Shown piece after piece: positions 1 to 64,000 of a stretch of 64,000 nucleotides of DNA. The DNA lies in assembly GCA_045837725.1 (NCBI GenBank), contig JBEWZL010000216.1, positions 186,001 through 250,000 of the forward strand. Reading direction: 5' to 3'. The stretch's first letter is position 1; the number at the start of each line of letters is the position of its first letter. The position numbers were made by a program, and so were the translations under genes. The notes beneath the pieces were generated by a model. The model saw nothing but the letters and a program-made list of their open reading frames with translations, did no database searches and was not told the DNA's origin. The DNA comes from Vermamoeba vermiformis. Taxonomy: Eukaryota.

Positions 1-2298
1 AGTCGCTTTTGTTCTTCAGCTTCTTCAGGCGTTTTAGCCGCAGGAAAATGAATGGTACTAATAATTAACAAATATTAATTCATGAAATTAACATAGAAAG
101 CGCGTCTCTATTTTTAGCGAATTTTTTCATTAATTTCTTTTGTTTTTGACGTGATGCTAAGACAGCGCTGTATATAATCATCAATCGCTTACCAATCATC
201 GAGCTGTTTTTTGGCACGCTCTCCAGATCTATAGAATAAGTTGTTAAGTCATAAAGTCAAAACACGTAGTTGGGTGAACCAGCGGATCTACAACAACGAG
301 CTCCGTGTTCCGATCGTGTTATAGCCTCGGAGTGCACTTATTATTGTTGTAGGTCCCAAGCCTTTATATATGGTAGGAAAAAATAACAGTCACCTACATG
401 GATTAACAAACTTATGCAAAACTTTGGCATAAGTTTTGCAATGCGTAAATGTGCGGTCAACACTGGTCAACCACCAGAAATTTGGCTGGTCGTTGCACGT
501 TTTGTTGCGAGTCGCGCATCGAGATGAGCAACACCAAGCAACACGTTAAGTTATATTTTTGAAAAAATTACTGTTACCAGCTTCGTGGATGAACCAATAG
601 TCACTGTCACATTATGAAGATCTTGTTGGTGACAGGCAACCGGATTTGGCTTATTTAAATTCGTGTTAGTATTCTCTCACTTCCTTAGACACCAACAACT
701 TATTTTATTTCATTTTTTATTATTTTTGATGGTGTAGAATAGTGCTGTAATGCAGACCGCCATTCGTGCGTGACACGGACAGATGAGCTAAATTTTCCCC
801 CCGTAAATCGCTACACAGCCCTCTTTTTTCATATTTCAATAACATATTGCTTGTATAATATGCCAATGAGGAATATTAATTGAAATTGTAGACTTTTTGA
901 CCATGAAGTTTTGATCGAGATCGTTTTTTTTGATTATTATTCGAAAAATTAGAAAACCACCACAATAGTCAAATTCATCATCAGTTCCAATATATTTGTA
1001 ATTTGTATGTATAGTCCATCGTATGGGAGGGTTCAATAAGTAATGCGTGCCCCTGGAGCAAAATTACGTAGTCCGCTGGATCTCGGGATCGTGGGATGCA
1101 TCTCCCGGGCTCAACATGTCTGTGTCCGGTAAATATTTAGACAATTTTCCCAGCATCAAAGCATGCTTGTGCACGTCGAGAATGCCAAGACAGTGCCTTG
1201 CATCTTGGGCAAAGCAGCAAAATTAAATTTCATTGTTGCAGATCTGAATCTCACCACGAGATGATTTTTAAACAAAACAAATTATAGTAAACACAATTAT
1301 ATATTGCATAAGACGCTAATAAATTGTCAAATACACTAAAGGTGCAGGTGCAGGCAAAAACGAATTAGGTTTGGCAAGATTGCAAAAGTTTCGCAAAATT
1401 TTTGCCAATCGTTTTGTTTTTTTGTCAATTTCTGTGGTTGCGAAACTTTTGCCAAAGTTTTGCATAAGTTTGTTGATCCACGTAGGTGACCGTTATTTTT
1501 TCCTACCTTATATATTAAGTGATGTTGAACGTAACCACTTACCCTCCCATTGCTCCGTCTTCCTTCGAACCGCGTCGCTTGTCTTTGGATCCAGTTGAAC
1601 TCTATTAAGCGCAGGATTAGAATCTCGTTATTAAGCGTGATTAACAATGCGTGTATAATAAAATTCAATCGTTAAAGAGCTGTTTCATTGCAACTGCCAG
1701 TTTGTGTAATGGGCCCAAATCTGCCACATGTTTGTTGCAAGTTGTTCCTGCTTTACGTGCATAGTATTTCGAATGCTATTATGTTATATTTTTTCTTATT
1801 ATTTGCTCATTTTATCATTACGATTGTTTGTTCGAATACACAGCGAAACAATTTAATCCGGAATAAAACACGCTGTAAAATATCAAAATTGCAAAATAAT
1901 GGCCATTTAATTAATTATTAATAGAATATATCATATTTAGGCCTTAAACATGCCCTAAAATTAAATTTGACCAGATTTACAGTGCAACGCTGTTACATAA
2001 ATTTAAATTACACCATTTACGGTGTTGTATTTAATCAAATAATTACCTTTCGTCTAGGGGGTATAGCAATTGTACCAGCAAGGCCAGGTGCAGGGCCACT
2101 GGCGCTGCTCAATCTGCGTGCCGGCATCGGATCTGCATGCGGAGACGCCAACGGCGATTCCGGAATAGAGCCCTCTTTAAATGCTTCTTGCATCTTTTCT
2201 CGGTGCCTAGTAGTCTCATTTAATGATAGCTCTCTCCTATTTGGATTCATGGCCAAGCTGCGGCGCTTTTGCCTTTTCTCCTCTGCTACATCGGTCAT
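1..2298 (-). CDS. Multi-exon gene of unknown function, 5' portion only (runs off the window start)
   Basis: ATG at 2298 (MTDVAEEKRQKRRSLAMNPNRR...) with a GT donor at ~2046. Further coding-like exons lie at ~228-192 (SGERAKKQLDD) and ~57-1 (TIHFPAAKTPEEAEEQKR). The exon phases do not join directly, so an exon may be missing or these may be two genes. Confidence 0.45.
372..1507. mobile_element. Non-autonomous DNA transposon (MITE-like, 1136 bp) with 70-bp TIRs and an 8-bp TSD
   Basis: 372-441 (GGTAGGAAAAAATAACAGTCACCTAC...) is the reverse complement of 1438-1507 with 5 mismatches. The direct repeat TTATATAT flanks it at 364-371 and 1508-1515. No credible internal ORF. Confidence 0.85.
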
Positions 2299-3000
2299 GA
2301 AATTCTATTGCTTTTTGTTATAATATACGCTCTGTTAATTATATACTGTTGCTGGTCTAATTTGTGTCTATTGAATCGTATGAATTGCGGTGCAATAAAA
2401 GTTGTTTTCACGAAGCAGGCGAAATTTCGAACCGAGATTTTACGAGATTAATTAGCAGACAGCAAGGCAACTTCCTTAGTTCGCGATGAATATGGAGGAT
2501 ATAAATATTTTCGTGTGCCTAATGAACTTCGAAATATTTCGAAATAAAATTTATTCTTGCTTTGTGATGGTTAGAACTAATCACATCATAACATGAAGTG
2601 CACGACATGAATATATTCGTTAAAATTAAGGGCTTAATAAAGCGAGATAAAATTCTGAGTTCGATCGAGTTTCAGATTTTGACCTCGACGCGGGAGATAA
2701 AGATTTTGTAGAACAACATAATCAACCTGTAACGCGCCTATTACAGGTGTAGTGTATTGGTAACATGATTCTGTTGTCAATCACGTCATTTCGAGGTGAA
2801 ACAAAATCATAGTAAATTTTTTGCCCTTTTTCGTTGCCCTCGCGAGAACTGAGCACAACAGATCTCCTTATTATTTATTTTATTTATTTATTTACCTTCG
2901 TTGACCCAGCAATTAGTCCACAATTGGATATTCTGAAAACGAGGAGCCACATTCAGCTCATCTCTTGCAACCAGAATAATTCTCACCAGAATAATATAAA

Positions 3001-6000
3001 ATGTCAAACAAAGGCACGCTACGAAAGAATAATAGTAGTACATCAAATGGAGTCGCTAGTGACGAAGTATCGTACACAGATGAATCTGAGCGAACTAACC
3101 GGTGGAACGGTCATTATTTCGTTAAGAAGACACTAAAGCAAGGCGCAAATTGCTTCGTATGCGGAAAGGCAATACCCCTACTCACTCCAGTATACAAATG
3201 CTTGAGTAAGTAGCTACAACCAAATTAAATCCTAAAAATCGTCGAATCTAGAAAAATACCTTAGACTTACGCCGCAATTGCTTATAATATTATTGTAGTA
3301 TGCCGAGGATTTATTCATAAGAAAGAATTGCAAGAAGCTGAAGATAGTTCAGACTGTGCCTCACGGTTGAAAGATGGAGTTCTGGAGGTAACAATTTCCG
3401 CCTCCAAATGTTCCTTAATTTTCATTTTGATTATATTATAATTTGCATGCTTTATTCATGCAAAATTAAGCTTATTTTAAATCTCTCGCACGTGTTAAAA
3501 CTGACATCTAACAATTTTATTCTGCATTCAGAAAATTGGTTTGCCAAAGAAGCAAGGTAAGCATTTCTGGCTATAATAATGAAGACCTACTATTTTTCTC
3601 GAAGCAAATATGTACAATAATGTTATTCGTACTGATCGACTCCGAGGATTTAATCTGATCGATCTTGGCGCCTTATTTTTCTTTCAATATTTTGAGAATA
3701 TATTAACTTATACGAACACTAGTCGCTTTACAACTCGCCCTACAAAGCATTAAAGAAGGCACATCTATAAATCCGAACAAACTCAAAACAGTTTTATTAT
3801 TGGTATTGTCTGATATTCAAGCCTTAACGACCGATGAATTGTATGGTAAGCCATCGTCTATTTTAAGCTAATTAAAGCTTAATATACCGCTGATTTGATA
3901 TTTAAATTTTCTTTAAACTTTAAAAATTTGTCGACCTTATATGGTGCGTAATTACCTTATTTAGAAATTTCGAAGCATCACTATGAATATGATTTATTAG
4001 TAGCCCCTGCCATCCACTAACGTCCTTTATAATATAGCGGCGTTTGAGGGCAAGACAATCGAAGGACCAAACCCGAAATCACCTAGTTCAAACACCTTAT
4101 CAAAACGACTAAGCGTAAAAAGTAAGTGGGGACTCATTCGATTATTGACACGTGCCGTTTATATAGACATAATTAGTATGCCCTATAATATAACTGTAAC
4201 GATTTTAATCGAGATCCAAATATTTTGTGATTTGTGCGAGTTAAAATTACGGACGTTTGTATATCACTAACAATAGTCTAACCGCGTTTTATATTTGCAG
4301 ATATTTCAGCGACAATTGAGTCTGAGCCTGTGTACGATCAGTTGATGGCCCTGGTTAAAAATGGAGCCAATGACAGTGCTCGCATTCTCGGCTTGCGATT
4401 ATTAGGAATACTGTTAGAAACTGAGCCCAATCGTCGCGCGTTCACGCATTTCTTCGAAAAACCGAAAGATTTGTTGAAACAGCTCAACGAGAAAGACAAA
4501 GAAATTCACAACAGGTTCACTTTTTACCGGTACCTGCTCGCTGCTATTAATAGCCTCGTGACCTCTGATGCTGCCAAAGAACAAGTACGTCGCCTACTAT
4601 ATACTACTAATATCCTATATATATCTGCTTATTAGCAAATCTTTGAAAATCATCGAGATACGATTGTTGACGATTCGTAAAAATTTTTTTCCCGTGCCAT
4701 TTGAACGTATAATTAATTATTTTTATTATTTAGCTCGCTATTATTGGAGGATTAGAACATATTATTGAGTTCTTGAAGGCTTTGTTTAGTATTAAAGTTG
4801 AAAAGAAAGATAAGGAGCGATTAAAAGAATCAAACGCAGCTCAACTAGAAGGCGCCAAAATTTTGTCAAAATATTATCAAGCGGGAGGTACGTACTCACG
4901 TGCTAAGTATATTTTTTGTTCATTCCAAATACGGAAATTGTAATTTGATTTTAAATCACACCAATTGTTACCGTTACAAAAAGATTCTCGAAGACTAATA
5001 ATCGGTTTTAAACAGCGAGTTACAGAGTCGTTATCGACAAACACGATGCTCTATCATTCATAATTATTTGGTGCAGTCACGGTGAAATTCAGATCCACAA
5101 TGAGATTGATCCGTCTGAAGTTTCATTTGATGAACGAATTTACGATTCGCCGCTCTGTCAAGTTTGGGTTGGTAAGTATTGGTGGCTACTTTAAGCATAA
5201 ACAATCAAATGTTACCAAATCGAAGTTACATCCGAGATTTGGTCCGTTTACGGATCTCATGTTTTTCTCTTGATCGACCAATAGAGTATTGAAAGAGTAC
5301 TATTTACGCGTTATTGATGTATTTGAATTATAGGAAAATGGCAAGGACAAGTTGTAGCCTTAAAACAGTTTGACGCAGAGACCATTACTTGGGAAGATTT
5401 TTGGAAAGAAGTTGCGCTGTTGACGGTGACGCAACACCCGCTCACAGTCAGGTTCTACGGCGCGTGCAGCAAGGGACCCAAGCCCTTCATGTGCATCGAT
5501 TACTTTAAGCGTGGCAGTTTGGAAAAGACGCTGGCACGCGATGTGAATCATAGTTATCCCATCGACGACAGCTTGATTGTTAATATGGCCATGAATGCTG
5601 CTAATGGTCTGCACTTCTTACACTCCAAGCATATTATTCACAGGTACGAGACTCTTAAATCTAAACTTAAAAACTGCATCCAGATTCGGCTCGATCCGGG
5701 TTATTACACAAAGCAGTTCTAACTTATTATTACTATTTAACAAAATCGAGATTAATTTTAACTTTGATATCTCATACAAATTCCATTGGAGCAAAATTAC
5801 CACGAAATTTTTCGAAAGCGACCCGATCTGACAAGTTTTTTAAAAGAGACGTTAAGACCCAGAACTTTTTGGTCGACGATCAATTCCACGTTAAGGTCAT
5901 TGACTTCGGTGTGAGTCGTATTATCGACAGCTCGAAGCAAATGACGCTGATTGGTACACCTGTCTGGATGGCACCCGAAGTCATTTCACGAAGCAAATAC

Positions 6001-6768
6001 ACCGAGAAAGCTGATGTTTATAGTTACGGCCTCGTATTGTGGGCTATGGTAAGTACCATAATACTGATATAACGAGAAATTTGTCGTTTTGGCATCGTTG
6101 AAAAATTCTTCGAAAGTTGTCGCATTGAGGTAGATCTAACCAACTTTTTTTCAGTGCACGGGCAAATCACCTTTCTCAGACATCAATCCTTTCGCACTAG
6201 CCAACGCCTTGGTCAAGGATAATATTCGACCGGAAGTGCCTGCCGATTTGAATCCTATCTTGTCCAAATTGATTACACGGTCATGGAGCGTGGATCCGAA
6301 CGAGCGACCATCGTTCATTGAAATCTTGGATATTTTATGGAACATCAAGGTATGTTTCATTTACACGAAATATTATGGACTCATTAGTATTGTCATCATT
6401 TGGTCCGGTTCTTTTGATCTGGTTGGATCACGCACTTTGGCGATCTGACAGTTCGCCTAGTGATTACAGAATTCGATACTAATAATATAATATTACTATA
6501 GGACCCTATTTCTGGACATTACTTTGTGAGAGTTCATGAAGTAGTTCCTGATAGCTTGTGGAACGAGAAGATCTTCGCTCTGTGCGACGTGAACGCTTTG
6601 TGGAATATGTCGCAAACGTCAAAGCGATTCAAAGGCTTGTTAGTGCAAAAGTTAACGAAAATGAACCCGAGAAAGAAAGCCCAAAGCGTAGCTGTGTTGA
6701 ACACATCCAACGAGATCGAGAAAGAAAAACTATCGAGATCTGTTCCCGCGAAGAAAGAAAAGCTATAA
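3001..6768 (+). CDS. Multi-exon TKL-group Ser/Thr kinase: N-terminal C1-like zinc finger, helical/ARM-like middle, C-terminal F-box-like motif
   Basis: C1-like HYFVKKTLKQGANCFVCGKAIPLLTPVYKC..CRGFIHKK; kinase motifs VALK, HRDVKTQN, DFG, GTPVWMAPE, DVYSYG; tail VPDSLWNEKIFALCDVNALWNMSQTSKRF. GT-AG introns join the ORF fragments. Confidence 0.85.
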
Positions 6769-7879
6769 GCGAATATGGAATATTGATTGAATACGAATAA
6801 TACCCGTCATATAAATAATAGTCACATAACTCGGACAATACAAGCAAATGAAAAATAATCATTTTGTTTGGAAAAATCCGCACTGTATAATTACCATTTA
6901 TTATTTCAATTAAAATATTTATTAAACGAAAGTGCTGCTGCTAGTAAAAAACACTTTTGAATGGGCCTATTTTCTGCAGTTGGGTTGGCGGAATTTCCTG
7001 CGGGCGCCAAAAACGCATTGAGATCAAAAACTGGTACGAGTACCACTACTAGTTTTCAGTGACGAAGATATATACATGTATTATTGGACTACTTCACTTG
7101 TTTAGGTAAGCAGAACAGCCGGCTGGATGTATTGTTAACCGCTTCGCTTTGCTGTACGCATTTTTTGGTGGCTTTGAAGGCTGGGTTTTGTTTATAAAAT
7201 TATATACTATGGTTCTATGGAAGCCACGCTGCCAACTATGCGCTACGGCGATTTATTATTAATTTTCGACTCCTTTGTAATTTTATATTTTTAATTAATT
7301 ATCGTGGCTATTTGGCTTCATTCATACCAACGCTAATTTGATAATTATCAAATTTAACAAGTAGATATTTATTTGCTCAAGGACTAGATTTAATTCATGC
7401 TGATCTCAGTTTCGCCCGAACTTCCGGACCGCCTGCCTCGCCGATACAGCGCTAGTGCCAGTTCAGCAAGCAGCGTAGTGGCCTTACTTCCGCCGTACTG
7501 CGACAATTGGGCACGTGACTTGACAATCGTTACTTCCTATCCGCTGCCTCAGGAGAGAAGTGGCAATCCTTGTGCTAGAACAAGATGCCACTCGTGCCAT
7601 GAAGTCAAGAACACAGTTCGGTAAGCAAGCTAACTTCGCTCGTTTGAATCAACTAATTTCTCGCCGCAGTGTTCATCTCCATTGTTTGTTCCAGATGGAC
7701 AATTATCTCTCTGCAACTTGGTCGTAGTCACTACTAATCTCGAGGTATTACGCTTGCGGATCGTTCCTTGGTAGAGAGCGGTGTTTTTCCGCTTGTGCAA
7801 TGCTTTCAGTGATGGGTGACGGCGTCATCCTTCCTGATTCGCTTGATCATAACCACAAGAAGTAAATAGCAGCCCTCAG

Positions 7880-10800
7880 ATGAAGAGATCATCGTCTGTA
7901 GAGTTGGAGCACGAAGCAAAGCGGCGAAGAATAGATGCAACGGAGGATCTGTCAACAAAGAGTTTGGTAGGCACAATAAATTCTACAAACGTGCAATTAA
8001 TGTCTTATTAATCGATTACTCGTCATAGGAAGGAGAGGCGCAAGTTATGGACACAGCTGGTATTTTTAAAAATTCCTCTAAATTAATTTTGGTTTAATTC
8101 CGGCAAAACAGATCCCGTTTCGACCATTCGGCCTGACGTAAATGCCGGTGATGCTATGGAAATAACCAATGGTAATAATAATAATTATTTAACACGCAAT
8201 TAATTGAAAAGTGCAGCTGGTACCACGATCCAGGACTTGCCGCCCGAAATTCTAGGAAATCACATCTTCAAGTTCTTCGACTTCACGTACTGGCTTAAAT
8301 CTTTCGTCACTGTAAGCAAGTACTGGCAGCTTGCCGCCGTGCAGTCAACCGTCGACAAACAGTTACGCATCCGAAAGATGGTTGGCACCGCTTGGTGCAC
8401 TATTTCGCGCTACAGAGTGTCCACTTTGATCTTCAAACGCCACGCGTATCTTTTCGAAGTGGCGACACTTATCAACGCTTCTCCCAGGATTCGCTCTGTC
8501 AAGTTCAACTGTGCACCTGTAGCTTATGACTTCTTGCCTGCCACCAAGTTCAGCTTTAACAACGTTTCAAGTCATCTTTAGTGCGGAGTTTTAATGCTAC
8601 GTTTCAACTCTGTTTCTCCCTGCCAGCGAGTTGCGATTGCTTCGTTTCTTTCCTAATGTGACACAAGTTTGCTTCTCAGGGTCTTATCAGAATAATCCCA
8701 ACGTCTCAGCAAGTTCAGTGCAAGAACTTGCACTTCCAGAAACATCACCAACAAAAATTAAAAAGTTACTGGAGGATATTAAGATAACATTCCCTGCAGT
8801 ACATACTATTTACTTCATGATCAATGACAGATTGATAAACGAAGCAGAACGAAAAACTGAAGAAGAGATCAAAGAGGAGTTAGAAGCCATATCAACTGAT
8901 CTGGGCATTTCTCTTGTTTATGGCTGTACTTTGGTTGGCAAAGAAACAATTGGTGGATTGCCAAATATATCCTATGAAGACTACTTCAATTGTATTGGAA
9001 GGACAGCATTCTGCAATTCACTTGATTCCCTGGAAAGGCTCCATGAAGTTTTAAAGAAGTTTCCAACATTGACTGTTGAATATGAGCAAGATTTTATCAC
9101 CAGGGAGAGACAATTTGTATTTCCACGTATCAAATCAAAAAGTGGAAGACTTGCTGATCTTTCACATGTTGATTGGGAACGTTGCAACAAGGAAATACTA
9201 AAGACCTGTTATGAGAAAAATATGCTACCTCCAAGAGGATTAATTTGGTATCATATGGAACAAAAGAATTACAAAGCAATTCTGACCCTCAAATCATTTT
9301 TGGGAGTAGATCACACACAAATGTTGCTAGCACAGGCACCTTCTCTGGTCCAATTAAGCAATGATCTGGGAGCAGAGACATTCAAACAAATTATCACAGA
9401 AGACTCATTGAGAACGAGAATTGATAATGATGACTTCAGCTATGAGGATTTGACTCCAATCAAAGATCAACTTTCTGATGAAATTGTCAAATACATGTAC
9501 AAGTGGCTTTTAAGAGAACTCAGAAGCGATATAGATAATTCCAAATGGCAGTACTTGGTTCAATTTGACAGCTGGTTACACCCAGCCACTTCAAGACAAA
9601 TTGATAATCAGCCTTGCATTGGAGTTCAATATCTCTCAGATGAAGCACAAGCAAAGCACTTCAAAGCGTTGCTGAAGTATAGAACTTTTGAAGAAGTAGT
9701 TGCAGAGTTTCAGAACATATCTAAGCCATTTGATCAACTTTTTCACAAGGGCAATTCACTCCTCCTGAAATACACAAGAAACCTGACTCAGGTGGTGCAA
9801 AAGTTTAATGTGGATGTTAATCAACCAGATATGAATGGAATCACACCTTTAATTCATGCAATTGGAAAAGGTGACGAACGACAGGTGCTAGAATTGCTTC
9901 AGCTTGGTGCAGACCCCAACTTTGCAGGCAACTCTCTTTTGCCACTGAACTACTGTTTGCTTAACAATGCTAGTTATTCAATTGAAATTATTAATGCACT
10001 AGTGGCATATGGAGCAGATATTAATAGAAGAGACTATGACAGTAAAGGAAGAACAGCTTGGCCAATCACATCTGCTCTGGCACGCAGTTTTGAAACAATG
10101 AGGTTCTTACTGCATCTGGGAGCAGATCCAACTGTCATTGATGAAGCTGGCAACACTTTGCTACATTTACTATTTCATGACAAACTCAATATTAGTCCTG
10201 ATAACTTCATGGATTTATTGCAGCTTTTGGCAACACAGATCAATATCAACCAAAAAAATCAGCTAGGAGAAGCAGTGTTGCACCGAGCCATTTCCAGAAA
10301 TGTCATCAAACCAATTCATGAAGCTGTTATCAATTGTGGAGCAGATGTTAACCTGCCTGATGCTCATGGTAGAACGCCATTGCAATTGGCATGTGAAACT
10401 GATGCAGCAGCTGGTGCATTTAAAGCTCTCCTTGCAACAAACAAAGTGGATATCAAGGCAAGATCAAAAGATGGAGAGTCATTTGTTTGTGGAGTGTTCA
10501 AATATATGCAGAAATCATTAGCTTATCTCATGAAAGATGAAGAATTAATGGCAATTTGTCAACCATATTTGACAGAAGACAATCTACAGTTCATTAAGGA
10601 TGAGTGCAAGAGATTACAAAAATATTACCACAGACACAACTTAATCGCTAGCAACATTGTCCTTGCAAAGTTTTTTGTGGAGCTTGGCTACAAAGTTGGA
10701 AATCACAGTTTTGATCTGCTACACTCACTTGCAATAACTAATCCTGAGAAGTCTGAAATATTTGATTATCTTCTGGCTAATGGACTTGACATAAATGGTA

Positions 10801-11069
10801 AAAATAGCAGACAAGAGACAGCATTGCTGGCAGAGATGAGGAAAATCCCAGTGGCAAAGAAAGAAGCAAGGAAGATTCAATTTTTACTCAAGCATGGAGC
10901 TTCAGTTACAGAGAAGGACAGTCAAGGCATAGCTCCCATTGATATTGACCCATTGATTGAAACTAGATATGCAAATGGCCTTCACATAGATTACTTTTAT
11001 GCAAGCAAGGGTAAGAAATTACCTGACCTGAACTTTGTTGAGCTCAGACAAAAGAAAAACGACTTTTAG
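7880..11069 (+). CDS. F-box and ankyrin-repeat protein
   Basis: Spliced model starts MKRSSSVELEHEAKRRRI. F-box IQDLPPEILGNHIFKFFD...VSKYW. A 2.4-kb terminal exon carries ankyrin repeats (GITPLIHAI, GNTLLHL, GEAVLHRAI, GRTPLQLAC). Confidence 0.85.
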
Positions 11070-11288
11070 CCGCCAAGAGCCATTACTGTCACTTGCCATT
11101 TTCATACATAACAATAAACACAATTACAATTTATTGGACTCCAAAGGAAAGATTTGCAAGTGCTCCATCAAGAGGAAAAGGGCTGATAATCACTCCACTT
11201 GTACGTTCTTGCCTGCAGGAGGTGTTTGATTTGACGTAATTTTTCAAATAGTAAGTTTATTTATCATTCGTTGAACAAAAGAATCAGT

Positions 11289-13842
11289 TTAGTGCAACCA
11301 AGTACCAATGATCTTGGAGGTGAGTTGACGAGCGGCACGAAGATCAGCAGGGTCGCTAGCATCATCGGGCAAAACGTTGGCACAGTGAGCAGTATCTATA
11401 ATACGAATAGTGTTATTAATTTGATGCAATTCAATATATTTTTAGCTTCAACAAGCAATAAATCAGATAACGAATCGAACTTCGAAAATGTTTTTGATCG
11501 CGTGATCCGTCAGACTAGAGCCGACTTTGAACGCCATACTATTATATGGCAATATTATAGATGCTATATAATAGGCACTTACCAGCGATCAAGATATGCA
11601 ACAAGGTCGGGCTGATGTCCCAAGTGATGCCCAATGAGTGCCAAGGATCGATCTCACCATTGACGAACAAAATGTTAGTGGGACCGTTAGCAGGGATATC
11701 ATGGCCTCCGTAGTAAGTGTTGGTATCGTCCATGCGGCTAGGAATGAATTCAAGACCGAAGACGTCGCGGCACAGACCGGCAAAATAGGACAAAGGAACC
11801 AAATTGCCGAAAGGTTGGTTGGCACCATCTACCGAAAATGGAAATATTAATAACTGTAACCTATTAAAATAAATTGAATCTATAAGGAGAGAGAGAATAA
11901 TTGGTACAAAAGCAAAAAAATTTCGGAGATTTGGCAAGATTCGGATGCGTACCGGTAGTTTGGAAGTAACCGAACTCGAAGCAAGTTTGATAGATCCATT
12001 GTCTCATACCAAAGCCGCCTTCTTCATCGACAACAGTAGAGTTTAACGCCATGATGATATCTTCGTATGCGACGTCGTTACAATTTGTACCATGAGCCTG
12101 CATCATAATGTTGTTGACTTGAACGTAGCCGTCCAGGGCGTTATCAGCAGAGGTCATAATGTTGCACAAGTAGTTGATATCGATGGGATTATTGCCTTCG
12201 TCGTTCTAAAGAAGCAAGATCCAGGTCAGTACGCGAACATCGGATCTCCGAGCAAAAACGGCAAAACATCAATTAAATTTACCGAATGATATGATACTAT
12301 TATTATATTACTTACGAATTGGACGGTGGTCATCCAGTTAATCATCAGAGTGCTCATCAAAGTGCTAACGTCGTTAGGACTATAGAGAGGAGTGCAAGTC
12401 TTGAACATTTCTACAAACGAATACGATTAATATTTGTGTAATATTTGTACGTAACTAAGGCTAATTAATGACAATATGAAGAAAATATACGGATGCGTTA
12501 AGCAAGAATTTTAGAGCATACTTTCACTTTCTCAATCCACCTTAAAAAATCCTCCCTCATACATCGATACTTACTCTCAACTTGTCTCGTGCCCGAAGCG
12601 GTCTGCAACATGCACTCAATTTGGTTGGTGGCTTGTTGGATCAACTGATCGCACTTGGGACCAGTGAAGTTGGCTAAAGAACGGTCGACGACTTCCAAGT
12701 ATTGGAACATATCCTATTCAGCGATGTGATTAGTAAGAACTAGATTGAATAAATCAAGTTTGCTCAAACGCTTGTGAAGGATCTCGTTCCGAAACGGAAT
12801 TTACGAAATTAAGACTGTATGTTACTATGCACGTATTTGCATATATACGTTGTTTAATCGGTATTATAGGTATCTTATGGGTGTCTTAAAATCGATACTT
12901 ACAGCAGTAGCTTGAACAGGAGCGCTTGAAGCAACAGAGCCGGCAGTGATGGTCGGGTACTTCAATCTGAACCATGCTGCAAGGTTACCTGGCATCTATT
13001 GTTAATATACACGTCGTATATATGATCGATGAAGTAAATTGATCTTTAAATGATGATGTGTAGCCTCGTGTAACGGTCGAGAAGATCAGGAGCGGATTTG
13101 CTTACCAGGATAAGAGCAGCCAAAAGTGATCACTTGAGAGTTAGAAGCATTGTATTGGTTTTGGATCCAACGGATAAAGGTAGCAGCATCGGCCAAAGCT
13201 TGTTGAGAGGTCAAATAGTTCAAGTTGGGAGTTGAAAGATCTCCAGGGAAGGGCTGGCTCTTGCCGTAAAATCTGTGCTCTAAAAGTAGCATCACATGAG
13301 TATAAATTCATTTGAACGTTCGTATCTCAAAATATTCTTGTTTGAAACTTCGACTGAAATTGCAAAGCGGATCGCCTTACATTGGCTGGTTGATCGCTTA
13401 CCCAAAGCAACGAGCAAAGCACCATAAGTACGACCGTAGTTGTTCATTTGAAGCAACTCAATATCAGCATCGGAGATAGCACCTTCACCGCCGACTTGGA
13501 AGAAGATCGGGCCTGGATTTACAAATAACGGTTAGAAAAATAATCAATAAATTTAAATAAATTAAATCTAACGAAAATAATATTACAAATAAACTTACCT
13601 TGACCGTTCCAATAAGAAGTATCGATAAAATAACGTTGTTTCCAAGTTCTGGTATCTTGCAACAAGAAGTGATCCAACTTTTGTTCGAAGTATTGTTCTG
13701 GAACACGCTTGTAGTTGTGCTTGGCAAACAAGGCTTGGCGTCTCTTGTGCTTAGCCTTCATTTGATTAACGGTGGTGTAGAAACCGAAAGCGGCATCCAC
13801 GAACAGAATGGCCAACAAAATAGCAGCAATCGAGGCACGCAT
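11289..13842 (-). CDS. Secreted serine carboxypeptidase, family S28 (PRCP/thymus-specific serine protease-like)
   Basis: Signal peptide MRASIAAILLAILFVDAAFG; motifs FEQKLDHF, EHRFYGKS, QALADAA, nucleophile GCSYPG, WIYQTCFEFGYFQT, NGEIDPW, AHCAN; stop TAA at 11289-11291. Confidence 0.92.
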
Positions 13843-14639
13843 GTTGTATATGAAGATATAACAATAGAAATGCGGTATTCTAATGTTTCGAATTTTGCTG
13901 CAATCGTTGGAAAATCAGTTTGAGCTTTCTATTCGCGAAGCGACAGCTAGTCTACCTCAATTTTTTCTGGATCTCCGTTAACGGAATGTGATAAGATATT
14001 CTATCTTGCGTCGCTACACGAAGGTTCTGGGTGCATCATAACATATACAATTGGCTTGACAACTGCGATCCGGACAACACTAGACCGGGATCGCTCGATC
14101 AAGATCGAGTGTGAGTAGGTATTTACCTCTGCAATCTAAAATAAAATTATCTATGTTAGCCAATTAAAAAAAGGTATTCTAAAACACTCGTCGTTACCAG
14201 ATGCCCTAACTAACTCGAGAATAAAAATATTTTTGCGATGGATGATTAAAAAAATTAAAATTCGCAAAAATGTATTATACAATTAACACGTGATGATAGA
14301 ATATTTAATATTAATATTCTAATTTAAGTGCTTTCAGATTTGACGGATTCGAAGTTTGTGAGTCTTGAACGGCTTGTAAATGATTTGCATACCGAAACAC
14401 TACTTACCATCTTGCATGATTTGTACACGAGTTGTGGTAGACATGTTTCGGATGTGCCGAAATCCAGAAGGCGTGTTTCACCTGCCCGTATTGCCCGAAA
14501 CGAAAAGCACAATATTATGACGGTGGTGAATGGTTTAAATTTTGTATTAGATAAAAGAATAGGCTGTATCATAGGCTCTATCCAAAAGATTTTTTGTGAT
14601 GCAATTGGCACGTGGTTAATTCTTTAGCTTGAATTCTAT

Positions 14640-17600
14640 GGGGCCCGTTTATGTTTATCGGGTCGGACTGGAAAACGGACCCTCAAGAACTGACCCGAGA
14701 TTTTGTCGTTTTATCGTCCCAAACCGAAACCGAAGCTTCTGTTCAGTCCGACCCAAGACGACATACACAACATGCATATTATTGTTAGTAACACGAACAC
14801 TGCACCAAAAAATATCAGTTCTTACTATATTCTCAGTTTCTTCGCGCCATCCGCTTCAGATTACCTGGAAATAATTATTGACAGCCACTCGGAGATAAAA
14901 CTTCGGGAGCGTCACTGGCTCGACATAACCCGACTCGACCGGATTTTTGGCGGGAGGCAAAAAATGCACGAGGAATTCCAGGAAATCGCGTTAAATCAAT
15001 TCTTGGCGTAACCCAACCGGTTTGGTGTCCTACCGTGGTATTACAGGTTCGGTGCGCCCCGAAAGCAACAAAATTGATATATATATTCAAAAACCAATCG
15101 AGCGGCATCAAAAACGCGATAATCGGACGCCGTCTAAGCGAGATTCAAGGATGCGATCCCGATCCCGATCTGCCGTCCTGCACGATCCATTCATGTCTTA
15201 TTAATATTTTAGTATTATTTCAAGCATTTTGAAGTGCGTGGATGACTATGTTAGCGAAAACCTCCAAAGTCGGTTCTGTTATGCGCAGTAATATTGCATT
15301 GTTGTATCTCGTGAACACGATGCATAATTCAATTAATTGAGCGCTAATTCATCAAGTTTGGTGGTGTTAATGTGCTTTGGACTTAGTTAAAATACGTGAT
15401 TTCGGGAACCCGAAGTTTTTGCCCGAGGTTACAAAAAACCTGTTTTCGCTCCGAGTGCCATAAATAGCGACGCAACCGGAAAAAATGGACACAATCCCTT
15501 CGCAAACAAAACATACAACAACAAATGAGCTCTACAAAGGGTAAGAATACACCCAAGAAGGCTACGTCCCCGAGTCCACGATCCACGCTGTCCAGAAATG
15601 CCAAAAAAAATGGAGCCGCTGCACACACACTAGGCAAAAATAATAATCTGCTTGACACTCAAATTGATGTGAGTAGAACCGATAATTATTTTTTTCGATC
15701 CAGATTACAGTGTTAAATTGCTCGAATGTATTAATATTACTATTATTAATTAATATTAAATATAGGAGACCGCAGTGGTCGACATTAGTTCACGCGACGA
15801 GTCATCTGAATTGAAGAATAATACCAACGTGACAGTGTCTGCTCCTGCAACTCCCGAACCTGAAAGCACCGCGACAAGTCCACAAACAAAGAAGCGCACG
15901 GCAGATGACGCTGCTCTTGAAGGTAACTCAATGTTTACATCTATACAGTGATTAATTTACTGTCAGTCGAAACTATTGATAACCTTGTTCAACGCGCTGC
16001 CGTGCATACTTCCGCAACACCAGCCATAATCCAATCAACTTCGCAATGGCTCCGAAATAATGGGTTCACTCCTTCATCGTTATCTTCAGTTTTAAAGGTT
16101 GCAAGTTTGATTCCTACTGACGGCACAGTTAACTTGGCGATCATAACCACAGCGATTCAAATTCTCGAAAATGAAGCTAAAGTAAGTTAAGGATTTTGAT
16201 GGGCCTTAATAAAGAGATCCAGTCTTTGTAGGATCTCAGGAGTGTTCTGTACATTTGCAAGCCCGCGAAGAATATGAAGCGCCAGCGTTGATATTGTTTT
16301 GAGGAGTCTCGGAGAACACGGCAAGAAGAGAAAGACACGTCACCCACCAAAGAATATTACAAGAATAGGCCGGCCAATATGTGATCTCATTTAGCGAGAA
16401 ATATTCGGGAGAGCAAGAAGAGGGCAATGTTGGGCGAGCTAACGAGTTTTTGGCAGGCAAACAAACAAAGAAAATAAGAGAGAAGCACCCAACACACCCT
16501 CAAATGACATCCGTCTGTTATGATGATTTAAGATTTTAGACTATTGGGAGAATAACCCTCAGAAACTTGATTTCAGGGAATCAATGACTCAAGGTACAGG
16601 CACTCAGAGCAATCTAACCTTGACATTGCAGTCCAAAAAAGAAACACCTGCCAAATTACTGATTAATTGGAAAAATTGCGACCGCGCTGCAAAGAAATAA
16701 AAATCTCTCAGCTGTTAAATAATCGAAGATGCATGGTCAATCTTCTCAGACCTCCAAAAGGTCGGCGCTATTCCCCAGCAACAATTCGCTTTGCATCTAA
16801 TTTGAAGAACATTGGACATCAACGGCAAAGCCTATGCAACAGCTGGAATTTCTATGCCATCAAAGAAAACTAAGCAGCACAGCCGACAACATATCATAAT
16901 TATATGGAACAAAGATTATTTCACTGGCTTCAAAGCATTTCAATTCTGTTGGTTTGGCTAATGCACTTTTTGGGCTTGCATTTGATAGCATTTTTGTTGA
17001 CCCTTGCGATTCTATCCATGTTTCAACTCAAACTCGGCATGGCTTTGTTAACAAGGTAAGAAAATTGCGAGACAATGTGTGACAAATGTGTCTAATTAAT
17101 GGTTTTTGGTAGACTTCTGAACAGCTAAAGTCTTGTGCAGATTTATTTGAATTACTTGAGCCAATTGTAGACACTGAGCAGTATGCTAATCAAGTGTTGA
17201 TGTTTGTTATTTTCCCTGTTTCAAACATTGGCAATCACCCTCTGCCCATATTTCCAATTGGTATGAGAAGATAAATGTGTAATCATCACTGACACTTTTT
17301 GCAGGGTTTGTGCCTTTGTGTTCATACAATGCAGATGAACTTGCAGCATGGCTCAATGACGCTCAAAAGCAGCTTACTGATGTAGGAATTCGAGCAATTT
17401 TTCACTCTGGAGACAACAATTCTGCCCATCGCTCTTATTTCAGCAAAGAATTCAATACCTCAGGTTTTCCTCTCCTTGACTGGGATTTTGGACTCCCACG
17501 TATGTTGCAAATATGCACCTTTGAATCAAATTCTAATGCTTGAAAGAGCACAAACCAATTCCGTTACAAGACTACCATCACCTCCTTCGCAAATTGATAT

Positions 17601-19717
17601 CTCCACTACTGAAACCAAAGCGGCGACTAATGATTGGACCCATACCAATTGTACAAACGACATTTTTGGAGGCACAGCTTGCGCTTGGGTTTCCAGTCTC
17701 ATTTCTCTCACAATTTGATGAGCAAAATGACTGCCGCGTAGAATACTTTTGTGGTGCTAAAGTAGGTGAACATTTCAATTACTTCATGTCCTTAATTTGA
17801 ATAGTTTTTAGATTACCTTAGTGGTAGGGAGGATGCTATTGGTCTAACTCTCTATTTGAAATATGTTGCAATGCTGCGGCGTGCATTTGTGGACCATCAG
17901 ATCACTTGGAATGCAAGGCTGTACCTCATTTGGCAATCTCTGACATTTTTTGTTTATTGGCATCGTTGGATCAAAGTGCACGAGAAGAAGGCAGAGAATT
18001 TCATATCATATGAAACATTCACTGCTGTTGTCCAGATTTGTGTTGGCTTTGTTCTTTTGGTGCGAAACTATCGCCTTGATCTTCCACATGTTCTTCCTTG
18101 GCTCTTGGTAAGATATGTTCTTTGAATTGAATTTGACTAACATTAGTACATTACAGTCCGAAAAGCCCTGTGAATCTTTTTTTTCAACTTTGCGATCATT
18201 TTTTCCAAATCTGACAAATCTCACAGTCAGTGAATGCTTTGACATTGTCAATCGTCAAGCTTGGTAAGTCATTCACTTCAAAAGCTCAGCATAAGTAACA
18301 TTGATGGCAGCCTTTTGACAAAAAGTCCTCCCTGCACAATCAATGTTTGCGCACCAGCATCAATGAAGAGACATTAACATTGAAGCAGAATGGAAAACTC
18401 GGGAAGATCTGCAACAAACTTCACTGGCGGAGTGATTGATATGCTTCAGCCTATCTTGCATATTCAAATCAAACAGAGTTGGCCAAACAGATCCTATACT
18501 TGGAGTGACGCTTCAACAAGTACTGGCCAACTTATTTCATTTGCTAGAGCCAAATGGTGTTAGTTCTTATCCTGAACCTGCAATAGAAGCAACAACACAG
18601 CAATCAAATGGTCGTAAGAAGCGTATCCATGTAAAAGGTAATTCAATAATTTATTGGCTATCTAGCTAACAAACTTTAGGGTACATTACAGTGCCTGAGA
18701 TTACAATCCCAAAGCTGAAATCTGTTGGCCTAACTGTGCACAGTAATGGTAAAGTTTCAATTGAAAGCCTGTTAGCCCTTCTAAGCAAGAGGCGATCTAC
18801 ATCAAAAACTTCAAAGAATCGCCTGGAACGCCCATACACAAAAAACAAACTTGACCAAAGTCAGTACAATCTTGCCAAAGATCTGCTTTTGTTGATATCG
18901 CCACCAGTTGAGGTGTGTGACACAGTGCCGCCTTTAGAAGACTCCTCAGAAGAATCAGAAGTTGATGTATTGGGCACAGTTCCTCAAGACACCACTTATG
19001 CCATCAACAATTGGTTTTGGACAAACATTGACAACGAATTGTGCCTTGCATACTTAGCCCAAATTGACAAGCAAACAACAGTACAACGCAAAGAAAAGTC
19101 AAAAAAGGTAATCAAAATTTAGTAATACTTAAATTAATTGAGTTGTGACAGCTCTTTGATGTTCGAATTGAAATACCCCAGAAATCGTGCGATCAGTTCC
19201 GCGGAACGGGCTTGATTGTTGCTGCAGATGTCAAGGGTAATGACATTACATTTTTGACCGATGAGCCAATTTGGGAGGAGTTTCGCTTGGATTCTATCAT
19301 CGCCGCGGTTGACCACACACCAAAAATTAATCCATGGCAGTGGCAAAACGGTGAGTATCCAGACTACTACATCAACCCACATTAATTTTACTATAGGACC
19401 ACAAACAGACTCGTGTTCAATCGCTTCAATACGAAATAATCCTGAATTGATGGCATTAGTCGCGGATTTACTCGAGATCGACGTTTAAAAGTTGAATTTT
19501 TGCTTTATTGAACTTAAGCTATTTTAAATAAATACCATGTATTTTATTGTTTCGTTATTTGGCGTTTTACAGCGATATTTGAGCAGATTTGGAATTCGGG
19601 CGGACACGAACCGCCATTTTCTAGGCGGACAACGAAAACCGGCAAACCTACAAAATGGCGGTTTGTTGCTTCGGGCGTCGGTTTTCCAGTCCGACCCGAT
19701 AAACATAAACGGGCCCC
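14640..19717. mobile_element. 5078-bp DNA transposon with perfect 37-bp TIRs and an 8-bp TSD, P-element-like
   Basis: TIR GGGGCCCGTTTATGTTTATCGGGTCGGACTGGAAAAC at 14640-14676, with its exact reverse complement at 19681-19717. TSD AATTCTAT at 14632-14639 and 19718-19725. Encloses a DDE transposase gene. Confidence 0.93.
15525..19488 (+). pseudogene. Intron-rich P-element/THAP9-like DDE transposase, apparently frameshifted in its 5' half
   Basis: Spliced motifs GRRYSPATIRFA..KAY..MPSKKT, GLAFDSIFV (D1), HSGDNNSAHR (D2), QDYHHLLRKL (DxxH), PWLLSEKPCESFFSTLRS (E). Frame changes near 16820 and 16900, and stops in 16230-16540, cannot be removed by obvious introns. Confidence 0.75.
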
Positions 19718-19802
19718 AATTCTATTCTTTTGCATAGCACTTAAAACCGAATTTCGCGTCATTGTTCTCATTCTTTCAAGTATTAAGCCACATATTATAA
19801 CA

Positions 19803-20685
19803 ATGGAACGCTCAAAGAATTTCAAAGGCAAGATCGGGAACGATCATCTTTTTGGATCAGTCAGCATTGATTTAGTTCGACGCCACTTCTATTGCGAATT
19901 GCGTAATTCAACTACAATGGAGGTCTACAGCAAAGAGAAAGTATTTCCCGCACACAGACAAACCTCCTACGAGCAGCGCTTTGCAATCCTTGGTCGATCG
20001 AGCACTACTTTCACAGTCGTAGGTAACTTGCTCGTTGTTGAAGACCCTTCGAGCCCTGGTATTCAAATAGAAGTGCCTATTCGTGGATTTAACAACGTAG
20101 AAGATCGCTTTATGGCGTTGACGAAGCTTCAACAAAAAGAGATCTTGCACAACGCTATTTGGACGCATTGTCCGCCAAAGATTACGTTCACTACACATGC
20201 ACAAGTTTCTACGCTGAACCAGTGGACGATTGTTCCAAATTACTCTATTCAAGTGAATTTCCCGAAGAGTTTTTCGGCTGTCCAGATTTCGCTTCATATC
20301 CCTTTTTCTGGAAATAATGTTGGAGGTATGCGACTTAAAAATAATTACTTTACTAACAATGGATTAAGACAGCCGATCACGAGTGCAATTGCTTTATGAC
20401 GGCGTACCTGTGTGTGATTCTACCATGTACTCTGGCCAGCCTTTTGAATTGATGCCTTTACATATGTAAGTTAATTTATACACGTATATTAGTAAATTTA
20501 CTTATTTGGATACGATCCATGTTAGGCAAGCGCTCGTTCCCGATGTCACCCAAGGGATGCACAGTTTTGAAGTGAACGTGCATATAAACAAGGGCACTGT
20601 GTACATTCCTTTCTATAACCCTAACGCCACGGAAGCTACGACTCCTGCTATCTTCGCTAAATACAGCTTCATTGGTTATCCGTAG
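19803..20685 (+). CDS. Hypothetical beta-rich protein (3 exons; may have an upstream exon on the far side of the transposon)
   Basis: ORF 19803-20325 spliced to DSRSRVQLLYDG...LHMQALVPDVTQGMHSFEV...FIGYP, stop at 20685. Confidence 0.65.
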
Positions 20686-20815
20686 TCGGAACGCTTCTCC
20701 GGATCCTGCTTGTAACGATTAGTTTTCCTATTTCAATCATTATTATAAATATTGTAAATAGGCATGTTTAATAAATAGTTTTACCGTAAATCAACCGGAT
20801 TAATGGAGCACAACT

Positions 20816-21860
20816 TCAGTCTAAGTCGATCGTGAATGCGTCTTGTGCATATTCGTCCTCTTCTTGCTCTTGTTGCTGGTCTATATTATTTAACTCTCTT
20901 AATATCGCCTTATTGTCGTAATAATCGAACGCCTGGCTCGTTTGAATAATTGTAACGTTTTTGAGGGTTGTCGCCAATGATCGGGCTGGTATAAAAGTTC
21001 CGCTCAGATCTAGTTCTTTGAGATTTGTTAAGGTTATTATATTTAGCATTTTATGTTCGTCTAATAGTGTATTGTCTTTGAGTGAGAGCCGTGTTAGATT
21101 CGTCAAGATCTGCAATCCAGAATAATCCGTTTCGTTGAGTTCTATTAGCTCTAATCTTCGTAAATTTGGCATGGCTGACATATAATTTTTATCTACTAGT
21201 GATGATTTGTCGCTGTAGTATTTTTGCTTGAAGGATCTATCCAGAACCAAATCCGTTAAAGTAGACTTGAATAAAGTGCCTGGAACGTATGTTGATTCCA
21301 AGGGTATGCATTGGCGTAGTATTAATGTCGTTAATGACGGGGTTGCACGTAATAATATATTCAGCATTTCTTTGCCAAGCTCGTCAAATTCGTAGAGTTC
21401 CAGATGCGTTATTGTTTTGAACACGAATGAGACTCTTTGAAAGATATTACGCCATAATATTTGTTCTTTATGAATATCCGATGTATAGCGTATTTTTAGT
21501 CGCTGTAATACGCTCTTCTTGTGTAAATTTTTGAACAGATCTTCAATCATTTTTCCTCGATCCGTTTGTGTCATCTTATTTTCTTCAAATAGCACTCCTA
21601 TGTCTTCTTTTGATAAATATACTGCCATTAGCCGGAAAGATTCTTCGTCTAGCGAACGGATGTAGCGCCAAGCATTTTCGCGCCAGAATTTACTCGTGAC
21701 ACTGATCCTAAAATTCCAAAAATATTAATGTAAATATAAAATAATATATATAATGTAATTGATTAAAATTGAGATATAAGTACCTGACCAGTAAATAACC
21801 GTCTAATCCACGCAGGATCTCTTCTCTTAGCTCTTCAGCAAGGCACTGCAGTAAATCCAT
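20816..21860 (-). CDS. F-box and leucine-rich-repeat protein
   Basis: Exon 1 MDLLQCLAEELREEILRGLDGYLLVR joins ISVTSKFW (F-box). LRRs include LTNLTRLSLKDN and LTNLKELDLSGT. Acidic tail. Confidence 0.8.
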
Positions 21861-22442
21861 ATGTGATATAATTATAAAAATTATTCTAGCCAGTGACGCA
21901 TAGAAAAGAATGGATTTGTGGTCTTTTATTGACCGGCTAAAGAAATGGCGCCCAAAGTGTCAAAATTTAATTCCGTTACACGCACCACCACGAAGCTCTA
22001 ATGTCGTCAATATATTTATCTGCCTTGTTATGTATAACTCTAGCGATATGTTGTTGCATTACTCGATTCATTGACAGGCGGGGACTCGCGAAAGTTTACA
22101 AGAGATGCGCTGTAGTGGAGTAGATCTACACTCCACGTGCTGCGGATTCACAGATGTGATTCCGTCGGTTGATAAACTGTATTTGTATACCTAAATAAAA
22201 ATCAGGCTTGTTAAGCCTTATCTTACACTGAATACCACGCCTCATTATTTACTCGGACGACTCACTACAGCGCAAAACCGTCCATTCGCTTTATTAATAT
22301 TCTTCATAATACTGTCCAATAAGCGAAATTAATAGCTGTTAGGTATGCGATTCGCTTAATTGAAATAATTATTTGCGTTTTTTGTTTGTAAATATTTTTG
22401 GTACGAACAACAGAACCAAATTAATTACAACAGTGCAATAAT

Positions 22443-24241
22443 ATGACGCGCTTAGCACAAATTTTGCTTATTTTATGCGCTGTAACTGCTGTAGTACGTA
22501 ACCTGACCCATAAATCTTTCTGCTACAAATCCGTTGCCCTTTCGAAAATATCGCTCATTCTGCTAATTTTAATTATTTCGGTATTTAGTTTATCTTAATA
22601 TTGATATTTTATTGTAGTTTTCAGCCAAGCCTACATTGTACGCAGTCACGAGCTTTTTTACCGGAGGAACTGGCGACCAATCGACAGAAACGGCGTCTCA
22701 TATCGTGCAATTGGATAAAGATACTGGTACTATTACAGATGTTATGGAAGTTTTGTTGTACGCAGGATCTAGGTACGAAAATTTTCAGAAAATTTCTAGA
22801 TCCCTATTAGATATTCCTAATTTGATGCTAAACGATATTAATATATTAAATATATTCTTAGCTTGACCTATGATGGTATTGCAGCAATGGATACCGCCAA
22901 CGGAGTCTATTATTATGCGACTGACGGAAACAATAACTTTATGTTCCGTGGAAACGTTCAAACCGGCAAATTAATGTCGCCAGTATCGTTTTCATTGCAG
23001 GCTATCGATTCGTAAGTATTTAAATATGCAATCGATTTACTTTCCGCAGACTCTAATTTTCGATCCGGATCAGTATTACCTACGATAGCCTTAAACAACG
23101 AATGATTGGTAAAAAGACGCTTAATGTATTGCTATAATCGTATTTCTAATGTCTGATTGCAGTCGTTGGTCCTTCTAAGCAAGGCATAAGCTTGATCTCG
23201 TTTCCAACTGACGAATCCGAACCATTTAGCTTAAGTACGTTTAAATATCGCGTTAATGACTCGAAACTTAACGATTTTTTATGAAAGTTACCACGTTACC
23301 TCCCGGACCGATTTTTACTTGGGCAACTATTGACTCTGCCAACCAGATGTACTATTACCAATTGCTTACTTTAATTAATAGCACTGCCTATTACTCTTCG
23401 CTTAACTCAGTAAGTAGTTGAGTAATTATTGAACAATCTAGCTCAGTTAACAATTAGTTATCGTTAACGAATCCGTCGCAACAAACAAGCATGTGGTTGA
23501 AGAATTGCGGTGGTCCTGCTTACTTATGGCCCAACGGAATTGTCTACGATGCTAACACGAAAGTGCACTACACATTGAGCTATCAATTTGTAACGGAAGG
23601 TGCGTACGGAAAATTTTACCAAAATTATTACGCGTTTCATTCAAAAAACCAACAAAATTTATTTTATTAGAAAAACTTGCACATCTTGAAGACCAATTTG
23701 TTCAAAAATGACGTATTATATTATAATTTAATGGTCTATGGCAAAAAACCGCGTAAATTTTGCGGATTTAGAAAGGTCGTTCGATGCGTCATCGATCTGT
23801 CACAAAATCAAAAAATACCAACAGATTCGAGTTCCCCGCACCCATTTTCCCCTATACAGAGGTGCGAGCCATAAAAATTCGATAGTGGTGGGGATTTGCG
23901 TATTAGTTTCATAATAAAATTGATGTTGCAATAAAGTTGTGCAAAAATTTGGCCTTCGTTTTTTGATTGAAACGCGTAATAACTTTTCGAATCCAGGCCT
24001 GTACTATTATATCACTACTGTGCATCTGAACAAGGGTACATGCAAGGCAGTACCTGTTGCTATTGACAACACAGCTGTAGTCAGTGATTGGGCGTACGAT
24101 CCGAACACGCAGATCGCGTACACTGCTGCATCGATTAACGGTGCCAATTTGCTTTATCATATTCACGTACCAACTGCTAAGATACTCAAGACTGTGACCG
24201 TCGAGAAGTATTTTCCTGAATCATTGGCACTAGTTTTCTAA
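22443..24241 (+). CDS. Secreted multi-exon protein, probably a beta-propeller
   Basis: Signal peptide MTRLAQILLILCAVTAV; repeated strand motifs (AMDTANGVYYY, ITYDSLKQR, IVYDANTK, WAYDPNTQIAY). Confidence 0.7.
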
Positions 24242-24333
24242 GATGATTAAAAAATAAAATTGGATCTTAATCTTTGAACGAATTTTGTTTTGTCCTACTC
24301 ATTCGGCTTTATATACAAACATTGCGCTATTAT

Positions 24334-27300
24334 TTACATCTTTTCAATGGGGATTCGTTTGATCAAATCTAACGCGTCCCGCATGTCAAGTCGTTTCTCG
24401 GGATCTGCATCCCAACAATGACGAATGATTCTAGCCCAAGCAGGAGGACATTCGATTAATGAGGGTCGTTTGCCTTTAACTACTTCCATGCCTAGTTGAA
24501 TGTAGTTCATATCTTGGAACGGGATCTTGCGCATCACCATTTCGTACAAGATCAAACCGAAGCTGTACACATCTGCTTTCTCCGTATATTCCTTGCCTAT
24601 AATGATGGAGAATTATTAATAAATAATAGCACTAAATACGGTGGTTCAATATGCTGCGTGCGATCTGTTTGAATTTTGAATGCACGCATCCGCGGATGTG
24701 CTTACCTTCCATAACTTCAGGAGCCATCCAAATAGGAGTACCAACGTTCGAAGTCATCTTGGACGAATCTTGTAACATTTTAGAAAGACCAAAATCGGCA
24801 ATTTTAGCACGTGACAGATCCAAGTCCAACTGTTGAAAAACGACGTTAGTCCTGATTACCAAATTTAGTAATTGATCTGAACTTACCAAGATATTCAACG
24901 ACTTGAGGTCCCGATGCACGATCATAGGCCTCATTTGATGCAAGTACGCTAGACCCGATGCAATATCCACGGCAAACTGCTTCATCTGCTTGGGTGTCAA
25001 AGTTACATTTTTCTTATGCAGCAAAGTATACAAATCTCCGCCGCCCATAAACTCCGTTACTATACAATAGTTCGGGTGTTCGAAGCACATGCCCATAAAT
25101 AACACGACGCTAGGTGACCGTAATTTCCTAAAATGGAAAAAAAAGTTTTAGATCCGTGTTCCGATCCAACTTCGAGGAACTTTTTTGATATTATATGACT
25201 TACACTAAGAGTTCTACTTCTTTTTTTGCGTCATCAATGTCGCTCTCAGAGAACTGCTTCAATTTTTTGATCGCAACTTCAACGCCGTTCCACGTGCCCT
25301 GGTAGACTTTACCAAAGGTTCCTTCGCCCAATTTTCTTTCAAATTTCAATTCACTGTAACTGATTTGATAGAGCATTTGATCCGTATTCAATTGTTTCAT
25401 TTGCAATTCTTTTGCTTGTTGTTCGACTTCTCTTAATCTCTTCGCTAACTTTTGTTCTTCAATTTCTAATTTTCTGCGTTGAATTTCCAGCTCTTCTCTT
25501 TGCATCACAATTTCTCTATCATTCGAATTTCTAAAGCCGATATTGTCGCTGCTATTTTTCTTCTGTTCTATAGACACTAAAGCCATCGCGTGGTTATCTC
25601 CGCATGCGATCGCTTTGACTCTGAAGTGCCGCAAAGACACGACTTCTTTCGGGGTCCAAATGTCTTTCAAACTCACGTGCCCGAGTTGTCCTCGCGCTCC
25701 ATTGCCCCAACTGTAGATCATTCCGTCACCTATAATGCGTAACAATTAAACATCATGACGACTAAAGAAATATCCGAACCTTAAAAGGCTTAATCTATCG
25801 AAATTTAACTAAAAATAGAAATCCAATACGAGCATTTGAGTGCTTAAAAATTCCAATTCTTCAGTAAATTTTCAAACTCGTCGTGGAGCAAAAATTGGTT
25901 TTCATTTTTTTGCATGCAATGAAAGTCTTACGTGAAAGGGCCATCGAAAAATTTCCTCCCGCGCAAATAGCCATAATTTTGATTTCTTTTATAGCGCTGA
26001 TTTCCTTCGGCGTCAATTGTTCCTTCGTGTCACCGTGACCTAATCGACCTTCGTCACCTGAGCCCCACGAATACACCGTGTTTTTGTCTAACAAAAATTA
26101 TTAGCATTAATTGATCTAGTTAAAAGGCGTAAGAATTCTCGGAGTGAATTTGAATTGATTAATTAATTTTACCTGATAAGGCAAGGGAATGTCCGAATCC
26201 AGCGTGCACGCGATAAAATTTGACTTTGGAGACGAGCTTCGGTCTGTTGCGGTCTTTTTTGTCACCGTGGCCTAATTGTCCTTTGGTGTTGTTGCCCCAC
26301 GTGTACAATTCTCCGCTCTCTGCAAATAAAAAATTAATTATCGTAACTTCGATCATCTCCAAAATAAAAACAAATAAAGGTAATATTTGCAGATCGTACT
26401 GGTTACAGCTATAAATAGATCTGCAAATGAAAAATCGAACGAAAATAAATTTGACTGTTCAAATGTAGGTCGAAAATATTTTTAGTAGTAATTATAAGAT
26501 CGGTTAATTTGATGGTTAACGTACCAGTGACGGCCAACATGTGCCCAAATCCCGCTGAAATATCGACGACTTGTTCAATGCCCGTGAGTCGTTTGGGCAG
26601 CGACAAGTCTTTGTTGTCCGAGTGTCCCAATCGACCATCGAATCCCCAACCCCATGTGTATACATTTCCCTCTTCTGTTAATATAATAATACTATTAGTT
26701 ACCAAATTTGGTATAGGGTTATTCATCATGTTATCTAAATTAGATCCGGAAAAAAAAGAATACACTTTTTTTTGTGACGTCAAAATGATAATTATACAAT
26801 TTCATATATTATACGTTACTATAAGACTATTTTTCTGAGAAAATCAAGCGAATTAAGTGCTTACTCGTCAATGCAGCTGAAAAAGATCCGCCAGCGGTAA
26901 TGCGAATAACTTGTTTCTCTTTAAATGCTGAGATAAATTTAGGGCTCGATGTACTCTTTTCATGTCCGAGTCCTAATTGACCATAGCTATTTGATCCCCA
27001 TGAATAAACATCGCCATCCTCTGAAAAAATGATTGTTAATTATTAAAATTTAATTTAAAATTAAATTCCGGATCGACAGTCGGCTAAATTTCAAAATTGG
27101 CCTCTTTTATAGAATTATGTACGTATTAATTATTGAGCAATTTTTTTTCGAAATCTTACCTGATAAAGCGAGTGTATGGTCAAATCCAGCAGCGATCGCA
27201 ATAATTCGCTTGGTAACTAATGCTTCGACGATTTTAGGCTTAAATGAGGGTAATCTATTGCCTTGTCCTAATTGACCTTTAGCATTGTCTCCCCATGAGT

Positions 27301-27674
27301 AAACTAAGCCCTCATCTGAAATTGATTTTTGTTAGAATCGATTAATTATTCTTAAGGTCCCATATTAAGATCTTTTAGGTATCAGATTATTTTGAATTCG
27401 ATATACAATAATAAATTATTATTTGCTTACTGGTAACAGCAAAGGACTGATCGGCGTTTGCGTCGATCGCAATAATTTTATTATTTAATAAATCGCCAAT
27501 TTCTTTGGGCTCACTCTGGTGTGTCTCTGAGCCCATATTCTCACTCAGACCTAAATTATAATTAAATTAATTATTAAAAACGGTTCGATCAGGAATAAAT
27601 AAATTAAAGTTCGAATCTAGCTTACCAAGCTGTCCAGAGTCGCATTGACCCCAAGCATAAACTGCATTAGACAT
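24334..27674 (-). CDS. RCC1-repeat, coiled-coil and TKL Ser/Thr kinase protein
   Basis: About seven RCC1 repeats (VYxWGxxxxGQLGHG...IxAGxxHxLAL), mostly one per exon; kinase motifs LGEGTFG, VAIK, HRDLKSLN, DFG, APE. Confidence 0.92.
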
Positions 27675-27811
27675 ATTAATAGCAGTCTAATCACTTAAAA
27701 CGATTGATCTAAAGTGTGTTCATGAATACAAACGGTGAACTCAATTATCATCTTGCAAGCTTTTACGAGAAAACACAACACTCAATAATATAATTGTGCA
27801 CTCATTCGTCG

Positions 27812-27895
27812 TTGAGATGATGATGTTAATTACCATCGATGATCAATAATACGCCAATGAAGGTATGTAACGGTAACTTTTGAATGACTGATCAA
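27812..27895 (+). ncRNA. Candidate box C/D snoRNA
   Basis: C box ATGATGA at 27817-27823, D box CTGA at 27888-27891, terminal stem TTGA/TCAA, internal D'/C'-like ATGA..ATGAAG; intergenic, 84 nt. Confidence 0.45.
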
Positions 27896-28415
27896 TCAAG
27901 ATCATCGTTGTGCAGCCTCAAATAATTCGGAAAATATCCTTGTTACATTCTAATAATTAGCTTTGCAATATTATGCAAATTTTGTTCTCCAGTTTTGCTA
28001 AATTTATTTTCGCAAATCCGTCGATCTAACCTCAAGCTATCCTATAGGATTGGTGCTCGAAAGGTCCTACTGCATCACTCGGTGAGTTGAGGTTACCCAT
28101 AATGCAGTAAGTTGACTTGTTAAAGAAGTGCAACTAGGATCATCTTTCGCGCTCACTATTTTTCACGTTAGATTTTACAATGATGTTCCATTAGTTCTGC
28201 GTAAATTCTCCTACGGAGCGTTACTTGGGTTCTCAATCCCTTATTTACTAATTTAGCTTGGTAAGGCAATTCTAATTTTCAGTTCATGAACTGGCCATAA
28301 ATTAGAGCTGGCGTAAATCTGCGGTGTGCTTTGTCAAGTCAAAACGACAGGGTCCAGTTATTTAACGAGATTTTTGGGCAGTTCTTTTTCGTACAAAAAA
28401 TAATTTGACAACGAG

Positions 28416-30225
28416 ATGTGGCAAGCAAAAAGCGCGTGCGGCGTAATAATTGCGTTGGCTTGTCTTATTGCTACGTCGCAGGGACGATTGATTATATATG
28501 ACGGAGACACTATGGTGGCTAACTATTCAACGGGACTAATAATTTACGAAGGTAAGCAAAACTACATCCGAAAACATTTCGAAATTGAACTTGCCAATGC
28601 AATACTGTGCAATTACTAACATGTACATTCTTGTTAGGATTAATAGAGAACCCACCTCGGCGGATTGTAGGCCCAGTTTGTACAGCAGAAAGTGCTGCGG
28701 CCGGATGCATCGTTTTGTTTTTCGAACCACCTCCACCTGAACGAATAGCGCGAAGAATGCAAGCCATCAACGCAGCTGCCGTAGTTACAGGGAATAACGG
28801 CTATCATATTGGCTTTGCAAACACGCAAGTGGATAACGGTGACACCAGCGACATCTGGATTCCTACTTACGACGTGCCAAGTTTTGACATGGACGCCTTA
28901 CTACTGCTCATGCAGGACCTGGAGAAGAATGGAGCCAATATTACAGGGACTTTAGAGTATGGTAAGAGCTTGACGAGTTATTTAAGGGAGCAAATCCACT
29001 TAGCCCAAAATAGACATGTCTAATTTAAGTTTATTATGAACAGAGCCTGATGACTGGGTACCCGCGATGAACTCATGGCTAGTTACAGCGGGCCAGGTCA
29101 TATTAGGAGCCGAACTCTTGAACAATTTAATTCTGGCGATAATTGTCTGGATTCGCTTTTTCAGAATCGTCGTCCATCGAAGAACAAGAGCCGTCATACC
29201 TCACATTGTCTTATCTTTCGTCATTATAGCGTCAATATGTAAGTCTATTTGATTTTTTACCTTTCAAGGCAATTACTTAACTCCGGTGTTACGACAGTGC
29301 AACTCGCTGGATTGCCAGATATAGCAGGATTTCGTAGAATTTATCCATGCACAGCTAAGATCGTCTTATTTACTGGTCCGAGTCCATTCATCCTCTCCGC
29401 CATTATTTTAATGACGTTTGCATGGTAAGCGTAAATTTAAAAAATTTCAATTGATTGCGTTGACTTTCCGTTGACCGAAATATTGATTAACCTTTTTAGG
29501 CACGAGTGTCTCTCGCAAAATTCCCTCAAAGTGAACGCGTTTCTGGATCGTGCCAAGCTCCCGTTTTTCATCGCTTGTGGAGTCTTCTTTGGCCTCATTA
29601 TAACATCGATCCTTATGCGCACGTTGACACTCGCCAACTACTTCTCATACATCGAGATTTCAATCTGGGTACTCGTGTCAATGGGCTTAGCTATCTTCTT
29701 CATTGTAACGGCAGTGCGCGTTTTCAAACAGATCCGAAAATCATCCTCGTTGAGCGAAAAGAAACGATCCAACTCTACTAAGGTACGTGTAACATATTAT
29801 ATTGATTTTCTACGCTATTTTCCTTCGAATTAAATTTCATGATCCAATTCAGATCTGCATGATGTTTGGGCCAAAGAGAAAACGATACTAGTATGATATT
29901 AATAATATCTTTCAGATCACTCGTTCGTTGATTTTCATCGCTGCTACGTTGCTGCATTACGCATTTTCGATCATCATTTCGGCTGGCTTGTTCGCCAAAT
30001 CTCCGTATCGTAAGCGAACGCAACTATTACTATATAAGGCAAAATTAATCCAACTATTCTCTTCTTATAGACGTTGTTGCTTTATATTTCTGGATGTACG
30101 TCGCTATTCACTTGATCTGCCTTGCAATCGTCCTTGCGTTCATGAACGCGCAACAATCGTGGAATACGAGCGGAACAACGCAAGTCAATACAACTAACGC
30201 AACCTATGAGCATAGCTCTGTGTAA
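28416..30225 (+). CDS. Signal peptide, PA-like extracellular domain and multi-pass (~7 TM) membrane protein
   Basis: Signal MWQAKSACGVIIALACLIATSQG; PA-like AGCIVLF...RRMQAINAAAVV...IPTYDV; several hydrophobic helices across spliced exons; stop at 30225. Confidence 0.75.
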
Positions 30226-30339
30226 TATAAAATTAAATATGTGTATAGAATTGATTTTTAATAGTTATTGACTTCGTCAAGCTTGATAGGGTGTTTTTTC
30301 GCGCTATTATAAGATTCTTAACTTTATACTACATCCAAT

Positions 30340-31317
30340 TCATTGTAATTTACAATTTTTGTCTTTCTGTTTATCGCTGTCTTTTGAGTCCTTGGTATTA
30401 TTATTAACGTTCTGTTTCACTTCACCGGATTCCACATAAATCGTTTCACAAAGCTTCTGAACGGCCTCTTGAACGTTTATATTGTTTTTAACGCTTACTT
30501 CCATCATTAATATTAAACGTTTCTTTTCATTATTTTCGTCTGCAATCATTTTTGCAATTAATTCTTCGATCTCGCCAGATCCGACTTTTCTATTATCAAC
30601 ATCGTCAATCTTATTCGCTACTATTAATACGTGACAGTTCTCCCTGGTGTATTTCCAAATATCCATGAACCATTTTTCTGCGTTTTCGAATGAAGCTCTG
30701 TTGGTTACATCCACGAACAATAACACTCCTTTCGCTCTATGATACGGAGAAGACATCCTACGAAACCTAAAATGGACGTTAGTAAGTACCTTTGAGCTGC
30801 TCAAAGGGTGAGTTTAGAGGATCCGTTGGCGGATGTCGCCGATCGTTTAGGGGTTTTTGATTTTTATAAGACTACGTCAATTAATTATTATGTAATTTAC
30901 CTAGCATTTTCGGACATGGTATCGTGCAATTCAGCGCGGACTATAACTCCTGCACAACTGGGAAGTGCCACCGTTTTGCGACACTACGCCAAAAATTAAT
31001 TTTTAATTTTCAATATTATAAACAAAATTAGTTAATTGTCTTGACGGCTTCAGATTTAATACTGTAATTCAAAATAATATTGTAAATTTTAATGAAATTA
31101 CGGATGCGGTCTTACTAGTTCGGCGTCATTTATTTCAGTAGGAGCATAAGACGAAGGAGCAGGCAATGGTTCACCACGAAATTGCTTGACAAACCAAGTC
31201 TTTCCGGTTTCTGGTTCTCCGACTAAGACTATCTGCCGAAAATTAGCATTGTAAAAGTAAATAGTAAAATTATCGGTGTAATACTTTATACTCCACATCG
31301 TATGAATTTTGTTCCAT
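30340..31317 (-). CDS. Divergent Rab-like small GTPase (copy 3 of tandem array)
   Basis: G1 GEPETGKT; G3 region ELHDTMSE; G4 NKID; G5 SVK; C-terminus CKLQ. Confidence 0.85.
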
Positions 31318-31692
31318 TGTTTAGCGCTAGAAATAAAAAAGTCTTTGCGAAAGAATCTTCACTTTGCAACTTTACTTCCTATTATGGAATCCAACGAACG
31401 CAAACCTTAGTTTAATAGCTAAGAGCACCGGTCGCATTTAGACGCCGTGACTAAGATTCTGTAATTGCCTTTTATGGTAATATATCCGCATTACGTTAAC
31501 CACTCTCCTACCGAACTATCTTGTGGAATGGAAACCAACCACTTTCCATTTATAGTAATACTGCTGACCAATAGCAAAGCAGCAATAAGTACAGTGCACG
31601 TGCTCATATTAAGTAAGACAAATTGACCACAGTAGAGATCTGGAGTTAGCAAGAGGAAACAGACGTATTTACTTACTTATTACGTTAATACA

Positions 31693-32567
31693 TTACATTA
31701 CTATACATCGAGGTTTTTCTTTCTTAACGGTAACACTAGCTGTTAATGTAACTCTATTTTGTGTATTCGCTTCGTTTTCCAGCATTCGCCTTAAAATACT
31801 TCTAGCAATCATTTGAAGTGCTTGGTCGACATTATAATTTTGTTTAGCACTAATTTCAATAAATTGTACGTCACGCTCTGTCCAATATTCACGGCAGTTT
31901 TGTTCGATGAAATCCAGAATCTCCTCGTTCCGAACTTTTCGGTTGGCTGCATCGTCTGATTTAGTTGCCACAACTAACACTCGCGCGTTTTCCATGGTAT
32001 ATCGATCGATCACCTGCAAATGTTGCATTAAACTGTTGAAAGACTCGCGAGAAGTTACATCCACGGTTACAATAACTCCATGTGCACCTCTAAAAGGACT
32101 AGCACCTATTCTACCAAACCTAATACAATAGCGTGAATTATATGACCGTTTTAATTCTGCTATACCTTTCTTCTTTGTGCTTCCACAGCAGCATTTTGAT
32201 TTTTTATCCGTTTCCGGATCTGTGATAGTTTTTATTTTCTAAAATACATAGTATTAACACTTAATGTCATATTATAATATTTTATAAAGTAGCGCTGCGA
32301 TAAATAAGAATAAATAATTTTTTAAAAATTAATTGTTCAAAAGTCGGATGTGGACTTACTAAATCAGCGTCGAGCTTTTGAAATACATTTACATCAGGTA
32401 TTAATTCTTCTACGACTCGCAATATAAACCACGACTTTCCTGACCCCGGATCGCCCGTTATTACTATCTAAATTGGGATCAGTAGCTGTTTAGTATTACG
32501 TAGTATACTAAAATTCTAATATTACCTTAAATAAGTAATCATGATCTTGATTTGTATTGTGTTGCAT
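31693..32567 (-). CDS. Divergent Rab-like small GTPase (copy 2)
   Basis: DHDYLFKIVITGDPGSGKS; G3 region LLWKHKEE; G4 TKSD; G5 SAK; CaaX CIVM. Confidence 0.85.
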
Positions 32568-32978
32568 TGTTTCAATGAAAAGTAGAATTCCATTAATCCG
32601 TTGTCGTTACAAATTCTTTGGTTGGATGAATTTGTCCGTTAAACGCTATTCTTAGATCTGAGGAAACTCCCTACTGCATCGATTTCGGACCCAGTCCCTC
32701 AGGTTCTCGGCGAACTCCCTGGCTTAATTCATTTCATCATCAAGCGAACCACTGACTTTCCGATATTGGTGCTACGCTTCCTAACATCTATTTCTACTCT
32801 TATTGAAGGAATGTATACTGCTCGACAGGCGCAAGACGGTAGTGTACTTCATAAGACATTAAAATGTTTCCAAACGCAGTGAAGTACCACCAACAACGGG
32901 TATCAAAAAGGGTTAGATCTCCACGACGTGTCATTGTAATGACGTTGTATTTGTCAGTAGTACAATCGAATATATAAT

Positions 32979-33858
32979 TTACATTACTATACACTTTTCT
33001 CTGTCTTTCTTGTTTGATGTTGCCGCAGCGGTTTGAGAATCCAGTTTAAGGCTTCTTAGTATCAGGTTAATTGCTTCCATAATATTGTGATCATTTTTAG
33101 AACTAATTTCTATAAACTGAACGGTTGTATTTCTCCACTCTTCTTTTTGCTCTTGGCCTTGGCGAATCGCATCCAGAATCTGCTCGTTAGACACTTGACG
33201 TTGCGCCAGATCGTCAGTTTTTGACGCCGCTATGACTATTTTGACGTTATCGATGGTGTCTTGATTAACCGTTTTGAACCAATATAGCATCTCGTCTAAA
33301 GATTTGCTCGACGTGACATCCACCAAATACAAAAGTCCATCAGCACCTCGATAACTCGTGTTCAAGGCGCCTCTCCTACATAAACGACGTTATTAAATAC
33401 TTACGTATGATCTGTTCACGTACACTCGATTGATGGACGAAGTATCCCAAAGTTGAATTTTGATCCTTTTATTTGTTTCCGGATCTGTAATTATTTTGGC
33501 TCTCTAAAATAACAAACGATATTAATACAATGGTTTTGCGTCATTTTTGTAATTTTTCGGTCTCGAATTATGCATCCAAGCAAAAAAAAAAATTCTCTTC
33601 TCGACTTACAAAATCAACGGTGAGAGTCGATGGATAATCTTCACGTGGTGCAAGAAATGGTTCGTTTGCAAACCTTCTTAAAAAACTCGTCTTTCCAGAC
33701 TCTGGTTCTCCAATCAAAAGGATCTACAAGAAAACTATTACACAAAACGTCCGTGGTCAGCCATAAATTGCTAATATTGAGGAAATATGGCACTAAATAG
33801 TTTTAAATACCTTGATTGAGTAATCAGGCTCCGCTTGGCTGTGGTTTGGTTGTTCCAT
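32979..33858 (-). CDS. Divergent Rab-like small GTPase (copy 1)
   Basis: ILLIGEPESGKT; IQLWDTSSINR; YRGADG; G4 SKTD; G5 SSK; CaaX CIVM. Confidence 0.85.
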
Positions 33859-34109
33859 TCACGACTCCAACAAATTAAACGCATAAAAAAGATAGATTTA
33901 AAACAAACCAAACGGCGGTGCAAATTGTGTCATAGTTGGCCAATGATAATTGAGCGTTGGTCAAGTACGGGACGCAAACGGGACGCGTACCTTTCTTCTC
34001 GTATTTGATCCTACCTCTAACCTACAAACTATATTTATTAGCTGAGAGCTTTAGCATACAATTAGAAACTAACGCTATTCATGCGAATTCTACGGCTTTT
34101 AGAGCGGAT

Positions 34110-35191
34110 CTAACTCTTCTTATGAAAAAGCGATTCGTTGCTCGAGTACGTGCCAAAGACCCTATCCCATATCGTAGATGTCGTAGCCAAGTTCTTAGCA
34201 TTACCGCAGTATCCGCTAATATAATGATGCGTATCGTGGAACTTGGTTTGAGTATGAAAAGGCAAGATGCGTAAAGGACTGAACGGAAACTCCCAGCCAG
34301 TGTGATGAGCGATGTCGATGCCAGTGCGAATGAATATATACAAGTATAGTACGAAGAGTGTAGGGCGGAATAATATGGCGCCAATGAAAGGACCAACACT
34401 GACGAGAAGCATTTCGAGCGGATGTACGTAGTTCGTAGCCAAGCCTGTAGGCTCTCTTATTTGGTGATGAAAAGAATGTACGTTCTCCCAAAGCCATTTA
34501 ACGTTATGCAAGGTGCGATGATTCCAATAAAACCTTAAAATAGCAAATTTTAAAATTAGATCGAACCTTGATCCTACTTTGTTGGCATTGTACTCACCAA
34601 AAATCATCAACAACGCTCATAGAATACATAGTCAAGAATGTTCTTATAAAACTGGGAATTTCATCGGTCGGCTACGAAAACAAAATCTTGTCAGATCTGT
34701 CGCAGACGGAATTAAATCAAATCCCATGACATACCTTGATAACCATCGGAAATAATATTAATCCAGCTAATGAGGCAACGAACAACGCTAGTTGCGATGT
34801 CAAACTAAAGTATGTCTTGGTTAACTAGACAGATCGATCTAATGTGAATTACCTTTGCTTAAGTAGCATCCAAAACGGATATTTAGTGCGCTCTATTTCG
34901 ATATAATGTTAGAGTTTCTCATCGATATTGCCAAACATGAGGTTGTCTTCGAAAGAAAATAATCGAATCTGTCAGATTACCTTGTTTGTAGAGGATCTTG
35001 TACTTGTTGTAATATGATTGCGGTGCGAATCTATCCAACAGCTCTCCAAATACGGATATAATAATATTCGAAGCTAAAGAGCAGAAGTACGGAATTAAAA
35101 CCCAGATGAGCAGAGGATTGTCGCGATTGTCGTCCACGAACAAAGTCCAACGCGCTTGCAACCCATCAAATATGATTCTTATGGTGTCCAT
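34110..35191 (-). CDS. Fatty acid hydroxylase superfamily / sterol desaturase or C4-methyl oxidase-like protein
   Basis: His boxes YWNHRTLH, VHSFHH, HH, FHDTHH; HPLE; WDRVFGT; hydrophobic N-terminus. Confidence 0.88.
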
Positions 35192-35860
35192 CAGTGGTAT
35201 CTTAATATTGATTTGCGTTGATGTTATTAGACTGCTTTGCGCTGAGAAAACTCGTCGCTCGTAGTCCGGATCCTAAAAAAAACAAAATTCAGCAGCCTAA
35301 AATAGCTGAATAATTGTGCAATTAAATATCCGTGTACCGAGAATTACTTAATTTTTGATCAACATATATACGAGACATACCCTTCAGAGCACTATTTGTT
35401 TAAAAATGCCGAGATACAATTTGCCAGTCATTAGCTAGAAAGTGATAATATTATAACATAGAATTGATTTGCTCGCGCTCATAAGACTCAAGACGAAGAA
35501 CAACGCGTTGTAGAGGAGGTCGCATTTGTTTTGGTTGGCTTGATTTTCTAAAAATGAAACGAATTAACGTACATGTATAATAAATTTTTATATCGCTAAA
35601 AATGTGAGTTCAATAATTTTCTGACGCATTAAATAAACTTGAGACAAATCCGGATTAAACACTTACAACAAAGACCAAAATGCCTTCTCTTCTCCAATTG
35701 TATCCTATTTGTATCTATTAATCTTCATTAAATTCATAAGCTAGTGGTGTGACTCATAAAAATGACAGACAAAATCGATCGAGCGCAAAAAAATCATTTA
35801 CCAAGGGCCTTTTCAAGACCACAAGCGTAATTTTTAAAAAAGCTATGTAATTGATTATTA

Positions 35861-38800
35861 ATGGAAGATTCGGTAAGCATACCTTACCATGGGGCTGGCC
35901 GCTTGGACTATGATTTATTTTTGAAAAATCAGGGAGTTAACGAATTGAAGAATGCCATTATAGAGGGTACGTATTCTTAGCGTTCATATTATATAAAATA
36001 TTTCCAAATAAAACTGAATCAAATTTAATTTTAGGCAACTTGGCGGATGTGGCTCGCTTGGTTTCAGAAGTCGCTAAGCTCGGTTTAAGCTATTTACAAT
36101 ACGAGCCACTTATTATTGAAGCCCTTAAGACCGAAAATTACGATATTTTAAAGTCAGTTTTGGATGTGGCGTTTGCACGTTACAACAGCAACCCGCTCGA
36201 ATGGACCTTTCGGGTAATTTTAATATTATTTTTAATATTATATATTTTAATAATACTATTTAATTAGCAAACCAAGCTCAAAGATAAGCCAATTGCAGCG
36301 AGAATTATAGCGGATTACATCGTGCAATTCAACTTAAATTTGCTGAACACGCCTTTTGTCGTGGGCGCATTATCGAATAATAATATACTGACGGGTGCAT
36401 TACGTAAGTGACGTAGCGAACGAGAACAAGTTTATTAGCGGTGTTGTTTTTTGGCGCTTGATCTGAAGGATCAGATCCGGATCTAGTCCTGTCAAGTTAT
36501 AATCCTATCCAACTAATTAATCATTGGAAGCTATGCATTAAGCTATTTTCATTTCTGTTCCAATTCATTTCCTATGATTTTCTAAATAACGAAGGGTCCT
36601 ATGAAATTTTTCTAATACAACTGACTCGATTTTAAGTATAATAGGAAAATTTTAAGTTTTGTTTTTTAATAATAGAATAGCCTTTTTAAAACTCGCAATT
36701 AATAACTTGACTTCCTTAGTTCAACTCAAGCGATGCAGTCGTCGCCGTCACAATCATCGAGTGCGGTGGCTCGTGTACATTTTGCACCAATCAGGTGCGT
36801 TGTCCTACGATGATTTGGTGAATGAACCGCGACTTTTGAGTGCGTTGGCTCAATGGCCAGAGATGGACTTGAGCGACTTTTTGCAGGCTCGTGTCAAGCG
36901 CAACGGCGCTGGTAAGTCAAGATCAATCTTATTTAACAGTAATAGTACCTATGAATAGTAAAATTATGATATAATCGTTGCGCGATTCTGTCTGTCAAAA
37001 AAATTAGTTGGATCCGGATGTCAAGATCTGCGTTTGCGGGACCTTAACAACCGACAATACTGTTATTGTGACAAAATTTCTTTACAAATTAAATTTTAAT
37101 TTTTATGTACATTTAATTCATAGTATTCGTAAAGGTTAAATTGGCAAACGAATCTAGATCCGCTAACTTTCGTTACAGATCGCACGTTGTTATACTGCGT
37201 TCTCATTGGCGATAGTCATCTCACGGAAAAATGGAAGTTCGTAAGGACATTGGAGTCTGTTTGCAGCGCAACCAAGCGAGAAGAAGATCTGCCGTACGGT
37301 ATTTTGAATCCGGATCTGACCGAGCTTGCCGCATGTATTATAACACACGAAACAAAGTTATTTGAACACTTTGTGGCAAAGAGCAATTGTCCGCCATTAG
37401 GTAAGTTTAATCAATTTTTGGAGCGACAAAATTAATTTTATTTCCAAATATAGACAAAACGATCGATCACGTGCCTTCGGTCACGTCACCAGCGGGCAGA
37501 AATCTTTCCCATTTTTTCGCCAAATATTGGGGGGCTAGAGATTTCTTCCAAATTGCTTATAAGATAAACTGTGACGCCTTTGATAAGATGTTAATTACAA
37601 GGTAATTTTTTAATTAGGAACGAAAATAATGCAAATTATTAATTCTTTTTGCAATTTTTAGTGACAAACAAGGAAACTATTCCGTGAACGACTTACTTCG
37701 GAATACTCATCCAAAAAAGCTAAACGGTAAGTCACTCAAGAAAAAATGTTTCCTTCAAATCGATTTTTAACGTTCAAATTACTCAGCCGAAGATTTTTGG
37801 AAGTTGATAAAAGCAGTTGAAACGATTATACGGCGAGATCAACACGAGATTGAAAAATTCACGTTCTTTCGTCGAGTCAGACTCTATTGGCTCGATAATT
37901 CATTGGCCTTGTATTTGCATCAAATTGGCTTCAGATATACACGGTTGTTAGAATCAATTGGAAGATGTATGTATGATAATTATTACAGATCCAGATCTGT
38001 TCAAATACCTTTGCTAAAATTTCCGCAAATTACTCTCAATTAATTACCCTTTTACAGACCTCCCACAACCTCCAAGATTGATGTCATTTGCAGCCAGTGA
38101 AATTCCAATAGAATTTCCAATCTATGAGTTACCAATTGATCTGATTGCACTAATCACAGCCAACTTCTCAACAGTGGATGTGTTTGCAATCTTTTGTGTG
38201 TCAAAGAAATGCTCCAAGATGAAGACATTGCTGTTGCAAAGTTCATTTTGGAATCAATACTTCAAAGCAAAAGGACCATTCAAACATGCACAGTACTTGA
38301 ATGTACCAAAAGAAATGCAAAGTGATTATGTTGCTTACCAAAATAGGCAAGTATAGAAAGTACAATGTCCACTACAAATTTGACAGATATTTTCAACTTG
38401 TTAAAAGTTAGACCCTTTGCTGACAATGGCATTTTAGGTTTGAAGTCTGCTTAAAACAAGGACTTACTGCATCAAGAGACCCAAGTCAACCATCTTTAAG
38501 CTGTTTTTTGGATCATATGACAACAGAGGTGATGGATGACAATTGGATCTTGTTGACAGATGGTAGTCCCAACAGATTGAGCTTAATGAACTGTTGGACA
38601 AACAACTTTGATCCACAAACAAAATTCCAAATTAAGCAAGATGAGGGAAACACAGTTGGAAACTTTGTAATTATTAATTCAACACCAACAGACCTGTCAT
38701 TTGGTTACATAGAAAGAAAATCCACCAATGACACATGTACCTGGCATACTTACCAAAATAGGCAACTAAGCAATTGTGTGAGTTTCAAAGCAACTGATAG

Positions 38801-39506
38801 TCAATTGATGAAGCCTATTTATCATAATGGAAAACTTTTCATTAGTATGTTCTTGAAAACTTGCTTGCATTTTGAAATGGACTTACAATTATTTTCTTTA
38901 GAGGGAGGATATTATGACGTCAGATGTGAAGCACCAAGTTTGACTGTGATCCCAAATTGCCATGATGTTCTAGATGTGAATCAATTGACAGGCATGTCTA
39001 TCTTCAGGGACTCAAGCTTTCGGGAATGGATTTTAGTTGACAAATCAGATCAAATTGTCACCAAGTTCTCTGCATTAATCACTTTTTCCTTCAATGGCAA
39101 AATCAGATTTATCAATGAACATTCTCTTGTAGCTTCTTGGAAAAATGGAATATACTTTTTCGACACAAGAAAAATGTCAAAGCAATACATCAATTATATG
39201 CAGACTGAAATTTACGTAAGTACAAAGTTTTAAAAAAATTGTTGAGTGACCTTTTAGTAGGTACCAAATATGGCTGGAGAAGCTGTGTTTAGCCCAACCA
39301 ATCAGTATGCTGTTCTATCAGACTCAGGTGGTGCTCGAACTGTCTGGGACCTTGACTCAAGAAGTTGTGTGAGTGCATTCCACCTCCATCACACAATCAG
39401 AATTTGTGGAATTAACACCAGATTTATGACCACTATGCCATATAGTTCCCCTGGTACAACATTGTACAGTTGGGATAATCAATCAATTGTTGTTGGCCAC
39501 AACTAA
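35861..39506 (+). CDS. Helical/ankyrin-like N-terminus, internal F-box, beta-rich (propeller-like) C-terminus; paralogue A
   Basis: Spliced MEDS|GVNELKNAIIE|GNLADVARLV; F-box IYELPIDLIALITANFSTVDVFAIFCVSKK; collinear with the minus-strand paralogue. Confidence 0.75.
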
Positions 39507-39666
39507 TTTTGGAAAGTGAACGGTCTTTAGTTGTTGTAACAGGAGGTGTTTTCAAAAAATGTGAAGAAAGAATAATTTTATTTGTGCACTAATTAATTGG
39601 TTGACTATGGCACTCATGCCACAAGCAAAAAAAAAAGCTTCTTAATTCTAGGAAGCATTCAGCTGT

Positions 39667-42600
39667 TTACTCCAAGCGATTGATTCTCGTTCCAATTGTA
39701 TTATTGCTGCCAGACCCAAAAATGTACTTGCTATTCCATTCAAAAACTGGGGCAAATGAGTCATCGAGGAAAGCACTTTCAAACTCTCTTGAATACAAGT
39801 TCCATACTGCACATATGTCATACTTGCTTTTCAATATTACTCGGTCATTTGCTGCTGAAAAAATGATTTCAGCTGTGTGGAACTGAAGAATAAAATTAGA
39901 GTCTGATTATATTTAACAGAAATTATTAAGCTAATTAGTTCAATGACACGTGAAACGATTTGACACTTAGGGAAATATGACACTTTTGACATGGGAAAAA
40001 TATCTTGTCACTCCTGGAAAGTTTTTGAAAATGTAACAACTTACTTCAATATCAGGCTTTTTTGTGTTTTGAAAGTCTTCAATCGGCAACTTTCGCAAAT
40101 CAAAGTATGATATTCCTTCCTTATCTATGGCAGCAAAACAATGCTCATCAACAAATACGAGTTGACCTGACATCCGTGCATTGCATGATAGCATTATGAG
40201 ATCGTTTTTGTCACTAAAGAACCATTTGGTTGGAGTTGTGTAAGCTGCTACTCCAGTAAGACGATTGACATCCAAGTAAACTTCTTCCCCTTCAAGAAGT
40301 TCAGGAGAGAACTCTGTACAGCTTGGCATTTCACTGTTGAAGTTGTATATAAACTGCCCTATTCAAAAAAAATTCAACTTGTTAAGTGACATTTTTCAAG
40401 CAAATTTTTCCTTGACTTACCCCAGTATATTTTTCCATTGTTAAATATCGATCTTCTTGATAAAATTTCGTGATTAGATTTAAACGGCACACTGGACAGC
40501 TTTGTTCTGTTTCGATATGTATGCCACACATATTCATGTCCCAAGCTTTCAGCAAACCCAAATGTAATGTCTGTTGGCGTTGATTCAATTATAACGAAGC
40601 CTGTTGCTTGTGTTATGTCTTCAGCTTTCAAAGTTACGTATTGTTGCTCAAATGTTTTGTTCCAACAATTTGTCAATGAAATGTTTCGATTTGGTTGATT
40701 TTTCCAGATGATCCAATTATCGTCTAATGCAGTAATTTCTGATTCACCTGGAATATCTTCGACCACTTTCAGCTGCCCTTGTTTTAAGCCACGAGCAAAA
40801 CTAAGGTATTGATTAGAATATCTTCTATCATGTGGATTCATGATTTACTTGCCTATTTTGGTAATCAATGTAAGTTCCACGCATTTCTTTTGGTACAGCC
40901 AAGTACTGAGCATGTTTGAATGGTCCTTGTGCTTTGAAGTATTGATTCCAAAATGAACTTTGCAACAGCAATGTCTTCATTGAGAAGCACTTCTTTGACA
41001 TGCAAAACACTGCAAATATGTCAACCATTGACATGTTGCCTGTGATCAACACAAGAATATCAATCGGCAGTTCGTGGATCGGAAATTCCATTGGAGTTTC
41101 AGTCACTGCAAATTTAAGATTTGGTAAAAGTGGTATTCCTAAATGATGATAATACATTAATGATATTAATATCATTACTAACTATATAGTATATGTTCAA
41201 GAACGTACCAGCTATTTTAAGCAATGAGCGGTGTCTAAATCCCAACTGATATAAAAACAAGCTCAATCCCTTGTCATTGCGATACAATCGGCTTTTACGA
41301 ATAAAAGTTAGCTTTTTGATGTCTTCTTTGTTTCTTCGCACAATAATTGCAACTGCATCGATCAAGTTCTTGAACAACAGGCTGCCTGAAATAGCTGTTA
41401 GTTAAAATAACCCTCGGAATAAATAAAAATACCTAAAAAATGGTGGCCGGAATTCGCTAGAAAATCGTTCACGGAATAATCTCCTTTGCTATCACTGTAA
41501 AAATTACAAGATTAGTCATCTATTTATAGTATTAAGAAATATCTTCTCATTGTACCTTGTTGTGAAAAATTTAAGCCAATGCTTGCGAAGAGATGGAAAT
41601 TGGTTGAAATCTTTTACGCTCGCATATTTTGCAAAGAAATGCGACAAATTTTTTCCAGCAGAGCTGTCAAAGGGCACATGATCAATTGTCGTATCTATTT
41701 TTGGAAAAAATAACATAGTTAGATATCGATTTTTTTTGGCAGATCTGTTAGACGCGGCCAAGATCCCTAAAATTCTAATCTCAACAACGTACCCAATGAA
41801 GGACATTTCTTCGAAATTAGAAATTTGAATAGCCTTATATATTTTCGAACGATGCAAGCTGCCAGCTCGGTCAAATCTGGATTCAAAATGCCTGGCGCTG
41901 CACGAGTCGAAGAGCAAACGCGATCTAGATCCATAACCAAATTCCATTTTTCTTCGTACTTGATGTATGGATTGATTATTACGCAGTAGAGAAGCGTATG
42001 CTCTATTGAACAAAAAGATTAGACCAGGGAAAAGATCCGCTCGACATTTTTTTTTTTCATGAAATGCCTTTTAATTAGTGCATTAATTTATTTAGGATAA
42101 TGAAGACTTACTTGTGCCATAATAATCGACTCTAGCATTTAACACGTCTTTCAGATCCGTTGCGTGGTATCGTACCAAGGCCCTTAACAATCTGGGCTGT
42201 TTGACCAAATCATCGTACGTCAAGACATTTGTTTGGTGCAAAATATATACGAGCCATCGCACGAACTGACGGTTTTTTTTAATTTTTACTGCATTATTTA
42301 GTGGTTAGAAAAAATCTCAAAACGGAACGAATCTACGACTTTTCGAGATCGGACCAAGAATATTTTCGACTTACGTAATGAACCCATCCATGGATAACCA
42401 AAGGCCTTGAAAAATTTTTGGCTCAGAATAAAGTCATCTTTCGATAAATGAGAATGCACCAAGTAAGCTGCGACAATTTGGGCTGCGATCGGTTTGTCTT
42501 TGTACAAGTCGCGATACTATACACGATTAATATCAATCTATATTATTAGTATTTTAAACCTGTAATAGTAAAATACCATAAATAGTCCTTTTAATGAGGG

Positions 42601-42921
42601 GCTAGTGTAACGAGTGAAGGCAAGTTCAAGAACGGAATGCATAATGTCGTAATTCTCGGATTGTAGGGCTTCTTTAATTATTGGAGAGTAGGAAACGAAG
42701 TTTACGTTAAGATCTGAGCATTTTGAGACTAGCCGGGTGACATCTGCCAAATTTTCTAAAATAATTCGATTAATTTTAATTAAAGCTTTAATTTGCTCAG
42801 ATAATTCGTCCATACCTCCTGCAATCGCAGCTTTCAACTGATTAATTACCTGAATTTTTCTTGCGTTAATACGGCAAACTATTATTAATAAAATGCATAC
42901 TTGACGTACCGTTTGCTCCAT
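39667..42921 (-). CDS. Paralogue B of the internal-F-box protein, convergent with A
   Basis: MEQT|VINQLKAAIAG|ENLADVTRLV; F-box IHELPIDILVLITGNMSMVDIFAVFCMSKK; similar exon layout; stop TAA at 39667-39669. Confidence 0.75.
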
Positions 42922-43259
42922 TAAAATTATCTCATCAGTTGATCTTCTTAAATAATTAATAGCCTTGTGTCGCCTTGTAGAAACGCGTTATTGTTATGAA
43001 GCTAAAAAAACAATTCGATGTTCCCAATAATAAGTCTAAATGTGTCACAAGCTCTTAATGGATTCACAAACGCGTAATTTGCCTGTACATGTAATTTGTC
43101 TAGTATATGTATCGAACAATATCCTTGAAGCGGACCTTGCACTCTCACTGTGAGATCTACTTGCGCAACAATACAACAAACTTTGTAAGTGCAAGTGCAA
43201 CCCAAAACATAAAAAATGACGGCGAATCCGATCTATTTTTAAGTTGAAAAAACGTCCTT

Positions 43260-46200
43260 TATTAGCTCTGCGTTTGTCTACAGATCGGGCAAGACAGACC
43301 AGATCGGTTTAGCTCCAGCGAAGTCTGATTCACAACTACGTTCGTATTACTGGCTGAAGGTGATAACGGCTGCTTAGTTGATGCTCTCTTTGAATCACTC
43401 TGTTGTGAAATAAAAAGTTAGATCGGATCAGATCGAACTTATTTTTTTTTGTTATGGATCTCGATTGAATTATTCGCGTTTAAACTATCGTACCTGCGCC
43501 AAACACTGTTGATGGAAGGTATGATTGCAGAAGAATATTACAACTCCACCACGTTTCTTCGTCGCAAAAACATTAGCGCTGCACAACTGACATCTTGTCG
43601 TGTCTTCAACGCGCATGCCTTGCTTCAGACCTTCATATAACTTGGAGGCTAGCATGACACAGTCGGCCTTAAGAACGTCTTTGCAACCTTCCCGCAAGGA
43701 CATCTAATGTAACAAAAATTAGTGACCCGAAACATACCGTGTCACATGACTATTTTTCCATTATTATACGTACTTGTAAATTATAATCACCGATAATTTT
43801 TACGAGTCTGTCTCGCAAGCCGGGAATTTCCATGCCAGGAATGATCTTTTCAATCAACTTGAGCGGATTGATGTGCGTACCTGCGTTCTCCAAAAGTCCC
43901 GAGACGAATACAGGATCGTTAATGCTCTTAGCAATCAATTCGTCCCACAATTGCTCGTCGTTTTGTTTTTCTACGAAATCAATCGCCTAACAGGAAAAAT
44001 TAGCGTCAGAAAAAATGCATAAAACGAAGAAATTTTTTTACGTACTTGTTTGACGTCTCTCAATTGATTAATCAAAAGTTCCAAGGCCGCAGTTATATTG
44101 CCCATGCGTCCTAATATAAACACCATTTCTTTGTACAATTTCGCTTTGGAACAGATCTCGAAAGCTTTGTCCAAGTTATACGAGTTGCTCTACAAAAAAA
44201 AAAATTTAGATCTGCTGACGAATTATGAGAACTAACTAACTGCCTACCTTTTGCAAGAAGTCTAATAAATTAGGCAAATCATAATCAGCGTACAACTGCA
44301 CTTGCAAATCGTGAATTTTTGCGTCATAAATAATGGTCTCTTTCTTCCTCAAGTGGTGCAAATAAAACAACTGGAGTCTTGGATCCGTTTCGAGTTGTTT
44401 CAAAATTGCAGCAACCTAAAATAGAATAATTAATAATATTTCCTTTTTTGGAAATCGCTTGCTACGTACCGGAAGTTTGTTGGTATTTGAAGTCAACAAA
44501 TCGACAGCTTTTTCAGGATCGAATTTAACGAGCAATAAAATCTTGTCGTTAATAGAGTCAAATAGATTATGCGTCTTGATCAAGTCAAAAATATTGCCAG
44601 ATCCGAGTTTGAGATAAATACTCAAAGTCTTATCAAACTTTTTGTCGTAAGTGTACCTAAAAATTATTATTAGTCATTGAAAATCGAATATATTTAAGTC
44701 CTTACAGCTTAGCCAATGAATGGAGCAAGAAGTTATTTTCGCCGCTTTGACTGATTTTTTGTTCGACAGCCGTGACAAGTGCGTCCATTTGATACAAATT
44801 GCTCGGCCACTCGGTCACTGTTTTGAAAAATCCTTCAGGGTCTTCTCGTAGCTGCCACTGCAAGACCATTTCATACACGTGCGGGGATAACAATGGATTA
44901 CCAACTGGAATATATGGCGCGATTTCCTACGGCACGCGTTAGAAATTTCCGAGAATTTTTCCGTTTTACACAGAATTATATGAATAAAGGCGCCATTATG
45001 TAAATATAATTTGCGTGTATTAATAGAACACATACCTTAAGCTGCCTAATTTTAGCAAATTTGAAGATCCATTTCTCCCACAACTGTACATCACGCTTCA
45101 AAATCTTTGGTGAGACTGAAGCTGCTTTATCAAATTCGCCGTTCGCCAATAAGAAATCGAGATATCTTTCTCCGATCTCGGTAATATTGTGATTGCGAAG
45201 ATCTTTCTCGTGACCTTCCGCGGCCTCAAGTGCCTCTTCGTATCTTCATAAAAAACATTAACATCACGTGCAAAATATTGACCTTGCCGCCTACCTTTCG
45301 CGTTCAATCAACCAGGCCAAATGATCGTCTCTGTCACGTGGTCTGGCCAGCACAATATCACGTGGCGCAACAATATAGTACATTGATTCGCCAGGCATTT
45401 GCTCGAGGCGATAATCCATAGACTAATCACTCAATTAATTCATAATCTAATACTATTGTAATAATATTTATACTTACAGTATGAGTCTGATGACCGACAA
45501 TAGACAACGCATCCGATGAAATTTCACCGTTGGTTCGCGTTACAATTTGCAACTCAGGCAAATTGCTCACCTATTATTGTTAGAGATAGTCATTGTTATT
45601 ATAATATTCTAGACTTACGACTTTGGTCTTGCCAGGGTTGCTCGGATCTGGTACTTGTTCCTCGGTGTAAGCCAAAATAACCAGATCTTCACCGAACGGA
45701 GCGATTCCGCAAATGAAATAATCAGTCTGGAACATGCCATTGATCTCTACATAACGTGCTGGCAAGCCACTGCTGTTTGCTTGTGGTCTCATTTTGATTC
45801 GGCAAATTTTGACGCAGTCGGCCCAACCAATCAGCAACTGATTAGGATTCTCCCAGACGAGGCAGCAACGATAAAGATCTGGTCTAGGACTTCCTCTACA
45901 CGGGCACGATATAATATTAGCATCATATTGACATTAAGATATTAAGGTATGTATGAAAATCGGTGAAAAGTACCTTGGTCGATCAATATATGTAATTCGC
46001 TCGCCAGTCTCGCAGTCAAAAATTTTCACACCGACTTCGTTTGCCCATGCAATTAGAGGGCCTCTCCATTTAATTGCAAAAATAGCTCCTTCACCTTGAT
46101 GAATCAAATCGTTTTTGGGACCGAACCAACCTGCCACGTGAAAAAATTAACAAAAATAGTTCAAAATACAAAGAACCGAATAGATAATTAATTTCATGAA

Positions 46201-46983
46201 TGCGATATTCACTGAAAACAATACCTTTTGTGGTCATCATGAGCTGGCCTGATTTTCCACCAGTCACAAATCGAGGCTTCTTAGTCTTCGAGAACATCGG
46301 GTCTAACGCAACACTAGTGACAGGTCTGCTATGTTCATATTCGTATTTTTCTTCGGCATATAATCCTTGAATGACAACTTTGCCATCGTCTGAACACGAA
46401 GCAATAAATTCTTTCGCCTCGTCAACACTAATGTCATTAACTCTCGCCGTATGATTCCTGAACTCTCTGATTTTATCGCCGTTGAAATCAAGCATATAAA
46501 TTATACCAGCGTGCGTGCCCATAAGCTAAAAAAAAAAAGAAATAAGAATAAATGCGTGAGTGGAATATTATTGAGAAAAATACGCAAAATATTCGTAATT
46601 ATAGACAAATTGCGATATTACGTAAATTTATAATGTTGTTCTGATCATTCTCCGGTAATTGAAAAGTCGATTACAATTTCTTCAATTAAAAATTTCAAAT
46701 AAAATGGAATAAATACGCAAATACAACATATAAATTAGTAAAGAGTGTAAATATAATTAGAAGATATATACGAATTTTTCTGATTAAATTGTTGCATCTG
46801 ATCAGAAAATCATACCAGAAATTTATCCAACACAGCCATACTGCTGGCAAAATCCTTCTTTAATATTTCAGGAACTGCTTGTCCTAACCGTTGGTATTTT
46901 AATTTAGGCTCTTCGTCCTCCTCGTCTTCCTCGCTCAGTTCCTCATCAAGATCTTCGTCGATCGCGGGCTCATTTCGCTCCAT
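43260..46983 (-). CDS. VPS41: Vacuolar protein sorting 41 (HOPS subunit); 3' end uncertain
   Basis: Acidic N-terminus then EPKLKYQRL; WD40 motifs GTHAG..ASCSDDGKV, IAWANEVGVKIFD, LIGWAD, FQTDYFICGIAP; clathrin repeat EMVFILGRMGN; IPGLRDRLVKIIGDY; RING-H2 CQLC..CNHTFHQQC. Confidence 0.93.
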
Positions 46984-47145
46984 TGTTAAGTACAAATAAA
47001 TACCAACTATGTGTTATTGATGCTATAATTACAAATAATTAAACTTGGCTTGAAAGAAAAAAAAAGGCGCTCAACGAAATTTTGACAAACAACAAGCGAA
47101 CGAAATCTTATTGAATAAATAATAATTTATTACACGTAATAATGC

Positions 47146-48817
47146 TTAATGAACGCTAGCTCCATCCACGTCAATAAGCATTTCAATCAGAAAACCGATC
47201 GCGAAAGCAGCACCAGCAGTGACACCACCGTTCGCCAACATAAATAGACCTGACTTCCAGAATGCTTGATTGGTGAACTTACTCTAATTATAACAATTGT
47301 TAGAATTAGCCTGTTGAGTTCCAGATCTCGCTTACCGTGATCGCGCCAAGTCCGAACAGAATTCCCACGGTAAAAATACAAGCGAATAAGAATGGCAAAT
47401 CAAAGCCAGCCTCAGCTATAACATAGAATTAGCTACAGTTTTGGTGCCTTAACGTGTGTTACGACTTACTGTCCAAGCCTTTGATGACACCCGCAACAAT
47501 GTACACGATCAACGGAATGATACCAAAAACAAAGAACGCGGCAACTGTGATAAGACCTGTTTAATATTACCATGTTAATAATTTGGAAGGCGTACAGCGT
47601 GCAGGCCATGTGGGTATAGCCAAAGCTACTAGCAAGATCTGGATCCAGATCTAGTGCTTGAAACATCCGTACTTGTCTCGCTTACCGTTCTTAATAGGGC
47701 TAGGATTAGGTGTATCAGGCACGAGACCGAGTTCAGCAGTCATCATAATGTCCACAAACAAGTTCTTGCATCGTGCCAAGATGTCAACTGCCTCACGTGC
47801 GTCTTGTATTGGCAGTCCTCTCTATAAGGCTACATTAGCATTATTCTATTATGACTAGCAGCTACTCTAATACCTTGGTAAAAGCCTCGACTAGTTCACG
47901 CTTCTCGCCGTCCAAATAGTTGTCGAACTCCCTGTCATCAACGAGTTAATTCGACGATGCCAGTAAAGCAAAAGTTGCTGCCTTCAAGCCTTTAAACGTT
48001 AATTTTGTCAAAAACGTACCATTCTTCGCGCTTTCGTTCATTTTTTACAAATTGATTCTCTGCTCTGCTTGACATGAAGTCACCGACACCCATCGCAAGT
48101 CCGTCAGCTGTCAAGTTAACAAAGCCCATGACCAACACTACTGAGTATGGAAATGATGCACCCGCTGCACCTGCCACTGACTAATATAATAATCGGGTCA
48201 GTTGGTTTCGCTGGATCCGCTTCCCAAAATAAAACTCCATTTTTCATGAACGGCAAGTAATTTTCCGAACCATCGAGTTATGCTTTTAGTTAGAGTAGTA
48301 TGTTAATATGTAACGTTTAAAATGATCGCAGCAGCACAAGTTTGGCACAGATCTAGATTTAACTGTCAAAGCAGCTGAAGTTCTATGAGAATCTAGAACG
48401 TTCGATTGCGAGAATAGTAAATTTGATATGATTCTAGTGCGTGTTAAATAAACATGATTTGCCACAGTGTAAATAAAAGGCACCAGTGCATAACCGCTCG
48501 TTAAAATAAATTCAAGCAATTACTTACAGCAAATGTCGTAATAATGCCATCGAGACCGCCGTAAACTACACTTTTAATGTATTCGCCGGCCCTATAATTT
48601 TAAGGTAAATATTTAATTTTGAATTTTCAGGATCCCTGTGCCACGACGATTAACATTGTAGTACTTACTTAGGATGCACCTCTTCGTGTCCCTGAGGTAC
48701 CAGTCCTCCAGTTTCTTCCAATTGAACGTATTCTTCATCGTGCAATCTTCTGGATTCCTCGCCATCTCCTTTCAAAAACGCTTCCTTCTTCGGATCTGAA
48801 TCGCTGAACCAACTCAT
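47146..48817 (-). CDS. VIT1: VIT1/CCC1 family vacuolar iron/manganese transporter
   Basis: YIKSVVYGGLDGIITTFA; NLTADGLAMGVGDFMSSRAE; ERKREEWE; FVDIMMTAELGL. Confidence 0.9.
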
Positions 48818-49302
48818 TGTAATAATTTAATATTTGTGTGTACGATCACCAATTCTTGATCTTGGACTGATTCGGTTCTGTTTGACAGTTTTCATCTGCC
48901 AGCCTGGCTGTCAAAATTTTTACCGGCGAGTCCCCAGACGTACTTCAAATATTCATCCCAACCATCGTACGAACTACTAGTTACTCAAAGATTAATACAA
49001 CACATCTCATAATACAGTCACCGAGATTACCATTCACAGCAAACTCGGATTCGCTCGCGAGTGATCCGTGCTCATGCTCCTCAGCCTCTACCTGTTGCAC
49101 CACTGCTACGCGCAACCAGAAATAGAGCTGGAACCACGTGATGAAAGACTTCCAAAGCACGTGGCTATTATGCGTTAGGTCCCCTTTCTGCGATATTTCT
49201 CAAAACTGGCAGCATAAAAAAAAATTCGGTCGTAAGTTTTATTCATTCAAAACAAAACCGCTTACCACACGCACCATCTACTCTCTACAACCTCTATCAA
49301 CT

Positions 49303-51159
49303 ATGTCTGAACCAAGTGACTTCATTCGTTGGGGATCTATCGAAGGATTGCACCACATTCGCTCTCATCTGGAAAAGGAACGCGATAAGACTACGGGTAT
49401 GGGGGGGCTATACATAAACTTTAGAGGAGTCTAAAACAGGCTTCGAAATTATTTTCTTTATCAAACTCTATAGTCTCTCCATACATATAACCGTATCTTA
49501 AAGCTAAACTTTTCCGATGAGAAAAAATTTGCATTTGTAGAAATCATTTATGAGTTTTGAGCTTTTGAAATTGAGTTGTTAGGGCCTGCGTAATAATAAT
49601 AAGAAAAGGCATCGCTATTTTCGCCGGTGGTGAATTATGAAATTAATTTTGTTTTTTTTGGGGGATGCAGGCGAACTTTTTGCTCCTTACTCTATCATTA
49701 ATGCCCATAACATGACGCTGCGATACCGATCAAAGGTTAAATTGCACGGCATGAACTGCGGTGTTGTGATTAACCAAGGAGAGATCAAGCTCCAGAGCCG
49801 TAACATGTTTATGGATGGATCTGTCCAAGGTACGTCTTAATTGCATATCTTCCTCCTGCAAGTTTGCAACATATGCACGTGCTTTGTGGTGCTTACTGTT
49901 GTATTGTTCAGGAAACAAGCAAAAGGGCAAATTTTTCGGATTCGACGCGTGGGCCCTTAAACAAAAAGATTTCTTTTTGGCGCTTGAAGAACCCATTAGA
50001 AAGCACCTCAAACTCGCCGATGATGCTCTCATCACGTTGTTTGGCGAATGGTGCGGCCCTGCTGTGCAAAAAGGTAAGCTGACGATTTGCCGCCTTTTTT
50101 ATTTGAATCTGATCGACCGTTGGAAATATTCAATTTCTTTTTTTATCCTCATTTATATTATTTTAAAATACTCGACTATACATCAAATAGGAAAAATTGA
50201 TCAATTCCGTTAGCTAAATCCAGTAGCGGATTAACGTTTTTTGTTTATCCGAATATTATTTTAAATAACCATGTTATAGGTGTCGCCCTTAGCAAGCTAA
50301 AGAAGCCCATTTTCGCTCTCTTTGCAGTGCGCGTTAGTACAAACCTCCTGATCGTCGAACCTGAAGCCATCCACAAACTATTGGAATTGTCTTCCAAGCC
50401 TCGTCCAGCTGATCTCTATGTGCTGCCGTGGCACGAGGACTATCGTATGCCCGAGCAGAGCCATCGCGAGATCACTTTGAAGTACGACGACGAAACTAGC
50501 CTCGAGGCAAAGGCAGTCATCATTCAATCAATTGTGGTCGACATTGATCGCGAAGACCCTTGGGTCCGTCGCCAATTCGACGTTAGCGGCGTCGGCGAAG
50601 GATTGGTATTCTATCCTATGAATTTGATTGGTGACGGTACGTATAATCAACGCTCAAACATGCGTGTAAACGCAAGATCCAAATTACTTTTAAAAAATTT
50701 ATTTCAACTTCTCTCGCATTCCAAATCATTAAATAGCGCATATTTTATATACACTATTGATATATTTATTAATTTTCGGTCTCTTTAGATGGTTACATCG
50801 CATCCGAAGTGTTCGAAGCGTTCAGCTTCAAGGCTAAAGGTGCCTCGCATCAAATGACATCAGGCGCGCAATCAAAAGGCATCCAATTGAAGACTCAAAC
50901 TGTTGCATCTCCTCAAGAGTTCGTCGAGTTGTTCTTGACTGTTAGCCGCTTCTCTCAAGGTGTCACCGAGATCACCCTCGGAGACATGTCCGCGCTCGAG
51001 AAATCCAAGTTTATTGATTGGGTAGTCAATGACGTCAAGAAGGAGAGCAAGATTGAGTTAGAGGACAGCAAGTTGAATTGGACCGACGTCGAGCCGCTCA
51101 TTAGAAACAAGGCAGATGCGTGGTTCGACGAGAACATCAAGTTGTCTCCTCAATCGTAA
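49303..51159 (+). CDS. ATP-dependent RNA ligase, Rnl2-like family (5 exons)
   Basis: Motif I KLHGMN, Ia QSRN, III FGEWCG, IIIa FALFAV, IV EGLV, V FKAK, and an Rnl2-like helical C-domain (FLTVSRF...VNDVKKE). Confidence 0.85.
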
Positions 51160-51430
51160 GACTCGTTTATCTATGTTTAATATATTCTCACCAGTTGCTT
51201 AATTAACGCATATTGTAATCGTTCTTATCAATTTATCAAAAAATAAATTCCTTTAAACCGGATTTGCCTTTCTTTCGTGCCAACTGGTGAGAAAAAAACG
51301 ATGTAAATAGGAGTACTCCATACTTATATTACTTGGCAGGGGTTTTAAGAAGACGTTTTCACTGGCTAATAGCTCCTATGTTTCTCCGTTAAAGTCGTCT
51401 TATTCGTCATTACGACTTAGCACATCCGTT

Positions 51431-53843
51431 ATGGTCACCGCTTCTCAAATTCAATCCACTTTATTCGAGAATATGAAAGTGTTCATCTCCGAACGCTTGC
51501 CTTACAAGCAGAAATCTCACTTAACGAAGCTCATCAAGGAACATAGCGGCAACATCATCTTTATGTTCTCACCAGCGAACTGCACTCACGTAGTTGAAGT
51601 CGAAGGCTCGCTGAGTGCATCGAGATTGGAAAAATTAGAGTCTTTTTCGAAGAAAAGCAAGACGCAGGCTCCTGTTGCGTTACCATTCGTTATCAAAGGT
51701 AAGCCAAAAGACCAAACCCTAACCCTAATTTTCGCCACATCCGGGGCTGCTGTAGCTCAGTTGGTAGAGCGGAAAACTTCTATTATCTGGTCGCGGGTTC
51801 AAGTCCCGCCAGCAGCGATTCTTTTAGTTCGCTTTAAATAACCCCAAAACAAAAGTTTTCTCACCCCAATTTCTGTTGCAGATGCGTATTTCCATGATTG
51901 CGTAGCGCAAAATCAACGACTGGCCGAAGAGAAATACCAGCTTTGGGCATTGGCCAAAGGAGTTTTGGCCACTTCAGCTGTCCAAGACATCAAAAAGTGC
52001 GTAGATTTTTGGATTATGTCTGTTTATGTATCAAACTTACAGATCCGGTTTACAGAGACGAAGAAATATTGCCTGCTATTGACCCTGAAGAGGATGGTAA
52101 TATTGTGATCGATCTCGCAGAAGGTGAATCGATTCCAAAGCTCTTTGTATGGAGTTACGGTCAAAAGCGTGAACCGAGTTTTCCGTCAAATTTCACGGTG
52201 ATCAAATACACAATGTTGCACGCCATGGACTTTGAGAATAATAACAATAAGTTCTATTACATGGAGATACAACAAGCACCGAGTGATTTTGAAGGCACGT
52301 TCAAGTACCGCGTGTTCACACATCACGGCAGAACTGACGAGCTGGAGGTCAAGTCCAAAAATATCGGTCAGAAGCAGTGTCGCTATTGTTTCAATGAGCG
52401 CGAGGCACAATTGATCTACTTGAGCATTCTCAAAGAGAAAACAAGCGAAGAAAAAGGCTACAAAACGATTCACTTGTTGTCAATCTCGAATAAGATCGGC
52501 CTTAGTAAGTTTTATTATGGAGTTAATAAGCAACTCAATAACTTTTTTTTCCTCGTAGAATCGATGGAGGTGTCAAGTGTCAAAGTGTCATCAATTGACA
52601 CCGCGCAAGAACAAAGCTCTAAGGCCGACTCGCAGTTGCCAAATCAAATTCAAACACTCGTTAAAGTCCTTTATGACGAGGCCAGTGACGCTTTGAAATC
52701 AGAGTTGCTCGCTCAAGTGACGAACAAAGGTCTCGAAACTCCGCTCGGTATCCTGGCCTTGAAACAGATCGAAAAAGGTACGCTCTAAACGACTCCTAAT
52801 GTATAATAATCTAAATTTCCTAATTAGGCGAGGAGACGTTGATGAAGTTGTACAAATTGTTCAAAGAAGGCAACTCCGACGAAAAGACCTTGTTCAAACT
52901 ATCGAGTCAATTCTATTCGTTGATTCCTCACCGCCTCGGAACAAAAAAGACAGACGTACAAAAGGCTTTGATTAATTCTATGGAATTATTCGCGGAAAAA
53001 CAAAACTTGTTGCAGCTCATGAAAGACATCATTAAAGTCCAACAGAAGCGTGGCAAACAGCTCGATACTAATAGAGGTATGTTATAATCGGCGTTCTTAA
53101 CAAACTCTAACTCTTTTTAGCGGAAATTGATCGCAAGTATGACGCGCTCGACTGCGACATTCAGCCCTTGGACCAGTCCTCATTCGAGTTTGCCGAGCTC
53201 AAGAACAAGCTGATTCAATCGAAGCCTCAGCATAAGGACGATGAAGCTCCTAATAAGTTTGAAGTTGTTAATATCTTCTCTGTGAATCGTTCGGAAGAAG
53301 AACAACAGTTCGCAAGAGAGGTAAGTGTCAAAGTGACAGTTTGACACGTGTCATTGACCCTCCTTTATCAGATGTCAAACCAAAAGTTGCTCGTTCACGG
53401 TTCTCGCGTCGCGAACTTTGTAGGCTTATTGTCCCGCGGTATATTGTTGCCTAAGATCGTGGTCAGCAGAGGTGAGATCCTATCCAGATCCGGTTACAAA
53501 ATTTCACCAATAACCATTTATTATAGGCATGTCCTCGCGCACAGATTTTGGCTACTTAGGCTCGGGCGTCTATTTTTCTGATAATCTCTATGCCAGTATC
53601 AAGTACGCGGCACCCTCCAAAAATGGCAATAGATTCGCTTTGATGACCCTCGTGTCTCTGGGCCGTGCAAAAGAATTCACTAAGATCACTCCTAATTTGG
53701 AAAGAGCTCCTGAAGGCTTTGACAGTTGCATTGGTCTCGCACATAGTTCGCAAAAATCATCGGATTTCATGAACAACGAGTACGTGGTCTACAACGCGTC
53801 GCAGTATAAGAACCAGTATCTTGTAGAGTTTAGATTGATTTAA
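51431..53843 (+). CDS. PARP with BRCT, WGR-like, regulatory and catalytic domains; vault-PARP (PARP4)-like but without VIT/vWA
   Basis: BRCT LFENMKVFISERLPYKQK..CTHVV; WGR-like NNNKFYYMEI..HHGRT; regulatory LSSQFYSLIPH; catalytic HGS..LLSRGILLPK..RTDFGYLGSGVYFSD..SIKY..NEYVVY with the H-Y-E triad intact; stop at 53843. Confidence 0.9.
51746..51817 (+). tRNA. Intronic tRNA-like gene or pseudo-tRNA (nominal anticodon TCT; degenerate anticodon stem)
   Basis: Acceptor stem GCTGCTG/CAGCAGC, D arm GCTC-AGTTGGTA-GAGC, T arm GCGGG-TTCAAGT-CCCGC, TTTT shortly after. The anticodon stem GAAAA/TATCT has 2 mismatches. Lies within intron 51699-51881. Confidence 0.75.
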
Positions 53844-54152
53844 TTAATGAACCCATTTATTAAGTAACGCATCAATTCTTCGTTTTCACGTGACAGCGAG
53901 ATCAAAGGAAAAAGATAATTTTGCGATATTTCTCAGTTCGCCACAACAAAAGAAAATATTATATAACACATAACTTAAGAATTATTTTAAATACACGTTC
54001 CGCAGTATTGATTCGAACCTTAAGGTACGTCCAGCCTTGATACAGATCCTTCTCGGTTAAACATTCTCAATAGTAAAATAACACTTTAAGTTTATTACCT
54101 AATAATTTTTAAAGAAATTTTTGGCATTAAATCATATTAACATAGCACAGAA

Positions 54153-55574
54153 ATGTGGACTTTTCAACTTGGTCACGGATGGGGAGGTCTGCCGCCAACC
54201 AACGTTCACTCATTTGAAATTGCCGAAATTATAGGAGAATATGGAGAATATTTTAAGATAGAATTTGATGCGCGCCATTGGACCGATAAATTATCATTGA
54301 GGCTTGAAGATTCATCTGGATGTCGCCACAACCTGCCTCATTTCTTCAAAGCAGGCGAGCTAAAGACCTTCAATATTATAGTCGATGGGTCTGCAGGAAT
54401 CAGCGAATACTTTTTCACTTGTTCCCTGCACATCTGGCCAAAGGAATTTCCAACACCGATCGCAAAATTCAAATCGCTTTCTACGGTCCAAATAATGCCA
54501 CCAGAATTACGGAAATTTAGCGACACAAGAAAATATACACAGAGTACCCCTAGGCTAAGAACTAGACGAAAAGGCGAAGAAGAATGGAAAGACAGCATTT
54601 TTATGATTTCGTTTACCGGATCCGACGAGATTATCGAAGCGCAGTTCTATGCTACACTTGAAAATGGCAGAATAATTAATAGTCCAATTCTAGAAGTCAG
54701 TTCAATGTGCCGCGAGTTTGATTTTGAAAAAGAATGTCAGATCGACCTCGAAGAAATGAATTTACATCGAAGATTCAATCTTATATTCGACAAAGAGAAA
54801 TTTTATAAGACAGATGTGCTATTCTTATTGAAGAAACTAGAACCTACATATTCAGATGATAATAAGGAAGTTATACTAGGCGGGAGCGGGATCGACTGCG
54901 ATATTATTAAAATTGAGAAAAAACAATTAATCCCTGGAGCCCGTTACGAATTAAAATTGGACGTTAAGACCCTTAGTATATCATATATTAGAATATTTGA
55001 AGTGCCCAGTGATCACCCAATTGACAACGCACTTTGGACAGCCCTCTTTGGATCAGCAGATCGCGTCACTTTTACTCGAAAAGAAGCACAAAAACATCGC
55101 GCAATTACGAGTTTTATTGCACCGATAGGCAGTCTGACAGAAGTTAACATCGAAATAAGCCATATAACGCTATACAAACATGGATTTTATTCCTACAAGA
55201 AGACCTTTCAAGCGTACAAAGAAGCATATCCTGCGCGGGAAAAATCAGATTTTAGCGGCGTTTTTTCGCTATTAGGAACTGATACAACGAATGTACGAAT
55301 CAATTTAACAAAATTATTCAAGGAAAAAGTATCAACTAAGCCAACTATCGAATTATCGCCAGTGGATCTGGCTTACCAAGAAACAAATTCAGCGGCGCTT
55401 TTATTCCCAGAATTATTACGCACGATAGTGCCATATGACAGCGAGAATAAAAAACGGAGCTGCAGACTTGTTTGTAAAAGTTGGTGTTTGGCTCTGGATC
55501 CGACAGCGATTTCAGGTACTGTGACAGCTGAAGCGATAGAGTTATTTAATGTTGTACATAGTCGCGATAAATAA
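54153..55574 (+). CDS. Uncharacterised beta-rich protein with a C-terminal F-box-like motif, paralogue 1
   Basis: 473-aa single-exon ORF; LLFPELLRTIVPY...CRLVCKSW near the C-terminus; collinear with the next gene. Confidence 0.8.
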   Translation: MWTFQLGHGWGGLPPTNVHSFEIAEIIGEYGEYFKIEFDARHWTDKLSLRLEDSSGCRHNLPHFFKAGELKTFNIIVDGSAGISEYFFTCSLHIWPKEFPTPIAKFKSLSTVQIMPPELRKFSDTRKYTQSTPRLRTRRKGEEEWKDSIFMISFTGSDEIIEAQFYATLENGRIINSPILEVSSMCREFDFEKECQIDLEEMNLHRRFNLIFDKEKFYKTDVLFLLKKLEPTYSDDNKEVILGGSGIDCDIIKIEKKQLIPGARYELKLDVKTLSISYIRIFEVPSDHPIDNALWTALFGSADRVTFTRKEAQKHRAITSFIAPIGSLTEVNIEISHITLYKHGFYSYKKTFQAYKEAYPAREKSDFSGVFSLLGTDTTNVRINLTKLFKEKVSTKPTIELSPVDLAYQETNSAALLFPELLRTIVPYDSENKKRSCRLVCKSWCLALDPTAISGTVTAEAIELFNVVHSRDK

Positions 55575-55859
55575 ATAGCAAGGCTATAAAGTCTTAAAAC
55601 ATAAAATTTCAAAAACCGTGTAGATCTCAAACTTGTTGTCGTCTATTGACATTTTTGAATCCAACGCAATTAATTAATTAATGACCAACACAAACACAAC
55701 ATATATATTATAATTTGAGGACCTGCACATTAATCAAGGCTATAAAGTAAGTAGAAGGCCTTCCTGAGATTGGAATACTCGAGTCTTTTTCTGAAATTAA
55801 AAAGAGCGCTAAATTCACCAATAATAATAATAGTAAAATTAATTATTTTAATATTAGTC

Positions 55860-57254
55860 ATGTGGTCATATCGTTTGGGCGCCGGATCGGGACGAAAAGA
55901 CAACAGCACCCACTTCTTTGAAATAACCAAACACATATTAAATGTTGGAGAGTATTATATGATAAAATTTGAAGTTACGAGTCGTGGAAAAGATAGATTG
56001 TCTTGCAAATTAAAAGACGGAGATGGATGTCAACACGATCTGCCTTATTTGTTCAAAAAGGGCCAGCTCGATCAATTTTATATAATCGTAGATGGCGCTA
56101 CAACAGATTATTCGTTCAAATATACAATGGATATTTGGCCAAAAACGCTTCCTGCACCGATCGCAAAATACTGCTCGATCTCAACTGTCCACATTACATC
56201 ACAGTATTCCGGGCAATTAACCACGCCACCTTCTTTCAGATATAGGAAAAAAGGAGAAGAAGATTGGATCTCAACGAACATACCACGGATAACGTTTGAC
56301 GGATGTGACGAAATCTACGAAGCCCAGTTGTTTTACCAGCTACGAAGTGACATTATAGTAGAAAGTCCACTATTAAATGTCGAATGCATGTGGCGCCATT
56401 TTGATATTGAAAAAGAAAGCCAGATCGACCTTGACAAATGGATTTGCAACCAAAGAATTGACATTACCGTAAATTCTGATAGCTTGTATCAAACAAGATA
56501 TGTTGCAACTGTTCGTATGATACATCCATTGGACCATGAAGATTATAACAAAGAAACAAAGATTTTTTCGTTTACGGATGTAGAGGCGGTATCAACCCGT
56601 ACTCCAGTCAAAATGGTCCCTGGAGCAAGTTACGAATTCAAATTGAGCATATTAAGGCCACAAGTATCATTTTGTAGAGTTATTGATGTTCCTTGTTATG
56701 CACCAATAGAAGAAAATTTATGGACAACTCTTTTCGGGGACACGGATCACGTTGCTTTTCAACGAAGAGACTCGCAGTGGATAGAGGGCCCGATCAATTG
56801 GGTATCAGGAGACGCAGAGATGAAAGAGACTAATATAAAAACGAAGATATTGGCTCTATACAAACACGGCACTTATTTGTTCCACTCGACCTTTAAGAGT
56901 TACGTCAACAGCCTTGCGAAAGAATTGTCGTATTTTACTGGCAGTTTTAAGTTGTACAGAATAGACGATACAAAAGCTCGTATTGAATTAACCAAGTCAT
57001 TCCAACAAATACTCCCCTTCAAGCCACCATCACCAATTTTATCGGAGGCAGATCCGACGTTCCAAGCACAAGTCCCATCCGCACTTCTATTACCAGAACT
57101 TATCCAACACATAGCTAATTTTGTAGATTATAACCAGAAGTTGACTAATAGACGCGTGTGCAAGTACTGGTATTCCGTTTTTCAACCAACCATTGTCGGT
57201 ACATTGACCTCAAAGTCAATGCAATTGTTAGATCAAACTTGGACGAAAAAATAA
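55860..57254 (+). CDS. Uncharacterised beta-rich protein with a C-terminal F-box-like motif, paralogue 2
   Basis: ATG at 55860 (MWSYRLG) aligns with MWTFQLG of paralogue 1; LLLPELIQHIANF...RRVCKYW near the C-terminus. Confidence 0.8.
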   Translation: MWSYRLGAGSGRKDNSTHFFEITKHILNVGEYYMIKFEVTSRGKDRLSCKLKDGDGCQHDLPYLFKKGQLDQFYIIVDGATTDYSFKYTMDIWPKTLPAPIAKYCSISTVHITSQYSGQLTTPPSFRYRKKGEEDWISTNIPRITFDGCDEIYEAQLFYQLRSDIIVESPLLNVECMWRHFDIEKESQIDLDKWICNQRIDITVNSDSLYQTRYVATVRMIHPLDHEDYNKETKIFSFTDVEAVSTRTPVKMVPGASYEFKLSILRPQVSFCRVIDVPCYAPIEENLWTTLFGDTDHVAFQRRDSQWIEGPINWVSGDAEMKETNIKTKILALYKHGTYLFHSTFKSYVNSLAKELSYFTGSFKLYRIDDTKARIELTKSFQQILPFKPPSPILSEADPTFQAQVPSALLLPELIQHIANFVDYNQKLTNRRVCKYWYSVFQPTIVGTLTSKSMQLLDQTWTKK

Positions 57255-57494
57255 GCTCGTACTTGGCTGGAGAACTAACATCCGATGCTACATTGTGAAG
57301 TCACAGTCGCAATGCCTTTATTAGGATGACGAATAAAGTCCATTCATATAAAGTCCTTTCTCAGAATAGATTCTTCTAGCGTCAATTTCTGGCTTGTAAT
57401 TTCATCGGTTGGTGTCTAATTCTTTTTTCACTCTTCTTCTTCGAAATTTCCGCTCGGCAAATCACGTGATTTTGTACCAGCTCGAGCTAAGAGC

Positions 57495-59489
57495 CTACAA
57501 CTGCAATATTTGCAGCTTAGGCAGCTTTGATTTGATTGCGTGATTATCTAACTGATTCTTGTCTTCGATCGGATTGTTCGTCAAAACCAATATTCTGAGC
57601 GATGTAAATTTGGTAGCTTCAATAGTCGAAGAAATACTATTACTGTCCATTTCTAATGATAATAAGTTCGACATCGATGATATCGATCTCCATAGTTCAT
57701 TTGTAACGCTATTTTTGGCGCCGAACAATTTTTCCAAATTAGGAAGGTCCAGATGCGACGGTAATTTTGATATTTTGTTATCGCTGAATGATAATTGCAC
57801 CAAATTCGTTAATTTGTTGATATTTGAATCGATCTCCGTCAAATTATTGCTCGATACATTCAACGAGCGTAAGTTGACCAGCGTGAACACCGCATTTGGC
57901 ACCATTTCAAGTTTGTTACAGCTCAAATCTAAGAACTGTAATAACCTAAAGTCTATATTAGGCAAGTCCTTCAATCGATTTTGAGTCAAAGTGAGTGATT
58001 CAAGGTGTGTCTGTTTGAGCAAAAGTTGCGGAATTTCATCCAGTTGATAGTTTTTCAAGCTGATCTGATTCTTTGGCCAGTAAGTCTGAATACCTCGCGC
58101 AACTATACAATCGCCATATGACTTCTCTAAAATTATTATAATCAGTACAAAATGAACAAGATAAAGTTTTGAAGTTGTTTGGCCGGATTTGTCAAAAAAC
58201 GTACCGTTCATAAAGTCCCAAGCTAAGCGTGGAACGGGAGGTCCTTCGGGCTCGGATATTTTTTGAAACAGCTCCTCGTTCAATTTGTTCAATTGTGGGA
58301 GACGCTGTAAGTTGACCAGATTCGTCAACATCTCGCAGATCAACTCGTCCAAGTCACGCGATTTCGTGTTTATCTTCTCGATCTTTTGAAATACTTCTTT
58401 GAGTGAATGACTAAGTGATTGAAGTGCTTCGAGTTGATCCGCTTCGTTTGACGCAGATCCGGATGTAGATCCGATACTTGACGGAGAGAAAACTAACTTT
58501 AACGCCTCTTCTTGATGCTCTTTCATGAATCCCAAGAATATGGATTCAGTGAAAAAGTCTGCAAATGATTTTTGAGTCGTAAAGCATTCAATGAACTGCG
58601 ATACAATCTTCGGAAGTCCAACCGAGAAACTCGAATCAGCAATCGAAATTTCGATCTTTGCAGGTGAAATACTTTCTATAAATAGTGCTATCCAATGATT
58701 AGGACCTCCAGAGACTATAAAGGCATGAAATTTCTTCGTGCCAGCTTTCAACTGTTGGATCGTGCTTGAGATCTCATTTACTCTATCAACTTCCATCAAA
58801 TTGCTATGTAAATATGATAATTCTGGCATAAACGTAATATGCGGCGTTATTTTTTCAAAGTCAGAATGATTTTTGATCAAATATTCGCCATAGCAAGTCT
58901 CCATCACGTGCGAACTGATTTCAGCTTCTGTCCTAAACATAATATTAACCAAAATACTATACTACTATTAATTTTATATACTACACCAGAGATAATCGTT
59001 CATAAAATCAACTTGAGCTTGTTCTGGAGCGTTCTGCAGCAAAAATTTATACCAACGATGAAAATCTTGCCAGTAATAGTCTTCATCTATTAAAATATTA
59101 TAATTCGAAAATAATAATAAATAGAAATTAAATGCGACAAGCTTACCGTTGAAATTGACAGTGGAAGTCGGATTTAAGCTCCACTCAAGCCAGATCTTCG
59201 CATTATGAAGCGCGTGATACCCGCACATCGAGCTGCTAGCTTGAGGATAAACAGATAACACATTAATCTGTCAAAATAGGCATTAGTAAGCGAAGGAATG
59301 GCTCGGACAATAAATTGATTTTTTTTTTTGAATTGTCCTGCAATCAGATCGAGTTAAATAGCGTGGAATTAATACGCTACTAGTGATTTGGATTTTATTA
59401 ATTTGCTTTAAAATTTCAGGCTTGTCGTCTAGCAAGAAAACCGAATCTGATCGAGACATCAAGACACGCACCTTACTACTACGTTCCAT
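57495..59489 (-). CDS. Papain-fold (Josephin-like) cysteine peptidase domain fused to C-terminal LRRs
   Basis: Spliced MERSSK|INVLSVYPQASSSMCGYHALHN...NHWIAL...IADSS, then typical LRRs (LQFLDLSCNKL, LRSLNVSSNNL). The LRR call is strong; the peptidase call is a motif-level inference. Confidence 0.75.
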
Positions 59490-60752
59490 CCTCTGATTTA
59501 CTTGTCGTTCACCATATTTAGTCAATTGAATTTGAAGCACAAGCGGCTAGCATTTGTGGTTGAATGGTGCTACGACTTATTCGTTTGCCAAAAACAACGA
59601 CGCAGTAACTTTTGCTACTTGGCAGTCTCAAGTACACCTTTTTCGATTTTGTCCATTTATTAGAACGGCGCCGTTCTTTACCGCAACACTGGATGTCGTA
59701 ACGACGATCTGCTACTTCGGTAAGATTAGGCTCGTAATGAAAACTACAATAGGAGAAACTTGAGTAAAGTTCAAGATAGGATTGATTTTACTCGTCGTTC
59801 TAGAATAGCCAGCCAGTACAGAAGTTAGTTGGCCGTTGTAGAGTACAATTAATTGTACTAAAAAGGAATATGAAGAAAGCACGTTGAAAATACGGGCATT
59901 AGTTTCGCCGGATAAGCACCGCTGATATTTGGCATGAGTCGACGAATCTTACGATTGTCATAGCAATAACTAGTAATGCAGTTCACATTTGTCGGCAAAT
60001 TGAGCGATAACATTGCCAAGGTTACTCTGAAGGAAAGAAAAAAGATCCGGTTGGAAAGGTTCACCGGTCGAAGAGGAGCGTAGAGAATAAATCATATCGC
60101 GTATTTATCATGAGAGCTAAGAAACAATTGTTTTAGTCGGGTTACTAAACTAGGCAAATTCCAATTCTCAGCGCGAATAAAATTTAACTGGGAATGTACC
60201 GTAGAATTCTGAAATAATATGAAATGCAAAAGGTATCTTCATTAATGTATAAGCTCGTTTATGTAGGTATTTGTAATGAAGAAGATCCGCAACCTTTAAA
60301 TCAAAATTAAGTTATAAAAATATACAACTGCAAAGTTTATCGCCGTCGAGCATCTCACTTTTATATGGCTTGATTATAAATTAATGCTGAATAATTCCTC
60401 GGAAAATAAAGTGCGGCTCTGTACATCTAACAAACTAAATCTGAGTGATCTTCTCAACAACTTACGCAATTTTAGTATCCCTTCCGAACTCGAACTGGGA
60501 GGGAGGGGGTCTTGGTCGGCGAGTTCTCGGTCTTTGTGTCGTTGTGTTGTAACTGGCGGTAACACCTTCTGCCTTCGTCGGGTCCAAGATGGTCAATATT
60601 AGCATTTAGTAGAATCTTTCGTCTTCTTCAGCGTAGAGGCAAAAACAAATATTAGTCAAAAAGTCAGCACGAGACAAACACCACGACAGGCACCGTGAAG
60701 TGCTACAGCTATAGTAATATAATTTTGTAAATAATATTAAAAGCTAAGAAGA

Positions 60753-62415
60753 ATGATATCGAGGTCACTGGTAAGATCGAGGAAAATTAAAACCCCTTCT
60801 ACCCTCAAAAATTAATTAAAAAATCTACGGATAATTATATTGATATATTAAGGATATTTGAGTGGTGTTATATAATAATGGGTTGGTTTAATGCACTAGA
60901 ACAATTTTTTGACTATTTTTTCTAGTTGCTTCAAACCCTGGCACGCGCCACCACGCGACACCCTTCTAAGCGGCCTATTAGTCGTTTATACAGCACCAAT
61001 GGCAATGATAATCCAGCAGAAACACAAACAAACCGCGTACCAAGGTAAGTTAGGCAGAAATCGACAGATGCCCGTTACTTTTTGTAATTCAACGAGCTTA
61101 ATCCTTGATATTATAGGCACTTCTTGGCTATATTTCCTCCAACAATAGCGTTGGATGCGATCGAAAGAGCCCAACAGAAGATCAAGAAGGACATGCCGAG
61201 TAAGTGATTAGAAATCATTGGTTCTTTACACCTAAGTATTGATAACGAGAGTGTATACCATACAATAATATTAAGAATCATTTAAAACTATTAAATCACG
61301 GGATGTCTTAAATCTGCCGAGTTGACGCGTAATAATGCACCTCGCTTGAACGACAAGATTAAATTATTTACTAAAATAATATTTTTAGCGTATGAGCTAA
61401 ATATAATATTGCCCGGGAATAGAATAACTTAAATTTGTGCGTGACGTTTTCAAACACGCGTATCTTTTGAATCAAAGTCCGTGATTTGCGTATTTTTAAC
61501 TTTAGAGAATTGCAGATTCCAAACTACGATGGGTTAGTAGACCGAACATACACTTAACGCTCAAGTTTTTTGGCGCTGCGCTCGCTGATCCAAAGGTTTA
61601 TCGGTATGATCTATTCAACCCCCCTTTTGACAGATCTGTCAGATCCAGGCTTACCTGGCATGCTTTCTTTAGGGAAACCACACAAATGATAGACGAGGTC
61701 GTGGCCACCATGGACCCGTTCGAAATTGAAGTTAAAACTGCCGGAGTGTTTCCCAGATGGGACAAACCTCGCATTGTAAGTAAATTTAACCGAATTCAAT
61801 TTCGTGAATAGTTCTTAATCCATGTCGGTTGCACGCGCAGCTATGGCTGGGAGTCGATAAAGGCAAAGAGGAGTTGCGAGAGTTGCGAAAAAGATTAGAA
61901 AAAGGCTTCAAAGATCTCGGATTGAAAGAGGAGGCGGGAGAAGAGTCCAAATTCTCACCACATTTCACTATCGGCCGTTGGAACGATGTCTATGTCAAGT
62001 CGTTACAGGTGTCGTACCATTTCCGATTGAATTTGATTTCGAAATTGCTCATCTGGACAGATTCTTCCAGATCTCGACCTAAATCTGGATAAATTTTTAT
62101 TTGTGCATTATTCGTAGGGAGAAATCGCCAAAGACGCGACCGAGACAGTGCAGTACGTTAGCTCCTTTACGGGTAAGCTCTCATATTAAGTTTTTCGGCT
62201 CGATTACTAGATTAGGCCTTGCAACTTTTTACGCGCTGGATCTTACTCCCGGGTAATACTAATCATTTAATATCGATGCAGTACGCGAGACATTATTGAT
62301 CAACAGCGATCTGAATCCAGAAGAGCCGATTTACACTCCCGTGCACTTCTCTCGTACAACCAAGGAGCAGATCGGGATTAGAAGAAGATCTCGATACCAA
62401 CAAGACGGAAGATGA
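60753..62415 (+). CDS. thpR: RNA 2',3'-cyclic phosphodiesterase (2H phosphoesterase, ThpR/LigT type) with a mitochondrial-type presequence
   Basis: Spliced RHFLAI..LRWVSRPNIHLTLKFFG (HxT 1), GVFPRWDKPRILWLGV, FSPHFTIGR (HxT 2), SDLNPEEPIYT; N-terminus MISRSLLLQTLARATTRHPSKRPISRLYS. Confidence 0.85.
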
Positions 62416-62882
62416 TCGAATCAACATACCGATGGCCATAAGCACGTGTTTATGTCTTTGTTTGCTATTGAATGACGCCTCAGAGATAAATATCACGTTG
62501 GAATAATGACAGAAGATTTTTTGGTCTAATTTTAACTCCACCGCTGAATTTCGTCAGATCTATAAAGAATCTACCTAAGGGACGACTCCTAAGCGTCGGT
62601 TGAACGTTCTTTAATCCTTGGCAGCGGATCTACTCCAGAAACACAAAGATCCGGCAGATTTTTGAGATCACCCGACCGCCAACGTTATGATGCCTTCTTA
62701 CCAGCACTCGATACTGAAAAACGGAAGAGCGTCATGTCGGGACATTGGGGTGTAATTGCTCCTATTTTTGTTATGTTTCCAAATATAGAAGTGGTTTTTT
62801 TTCTACCTTTCCTTTTCTTTCATTTATTCAAACAAGACAGAGAGCAAGAACATAAGAGCCGAATCGGTTTTTGTTCGGCAAA

Positions 62883-64000
62883 ATGACTACGTCGCACCAC
62901 GTTACGCTCAAGGACTTGCTGGAGCTTGGTCTGATCAAGAGCGGAGAAGAGATCACGTTCAAAAACGAGCAAGGTAAATTCTCATTTCGTCTTGCTCGGC
63001 TTTTGAGTTTCAGATCGATACCAAGAGCCGATAAAAAGACAAGAGAGAGTGACATTTCCACAAATCTGAATCATTTCTTAGTAAATGATTCTTTCTGGAA
63101 TGACGATCTTTTTGATCTAATCTGACCGATCTGTTTACAGGCCTTATCTCCGACGCTGGTAACATCAATTACAAAGGACGCGACTTCACTTCTTTGTCCA
63201 ATTGGGCTAAGGAGGTTGCTTCCAAGATGGGACTAAGTAAACACTACAATGGATGGAAAGTTGTTTACATCAAGGACAAGCCTCTTTCGTACTTTAGAGA
63301 TCTATTCTATAGCATGAAGGGAGAGGGCAAGCCGATATCAATTACAATGGACGATGAGCCCGTGCTCAAACGAAAGCGGAGTGTTAGTGATATGTCGCAC
63401 AAAAGGCCGCTGATGAGCTTCGCGGATTCTGATGAGGAATTCGACGAAGAATACGACGACGGAGACATGTTTATGCCTCGTAAGCGATTCAGAAGAGACA
63501 GTGTCGCCTCAGCCACAGAGGTATGCTTCCCAAACGAAATAATTCAAGTTGGAGAGGAAATTTCGGAGGTCCGTAGATCTTGATCTAACTTGCTTGCTTT
63601 CAGGTTCGTTCCTTTAGCGCTCCGAATGCCAATGCTTCGACAGTTGTGGCAACCGCAAAGCCTGCTCAAGCTGGCGCGAGTCCCCCAACGGCTGCTCGGT
63701 AAGTTCCATCTTAAGAGATGCGATTGTCGTTTGCGAAAACATCGCCGTTTACCGAAAATTTCGAATCTTTACCATAACTATTGCTAAATCAAGTTGTTCC
63801 CAAGAGAATTATACTTTCGTTCGAGGGATCAAAAGTTGCAATCTAACATACTTGCAAAGGTCTGGAAAGAATAATAGCAAGATGAAGCGCTGCGACATGT
63901 GTGGTACCACGGTAACTCCTCAAGTAAGTCTAAGAGTCCTTTACACCATCTGTGGGTCCAGCTTTTTATCTCCCGCCCCTGGAGATTACTAAAAAAAGAC
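62883..64000 (+). CDS. RAMA-domain protein with the start of a GATA-type zinc finger (partial; runs off the window end)
   Basis: VTLKDLLELGLIKSGEE..GNINYKGRDFTSLSNWA..NGWKVV (RAMA/MPND-like); basic NLS-like stretches; exon ending KRCDMCGTTVTPQ at ~63923. Confidence 0.75.

Follow-up and report, generated by a model that had tools for sequence, protein, structure and literature searches.

The window, a 64-kb stretch of Vermamoeba vermiformis DNA, carries on its plus strand at positions 49303-53843 what is probably a single gene of 13 exons (~1048 aa), joining an Rnl2-type RNA ligase to a PARP4-like BRCT-WGR-HD-ART module and hosting a tRNA-shaped gene nested in one of its introns. The ligase ORF (ATG 49303, stop 51157-51159) occupies the first five exons, and all four of its GT..AG introns were seen spliced in contigs of sequencing run X5. 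Exon 1 (49303..49396) encodes the ligase N-terminus with the family motif W-x-S-I-E-x-L-H, and its joint to exon 2 (49396/49671) is present in an X5 contig. Exon 2 (49671..49829) holds motif I, KLHGMN, with the predicted adenylated lysine and the conserved columns kept (PF09414, E 0.002); exon 3 (49912..50073) holds motif III/IIIa, FGEWCGP (PF09414, E 0.039); exon 4 (50280..50636) holds EDPWV and motif IV, GEGLVFYP. The joints of all three are confirmed. Exon 5 (50789..51155) encodes motif V, FKAKG, and a predicted all-helical, possibly Rnl2-like C-domain, and in its unspliced form reads to the TAA at 51157-51159. The original prediction of an intron-containing RNA ligase with motifs I-V is thus borne out by the splice joints and by the presence of KLHGMN, GEW, EGLVFYP and FKAKG.

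The window ligase keeps 46 of the 47 columns whose conservation across 120 family members is 85% or higher. Searching with exon 4 yielded 37 homologues, of which 34 carry PF09414 (373 matches in the phmmer search). The family profile finds T4 Rnl2 (2hvq) at E 3.5e-13, where the sequence match spans the N-terminal half of the nucleotidyltransferase domain only. For the last ligase exon an AF2 model is helical (pLDDT 85.6), and its best VIA match among 48,161 chains is the T4 Rnl2 C-domain (2hvq_A residues 251-328), a middling match with Z 7.4, rmsd 2.8 Å over 73 residues and less than 1 Z to rank 2. With Foldseek the same model had no significant match (E above 2), and Pfam T4_Rnl2_C did not match the exon. 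Other family members carry fusions to tRNA_bind or DENR_N. Judged by its motifs, the ligase half is an Rnl2-type ATP-dependent RNA ligase with intact catalytic motifs and is predicted to seal nicks. It resembles the T4 Rnl2 family (PF09414) in its intact nucleotidyltransferase motifs and in its length of ~330-380 aa, and the C-domain modelled as helical after motif V has its best, middling structural match there; in contrast to that family the window gene is eukaryotic, interrupted by introns and probably fused to a PARP module.

The PARP half was searched against Pfam exon by exon. Exon 6 (51340..51698) begins with a Ser-rich linker (51340-51430), which is conserved in L001, a metagenome contig of a relative, and continues into the BRCT domain (BRCT_2, E 8.7e-6); an ATG lies inside the exon at 51431. 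Intron 6 (51699..51881, GTAAGC..GCAG) hosts the tRNA-like unit. Exon 7 (51882..51996), recognised by frame and splice sites and with a homologous exon in L001, forms the BRCT-WGR linker. The WGR domain follows in exon 8 (52056..52504; PF05406, E 3.4e-6, 27.5 bits with the cut-off at 22), its motif reading H-G-R. Exons 9-10 (52559-52777 and 52828-53076) encode the helical regulatory domain (HD / PARP_reg; PF02877, E 0.028 and 7e-10), and exons 11-13 (53121-53320, 53372-53471 and 53527-53843) the ART catalytic domain with its H-Y-E triad (PF00644, E 1.8e-4 and 3.7e-14; stop 53841-53843).

The description of this module as vault-PARP-like is upheld by the PDB ranking. Human PARP4 is the best match of the catalytic exon (E 8.8e-20 vs 3e-6 for PARP3), its E-value lying some 14 orders of magnitude below those of PARP1-3, and the BRCT exon matches PARP4 BRCT chains only. 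The PARP1-homology region of human PARP4 (residues 1-575) shares with the window the BRCT-WGR-HD-ART order, the H-Y-E triad and the absence of a lysine at the PARP1 K903 position, where the window has Ala (PARP4 T484). This disabled acceptor site, as read from the sequence, would imply mono-ART activity. Unlike human PARP4, the window protein carries an N-terminal RNA ligase and ends at 53843 right after the ART domain, with neither an ITIH-like VIT/vWA region nor an MVP-interacting domain; its WGR keeps Gly-Arg where human PARP4 has Phe-Leu-Leu. According to PMC10711553 and PMC12212138, human PARP4 is a mono-ART whose BRCT domain binds vault RNA. Human PARP4 prefers RNA over DNA in vitro, and its WGR domain is believed to lack nucleic-acid binding.

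Ligase and PARP had originally been read as separate, co-oriented genes with a gap of 272 bp. The distance from the ligase stop to ATG 51431 is 271 nt, and it probably consists of a 184-nt intron and 91 nt of coding linker rather than of spacer. The proposed intron 5 (51156..51339, GTAAGA..CAG, phase 2) has a donor that overlaps the ligase stop codon, and both its donor and its acceptor resemble those of the other 11 introns. Joining 51155 to 51340 is in frame and creates an ORF of 3147 nt (1048 aa) free of internal stops; the ATGs within 51160-51339 all run straight into stops. Coding conservation with L001 extends 5' of ATG 51431 up to the acceptor at 51339/51340. Over the linker, 19 of 29 codons specify the same residue (nine by synonymous changes only), and the nucleotide differences fall mostly on third codon positions (8/6/18 for positions 1/2/3). 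L001 has GTT in place of the ATG, yet its upstream frame is kept and ends at an AG acceptor of matching position and phase.

This coding signature 91 nt upstream of an ATG that L001 does not possess, together with the intact in-frame splice sites and the position of the window ligase inside a clade of fusions (see below), argues against two separate genes, i.e. a ligase with its own poly(A) site and a PARP starting at ATG 51431, arising by recent fission of an ancestral fusion or standing together by coincidence. Such an arrangement, which we consider unlikely, could draw on the in-frame ATG 51431, from which a separate PARP could start, on stand-alone family members that stop at the same C-domain point as the window ligase ORF, and on X5 contig 4 (51014-51185), which runs unspliced across the donor to 51185, while the PARP exons are uncovered in X5. 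The joint 51155/51340 was not seen in reads or contigs of four sequencing runs, whose depth over the PARP exons is essentially zero (0.9 and 0.72 in two of 30 bins). Runs X16-18 contributed 52-69 reads, mostly partial, 95-99% alike and with loose ends at 50424. These runs carry a diverged orthologue, so reads from the PARP exons would mostly fail the 95% likeness filter, and their low depth is no measure of PARP expression or co-expression. A scan of the 271-nt spacer for sigma-70 promoters and intrinsic terminators gave nothing useful, the models being bacterial and the host a eukaryote. A fusion transcript with the predicted splice is likely to exist in this organism; a ligase-only mRNA ending just past the TAA at 51157-51159 probably exists as well. 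The BRCT-WGR-PARP gene of the original prediction keeps its domains (BRCT, WGR, PARP_reg and PARP catalytic), but probably not its status as a stand-alone gene.

Ligase-PARP fusions are present elsewhere. At least three occur among the 150 ligase relatives listed. P0055 (KAH3762714.1, "RNA ligase 2 [Pelomyxa schiedti]") combines RNA_ligase, BRCT, WGR, PARP_reg and PARP; it is an annotated gene model, in which a merge of two genes is possible in principle. P0114 and P0051 have the same architecture or nearly so and are not gene-model merge artefacts, because each is read as one unbroken ORF from a Logan contig (6844 and 2726 nt). The conceptual 1048-aa window protein is collinear from end to end with all three (38% identity to P0055 in the ligase half and 31% in the PARP half), residues 387-984 of P0114 align with PARP4 residues 7-565, and in P0055 and P0114 too the ART domain is the last part of the protein. 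Phylogenetic analysis of 134 ligase domains places the window in a six-row clade (SH-aLRT 98) with the three fusions, P0135 and P0107. The functional link between ligase and PARP thereby becomes stronger than was claimed from adjacency: in three database proteins of the closest clade the two are single polypeptides, and the window can be spliced likewise.

All 48 bacterial homologue loci are ligase-only. These loci come from a genome contig scan in which 48 of 90 pattern matches were confirmed, with the match ending by P0055 residue 394. Among their 89 nearest-neighbour ORFs there is no conserved neighbour; the top Pfam family is Pkinase (n=3), and RlaP occurs in two ORFs and Rnl1 in one. Genomic context is thus no independent pointer to function. 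A viral contig scan with the fusion alignment returned no relatives among 204 pattern matches, a metagenome scan one locus among 196, and a search with the linker and BRCT exon no relative among 322 candidates. The WGR exon retrieved one close cluster only (P0038-P0042, 85-91% identical), and an ESM Atlas search with P0055 gave no usable match. The literature searched, including the available text of PMC2964712, PMC4245714, PMC7824862 and PMC9503650, mentions no RNA-ligase-PARP fusion, and the supplementary domain tables of PARP surveys might list one. The combination of such a fusion with an intronic tRNA-shaped gene was likewise not found in the searched literature.

The tRNA-shaped unit at 51746-51817 scores 59.1 bits against RF00005 (57.0 bits for its counterpart in L001) and is, in a single copy, the only Rfam match at gathering threshold in the window. 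It had been assigned to the first intron of the PARP gene; since the 271-nt gap is probably not intergenic, its host is probably intron 6 of the 13-exon gene. The acceptor, D and T arms of the unit are canonical, and both the A and the B box are present. A canonical decoding tRNA, with a 7-nt loop, a 5-bp stem and a conserved anticodon, it is not: the "anticodon" stem is weak and AU-rich with an A.A or A.G mismatch, and the 6-nt loop varies (CUUCUA in the window vs CUCUAA in L001), with the same single loop position deleted in the Rfam alignment at both loci. ARAGORN calls the window unit "tRNA-???", with the 2-nt "anticodons" tc and ct at the two loci. No Rfam family other than tRNA matched the unit; vault RNA (RF00006) found no match in the window at gathering threshold, nor in L001 at E up to 1.

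The term tRNA mimic proved apt for a unit which is conserved better than any other part of the locus and yet has a non-canonical variable loop. It is identical to L001 386-457 at 64 of 72 positions (89%), compared with 54-79% in exons and 32-52% in the intron flanks, which are unalignable. The changes are confined to the loop region, the discriminator base and one compensatory acceptor pair (G1-C72 in the window vs U1-A72 in L001), with all 19 predicted pairs kept; there is a single covarying pair because only two DNA copies of the unit are at hand. Four nucleotides past the unit lies a TTTT run resembling a Pol III terminator (51822..51825), and the TCTTTTA heptamer around it is kept in L001. 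In a third lineage the unit appears as the read-through peptides P0038 and P0039. This pattern of change, the kept T-run and the single copy in the window argue against a decaying tRNA pseudogene or a functionless SINE relic, which the irregular "anticodon" arm and the nameless ARAGORN call would allow and which we consider highly improbable. Rather, the tRNA-like RNA is likely to be functional.

Some cooperation between the tRNA-like RNA and the ligase-PARP protein is conceivable, though we doubt it. An independent nested gene unrelated to the host protein (acting, for instance, as a Pol III small RNA, as a tDNA insulator or by giving rise to tRNA fragments) is a reading that we judge about evenly balanced. 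tRNA genes inside introns are common, and the arms of the unit are generic, a viral tRNA-Ile having exactly the same D and T arms. Two points speak against independence: three lineages have kept the unit in one and the same intron of this gene, and the host protein joins a ligase from a family with tRNA-binding fusions to a module whose human counterpart binds a small Pol III RNA. The likeness to vault RNA and PARP4 consists in a small RNA of tRNA-promoter type accompanying an RNA-binding protein, but at this locus the association is only genomic, that of a nested gene. Further examples of small Pol III RNAs that accompany RNA-handling proteins are Y RNA with Ro60/RtcB and the tRNA-like mascRNA.

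A ThpR at 60.7 kb had been put forward as a possible further member of the module. Exons of a 2H (LigT/ThpR-like) phosphoesterase lie at about 61506-62000 rather than at 60.7 kb, and a link is not supported by our data. About 7.7 kb separate them from the fusion gene, with long ORFs at 54141-55574, 55755-57254 and 57495-58961 in between. Neither a partnership of the tRNA-like RNA with the protein nor an antiviral or ribotoxin-responsive role of the module gains support from the analysis. No kinase was identified among the selected ORFs scanned in the window. RNA repair by Trl1-type tRNA ligase, Tpt1/KptA and 2H enzymes offers a parallel in that an RNA ligase is paired with a NAD+-using enzyme of ART fold. 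Trl1-type repair differs, however, in using an Rnl1-type ligase and KptA rather than PARP; in the window, moreover, the 2H gene is not adjacent and no kinase was identified in the scanned ORFs.

We propose that the fusion may act as a "sense-and-seal" enzyme for broken structured RNA. Its BRCT and WGR domains would recognise structured RNA or 5'-phosphate ends, and nicks with 3'-OH/5'-PO4 termini would be closed by the ligase domain. Mono-ADP-ribosylation by the ART domain, whether of the enzyme, of a partner protein or of the RNA end, would serve as a signal or as a block. The choice of substrates, the mono rather than poly mode of ADP-ribosylation and any role of the tRNA-like RNA are inferences. 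As to RNA rather than DNA being the substrate, the scales stand about level. Less likely is a DNA-repair enzyme whose BRCT-WGR-ART part senses 5'-phosphorylated DNA nicks like PARP1-3 and whose ligase seals nicks in DNA or RNA-DNA hybrids. Such an enzyme would resemble the PARP1-XRCC1-LIG3 pathway condensed into one polypeptide. The C-terminal part of PARP1 has the same BRCT-WGR-HD-ART order, PARP_reg/HD is present in the window protein, and the Gly-Arg of its WGR, absent from human PARP4, also fits this reading; a ligase from the Rnl2 RNA-ligase family, relatives of it fused to tRNA_bind and DENR_N, and a nearest solved PARP with a preference for RNA do not.

A bolder extension of the sense-and-seal scheme, which we rate as improbable, would make the locus a self-contained RNA-surveillance particle. 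The intronic tRNA-like RNA, made together with the host mRNA, would be the dedicated partner of the protein, a non-decoding sentinel or decoy tRNA playing the part that vault RNA plays for PARP4; cuts made in its loop by anticodon nucleases would be sensed by BRCT and WGR, tagged by mono-ADP-ribosylation and closed again by the ligase. If this were true, RNA-break sensing would be the ancestral job of the vault-PARP clade.

PARP4 is the least understood of the H-Y-E PARPs; no nucleic-acid ligand other than vault RNA is known for it, and this binding does not point to a function. The repeated natural fusion of a PARP4-like BRCT-WGR-HD-ART module to an intact RNA ligase is evidence of the "Rosetta-stone" kind for action of this PARP clade on broken RNA. 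The fusion also offers a simple recombinant system in which nick sensing, RNA-end ADP-ribosylation and sealing are united in one polypeptide. In addition, the locus presents a domesticated, intron-bearing and expressed Rnl2-type ligase in a eukaryote, and it draws attention to a conserved tRNA-like RNA that does not decode and whose role is directly testable.

The window DNA is eukaryotic, with ~40% G+C and short introns with GT..AG ends. The ligase coding region was read from the sequence as exons 49303-49396, 49671-49829, 49912-50073, 50280-50636 and 50789-51159 (+), each of the four introns being a phase 1 intron. The four joints, with their GT..AG ends, are seen in contigs of sequencing run X5 spanning 49274-51185; these match the window at ~98-99% identity, and the kind of run is given as "RNA?", which is a guess. 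When the exons were searched singly against Pfam, PF09414 matches were weak and below cut-off (E 0.002 and 0.039), and exons 4 and 5 were not matched. Exon 4 nevertheless has 37 homologues, most of ~330 aa, 34 of which carry PF09414; phmmer with the same exon returned 373 representatives. In an alignment with 120 family members the conceptual ligase keeps 46 of the 47 columns of at least 85% conservation, including KLHGMN, GEW, EGLVFYP and FKAKG. T4 Rnl2 is matched by one family member (E 1.6e-7) and by the family profile (E 3.5e-13), both matches being confined to the N-terminal portion of the nucleotidyltransferase domain. AF2 models exon 5 as helical (pLDDT 85.6). VIA-align placed T4 Rnl2 residues 251-328, the C-domain, first among 48,161 chains (Z 7.4, rmsd 2.8 A over 73 residues; rank 2 within 1 Z). 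Foldseek found no significant match for this model. The Rnl2-like C-domain of the original prediction is therefore probable as judged from the model, and the predicted RNA ligase itself is borne out: the conserved columns, the profile match and the structural rank identify a putative Rnl2-type enzyme with intact catalytic motifs.

Eight further exons were read from ATG 51431 to 53843. The BRCT-WGR-PARP content predicted for them was recovered by means of Pfam, with matches to BRCT_2 (8.7e-6), WGR (3.4e-6, above cut-off), PARP_reg (7e-10) and PARP (3.7e-14). Against the PDB, the last exon matched human PARP4 at E 8.8e-20, PARP3 at 3e-6 and PARP1 at ~2e-4; the sole matches of the BRCT exon were PARP4 BRCT chains, at a weak E of 0.038. 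In the relevant passage of Suskiewicz et al. 2023, PARP4 residues 1-575 are defined as BRCT-WGR-HD-ART. Passages in Frigon and Pascal (PMC10711553, PMC12212138) describe PARP4 as a mono-ART without an equivalent of PARP1 K903 and its BRCT as binding vault RNA; F-L-L replaces W-G-R in its WGR domain (passage in Frigon and Pascal). The window protein shares with PARP4 the likeness of the catalytic region and retains H-Y-E, with Ala aligned to T484, whereas its WGR motif, by alignment with the fusion proteins from the databases, is H-G-R. It terminates directly past the ART domain, so both the VIT/vWA region and the MVP-binding part of PARP4 are missing. "Vault-PARP-like" thus fits the catalytic region and not the whole protein.

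The PARP half had been taken as a separate co-oriented gene, and several features of the junction favor one gene instead. A metagenome scan yielded one locus of a relative, L001 (1423 nt), which spans the BRCT exon through the first HD exon. L001 has GTT in place of ATG 51431, and its reading frame is nonetheless open upstream. Of the 29 linker codons that align, 19 encode an identical residue, including 9 that differ solely by synonymous changes, and the nucleotide differences number 8/6/18 by codon position, much like those of the BRCT exon (21/10/43). An AG acceptor lies at an equal place and phase in both (window 51338-51339, L001 9-10), and therefore an upstream exon contributing two bases is required; the only ATGs within 51160-51339 run at once into stops. 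In the last ligase exon a GTAAGA donor at 51156 overlaps the TAA stop. Joining 51155 to 51340 creates TCG (Ser) and an ORF of 3147 nt (1048 codons) with no internal stops, and the proposed 184-nt intron resembles the other eleven. Against an obligate fusion count one X5 contig that is unspliced over 51014-51185 and the almost zero depth of the PARP exons in all four runs examined, in which no read covers the 51155/51340 junction. Three of these, X16-18, are uninformative because they carry a diverged orthologue. Taken together, a fusion transcript is likely in the window organism, probably alongside a ligase-only isoform.

The RNA runs X16-18 share their species label with the best DNA source, yet over window positions 50368-50538 they carry a diverged ligase orthologue. 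Since at 50424 the reads pass into sequence that is similar but not identical, the label does not seem to stand for a single lineage.

The two halves, predicted as neighbors, are found fused in other proteins. In a Pfam scan of the ten most informative of the 150 ligase relatives listed, P0055 (1025 aa, KAH3762714.1, labeled "RNA ligase 2 [Pelomyxa schiedti]") contains RNA_ligase, BRCT, WGR, PARP_reg and PARP; P0114 (988 aa) a ligase match followed by BRCT, PARP_reg and PARP; and the N-truncated P0051 (839 aa) RNA_ligase, PARP_reg and PARP. The latter two are each one uninterrupted ORF on a Logan contig. The conceptual window protein aligns end-to-end with all three; its ligase half is 38% identical to that of P0055, its PARP half 31%. 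A local HMM of the PARP side, run on all 191 proteins retrieved, matched these three and no further full-length protein, and otherwise the fragments P0038-P0042; a WGR exon search had led to P0038, at 91% identity, and to the other members of its cluster, at 85-91%. A quick maximum-likelihood tree built from 134 ligase domains places the window ligase in a clade of six (SH-aLRT 98) with P0055, P0114, P0051, P0135 (a fragment with a BRCT-like tail) and P0107 (432 aa, Ser-rich end). No RNA ligase-PARP fusion is described in the full-text literature covered or in the passages of four surveys.

Other family members are fused to tRNA_bind, DENR_N or PHD domains (Pfam). P0047, P0069, P0078, P0050 and P0141 show tRNA_bind + ligase (~435 aa), DENR_N + ligase and ligase + PHD finger arrangements, and the same set includes an intein/LAGLIDADG-containing tRNA_bind + ligase. 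The 48 bacterial homologue loci are ligase-only and lack a conserved neighbor; most of the nearest Atlas clusters are from phages.

The ThpR predicted at 60.7 kb is real but sits at another position: LigT/ThpR-like 2H phosphoesterase exons at 61506-62000 (+) (LigT_PEase 5.3e-7; 2_5_RNA_ligase2 6.7e-7; both H-x-T motifs). This gene is not adjacent to the fusion gene but ~7.7 kb downstream, with an LRR gene and two tandem paralogous single-exon ORFs in between (54141-55574 and 55755-57254, +; 477 and 499 aa). Pfam gave nothing at E <=0.01 for these ORFs, whose C-termini look F-box-like by eye. An ORF at 63116-63583 (+) matches the RAMA domain (restriction enzyme adenine methylase associated) below threshold, at E 5.9e-7 and 29.8 bits where the cut-off is 35.2. 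Elsewhere, three tandem ORFs at 30340-33389 (-) resemble, by eye, Rab/Ras-type small GTPases, two ending in CIVM. ORFs 38424-39233 (+) and 39967-40844 (-) share obvious blocks by eye (such as "TNCW..F", "TPTD..FG", "WHTY.NR") and appear to form a local paralogue family.

The predicted tRNA-shaped unit (51746-51817, +), present once in the 64-kb window, was recovered in its intron (51699-51881) and is kept in L001. RF00005 scores 59.1 bits for the window unit and 57.0 for that of L001, with the same loop position deleted in both alignments, and ARAGORN assigns both a two-base "anticodon". Its arms are generic, being common to a viral tRNA-Ile. Two telomere-type repeats (CCCTAACCCTAA) at 51717-51728, just 5' of the unit, are absent from the L001 intron. 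The TCTTTTA run 3' of the unit is retained there. P0038 and P0039 contain the unit in translated form, as intron read-through at an unchanged position, and add a third lineage. Protein sequence does not resolve their loop region. Between window and L001 the unit is identical at 64 of 72 positions, as against 54-79% for exons and 32-52% for the unalignable intron flanks. The eight differences comprise a compensatory change of G1-C72 to U1-A72, the discriminator base and five loop-region positions. Such identity, the compensatory pair and the deleted loop position characterize, at the level of sequence, a tRNA-shaped element that is predicted to be under selection and not to act as a decoder.

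Follow-up and report, generated by a model that had tools for sequence, protein, structure and literature searches.

A tRNA-like gene with a conserved body and a defective anticodon arm in an intron of a protist RNA ligase-PARP gene

Non-decoding RNAs with the shape of a tRNA (mascRNA, BC1, nimtRNAs and bacterial YrlA) are few, and most of those known come from animals or bacteria. Among them, the mascRNA and MEN-beta RNAs combine a good acceptor/T-arm helix with a reduced anticodon region and are processed by tRNA enzymes. Degenerate tRNA genes can also be kept for their A and B boxes, as is the case for the yeast tRNA relics bound by TFIIIC. The tRNA-like promoter companions of trypanosomatid small-RNA genes (compare PMC2695483) are likewise degenerate tRNA genes in which the A and B boxes have been kept. 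Finally, Hoser et al. 2020 (PMC7722341) describe the nimtRNAs as intronic, mitochondrial-derived tRNA look-alikes that enhance splicing. Here we analyse a tRNA-like gene located in an intron of a protist gene, within a 64,000-nt stretch of DNA that we call the window. A search of the literature found no description of such an element or of a "six-nucleotide anticodon loop".

A previous, sequence-only reading of the window had proposed a 72-nt cloverleaf at 51746-51817, with perfect acceptor, D and T arms, A and B boxes, a TTTT terminator and all of its defects in the anticodon arm, and had suggested scoring it with Infernal. The cloverleaf is real by this measure: the Rfam tRNA family (RF00005) matches 51746-51817 (+) with 59.1 bits, over a gathering cut-off of 29 (E-value 3e-10 for the whole 64-kb window), and this is the sole gathering-level Rfam match in the 64 kb. 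The element comprises the following features:

51746..51817, + strand: tRNA-like RNA gene, 72 nt, with acceptor, D and T arms intact, anticodon arm defective and discriminator G
51753..51764, + strand: A box, tRNA positions 8-19, TAGCTCAGTTGG, read from the sequence and identical in the ortholog L001
51772..51787, + strand: anticodon arm, stem GAAAA/UUAUC with a central A.A mismatch, from the Infernal alignment
51777-51782, + strand: 6-nt anticodon loop CUUCUA, from the Infernal alignment
51796..51806, + strand: B box, tRNA positions 52-62, GGTTCAAGTCC, read from the sequence and identical in L001
51822..51825, + strand: TTTT run, candidate Pol III terminator, 5 nt past the discriminator, read from the sequence

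The Infernal alignment and the sequence itself bear out the intact arms. Every pair of the acceptor stem (7 bp), the D stem (4 bp) and the T stem (5 bp) is standard, and the element carries the core and elbow nucleotides of a tRNA (U8, A14, G15-C48, G18, G19, U54, U55, C56, A58 and G53-C61). The signals of a type-2 Pol III gene are complete (TAGCTCAGTTGG, GGTTCAAGTCC and TTTT at +5), and all three are also present in L001; the boxes are read against their usual consensus sequences. For the anticodon arm two descriptions had been offered, and it is the 6-nt loop (CTTCTA in the DNA) with one mismatch that both programs support, since Infernal deletes one RF00005 model position in the loop CUUCUA and ARAGORN labels the element "tRNA-???", with a two-base anticodon (tc) that implies a 6-nt loop. 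The alternative reading with a 7-nt loop leaves just 2-3 of the 5 anticodon stem pairs. By nearest-neighbour energies the isolated anticodon arm, whose weak A/U stem has two purines opposed at the mismatch, is unstable (+3.9 kcal/mol).

The element is oriented sense with respect to its host intron, both in the window and in L001. The intron and the gene around it are arranged as follows:

49303..53843, + strand: host gene, approximate span, several exons, encoding RNA ligase - BRCT - WGR - PARP_reg - PARP catalytic domains (tblastn, Pfam)
51156..51339, + strand: putative intron, 184 nt, GTAAGA...GGCAG, whose removal would connect the RNA-ligase ORF, in frame, with the BRCT exon (sequence, frames)
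51699..51881, + strand: host intron, 183 nt, GT..AG, phase 1, splitting the BRCT domain (sequence, reading frames)

The bounds of the host intron had been placed exactly in the earlier reading, and its excision joins ...PFVIK to DAYFHDC..., matching the contiguous BRCT sequence of relatives. That reading had taken the host for a PARP4-like gene, which it is not: its exon ORFs match Pfam BRCT, WGR, PARP_reg and PARP, while VIT and vWA domains were not found in them, and the gene is instead an RNA-ligase-BRCT-WGR-PARP fusion. By tblastn, the Balamuthia protein P0002 (Pfam RNA_ligase, PARP_reg and PARP) is collinear with 49715-53840. Balamuthia also provides the closest named relative of the host protein (40% identity), and its homolog terminates at the PARP catalytic domain; the ORFs downstream of the host gene have no Pfam match. 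The upstream end is less sharply defined, with a start codon placed by eye. The BRCT exon of L001 lacks a Met and starts at an AG acceptor, which fits an upstream intron between ligase and BRCT, and in L014, a distant relative, the C-terminus of the ligase and the BRCT domain fall within one tblastn segment. The former label of "intron 1" is wrong provided that the RNA-ligase exons upstream are part of the gene. The RNA-ligase-PARP combination is a true fusion, found in several protist contigs as well as in Balamuthia; "RNA ligase" has 0 occurrences in each of two PARP family surveys, where the fusion was not found, and our literature search found no description of it.

An obvious place to look for conservation, as had been proposed, is the orthologous intron of another species. 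On the metagenome contig L001 we find the orthologous locus, which has the exon order of the window, the intron at the same codon, a WGR exon that is 90% identical in amino acids and the element in the corresponding intron:

L001:361-499: orthologous intron, 139 nt
L001:386-457: orthologous tRNA-like element, RF00005 57.0 bits

Infernal assigns an identical structure to the two elements, including a non-standard pair at one common position of the stem. In L001 the anticodon arm consists of a stem GAAAA/UUGUC with an A.G mismatch and a 6-nt loop CUCUAA, and ARAGORN again reports "tRNA-???", now with the two-base anticodon ct. Neither element has a 7-nt loop with a 3-nt anticodon on a 5-bp stem. 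The minimum free energy fold of the window sequence, which pairs the D region with the arm region, was considered as a conserved alternative fold and rejected because it is absent from L001. Nor is the element coding, as the frames that would be read upon retention of the intron differ between the window and L001, with an in-frame TAG in the latter.

The two loci are well separated. Of their fourfold-degenerate sites, 39/69 differ (JC distance 1.05), so the element has been kept over about 1 substitution per neutral site; the coding exons are 62-78% identical and the intron flanks cannot be aligned. Over the element, 64/72 positions are identical, and tRNA positions 2-26 plus 45-71 are identical throughout (52/52), a result with a chance probability of 1.5e-19 at the rate of the fourfold sites and of about 1e-6 at the rate of whole exons. 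The arm region (positions 27-44) has 5/18 differences (P = 0.013 for five or fewer), none of them at a paired position (P = 0.029): three belong to the loop, and the others are position 44 and the partner base in the mismatch. The conserved letters of the anticodon stem may reflect something other than pairing, because the stem is unstable by nearest-neighbour energies. Covariation amounts to one double change, matched by 252/500 shuffles, in a comparison that has no power with two sequences. The element sequences compared come from two species, plus one further haplotype that adds one variant within the element. Outside the element, the heptamer TCTTTTA just past its 3' end is the sole conserved block in the intron flanks, and the conservation of this T run could be due to chance, the intron being A/T-rich.

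The sequence-only reading had asked whether the element is single copy or one of many SINE heads, and whether its anticodon defects might be assembly errors. In a DNA run that is possibly the window's own source, and hence not independent of it, we found a unitig identical over 51632-51813 at a depth of 356, like that of its flanks, which speaks against assembly error. This single unitig spans unique exon sequence and the element with no change in depth, and therefore no other copy sharing a 31-mer with it is present in that genome; within the 64-kb window there is also one copy. A second haplotype of the window's organism carries A70>G, resulting in a U3.G70 pair, and both haplotypes carry the anticodon-arm defect. 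In three RNA runs labelled as the same species, 0 reads fall across 51150-52250, host exons included, so that this count carries no information on the element.

Among more distant relatives with the fusion gene (L014, L016, L050, L051 and L052) we found neither the intron nor a tRNA-like match, and in clade B relatives the intron site is uninterrupted; the element is therefore lineage-restricted and not generally needed by the host gene. Exact-pattern searches of metagenome contigs for further copies or a parent tRNA gave 0 matches, as did two such searches of viral contigs and a search for relatives among viral proteins. In the collection of genome contigs the arm-specific pattern had 0 matches and the body-only pattern had 1, a Planctomycetales tRNA-Thr(GGU) whose acceptor, D and T arms are the same; this one match is compatible with chance and is not taken as a sign of transfer. 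The signals of a parent isotype are divided, the loop being Arg(UCU)-like while the body matches a bacterial Thr tRNA. A kinship with the suppressor (cta) tRNAs found ahead of PARP genes in phage-like contigs was also considered and dropped, as inspection of the alignment showed just generic tRNA likeness.

Compared with known systems, the element resembles canonical nuclear tRNA genes (RF00005) in its cloverleaf, boxes, T-run terminator, core nucleotides and a score twice the family cut-off. It departs from them in having, in both species, a 6-nt loop and a stem mismatch without an anticodon recognised by ARAGORN. Moreover, 3/6 letters of the anticodon loop differ between the orthologs, the discriminator is G in the window and A in L001, and pair 1-72 is G-C in the former and U-A in the latter, with pairing kept; therefore no anticodon or acceptor identity is conserved between them. 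The mascRNA-menRNA family (RF01684) scores the element at 24.2 bits, below its gathering cut-off of 42.5, and its members arise by cleavage at the 3' ends of vertebrate Pol II lncRNAs, whereas the element has its own boxes and T run and lies in a protist intron. The tRNA-derived SINEs, BC1-type RNAs and bacterial YrlA are likewise non-decoding Pol III or Y-type RNAs derived from or mimicking tRNA, but the element is not dispersed, has no appended body and has no Rfam match except tRNA. It differs from the yeast relics and the trypanosomatid companions in being conserved across its whole body outside the boxes, and from the latter also in that no companion small-RNA gene fits its 25-64-nt flanks. 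With the nimtRNAs it shares an intronic, sense location and a tRNA fold maintained despite base changes, although these are human, multi-copy and derived from numts, whereas the element is one conserved gene whose promoter and terminator are of nuclear type.

On this evidence we think the chances somewhat better than even that the element encodes a non-decoding tRNA-like RNA, present as one copy and probably made by Pol III, on which selection acts to keep the tRNA body. Judged from its sequence, it has every feature needed for production and handling as a tRNA, namely boxes, T4, acceptor, D and T arms and core. The RNA would be transcribed by RNA polymerase III, or else released from the intron, and would then be trimmed by RNase P and RNase Z and receive a CCA tail as tRNAs do. 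Once mature it would be unable to read codons, and specific aminoacylation would probably be absent; its L-shaped body may serve some tRNA-binding factor, whether as ligand, scaffold or decoy. The earlier proposal of a non-decoding mimic instead of a plain pseudogene thus survives at its core, given a body identical at 52/52 positions in L001, a defective arm that is kept and a loop that varies, but without the connection to vaults and PARP4 that accompanied it.

The alternative that fares best, though we hold it unlikely, is that the element acts in cis on the host pre-mRNA, either as a tRNA fold that promotes or regulates splicing in the manner of the nimtRNAs or as an RNase P or RNase Z site that tunes the amount of full-length mRNA. 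Its sense orientation within a short intron in both species, the retention of the cloverleaf and its share of the intron (72/183 nt in the window and 72/139 nt in L001) would all suit such a role, and intronic tRNA look-alikes that need their cloverleaf to enhance splicing are on record (PMC7722341). However, the distances to the splice sites have not been kept, with 47 nt on the 5' side and 64 nt on the 3' side in the window versus 25 and 42 nt in L001, and the clade B relatives have the same domain arrangement without intron or element. The conserved T run right past the 3' end suits a Pol III unit better, and synteny alone would keep the element nested in a short intron.

Quite unlikely is a role at the DNA level, in which the element is a binding site for TFIIIC or Pol III (an extra-TFIIIC site or a tDNA-type boundary) that affects the host gene through chromatin or transcriptional interference and the RNA has no role. 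The A and B boxes are perfectly conserved, as such a site would require, and tDNAs with non-coding roles are on record (PMC7567086). Nevertheless, the constraint exceeds what the promoter alone explains, since all 38 of the 52 invariant positions that lie outside the boxes are identical (38/38, P = 1.8e-14), both strands of the acceptor stem included, and the changes in that stem preserve pairing.

We regard it as very unlikely that the element is, or was until very recently, a decoding tRNA, with an Arg(UCU) type as the best candidate, that lost one loop base in each lineage or still functions with six loop nucleotides. As a tRNA the body is fully competent, its acceptor, D and T arms being those of the Planctomycetales tRNA-Thr(GGU), and the sequence CUUCUAA, the canonical Arg(UCU) anticodon loop, yields CUUCUA (window) upon loss of one A and CUCUAA (L001) upon loss of one U. 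This scenario requires two independent loop deletions, so recent that about 60 other constrained sites are still unchanged, with each branch spanning about 0.5 substitutions per site. The stem mismatch is common to both species and hence old, the defect is present in both haplotypes of the window's organism, and the loop, the discriminator and pair 1-72 all differ between the species as described above.

Decay of a plain tRNA pseudogene or SINE head, with the likeness of L001 due to chance, gene conversion by a functional tRNA family or recent transfer, is strongly disfavoured and, from the sequences compared, highly improbable. A broken anticodon arm is the commonest appearance of a dying tRNA gene, and a parent with the same body that shares fewer than 31 consecutive bases would escape the unitig evidence. 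The argument previously drawn from the clustering of the defects in one arm is weak, as just two or three mutational events are involved. What tells against decay is that the body is identical at 52/52 positions, that the architecture of the arm is shared and that the differences lie at unpaired positions. A pseudogene should evolve at the neutral rate, but 0/52 body positions differ versus 39/69 fourfold sites, at a neutral distance of about 1. The element occupies the same site in an orthologous intron whose flanks do not align, and conversion tracts would need to have skipped the 18-nt middle twice. As for a SINE, the element is single copy; dispersed copies and a tRNA-unrelated body with a tail are absent from the 64-kb window and the unitig, and the sequence on either side is ordinary intron. 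The suggestion, from the sequence-only reading, of a vault-RNA analogue that cooperates with a PARP4-like vault protein has practically nothing left in its favour except that the promoter is of the type-2 Pol III kind and the host gene encodes a PARP, given a host with WGR and PARP_reg but neither VIT nor vWA, a Balamuthia homolog that stops at the catalytic domain and no match to the vault RNA family at E<=1.

Returning to a non-decoding RNA selected for its tRNA body, a more specific version is a long shot: that the RNA is the dedicated partner of the surrounding RNA-ligase-BRCT-WGR-PARP protein, as a ligand that the enzyme senses or works on. It would then be made together with the host gene, from the intron or under linked control. 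Its 5'-phosphate or recessed acceptor end might activate the WGR-PARP module, or its exposed, sequence-free anticodon loop might take the place of the true substrate, or act as a decoy, when anticodon loops are broken and repaired by the ligase. The idea of a ligase substrate, raised earlier, is speculation and gains just the coincidence of an RNA ligase domain in the host gene. If this partnership holds, RNA and protein would form a pair for signalling RNA damage, with one gene nested in the other.

A tRNA gene that looks broken is usually dismissed as a pseudogene. The one described here is under stronger constraint than the protein-coding exons that surround it while its anticodon loop drifts, which is the hallmark of an RNA that serves by its tRNA shape and not by decoding. 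A conserved, promoter-bearing example from a protist would widen the class of non-decoding tRNA-shaped RNAs, and it would offer a simple system for assigning the parts of the tRNA body to the factors that recognise them.

The tRNA-like element at window 51746-51817 (+) scores 59.1 bits against the Rfam tRNA model (cut-off 29, E 3e-10) and is the sole gathering-level Rfam match within the 64-kb window. In the Infernal alignment only standard pairs occur in the acceptor stem (7 bp), the D stem (4 bp) and the T stem (5 bp). The anticodon stem, GAAAA/UUAUC, contains one A.A pair and closes a 6-nt loop, CUUCUA, with one model position deleted; if a 7-nt loop is drawn instead, just 3 of the 5 stem pairs remain. 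ARAGORN reports 'tRNA-???' with a two-base anticodon. With standard tRNA numbering, U8, A14, G15-C48, G18, G19 and G26 are all present, as are U54, U55, C56, A58 and G53-C61. The sequence-only reading had thus described the 72-nt cloverleaf accurately, in its arms, its A and B boxes and its TTTT run. Nearest-neighbour energies give no stable helix for the isolated anticodon arm (+3.9 kcal/mol), and in context the arm is 1.6-2.0 kcal/mol worse than an open one.

Features of the locus (window coordinates, except for L001, a metagenome contig carrying the orthologous locus)
51156-51339, +, putative intron (GTAAGA...GGCAG) joining the ligase ORF to the BRCT exon in frame
51699-51881, +, element-bearing intron, GT..AG, phase 1, interrupting the BRCT domain
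51753-51764, +, A box, consistent with the consensus
51796-51806, +, B box, consistent with the consensus
51822-51825, +, TTTT run, read from the sequence
L001 386-457, same orientation as the window element, tRNA-like element, Rfam 57.0 bits

The successive exon ORFs of the host gene (51311-53843) match the BRCT, WGR, PARP_reg and PARP catalytic domains of Pfam, and no VIT or vWA domain was found on them by Pfam. This architecture is of PARP1/2 type, so that the host is not PARP4-like, as had been proposed, and the vault-RNA idea built on that framing finds no support. Among named homologs the best is a protein of 1164 aa from Balamuthia mandrillaris (Pfam RNA_ligase, PARP_reg and PARP), collinear with window 49715-53840 by tblastn. 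We assign the upstream RNA ligase to the host gene because an in-frame intron joins it to the BRCT exon, because the L001 BRCT exon lacks a Met and starts directly at the AG acceptor, and because the ligase C-terminus and BRCT lie within a single tblastn segment in five more distant contigs (L014, L016, L050, L051 and L052). The element-bearing intron is therefore not intron 1, the label it had first been given. The predicted product of the host gene, which spans approximately window 49303-53843 (+), is a genuine fusion between an Rnl2/DraRnl-type RNA ligase and BRCT-WGR-PARP_reg-PARP, collinear in the window, in Balamuthia (where the Pfam RNA_ligase domain was assigned) and in several intron-bearing metagenome contigs. 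We did not encounter this fusion in the PARP family surveys PMC2964712 and PMC4245714, where a text search gave 0 occurrences of 'RNA ligase'; among 12 of the 22 'ligase' or 'Amoebozoa' passages of the former, those that mention ligases deal with ubiquitin ligases. Downstream lie two tandem paralogous ORFs (54141-55574 and 55755-57254, +; 477 and 499 aa) with similar F-box-like tails, neither with a Pfam match.

An exact-pattern scan of metagenome contigs for the element gave no match. A protein-guided scan of such contigs yielded 71 loci, among them L001 (1423 nt), whose WGR exon is 90% identical to that of the window in amino acids. The exon order is the same, and at the same codon L001 has an intron (361-499, 139 nt) containing the element in the same orientation. 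Its Rfam structure line is also the same: the loop again has 6 nt and the non-standard stem pair occupies the equivalent position. ARAGORN again returns 'tRNA-???'. The MFE structure of the L001 element is the cloverleaf without its anticodon arm; that of the window element is a different, non-conserved pairing. Two telomere-type CCCTAA units (51716-51729), about 20 nt upstream of the window element, are absent from L001. A protein-coding role was rejected, since the read-through frames differ between window and L001, with an in-frame stop in the latter.

The two loci have diverged considerably. At fourfold-degenerate sites of the BRCT and WGR exons 39 of 69 differ (p = 0.565, JC distance 1.05), and the BRCT exon, the exon that follows it and the WGR exon are 74%, 62% and 78% identical in nucleotides. 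The intron flanks, 47 nt upstream and 64 nt downstream in the window but 25 and 42 nt in L001, are unalignable except for the splice sites and a heptamer, TCTTTTA, right after the element. The element itself matches at 64 of 72 positions, with positions 2-26 and 45-71 identical throughout (52/52). If these 52 sites had evolved at the fourfold-site rate, finding none changed would have a probability of 1.5e-19; whole-exon rates give about 1e-6 to 1e-7. The eight differences fall at position 1, at three positions of the loop, at the partner in the mismatch (A vs G), at 44 and 72 and at the discriminator; pair 1-72 is altered on both sides, from G-C to U-A. Five of the eight fall among the 18 positions of the arm region (P of 5 or fewer = 0.013), and each of these five is unpaired (P = 0.029). 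Since 3 of the 6 loop positions differ, the loop letters evolve at about the neutral rate; the length of the loop, the eight stem letters that pair and the entire body are held across both species. Covariation has no power with two species, the one double change being matched by 252 of 500 shuffles.

Read support came from a DNA run that contains 94% of sampled words and is possibly the window's own source. In it, a unitig identical to 51632-51813 has a depth of 356, similar to adjacent unique sequence. As shared 31-mers break unitigs, no second copy in that genome should share a 31-mer with the element and, by the same reasoning, L001, with a 32-nt run identical to the element, should belong to another genome. 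The window holds one copy with up to 3 mismatches tolerated in either half, so the element is single-copy rather than one of many SINEs. A second haplotype, with roughly a third of the depth, is present in run X2 over window 51150-52250 and shows 16 differences in 1101 nt (15 substitutions and 1 insertion, about 1.5%); the organism or sample is heterozygous, polyploid or mixed. Both haplotypes have the arm defects. The single variant within the element (51814 A>G, turning U3-A70 into U3.G70) is what average density predicts for 72 nt and is therefore uninformative on constraint.

Splicing out the intron gives ...PFVIK-DAYFHDC..., with FMIVDTKF as counterpart in Balamuthia and an uninterrupted PFYIVGEEF in L014 and L051. 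The five distant contigs, from two or three close taxa and 36-42% identical to the query, carry the same fusion gene, intron-free at this codon and with no tRNA-like element by ARAGORN or Rfam; the element is thus confined to the lineage of the window and L001.

Besides L001, 13 of the 71 WGR-PARP loci (L002, L021, L024, L025, L026, L029, L030, L040, L045, L056, L057, L064 and L068) carry a tRNA gene on the strand of the PARP match and 30-557 nt upstream of it, measured from the end of the tRNA gene: Leu-caa in six, suppressor cta in three, Met in two, Pro and Leu-tag. Every one of these 13 belongs to the 34 loci of GC <= 0.44 and none to the 37 of GC >= 0.53; some lie in arrays of 9-11 tRNAs. 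L021 is phage-like in appearance, with HNH and homing endonucleases (PHROGs); in L029 the PARP is followed by a GNAT and a cytidylyltransferase-like gene, adjoining isocitrate lyase and malate synthase. The single match in the prokaryote genome collection, a tRNA-Thr(GGU) of a Planctomycetales MAG (L072:300-373), is identical to the element in its acceptor, D, variable and T regions, probably through convergence within limited tRNA sequence space.

We thus have a tRNA-shaped element, conserved and single-copy, that has promoter boxes and has retained its T run, while its anticodon loop varies freely. Conservation with L001 supports the proposal of a non-decoding tRNA mimic rather than a pseudogene. 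Foremost among the alternatives is a cis-acting intronic structure resembling the human nimtRNAs (PMC7722341). Next comes a promoter or TFIIIC site acting only at the DNA level, which leaves unexplained the conservation outside the boxes (0 differences at 38 positions, P = 1.8e-14). A decoding tRNA is unlikely, as loop, discriminator and pair 1-72 differ between the orthologs and both loops have 6 nt. A single deletion turns CUUCUAA, the usual Arg(UCU) loop, into either of the two loops, so a working tRNA could formally have been broken recently and independently in each lineage; both events would have to date from roughly the last tenth of their branches and to have been followed by no other change, and the stem mismatch common to both species would stay unexplained. 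Neutral decay ranks last, a plain pseudogene or SINE head being excluded by conservation and copy number.

By sequence and structure the element qualifies as an Rfam tRNA, but it fails on the decoding features; it falls short of mascRNA (24.2 vs 42.5 bits), and no Rfam family besides tRNA matches it. In the library searched, neither an element of this kind nor anticodon loops of 6 nt turned up. Its variable discriminator and first pair make a fixed aminoacylation identity improbable. We infer that Pol III transcribes the element, or possibly that its RNA is released from the intron; RNase P and RNase Z would process it, a CCA tail would be added, and its L-shaped body would act on some tRNA-binding factor without decoding. 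Its conservation in two species suggests that it belongs with the tRNA-derived non-decoding RNAs.
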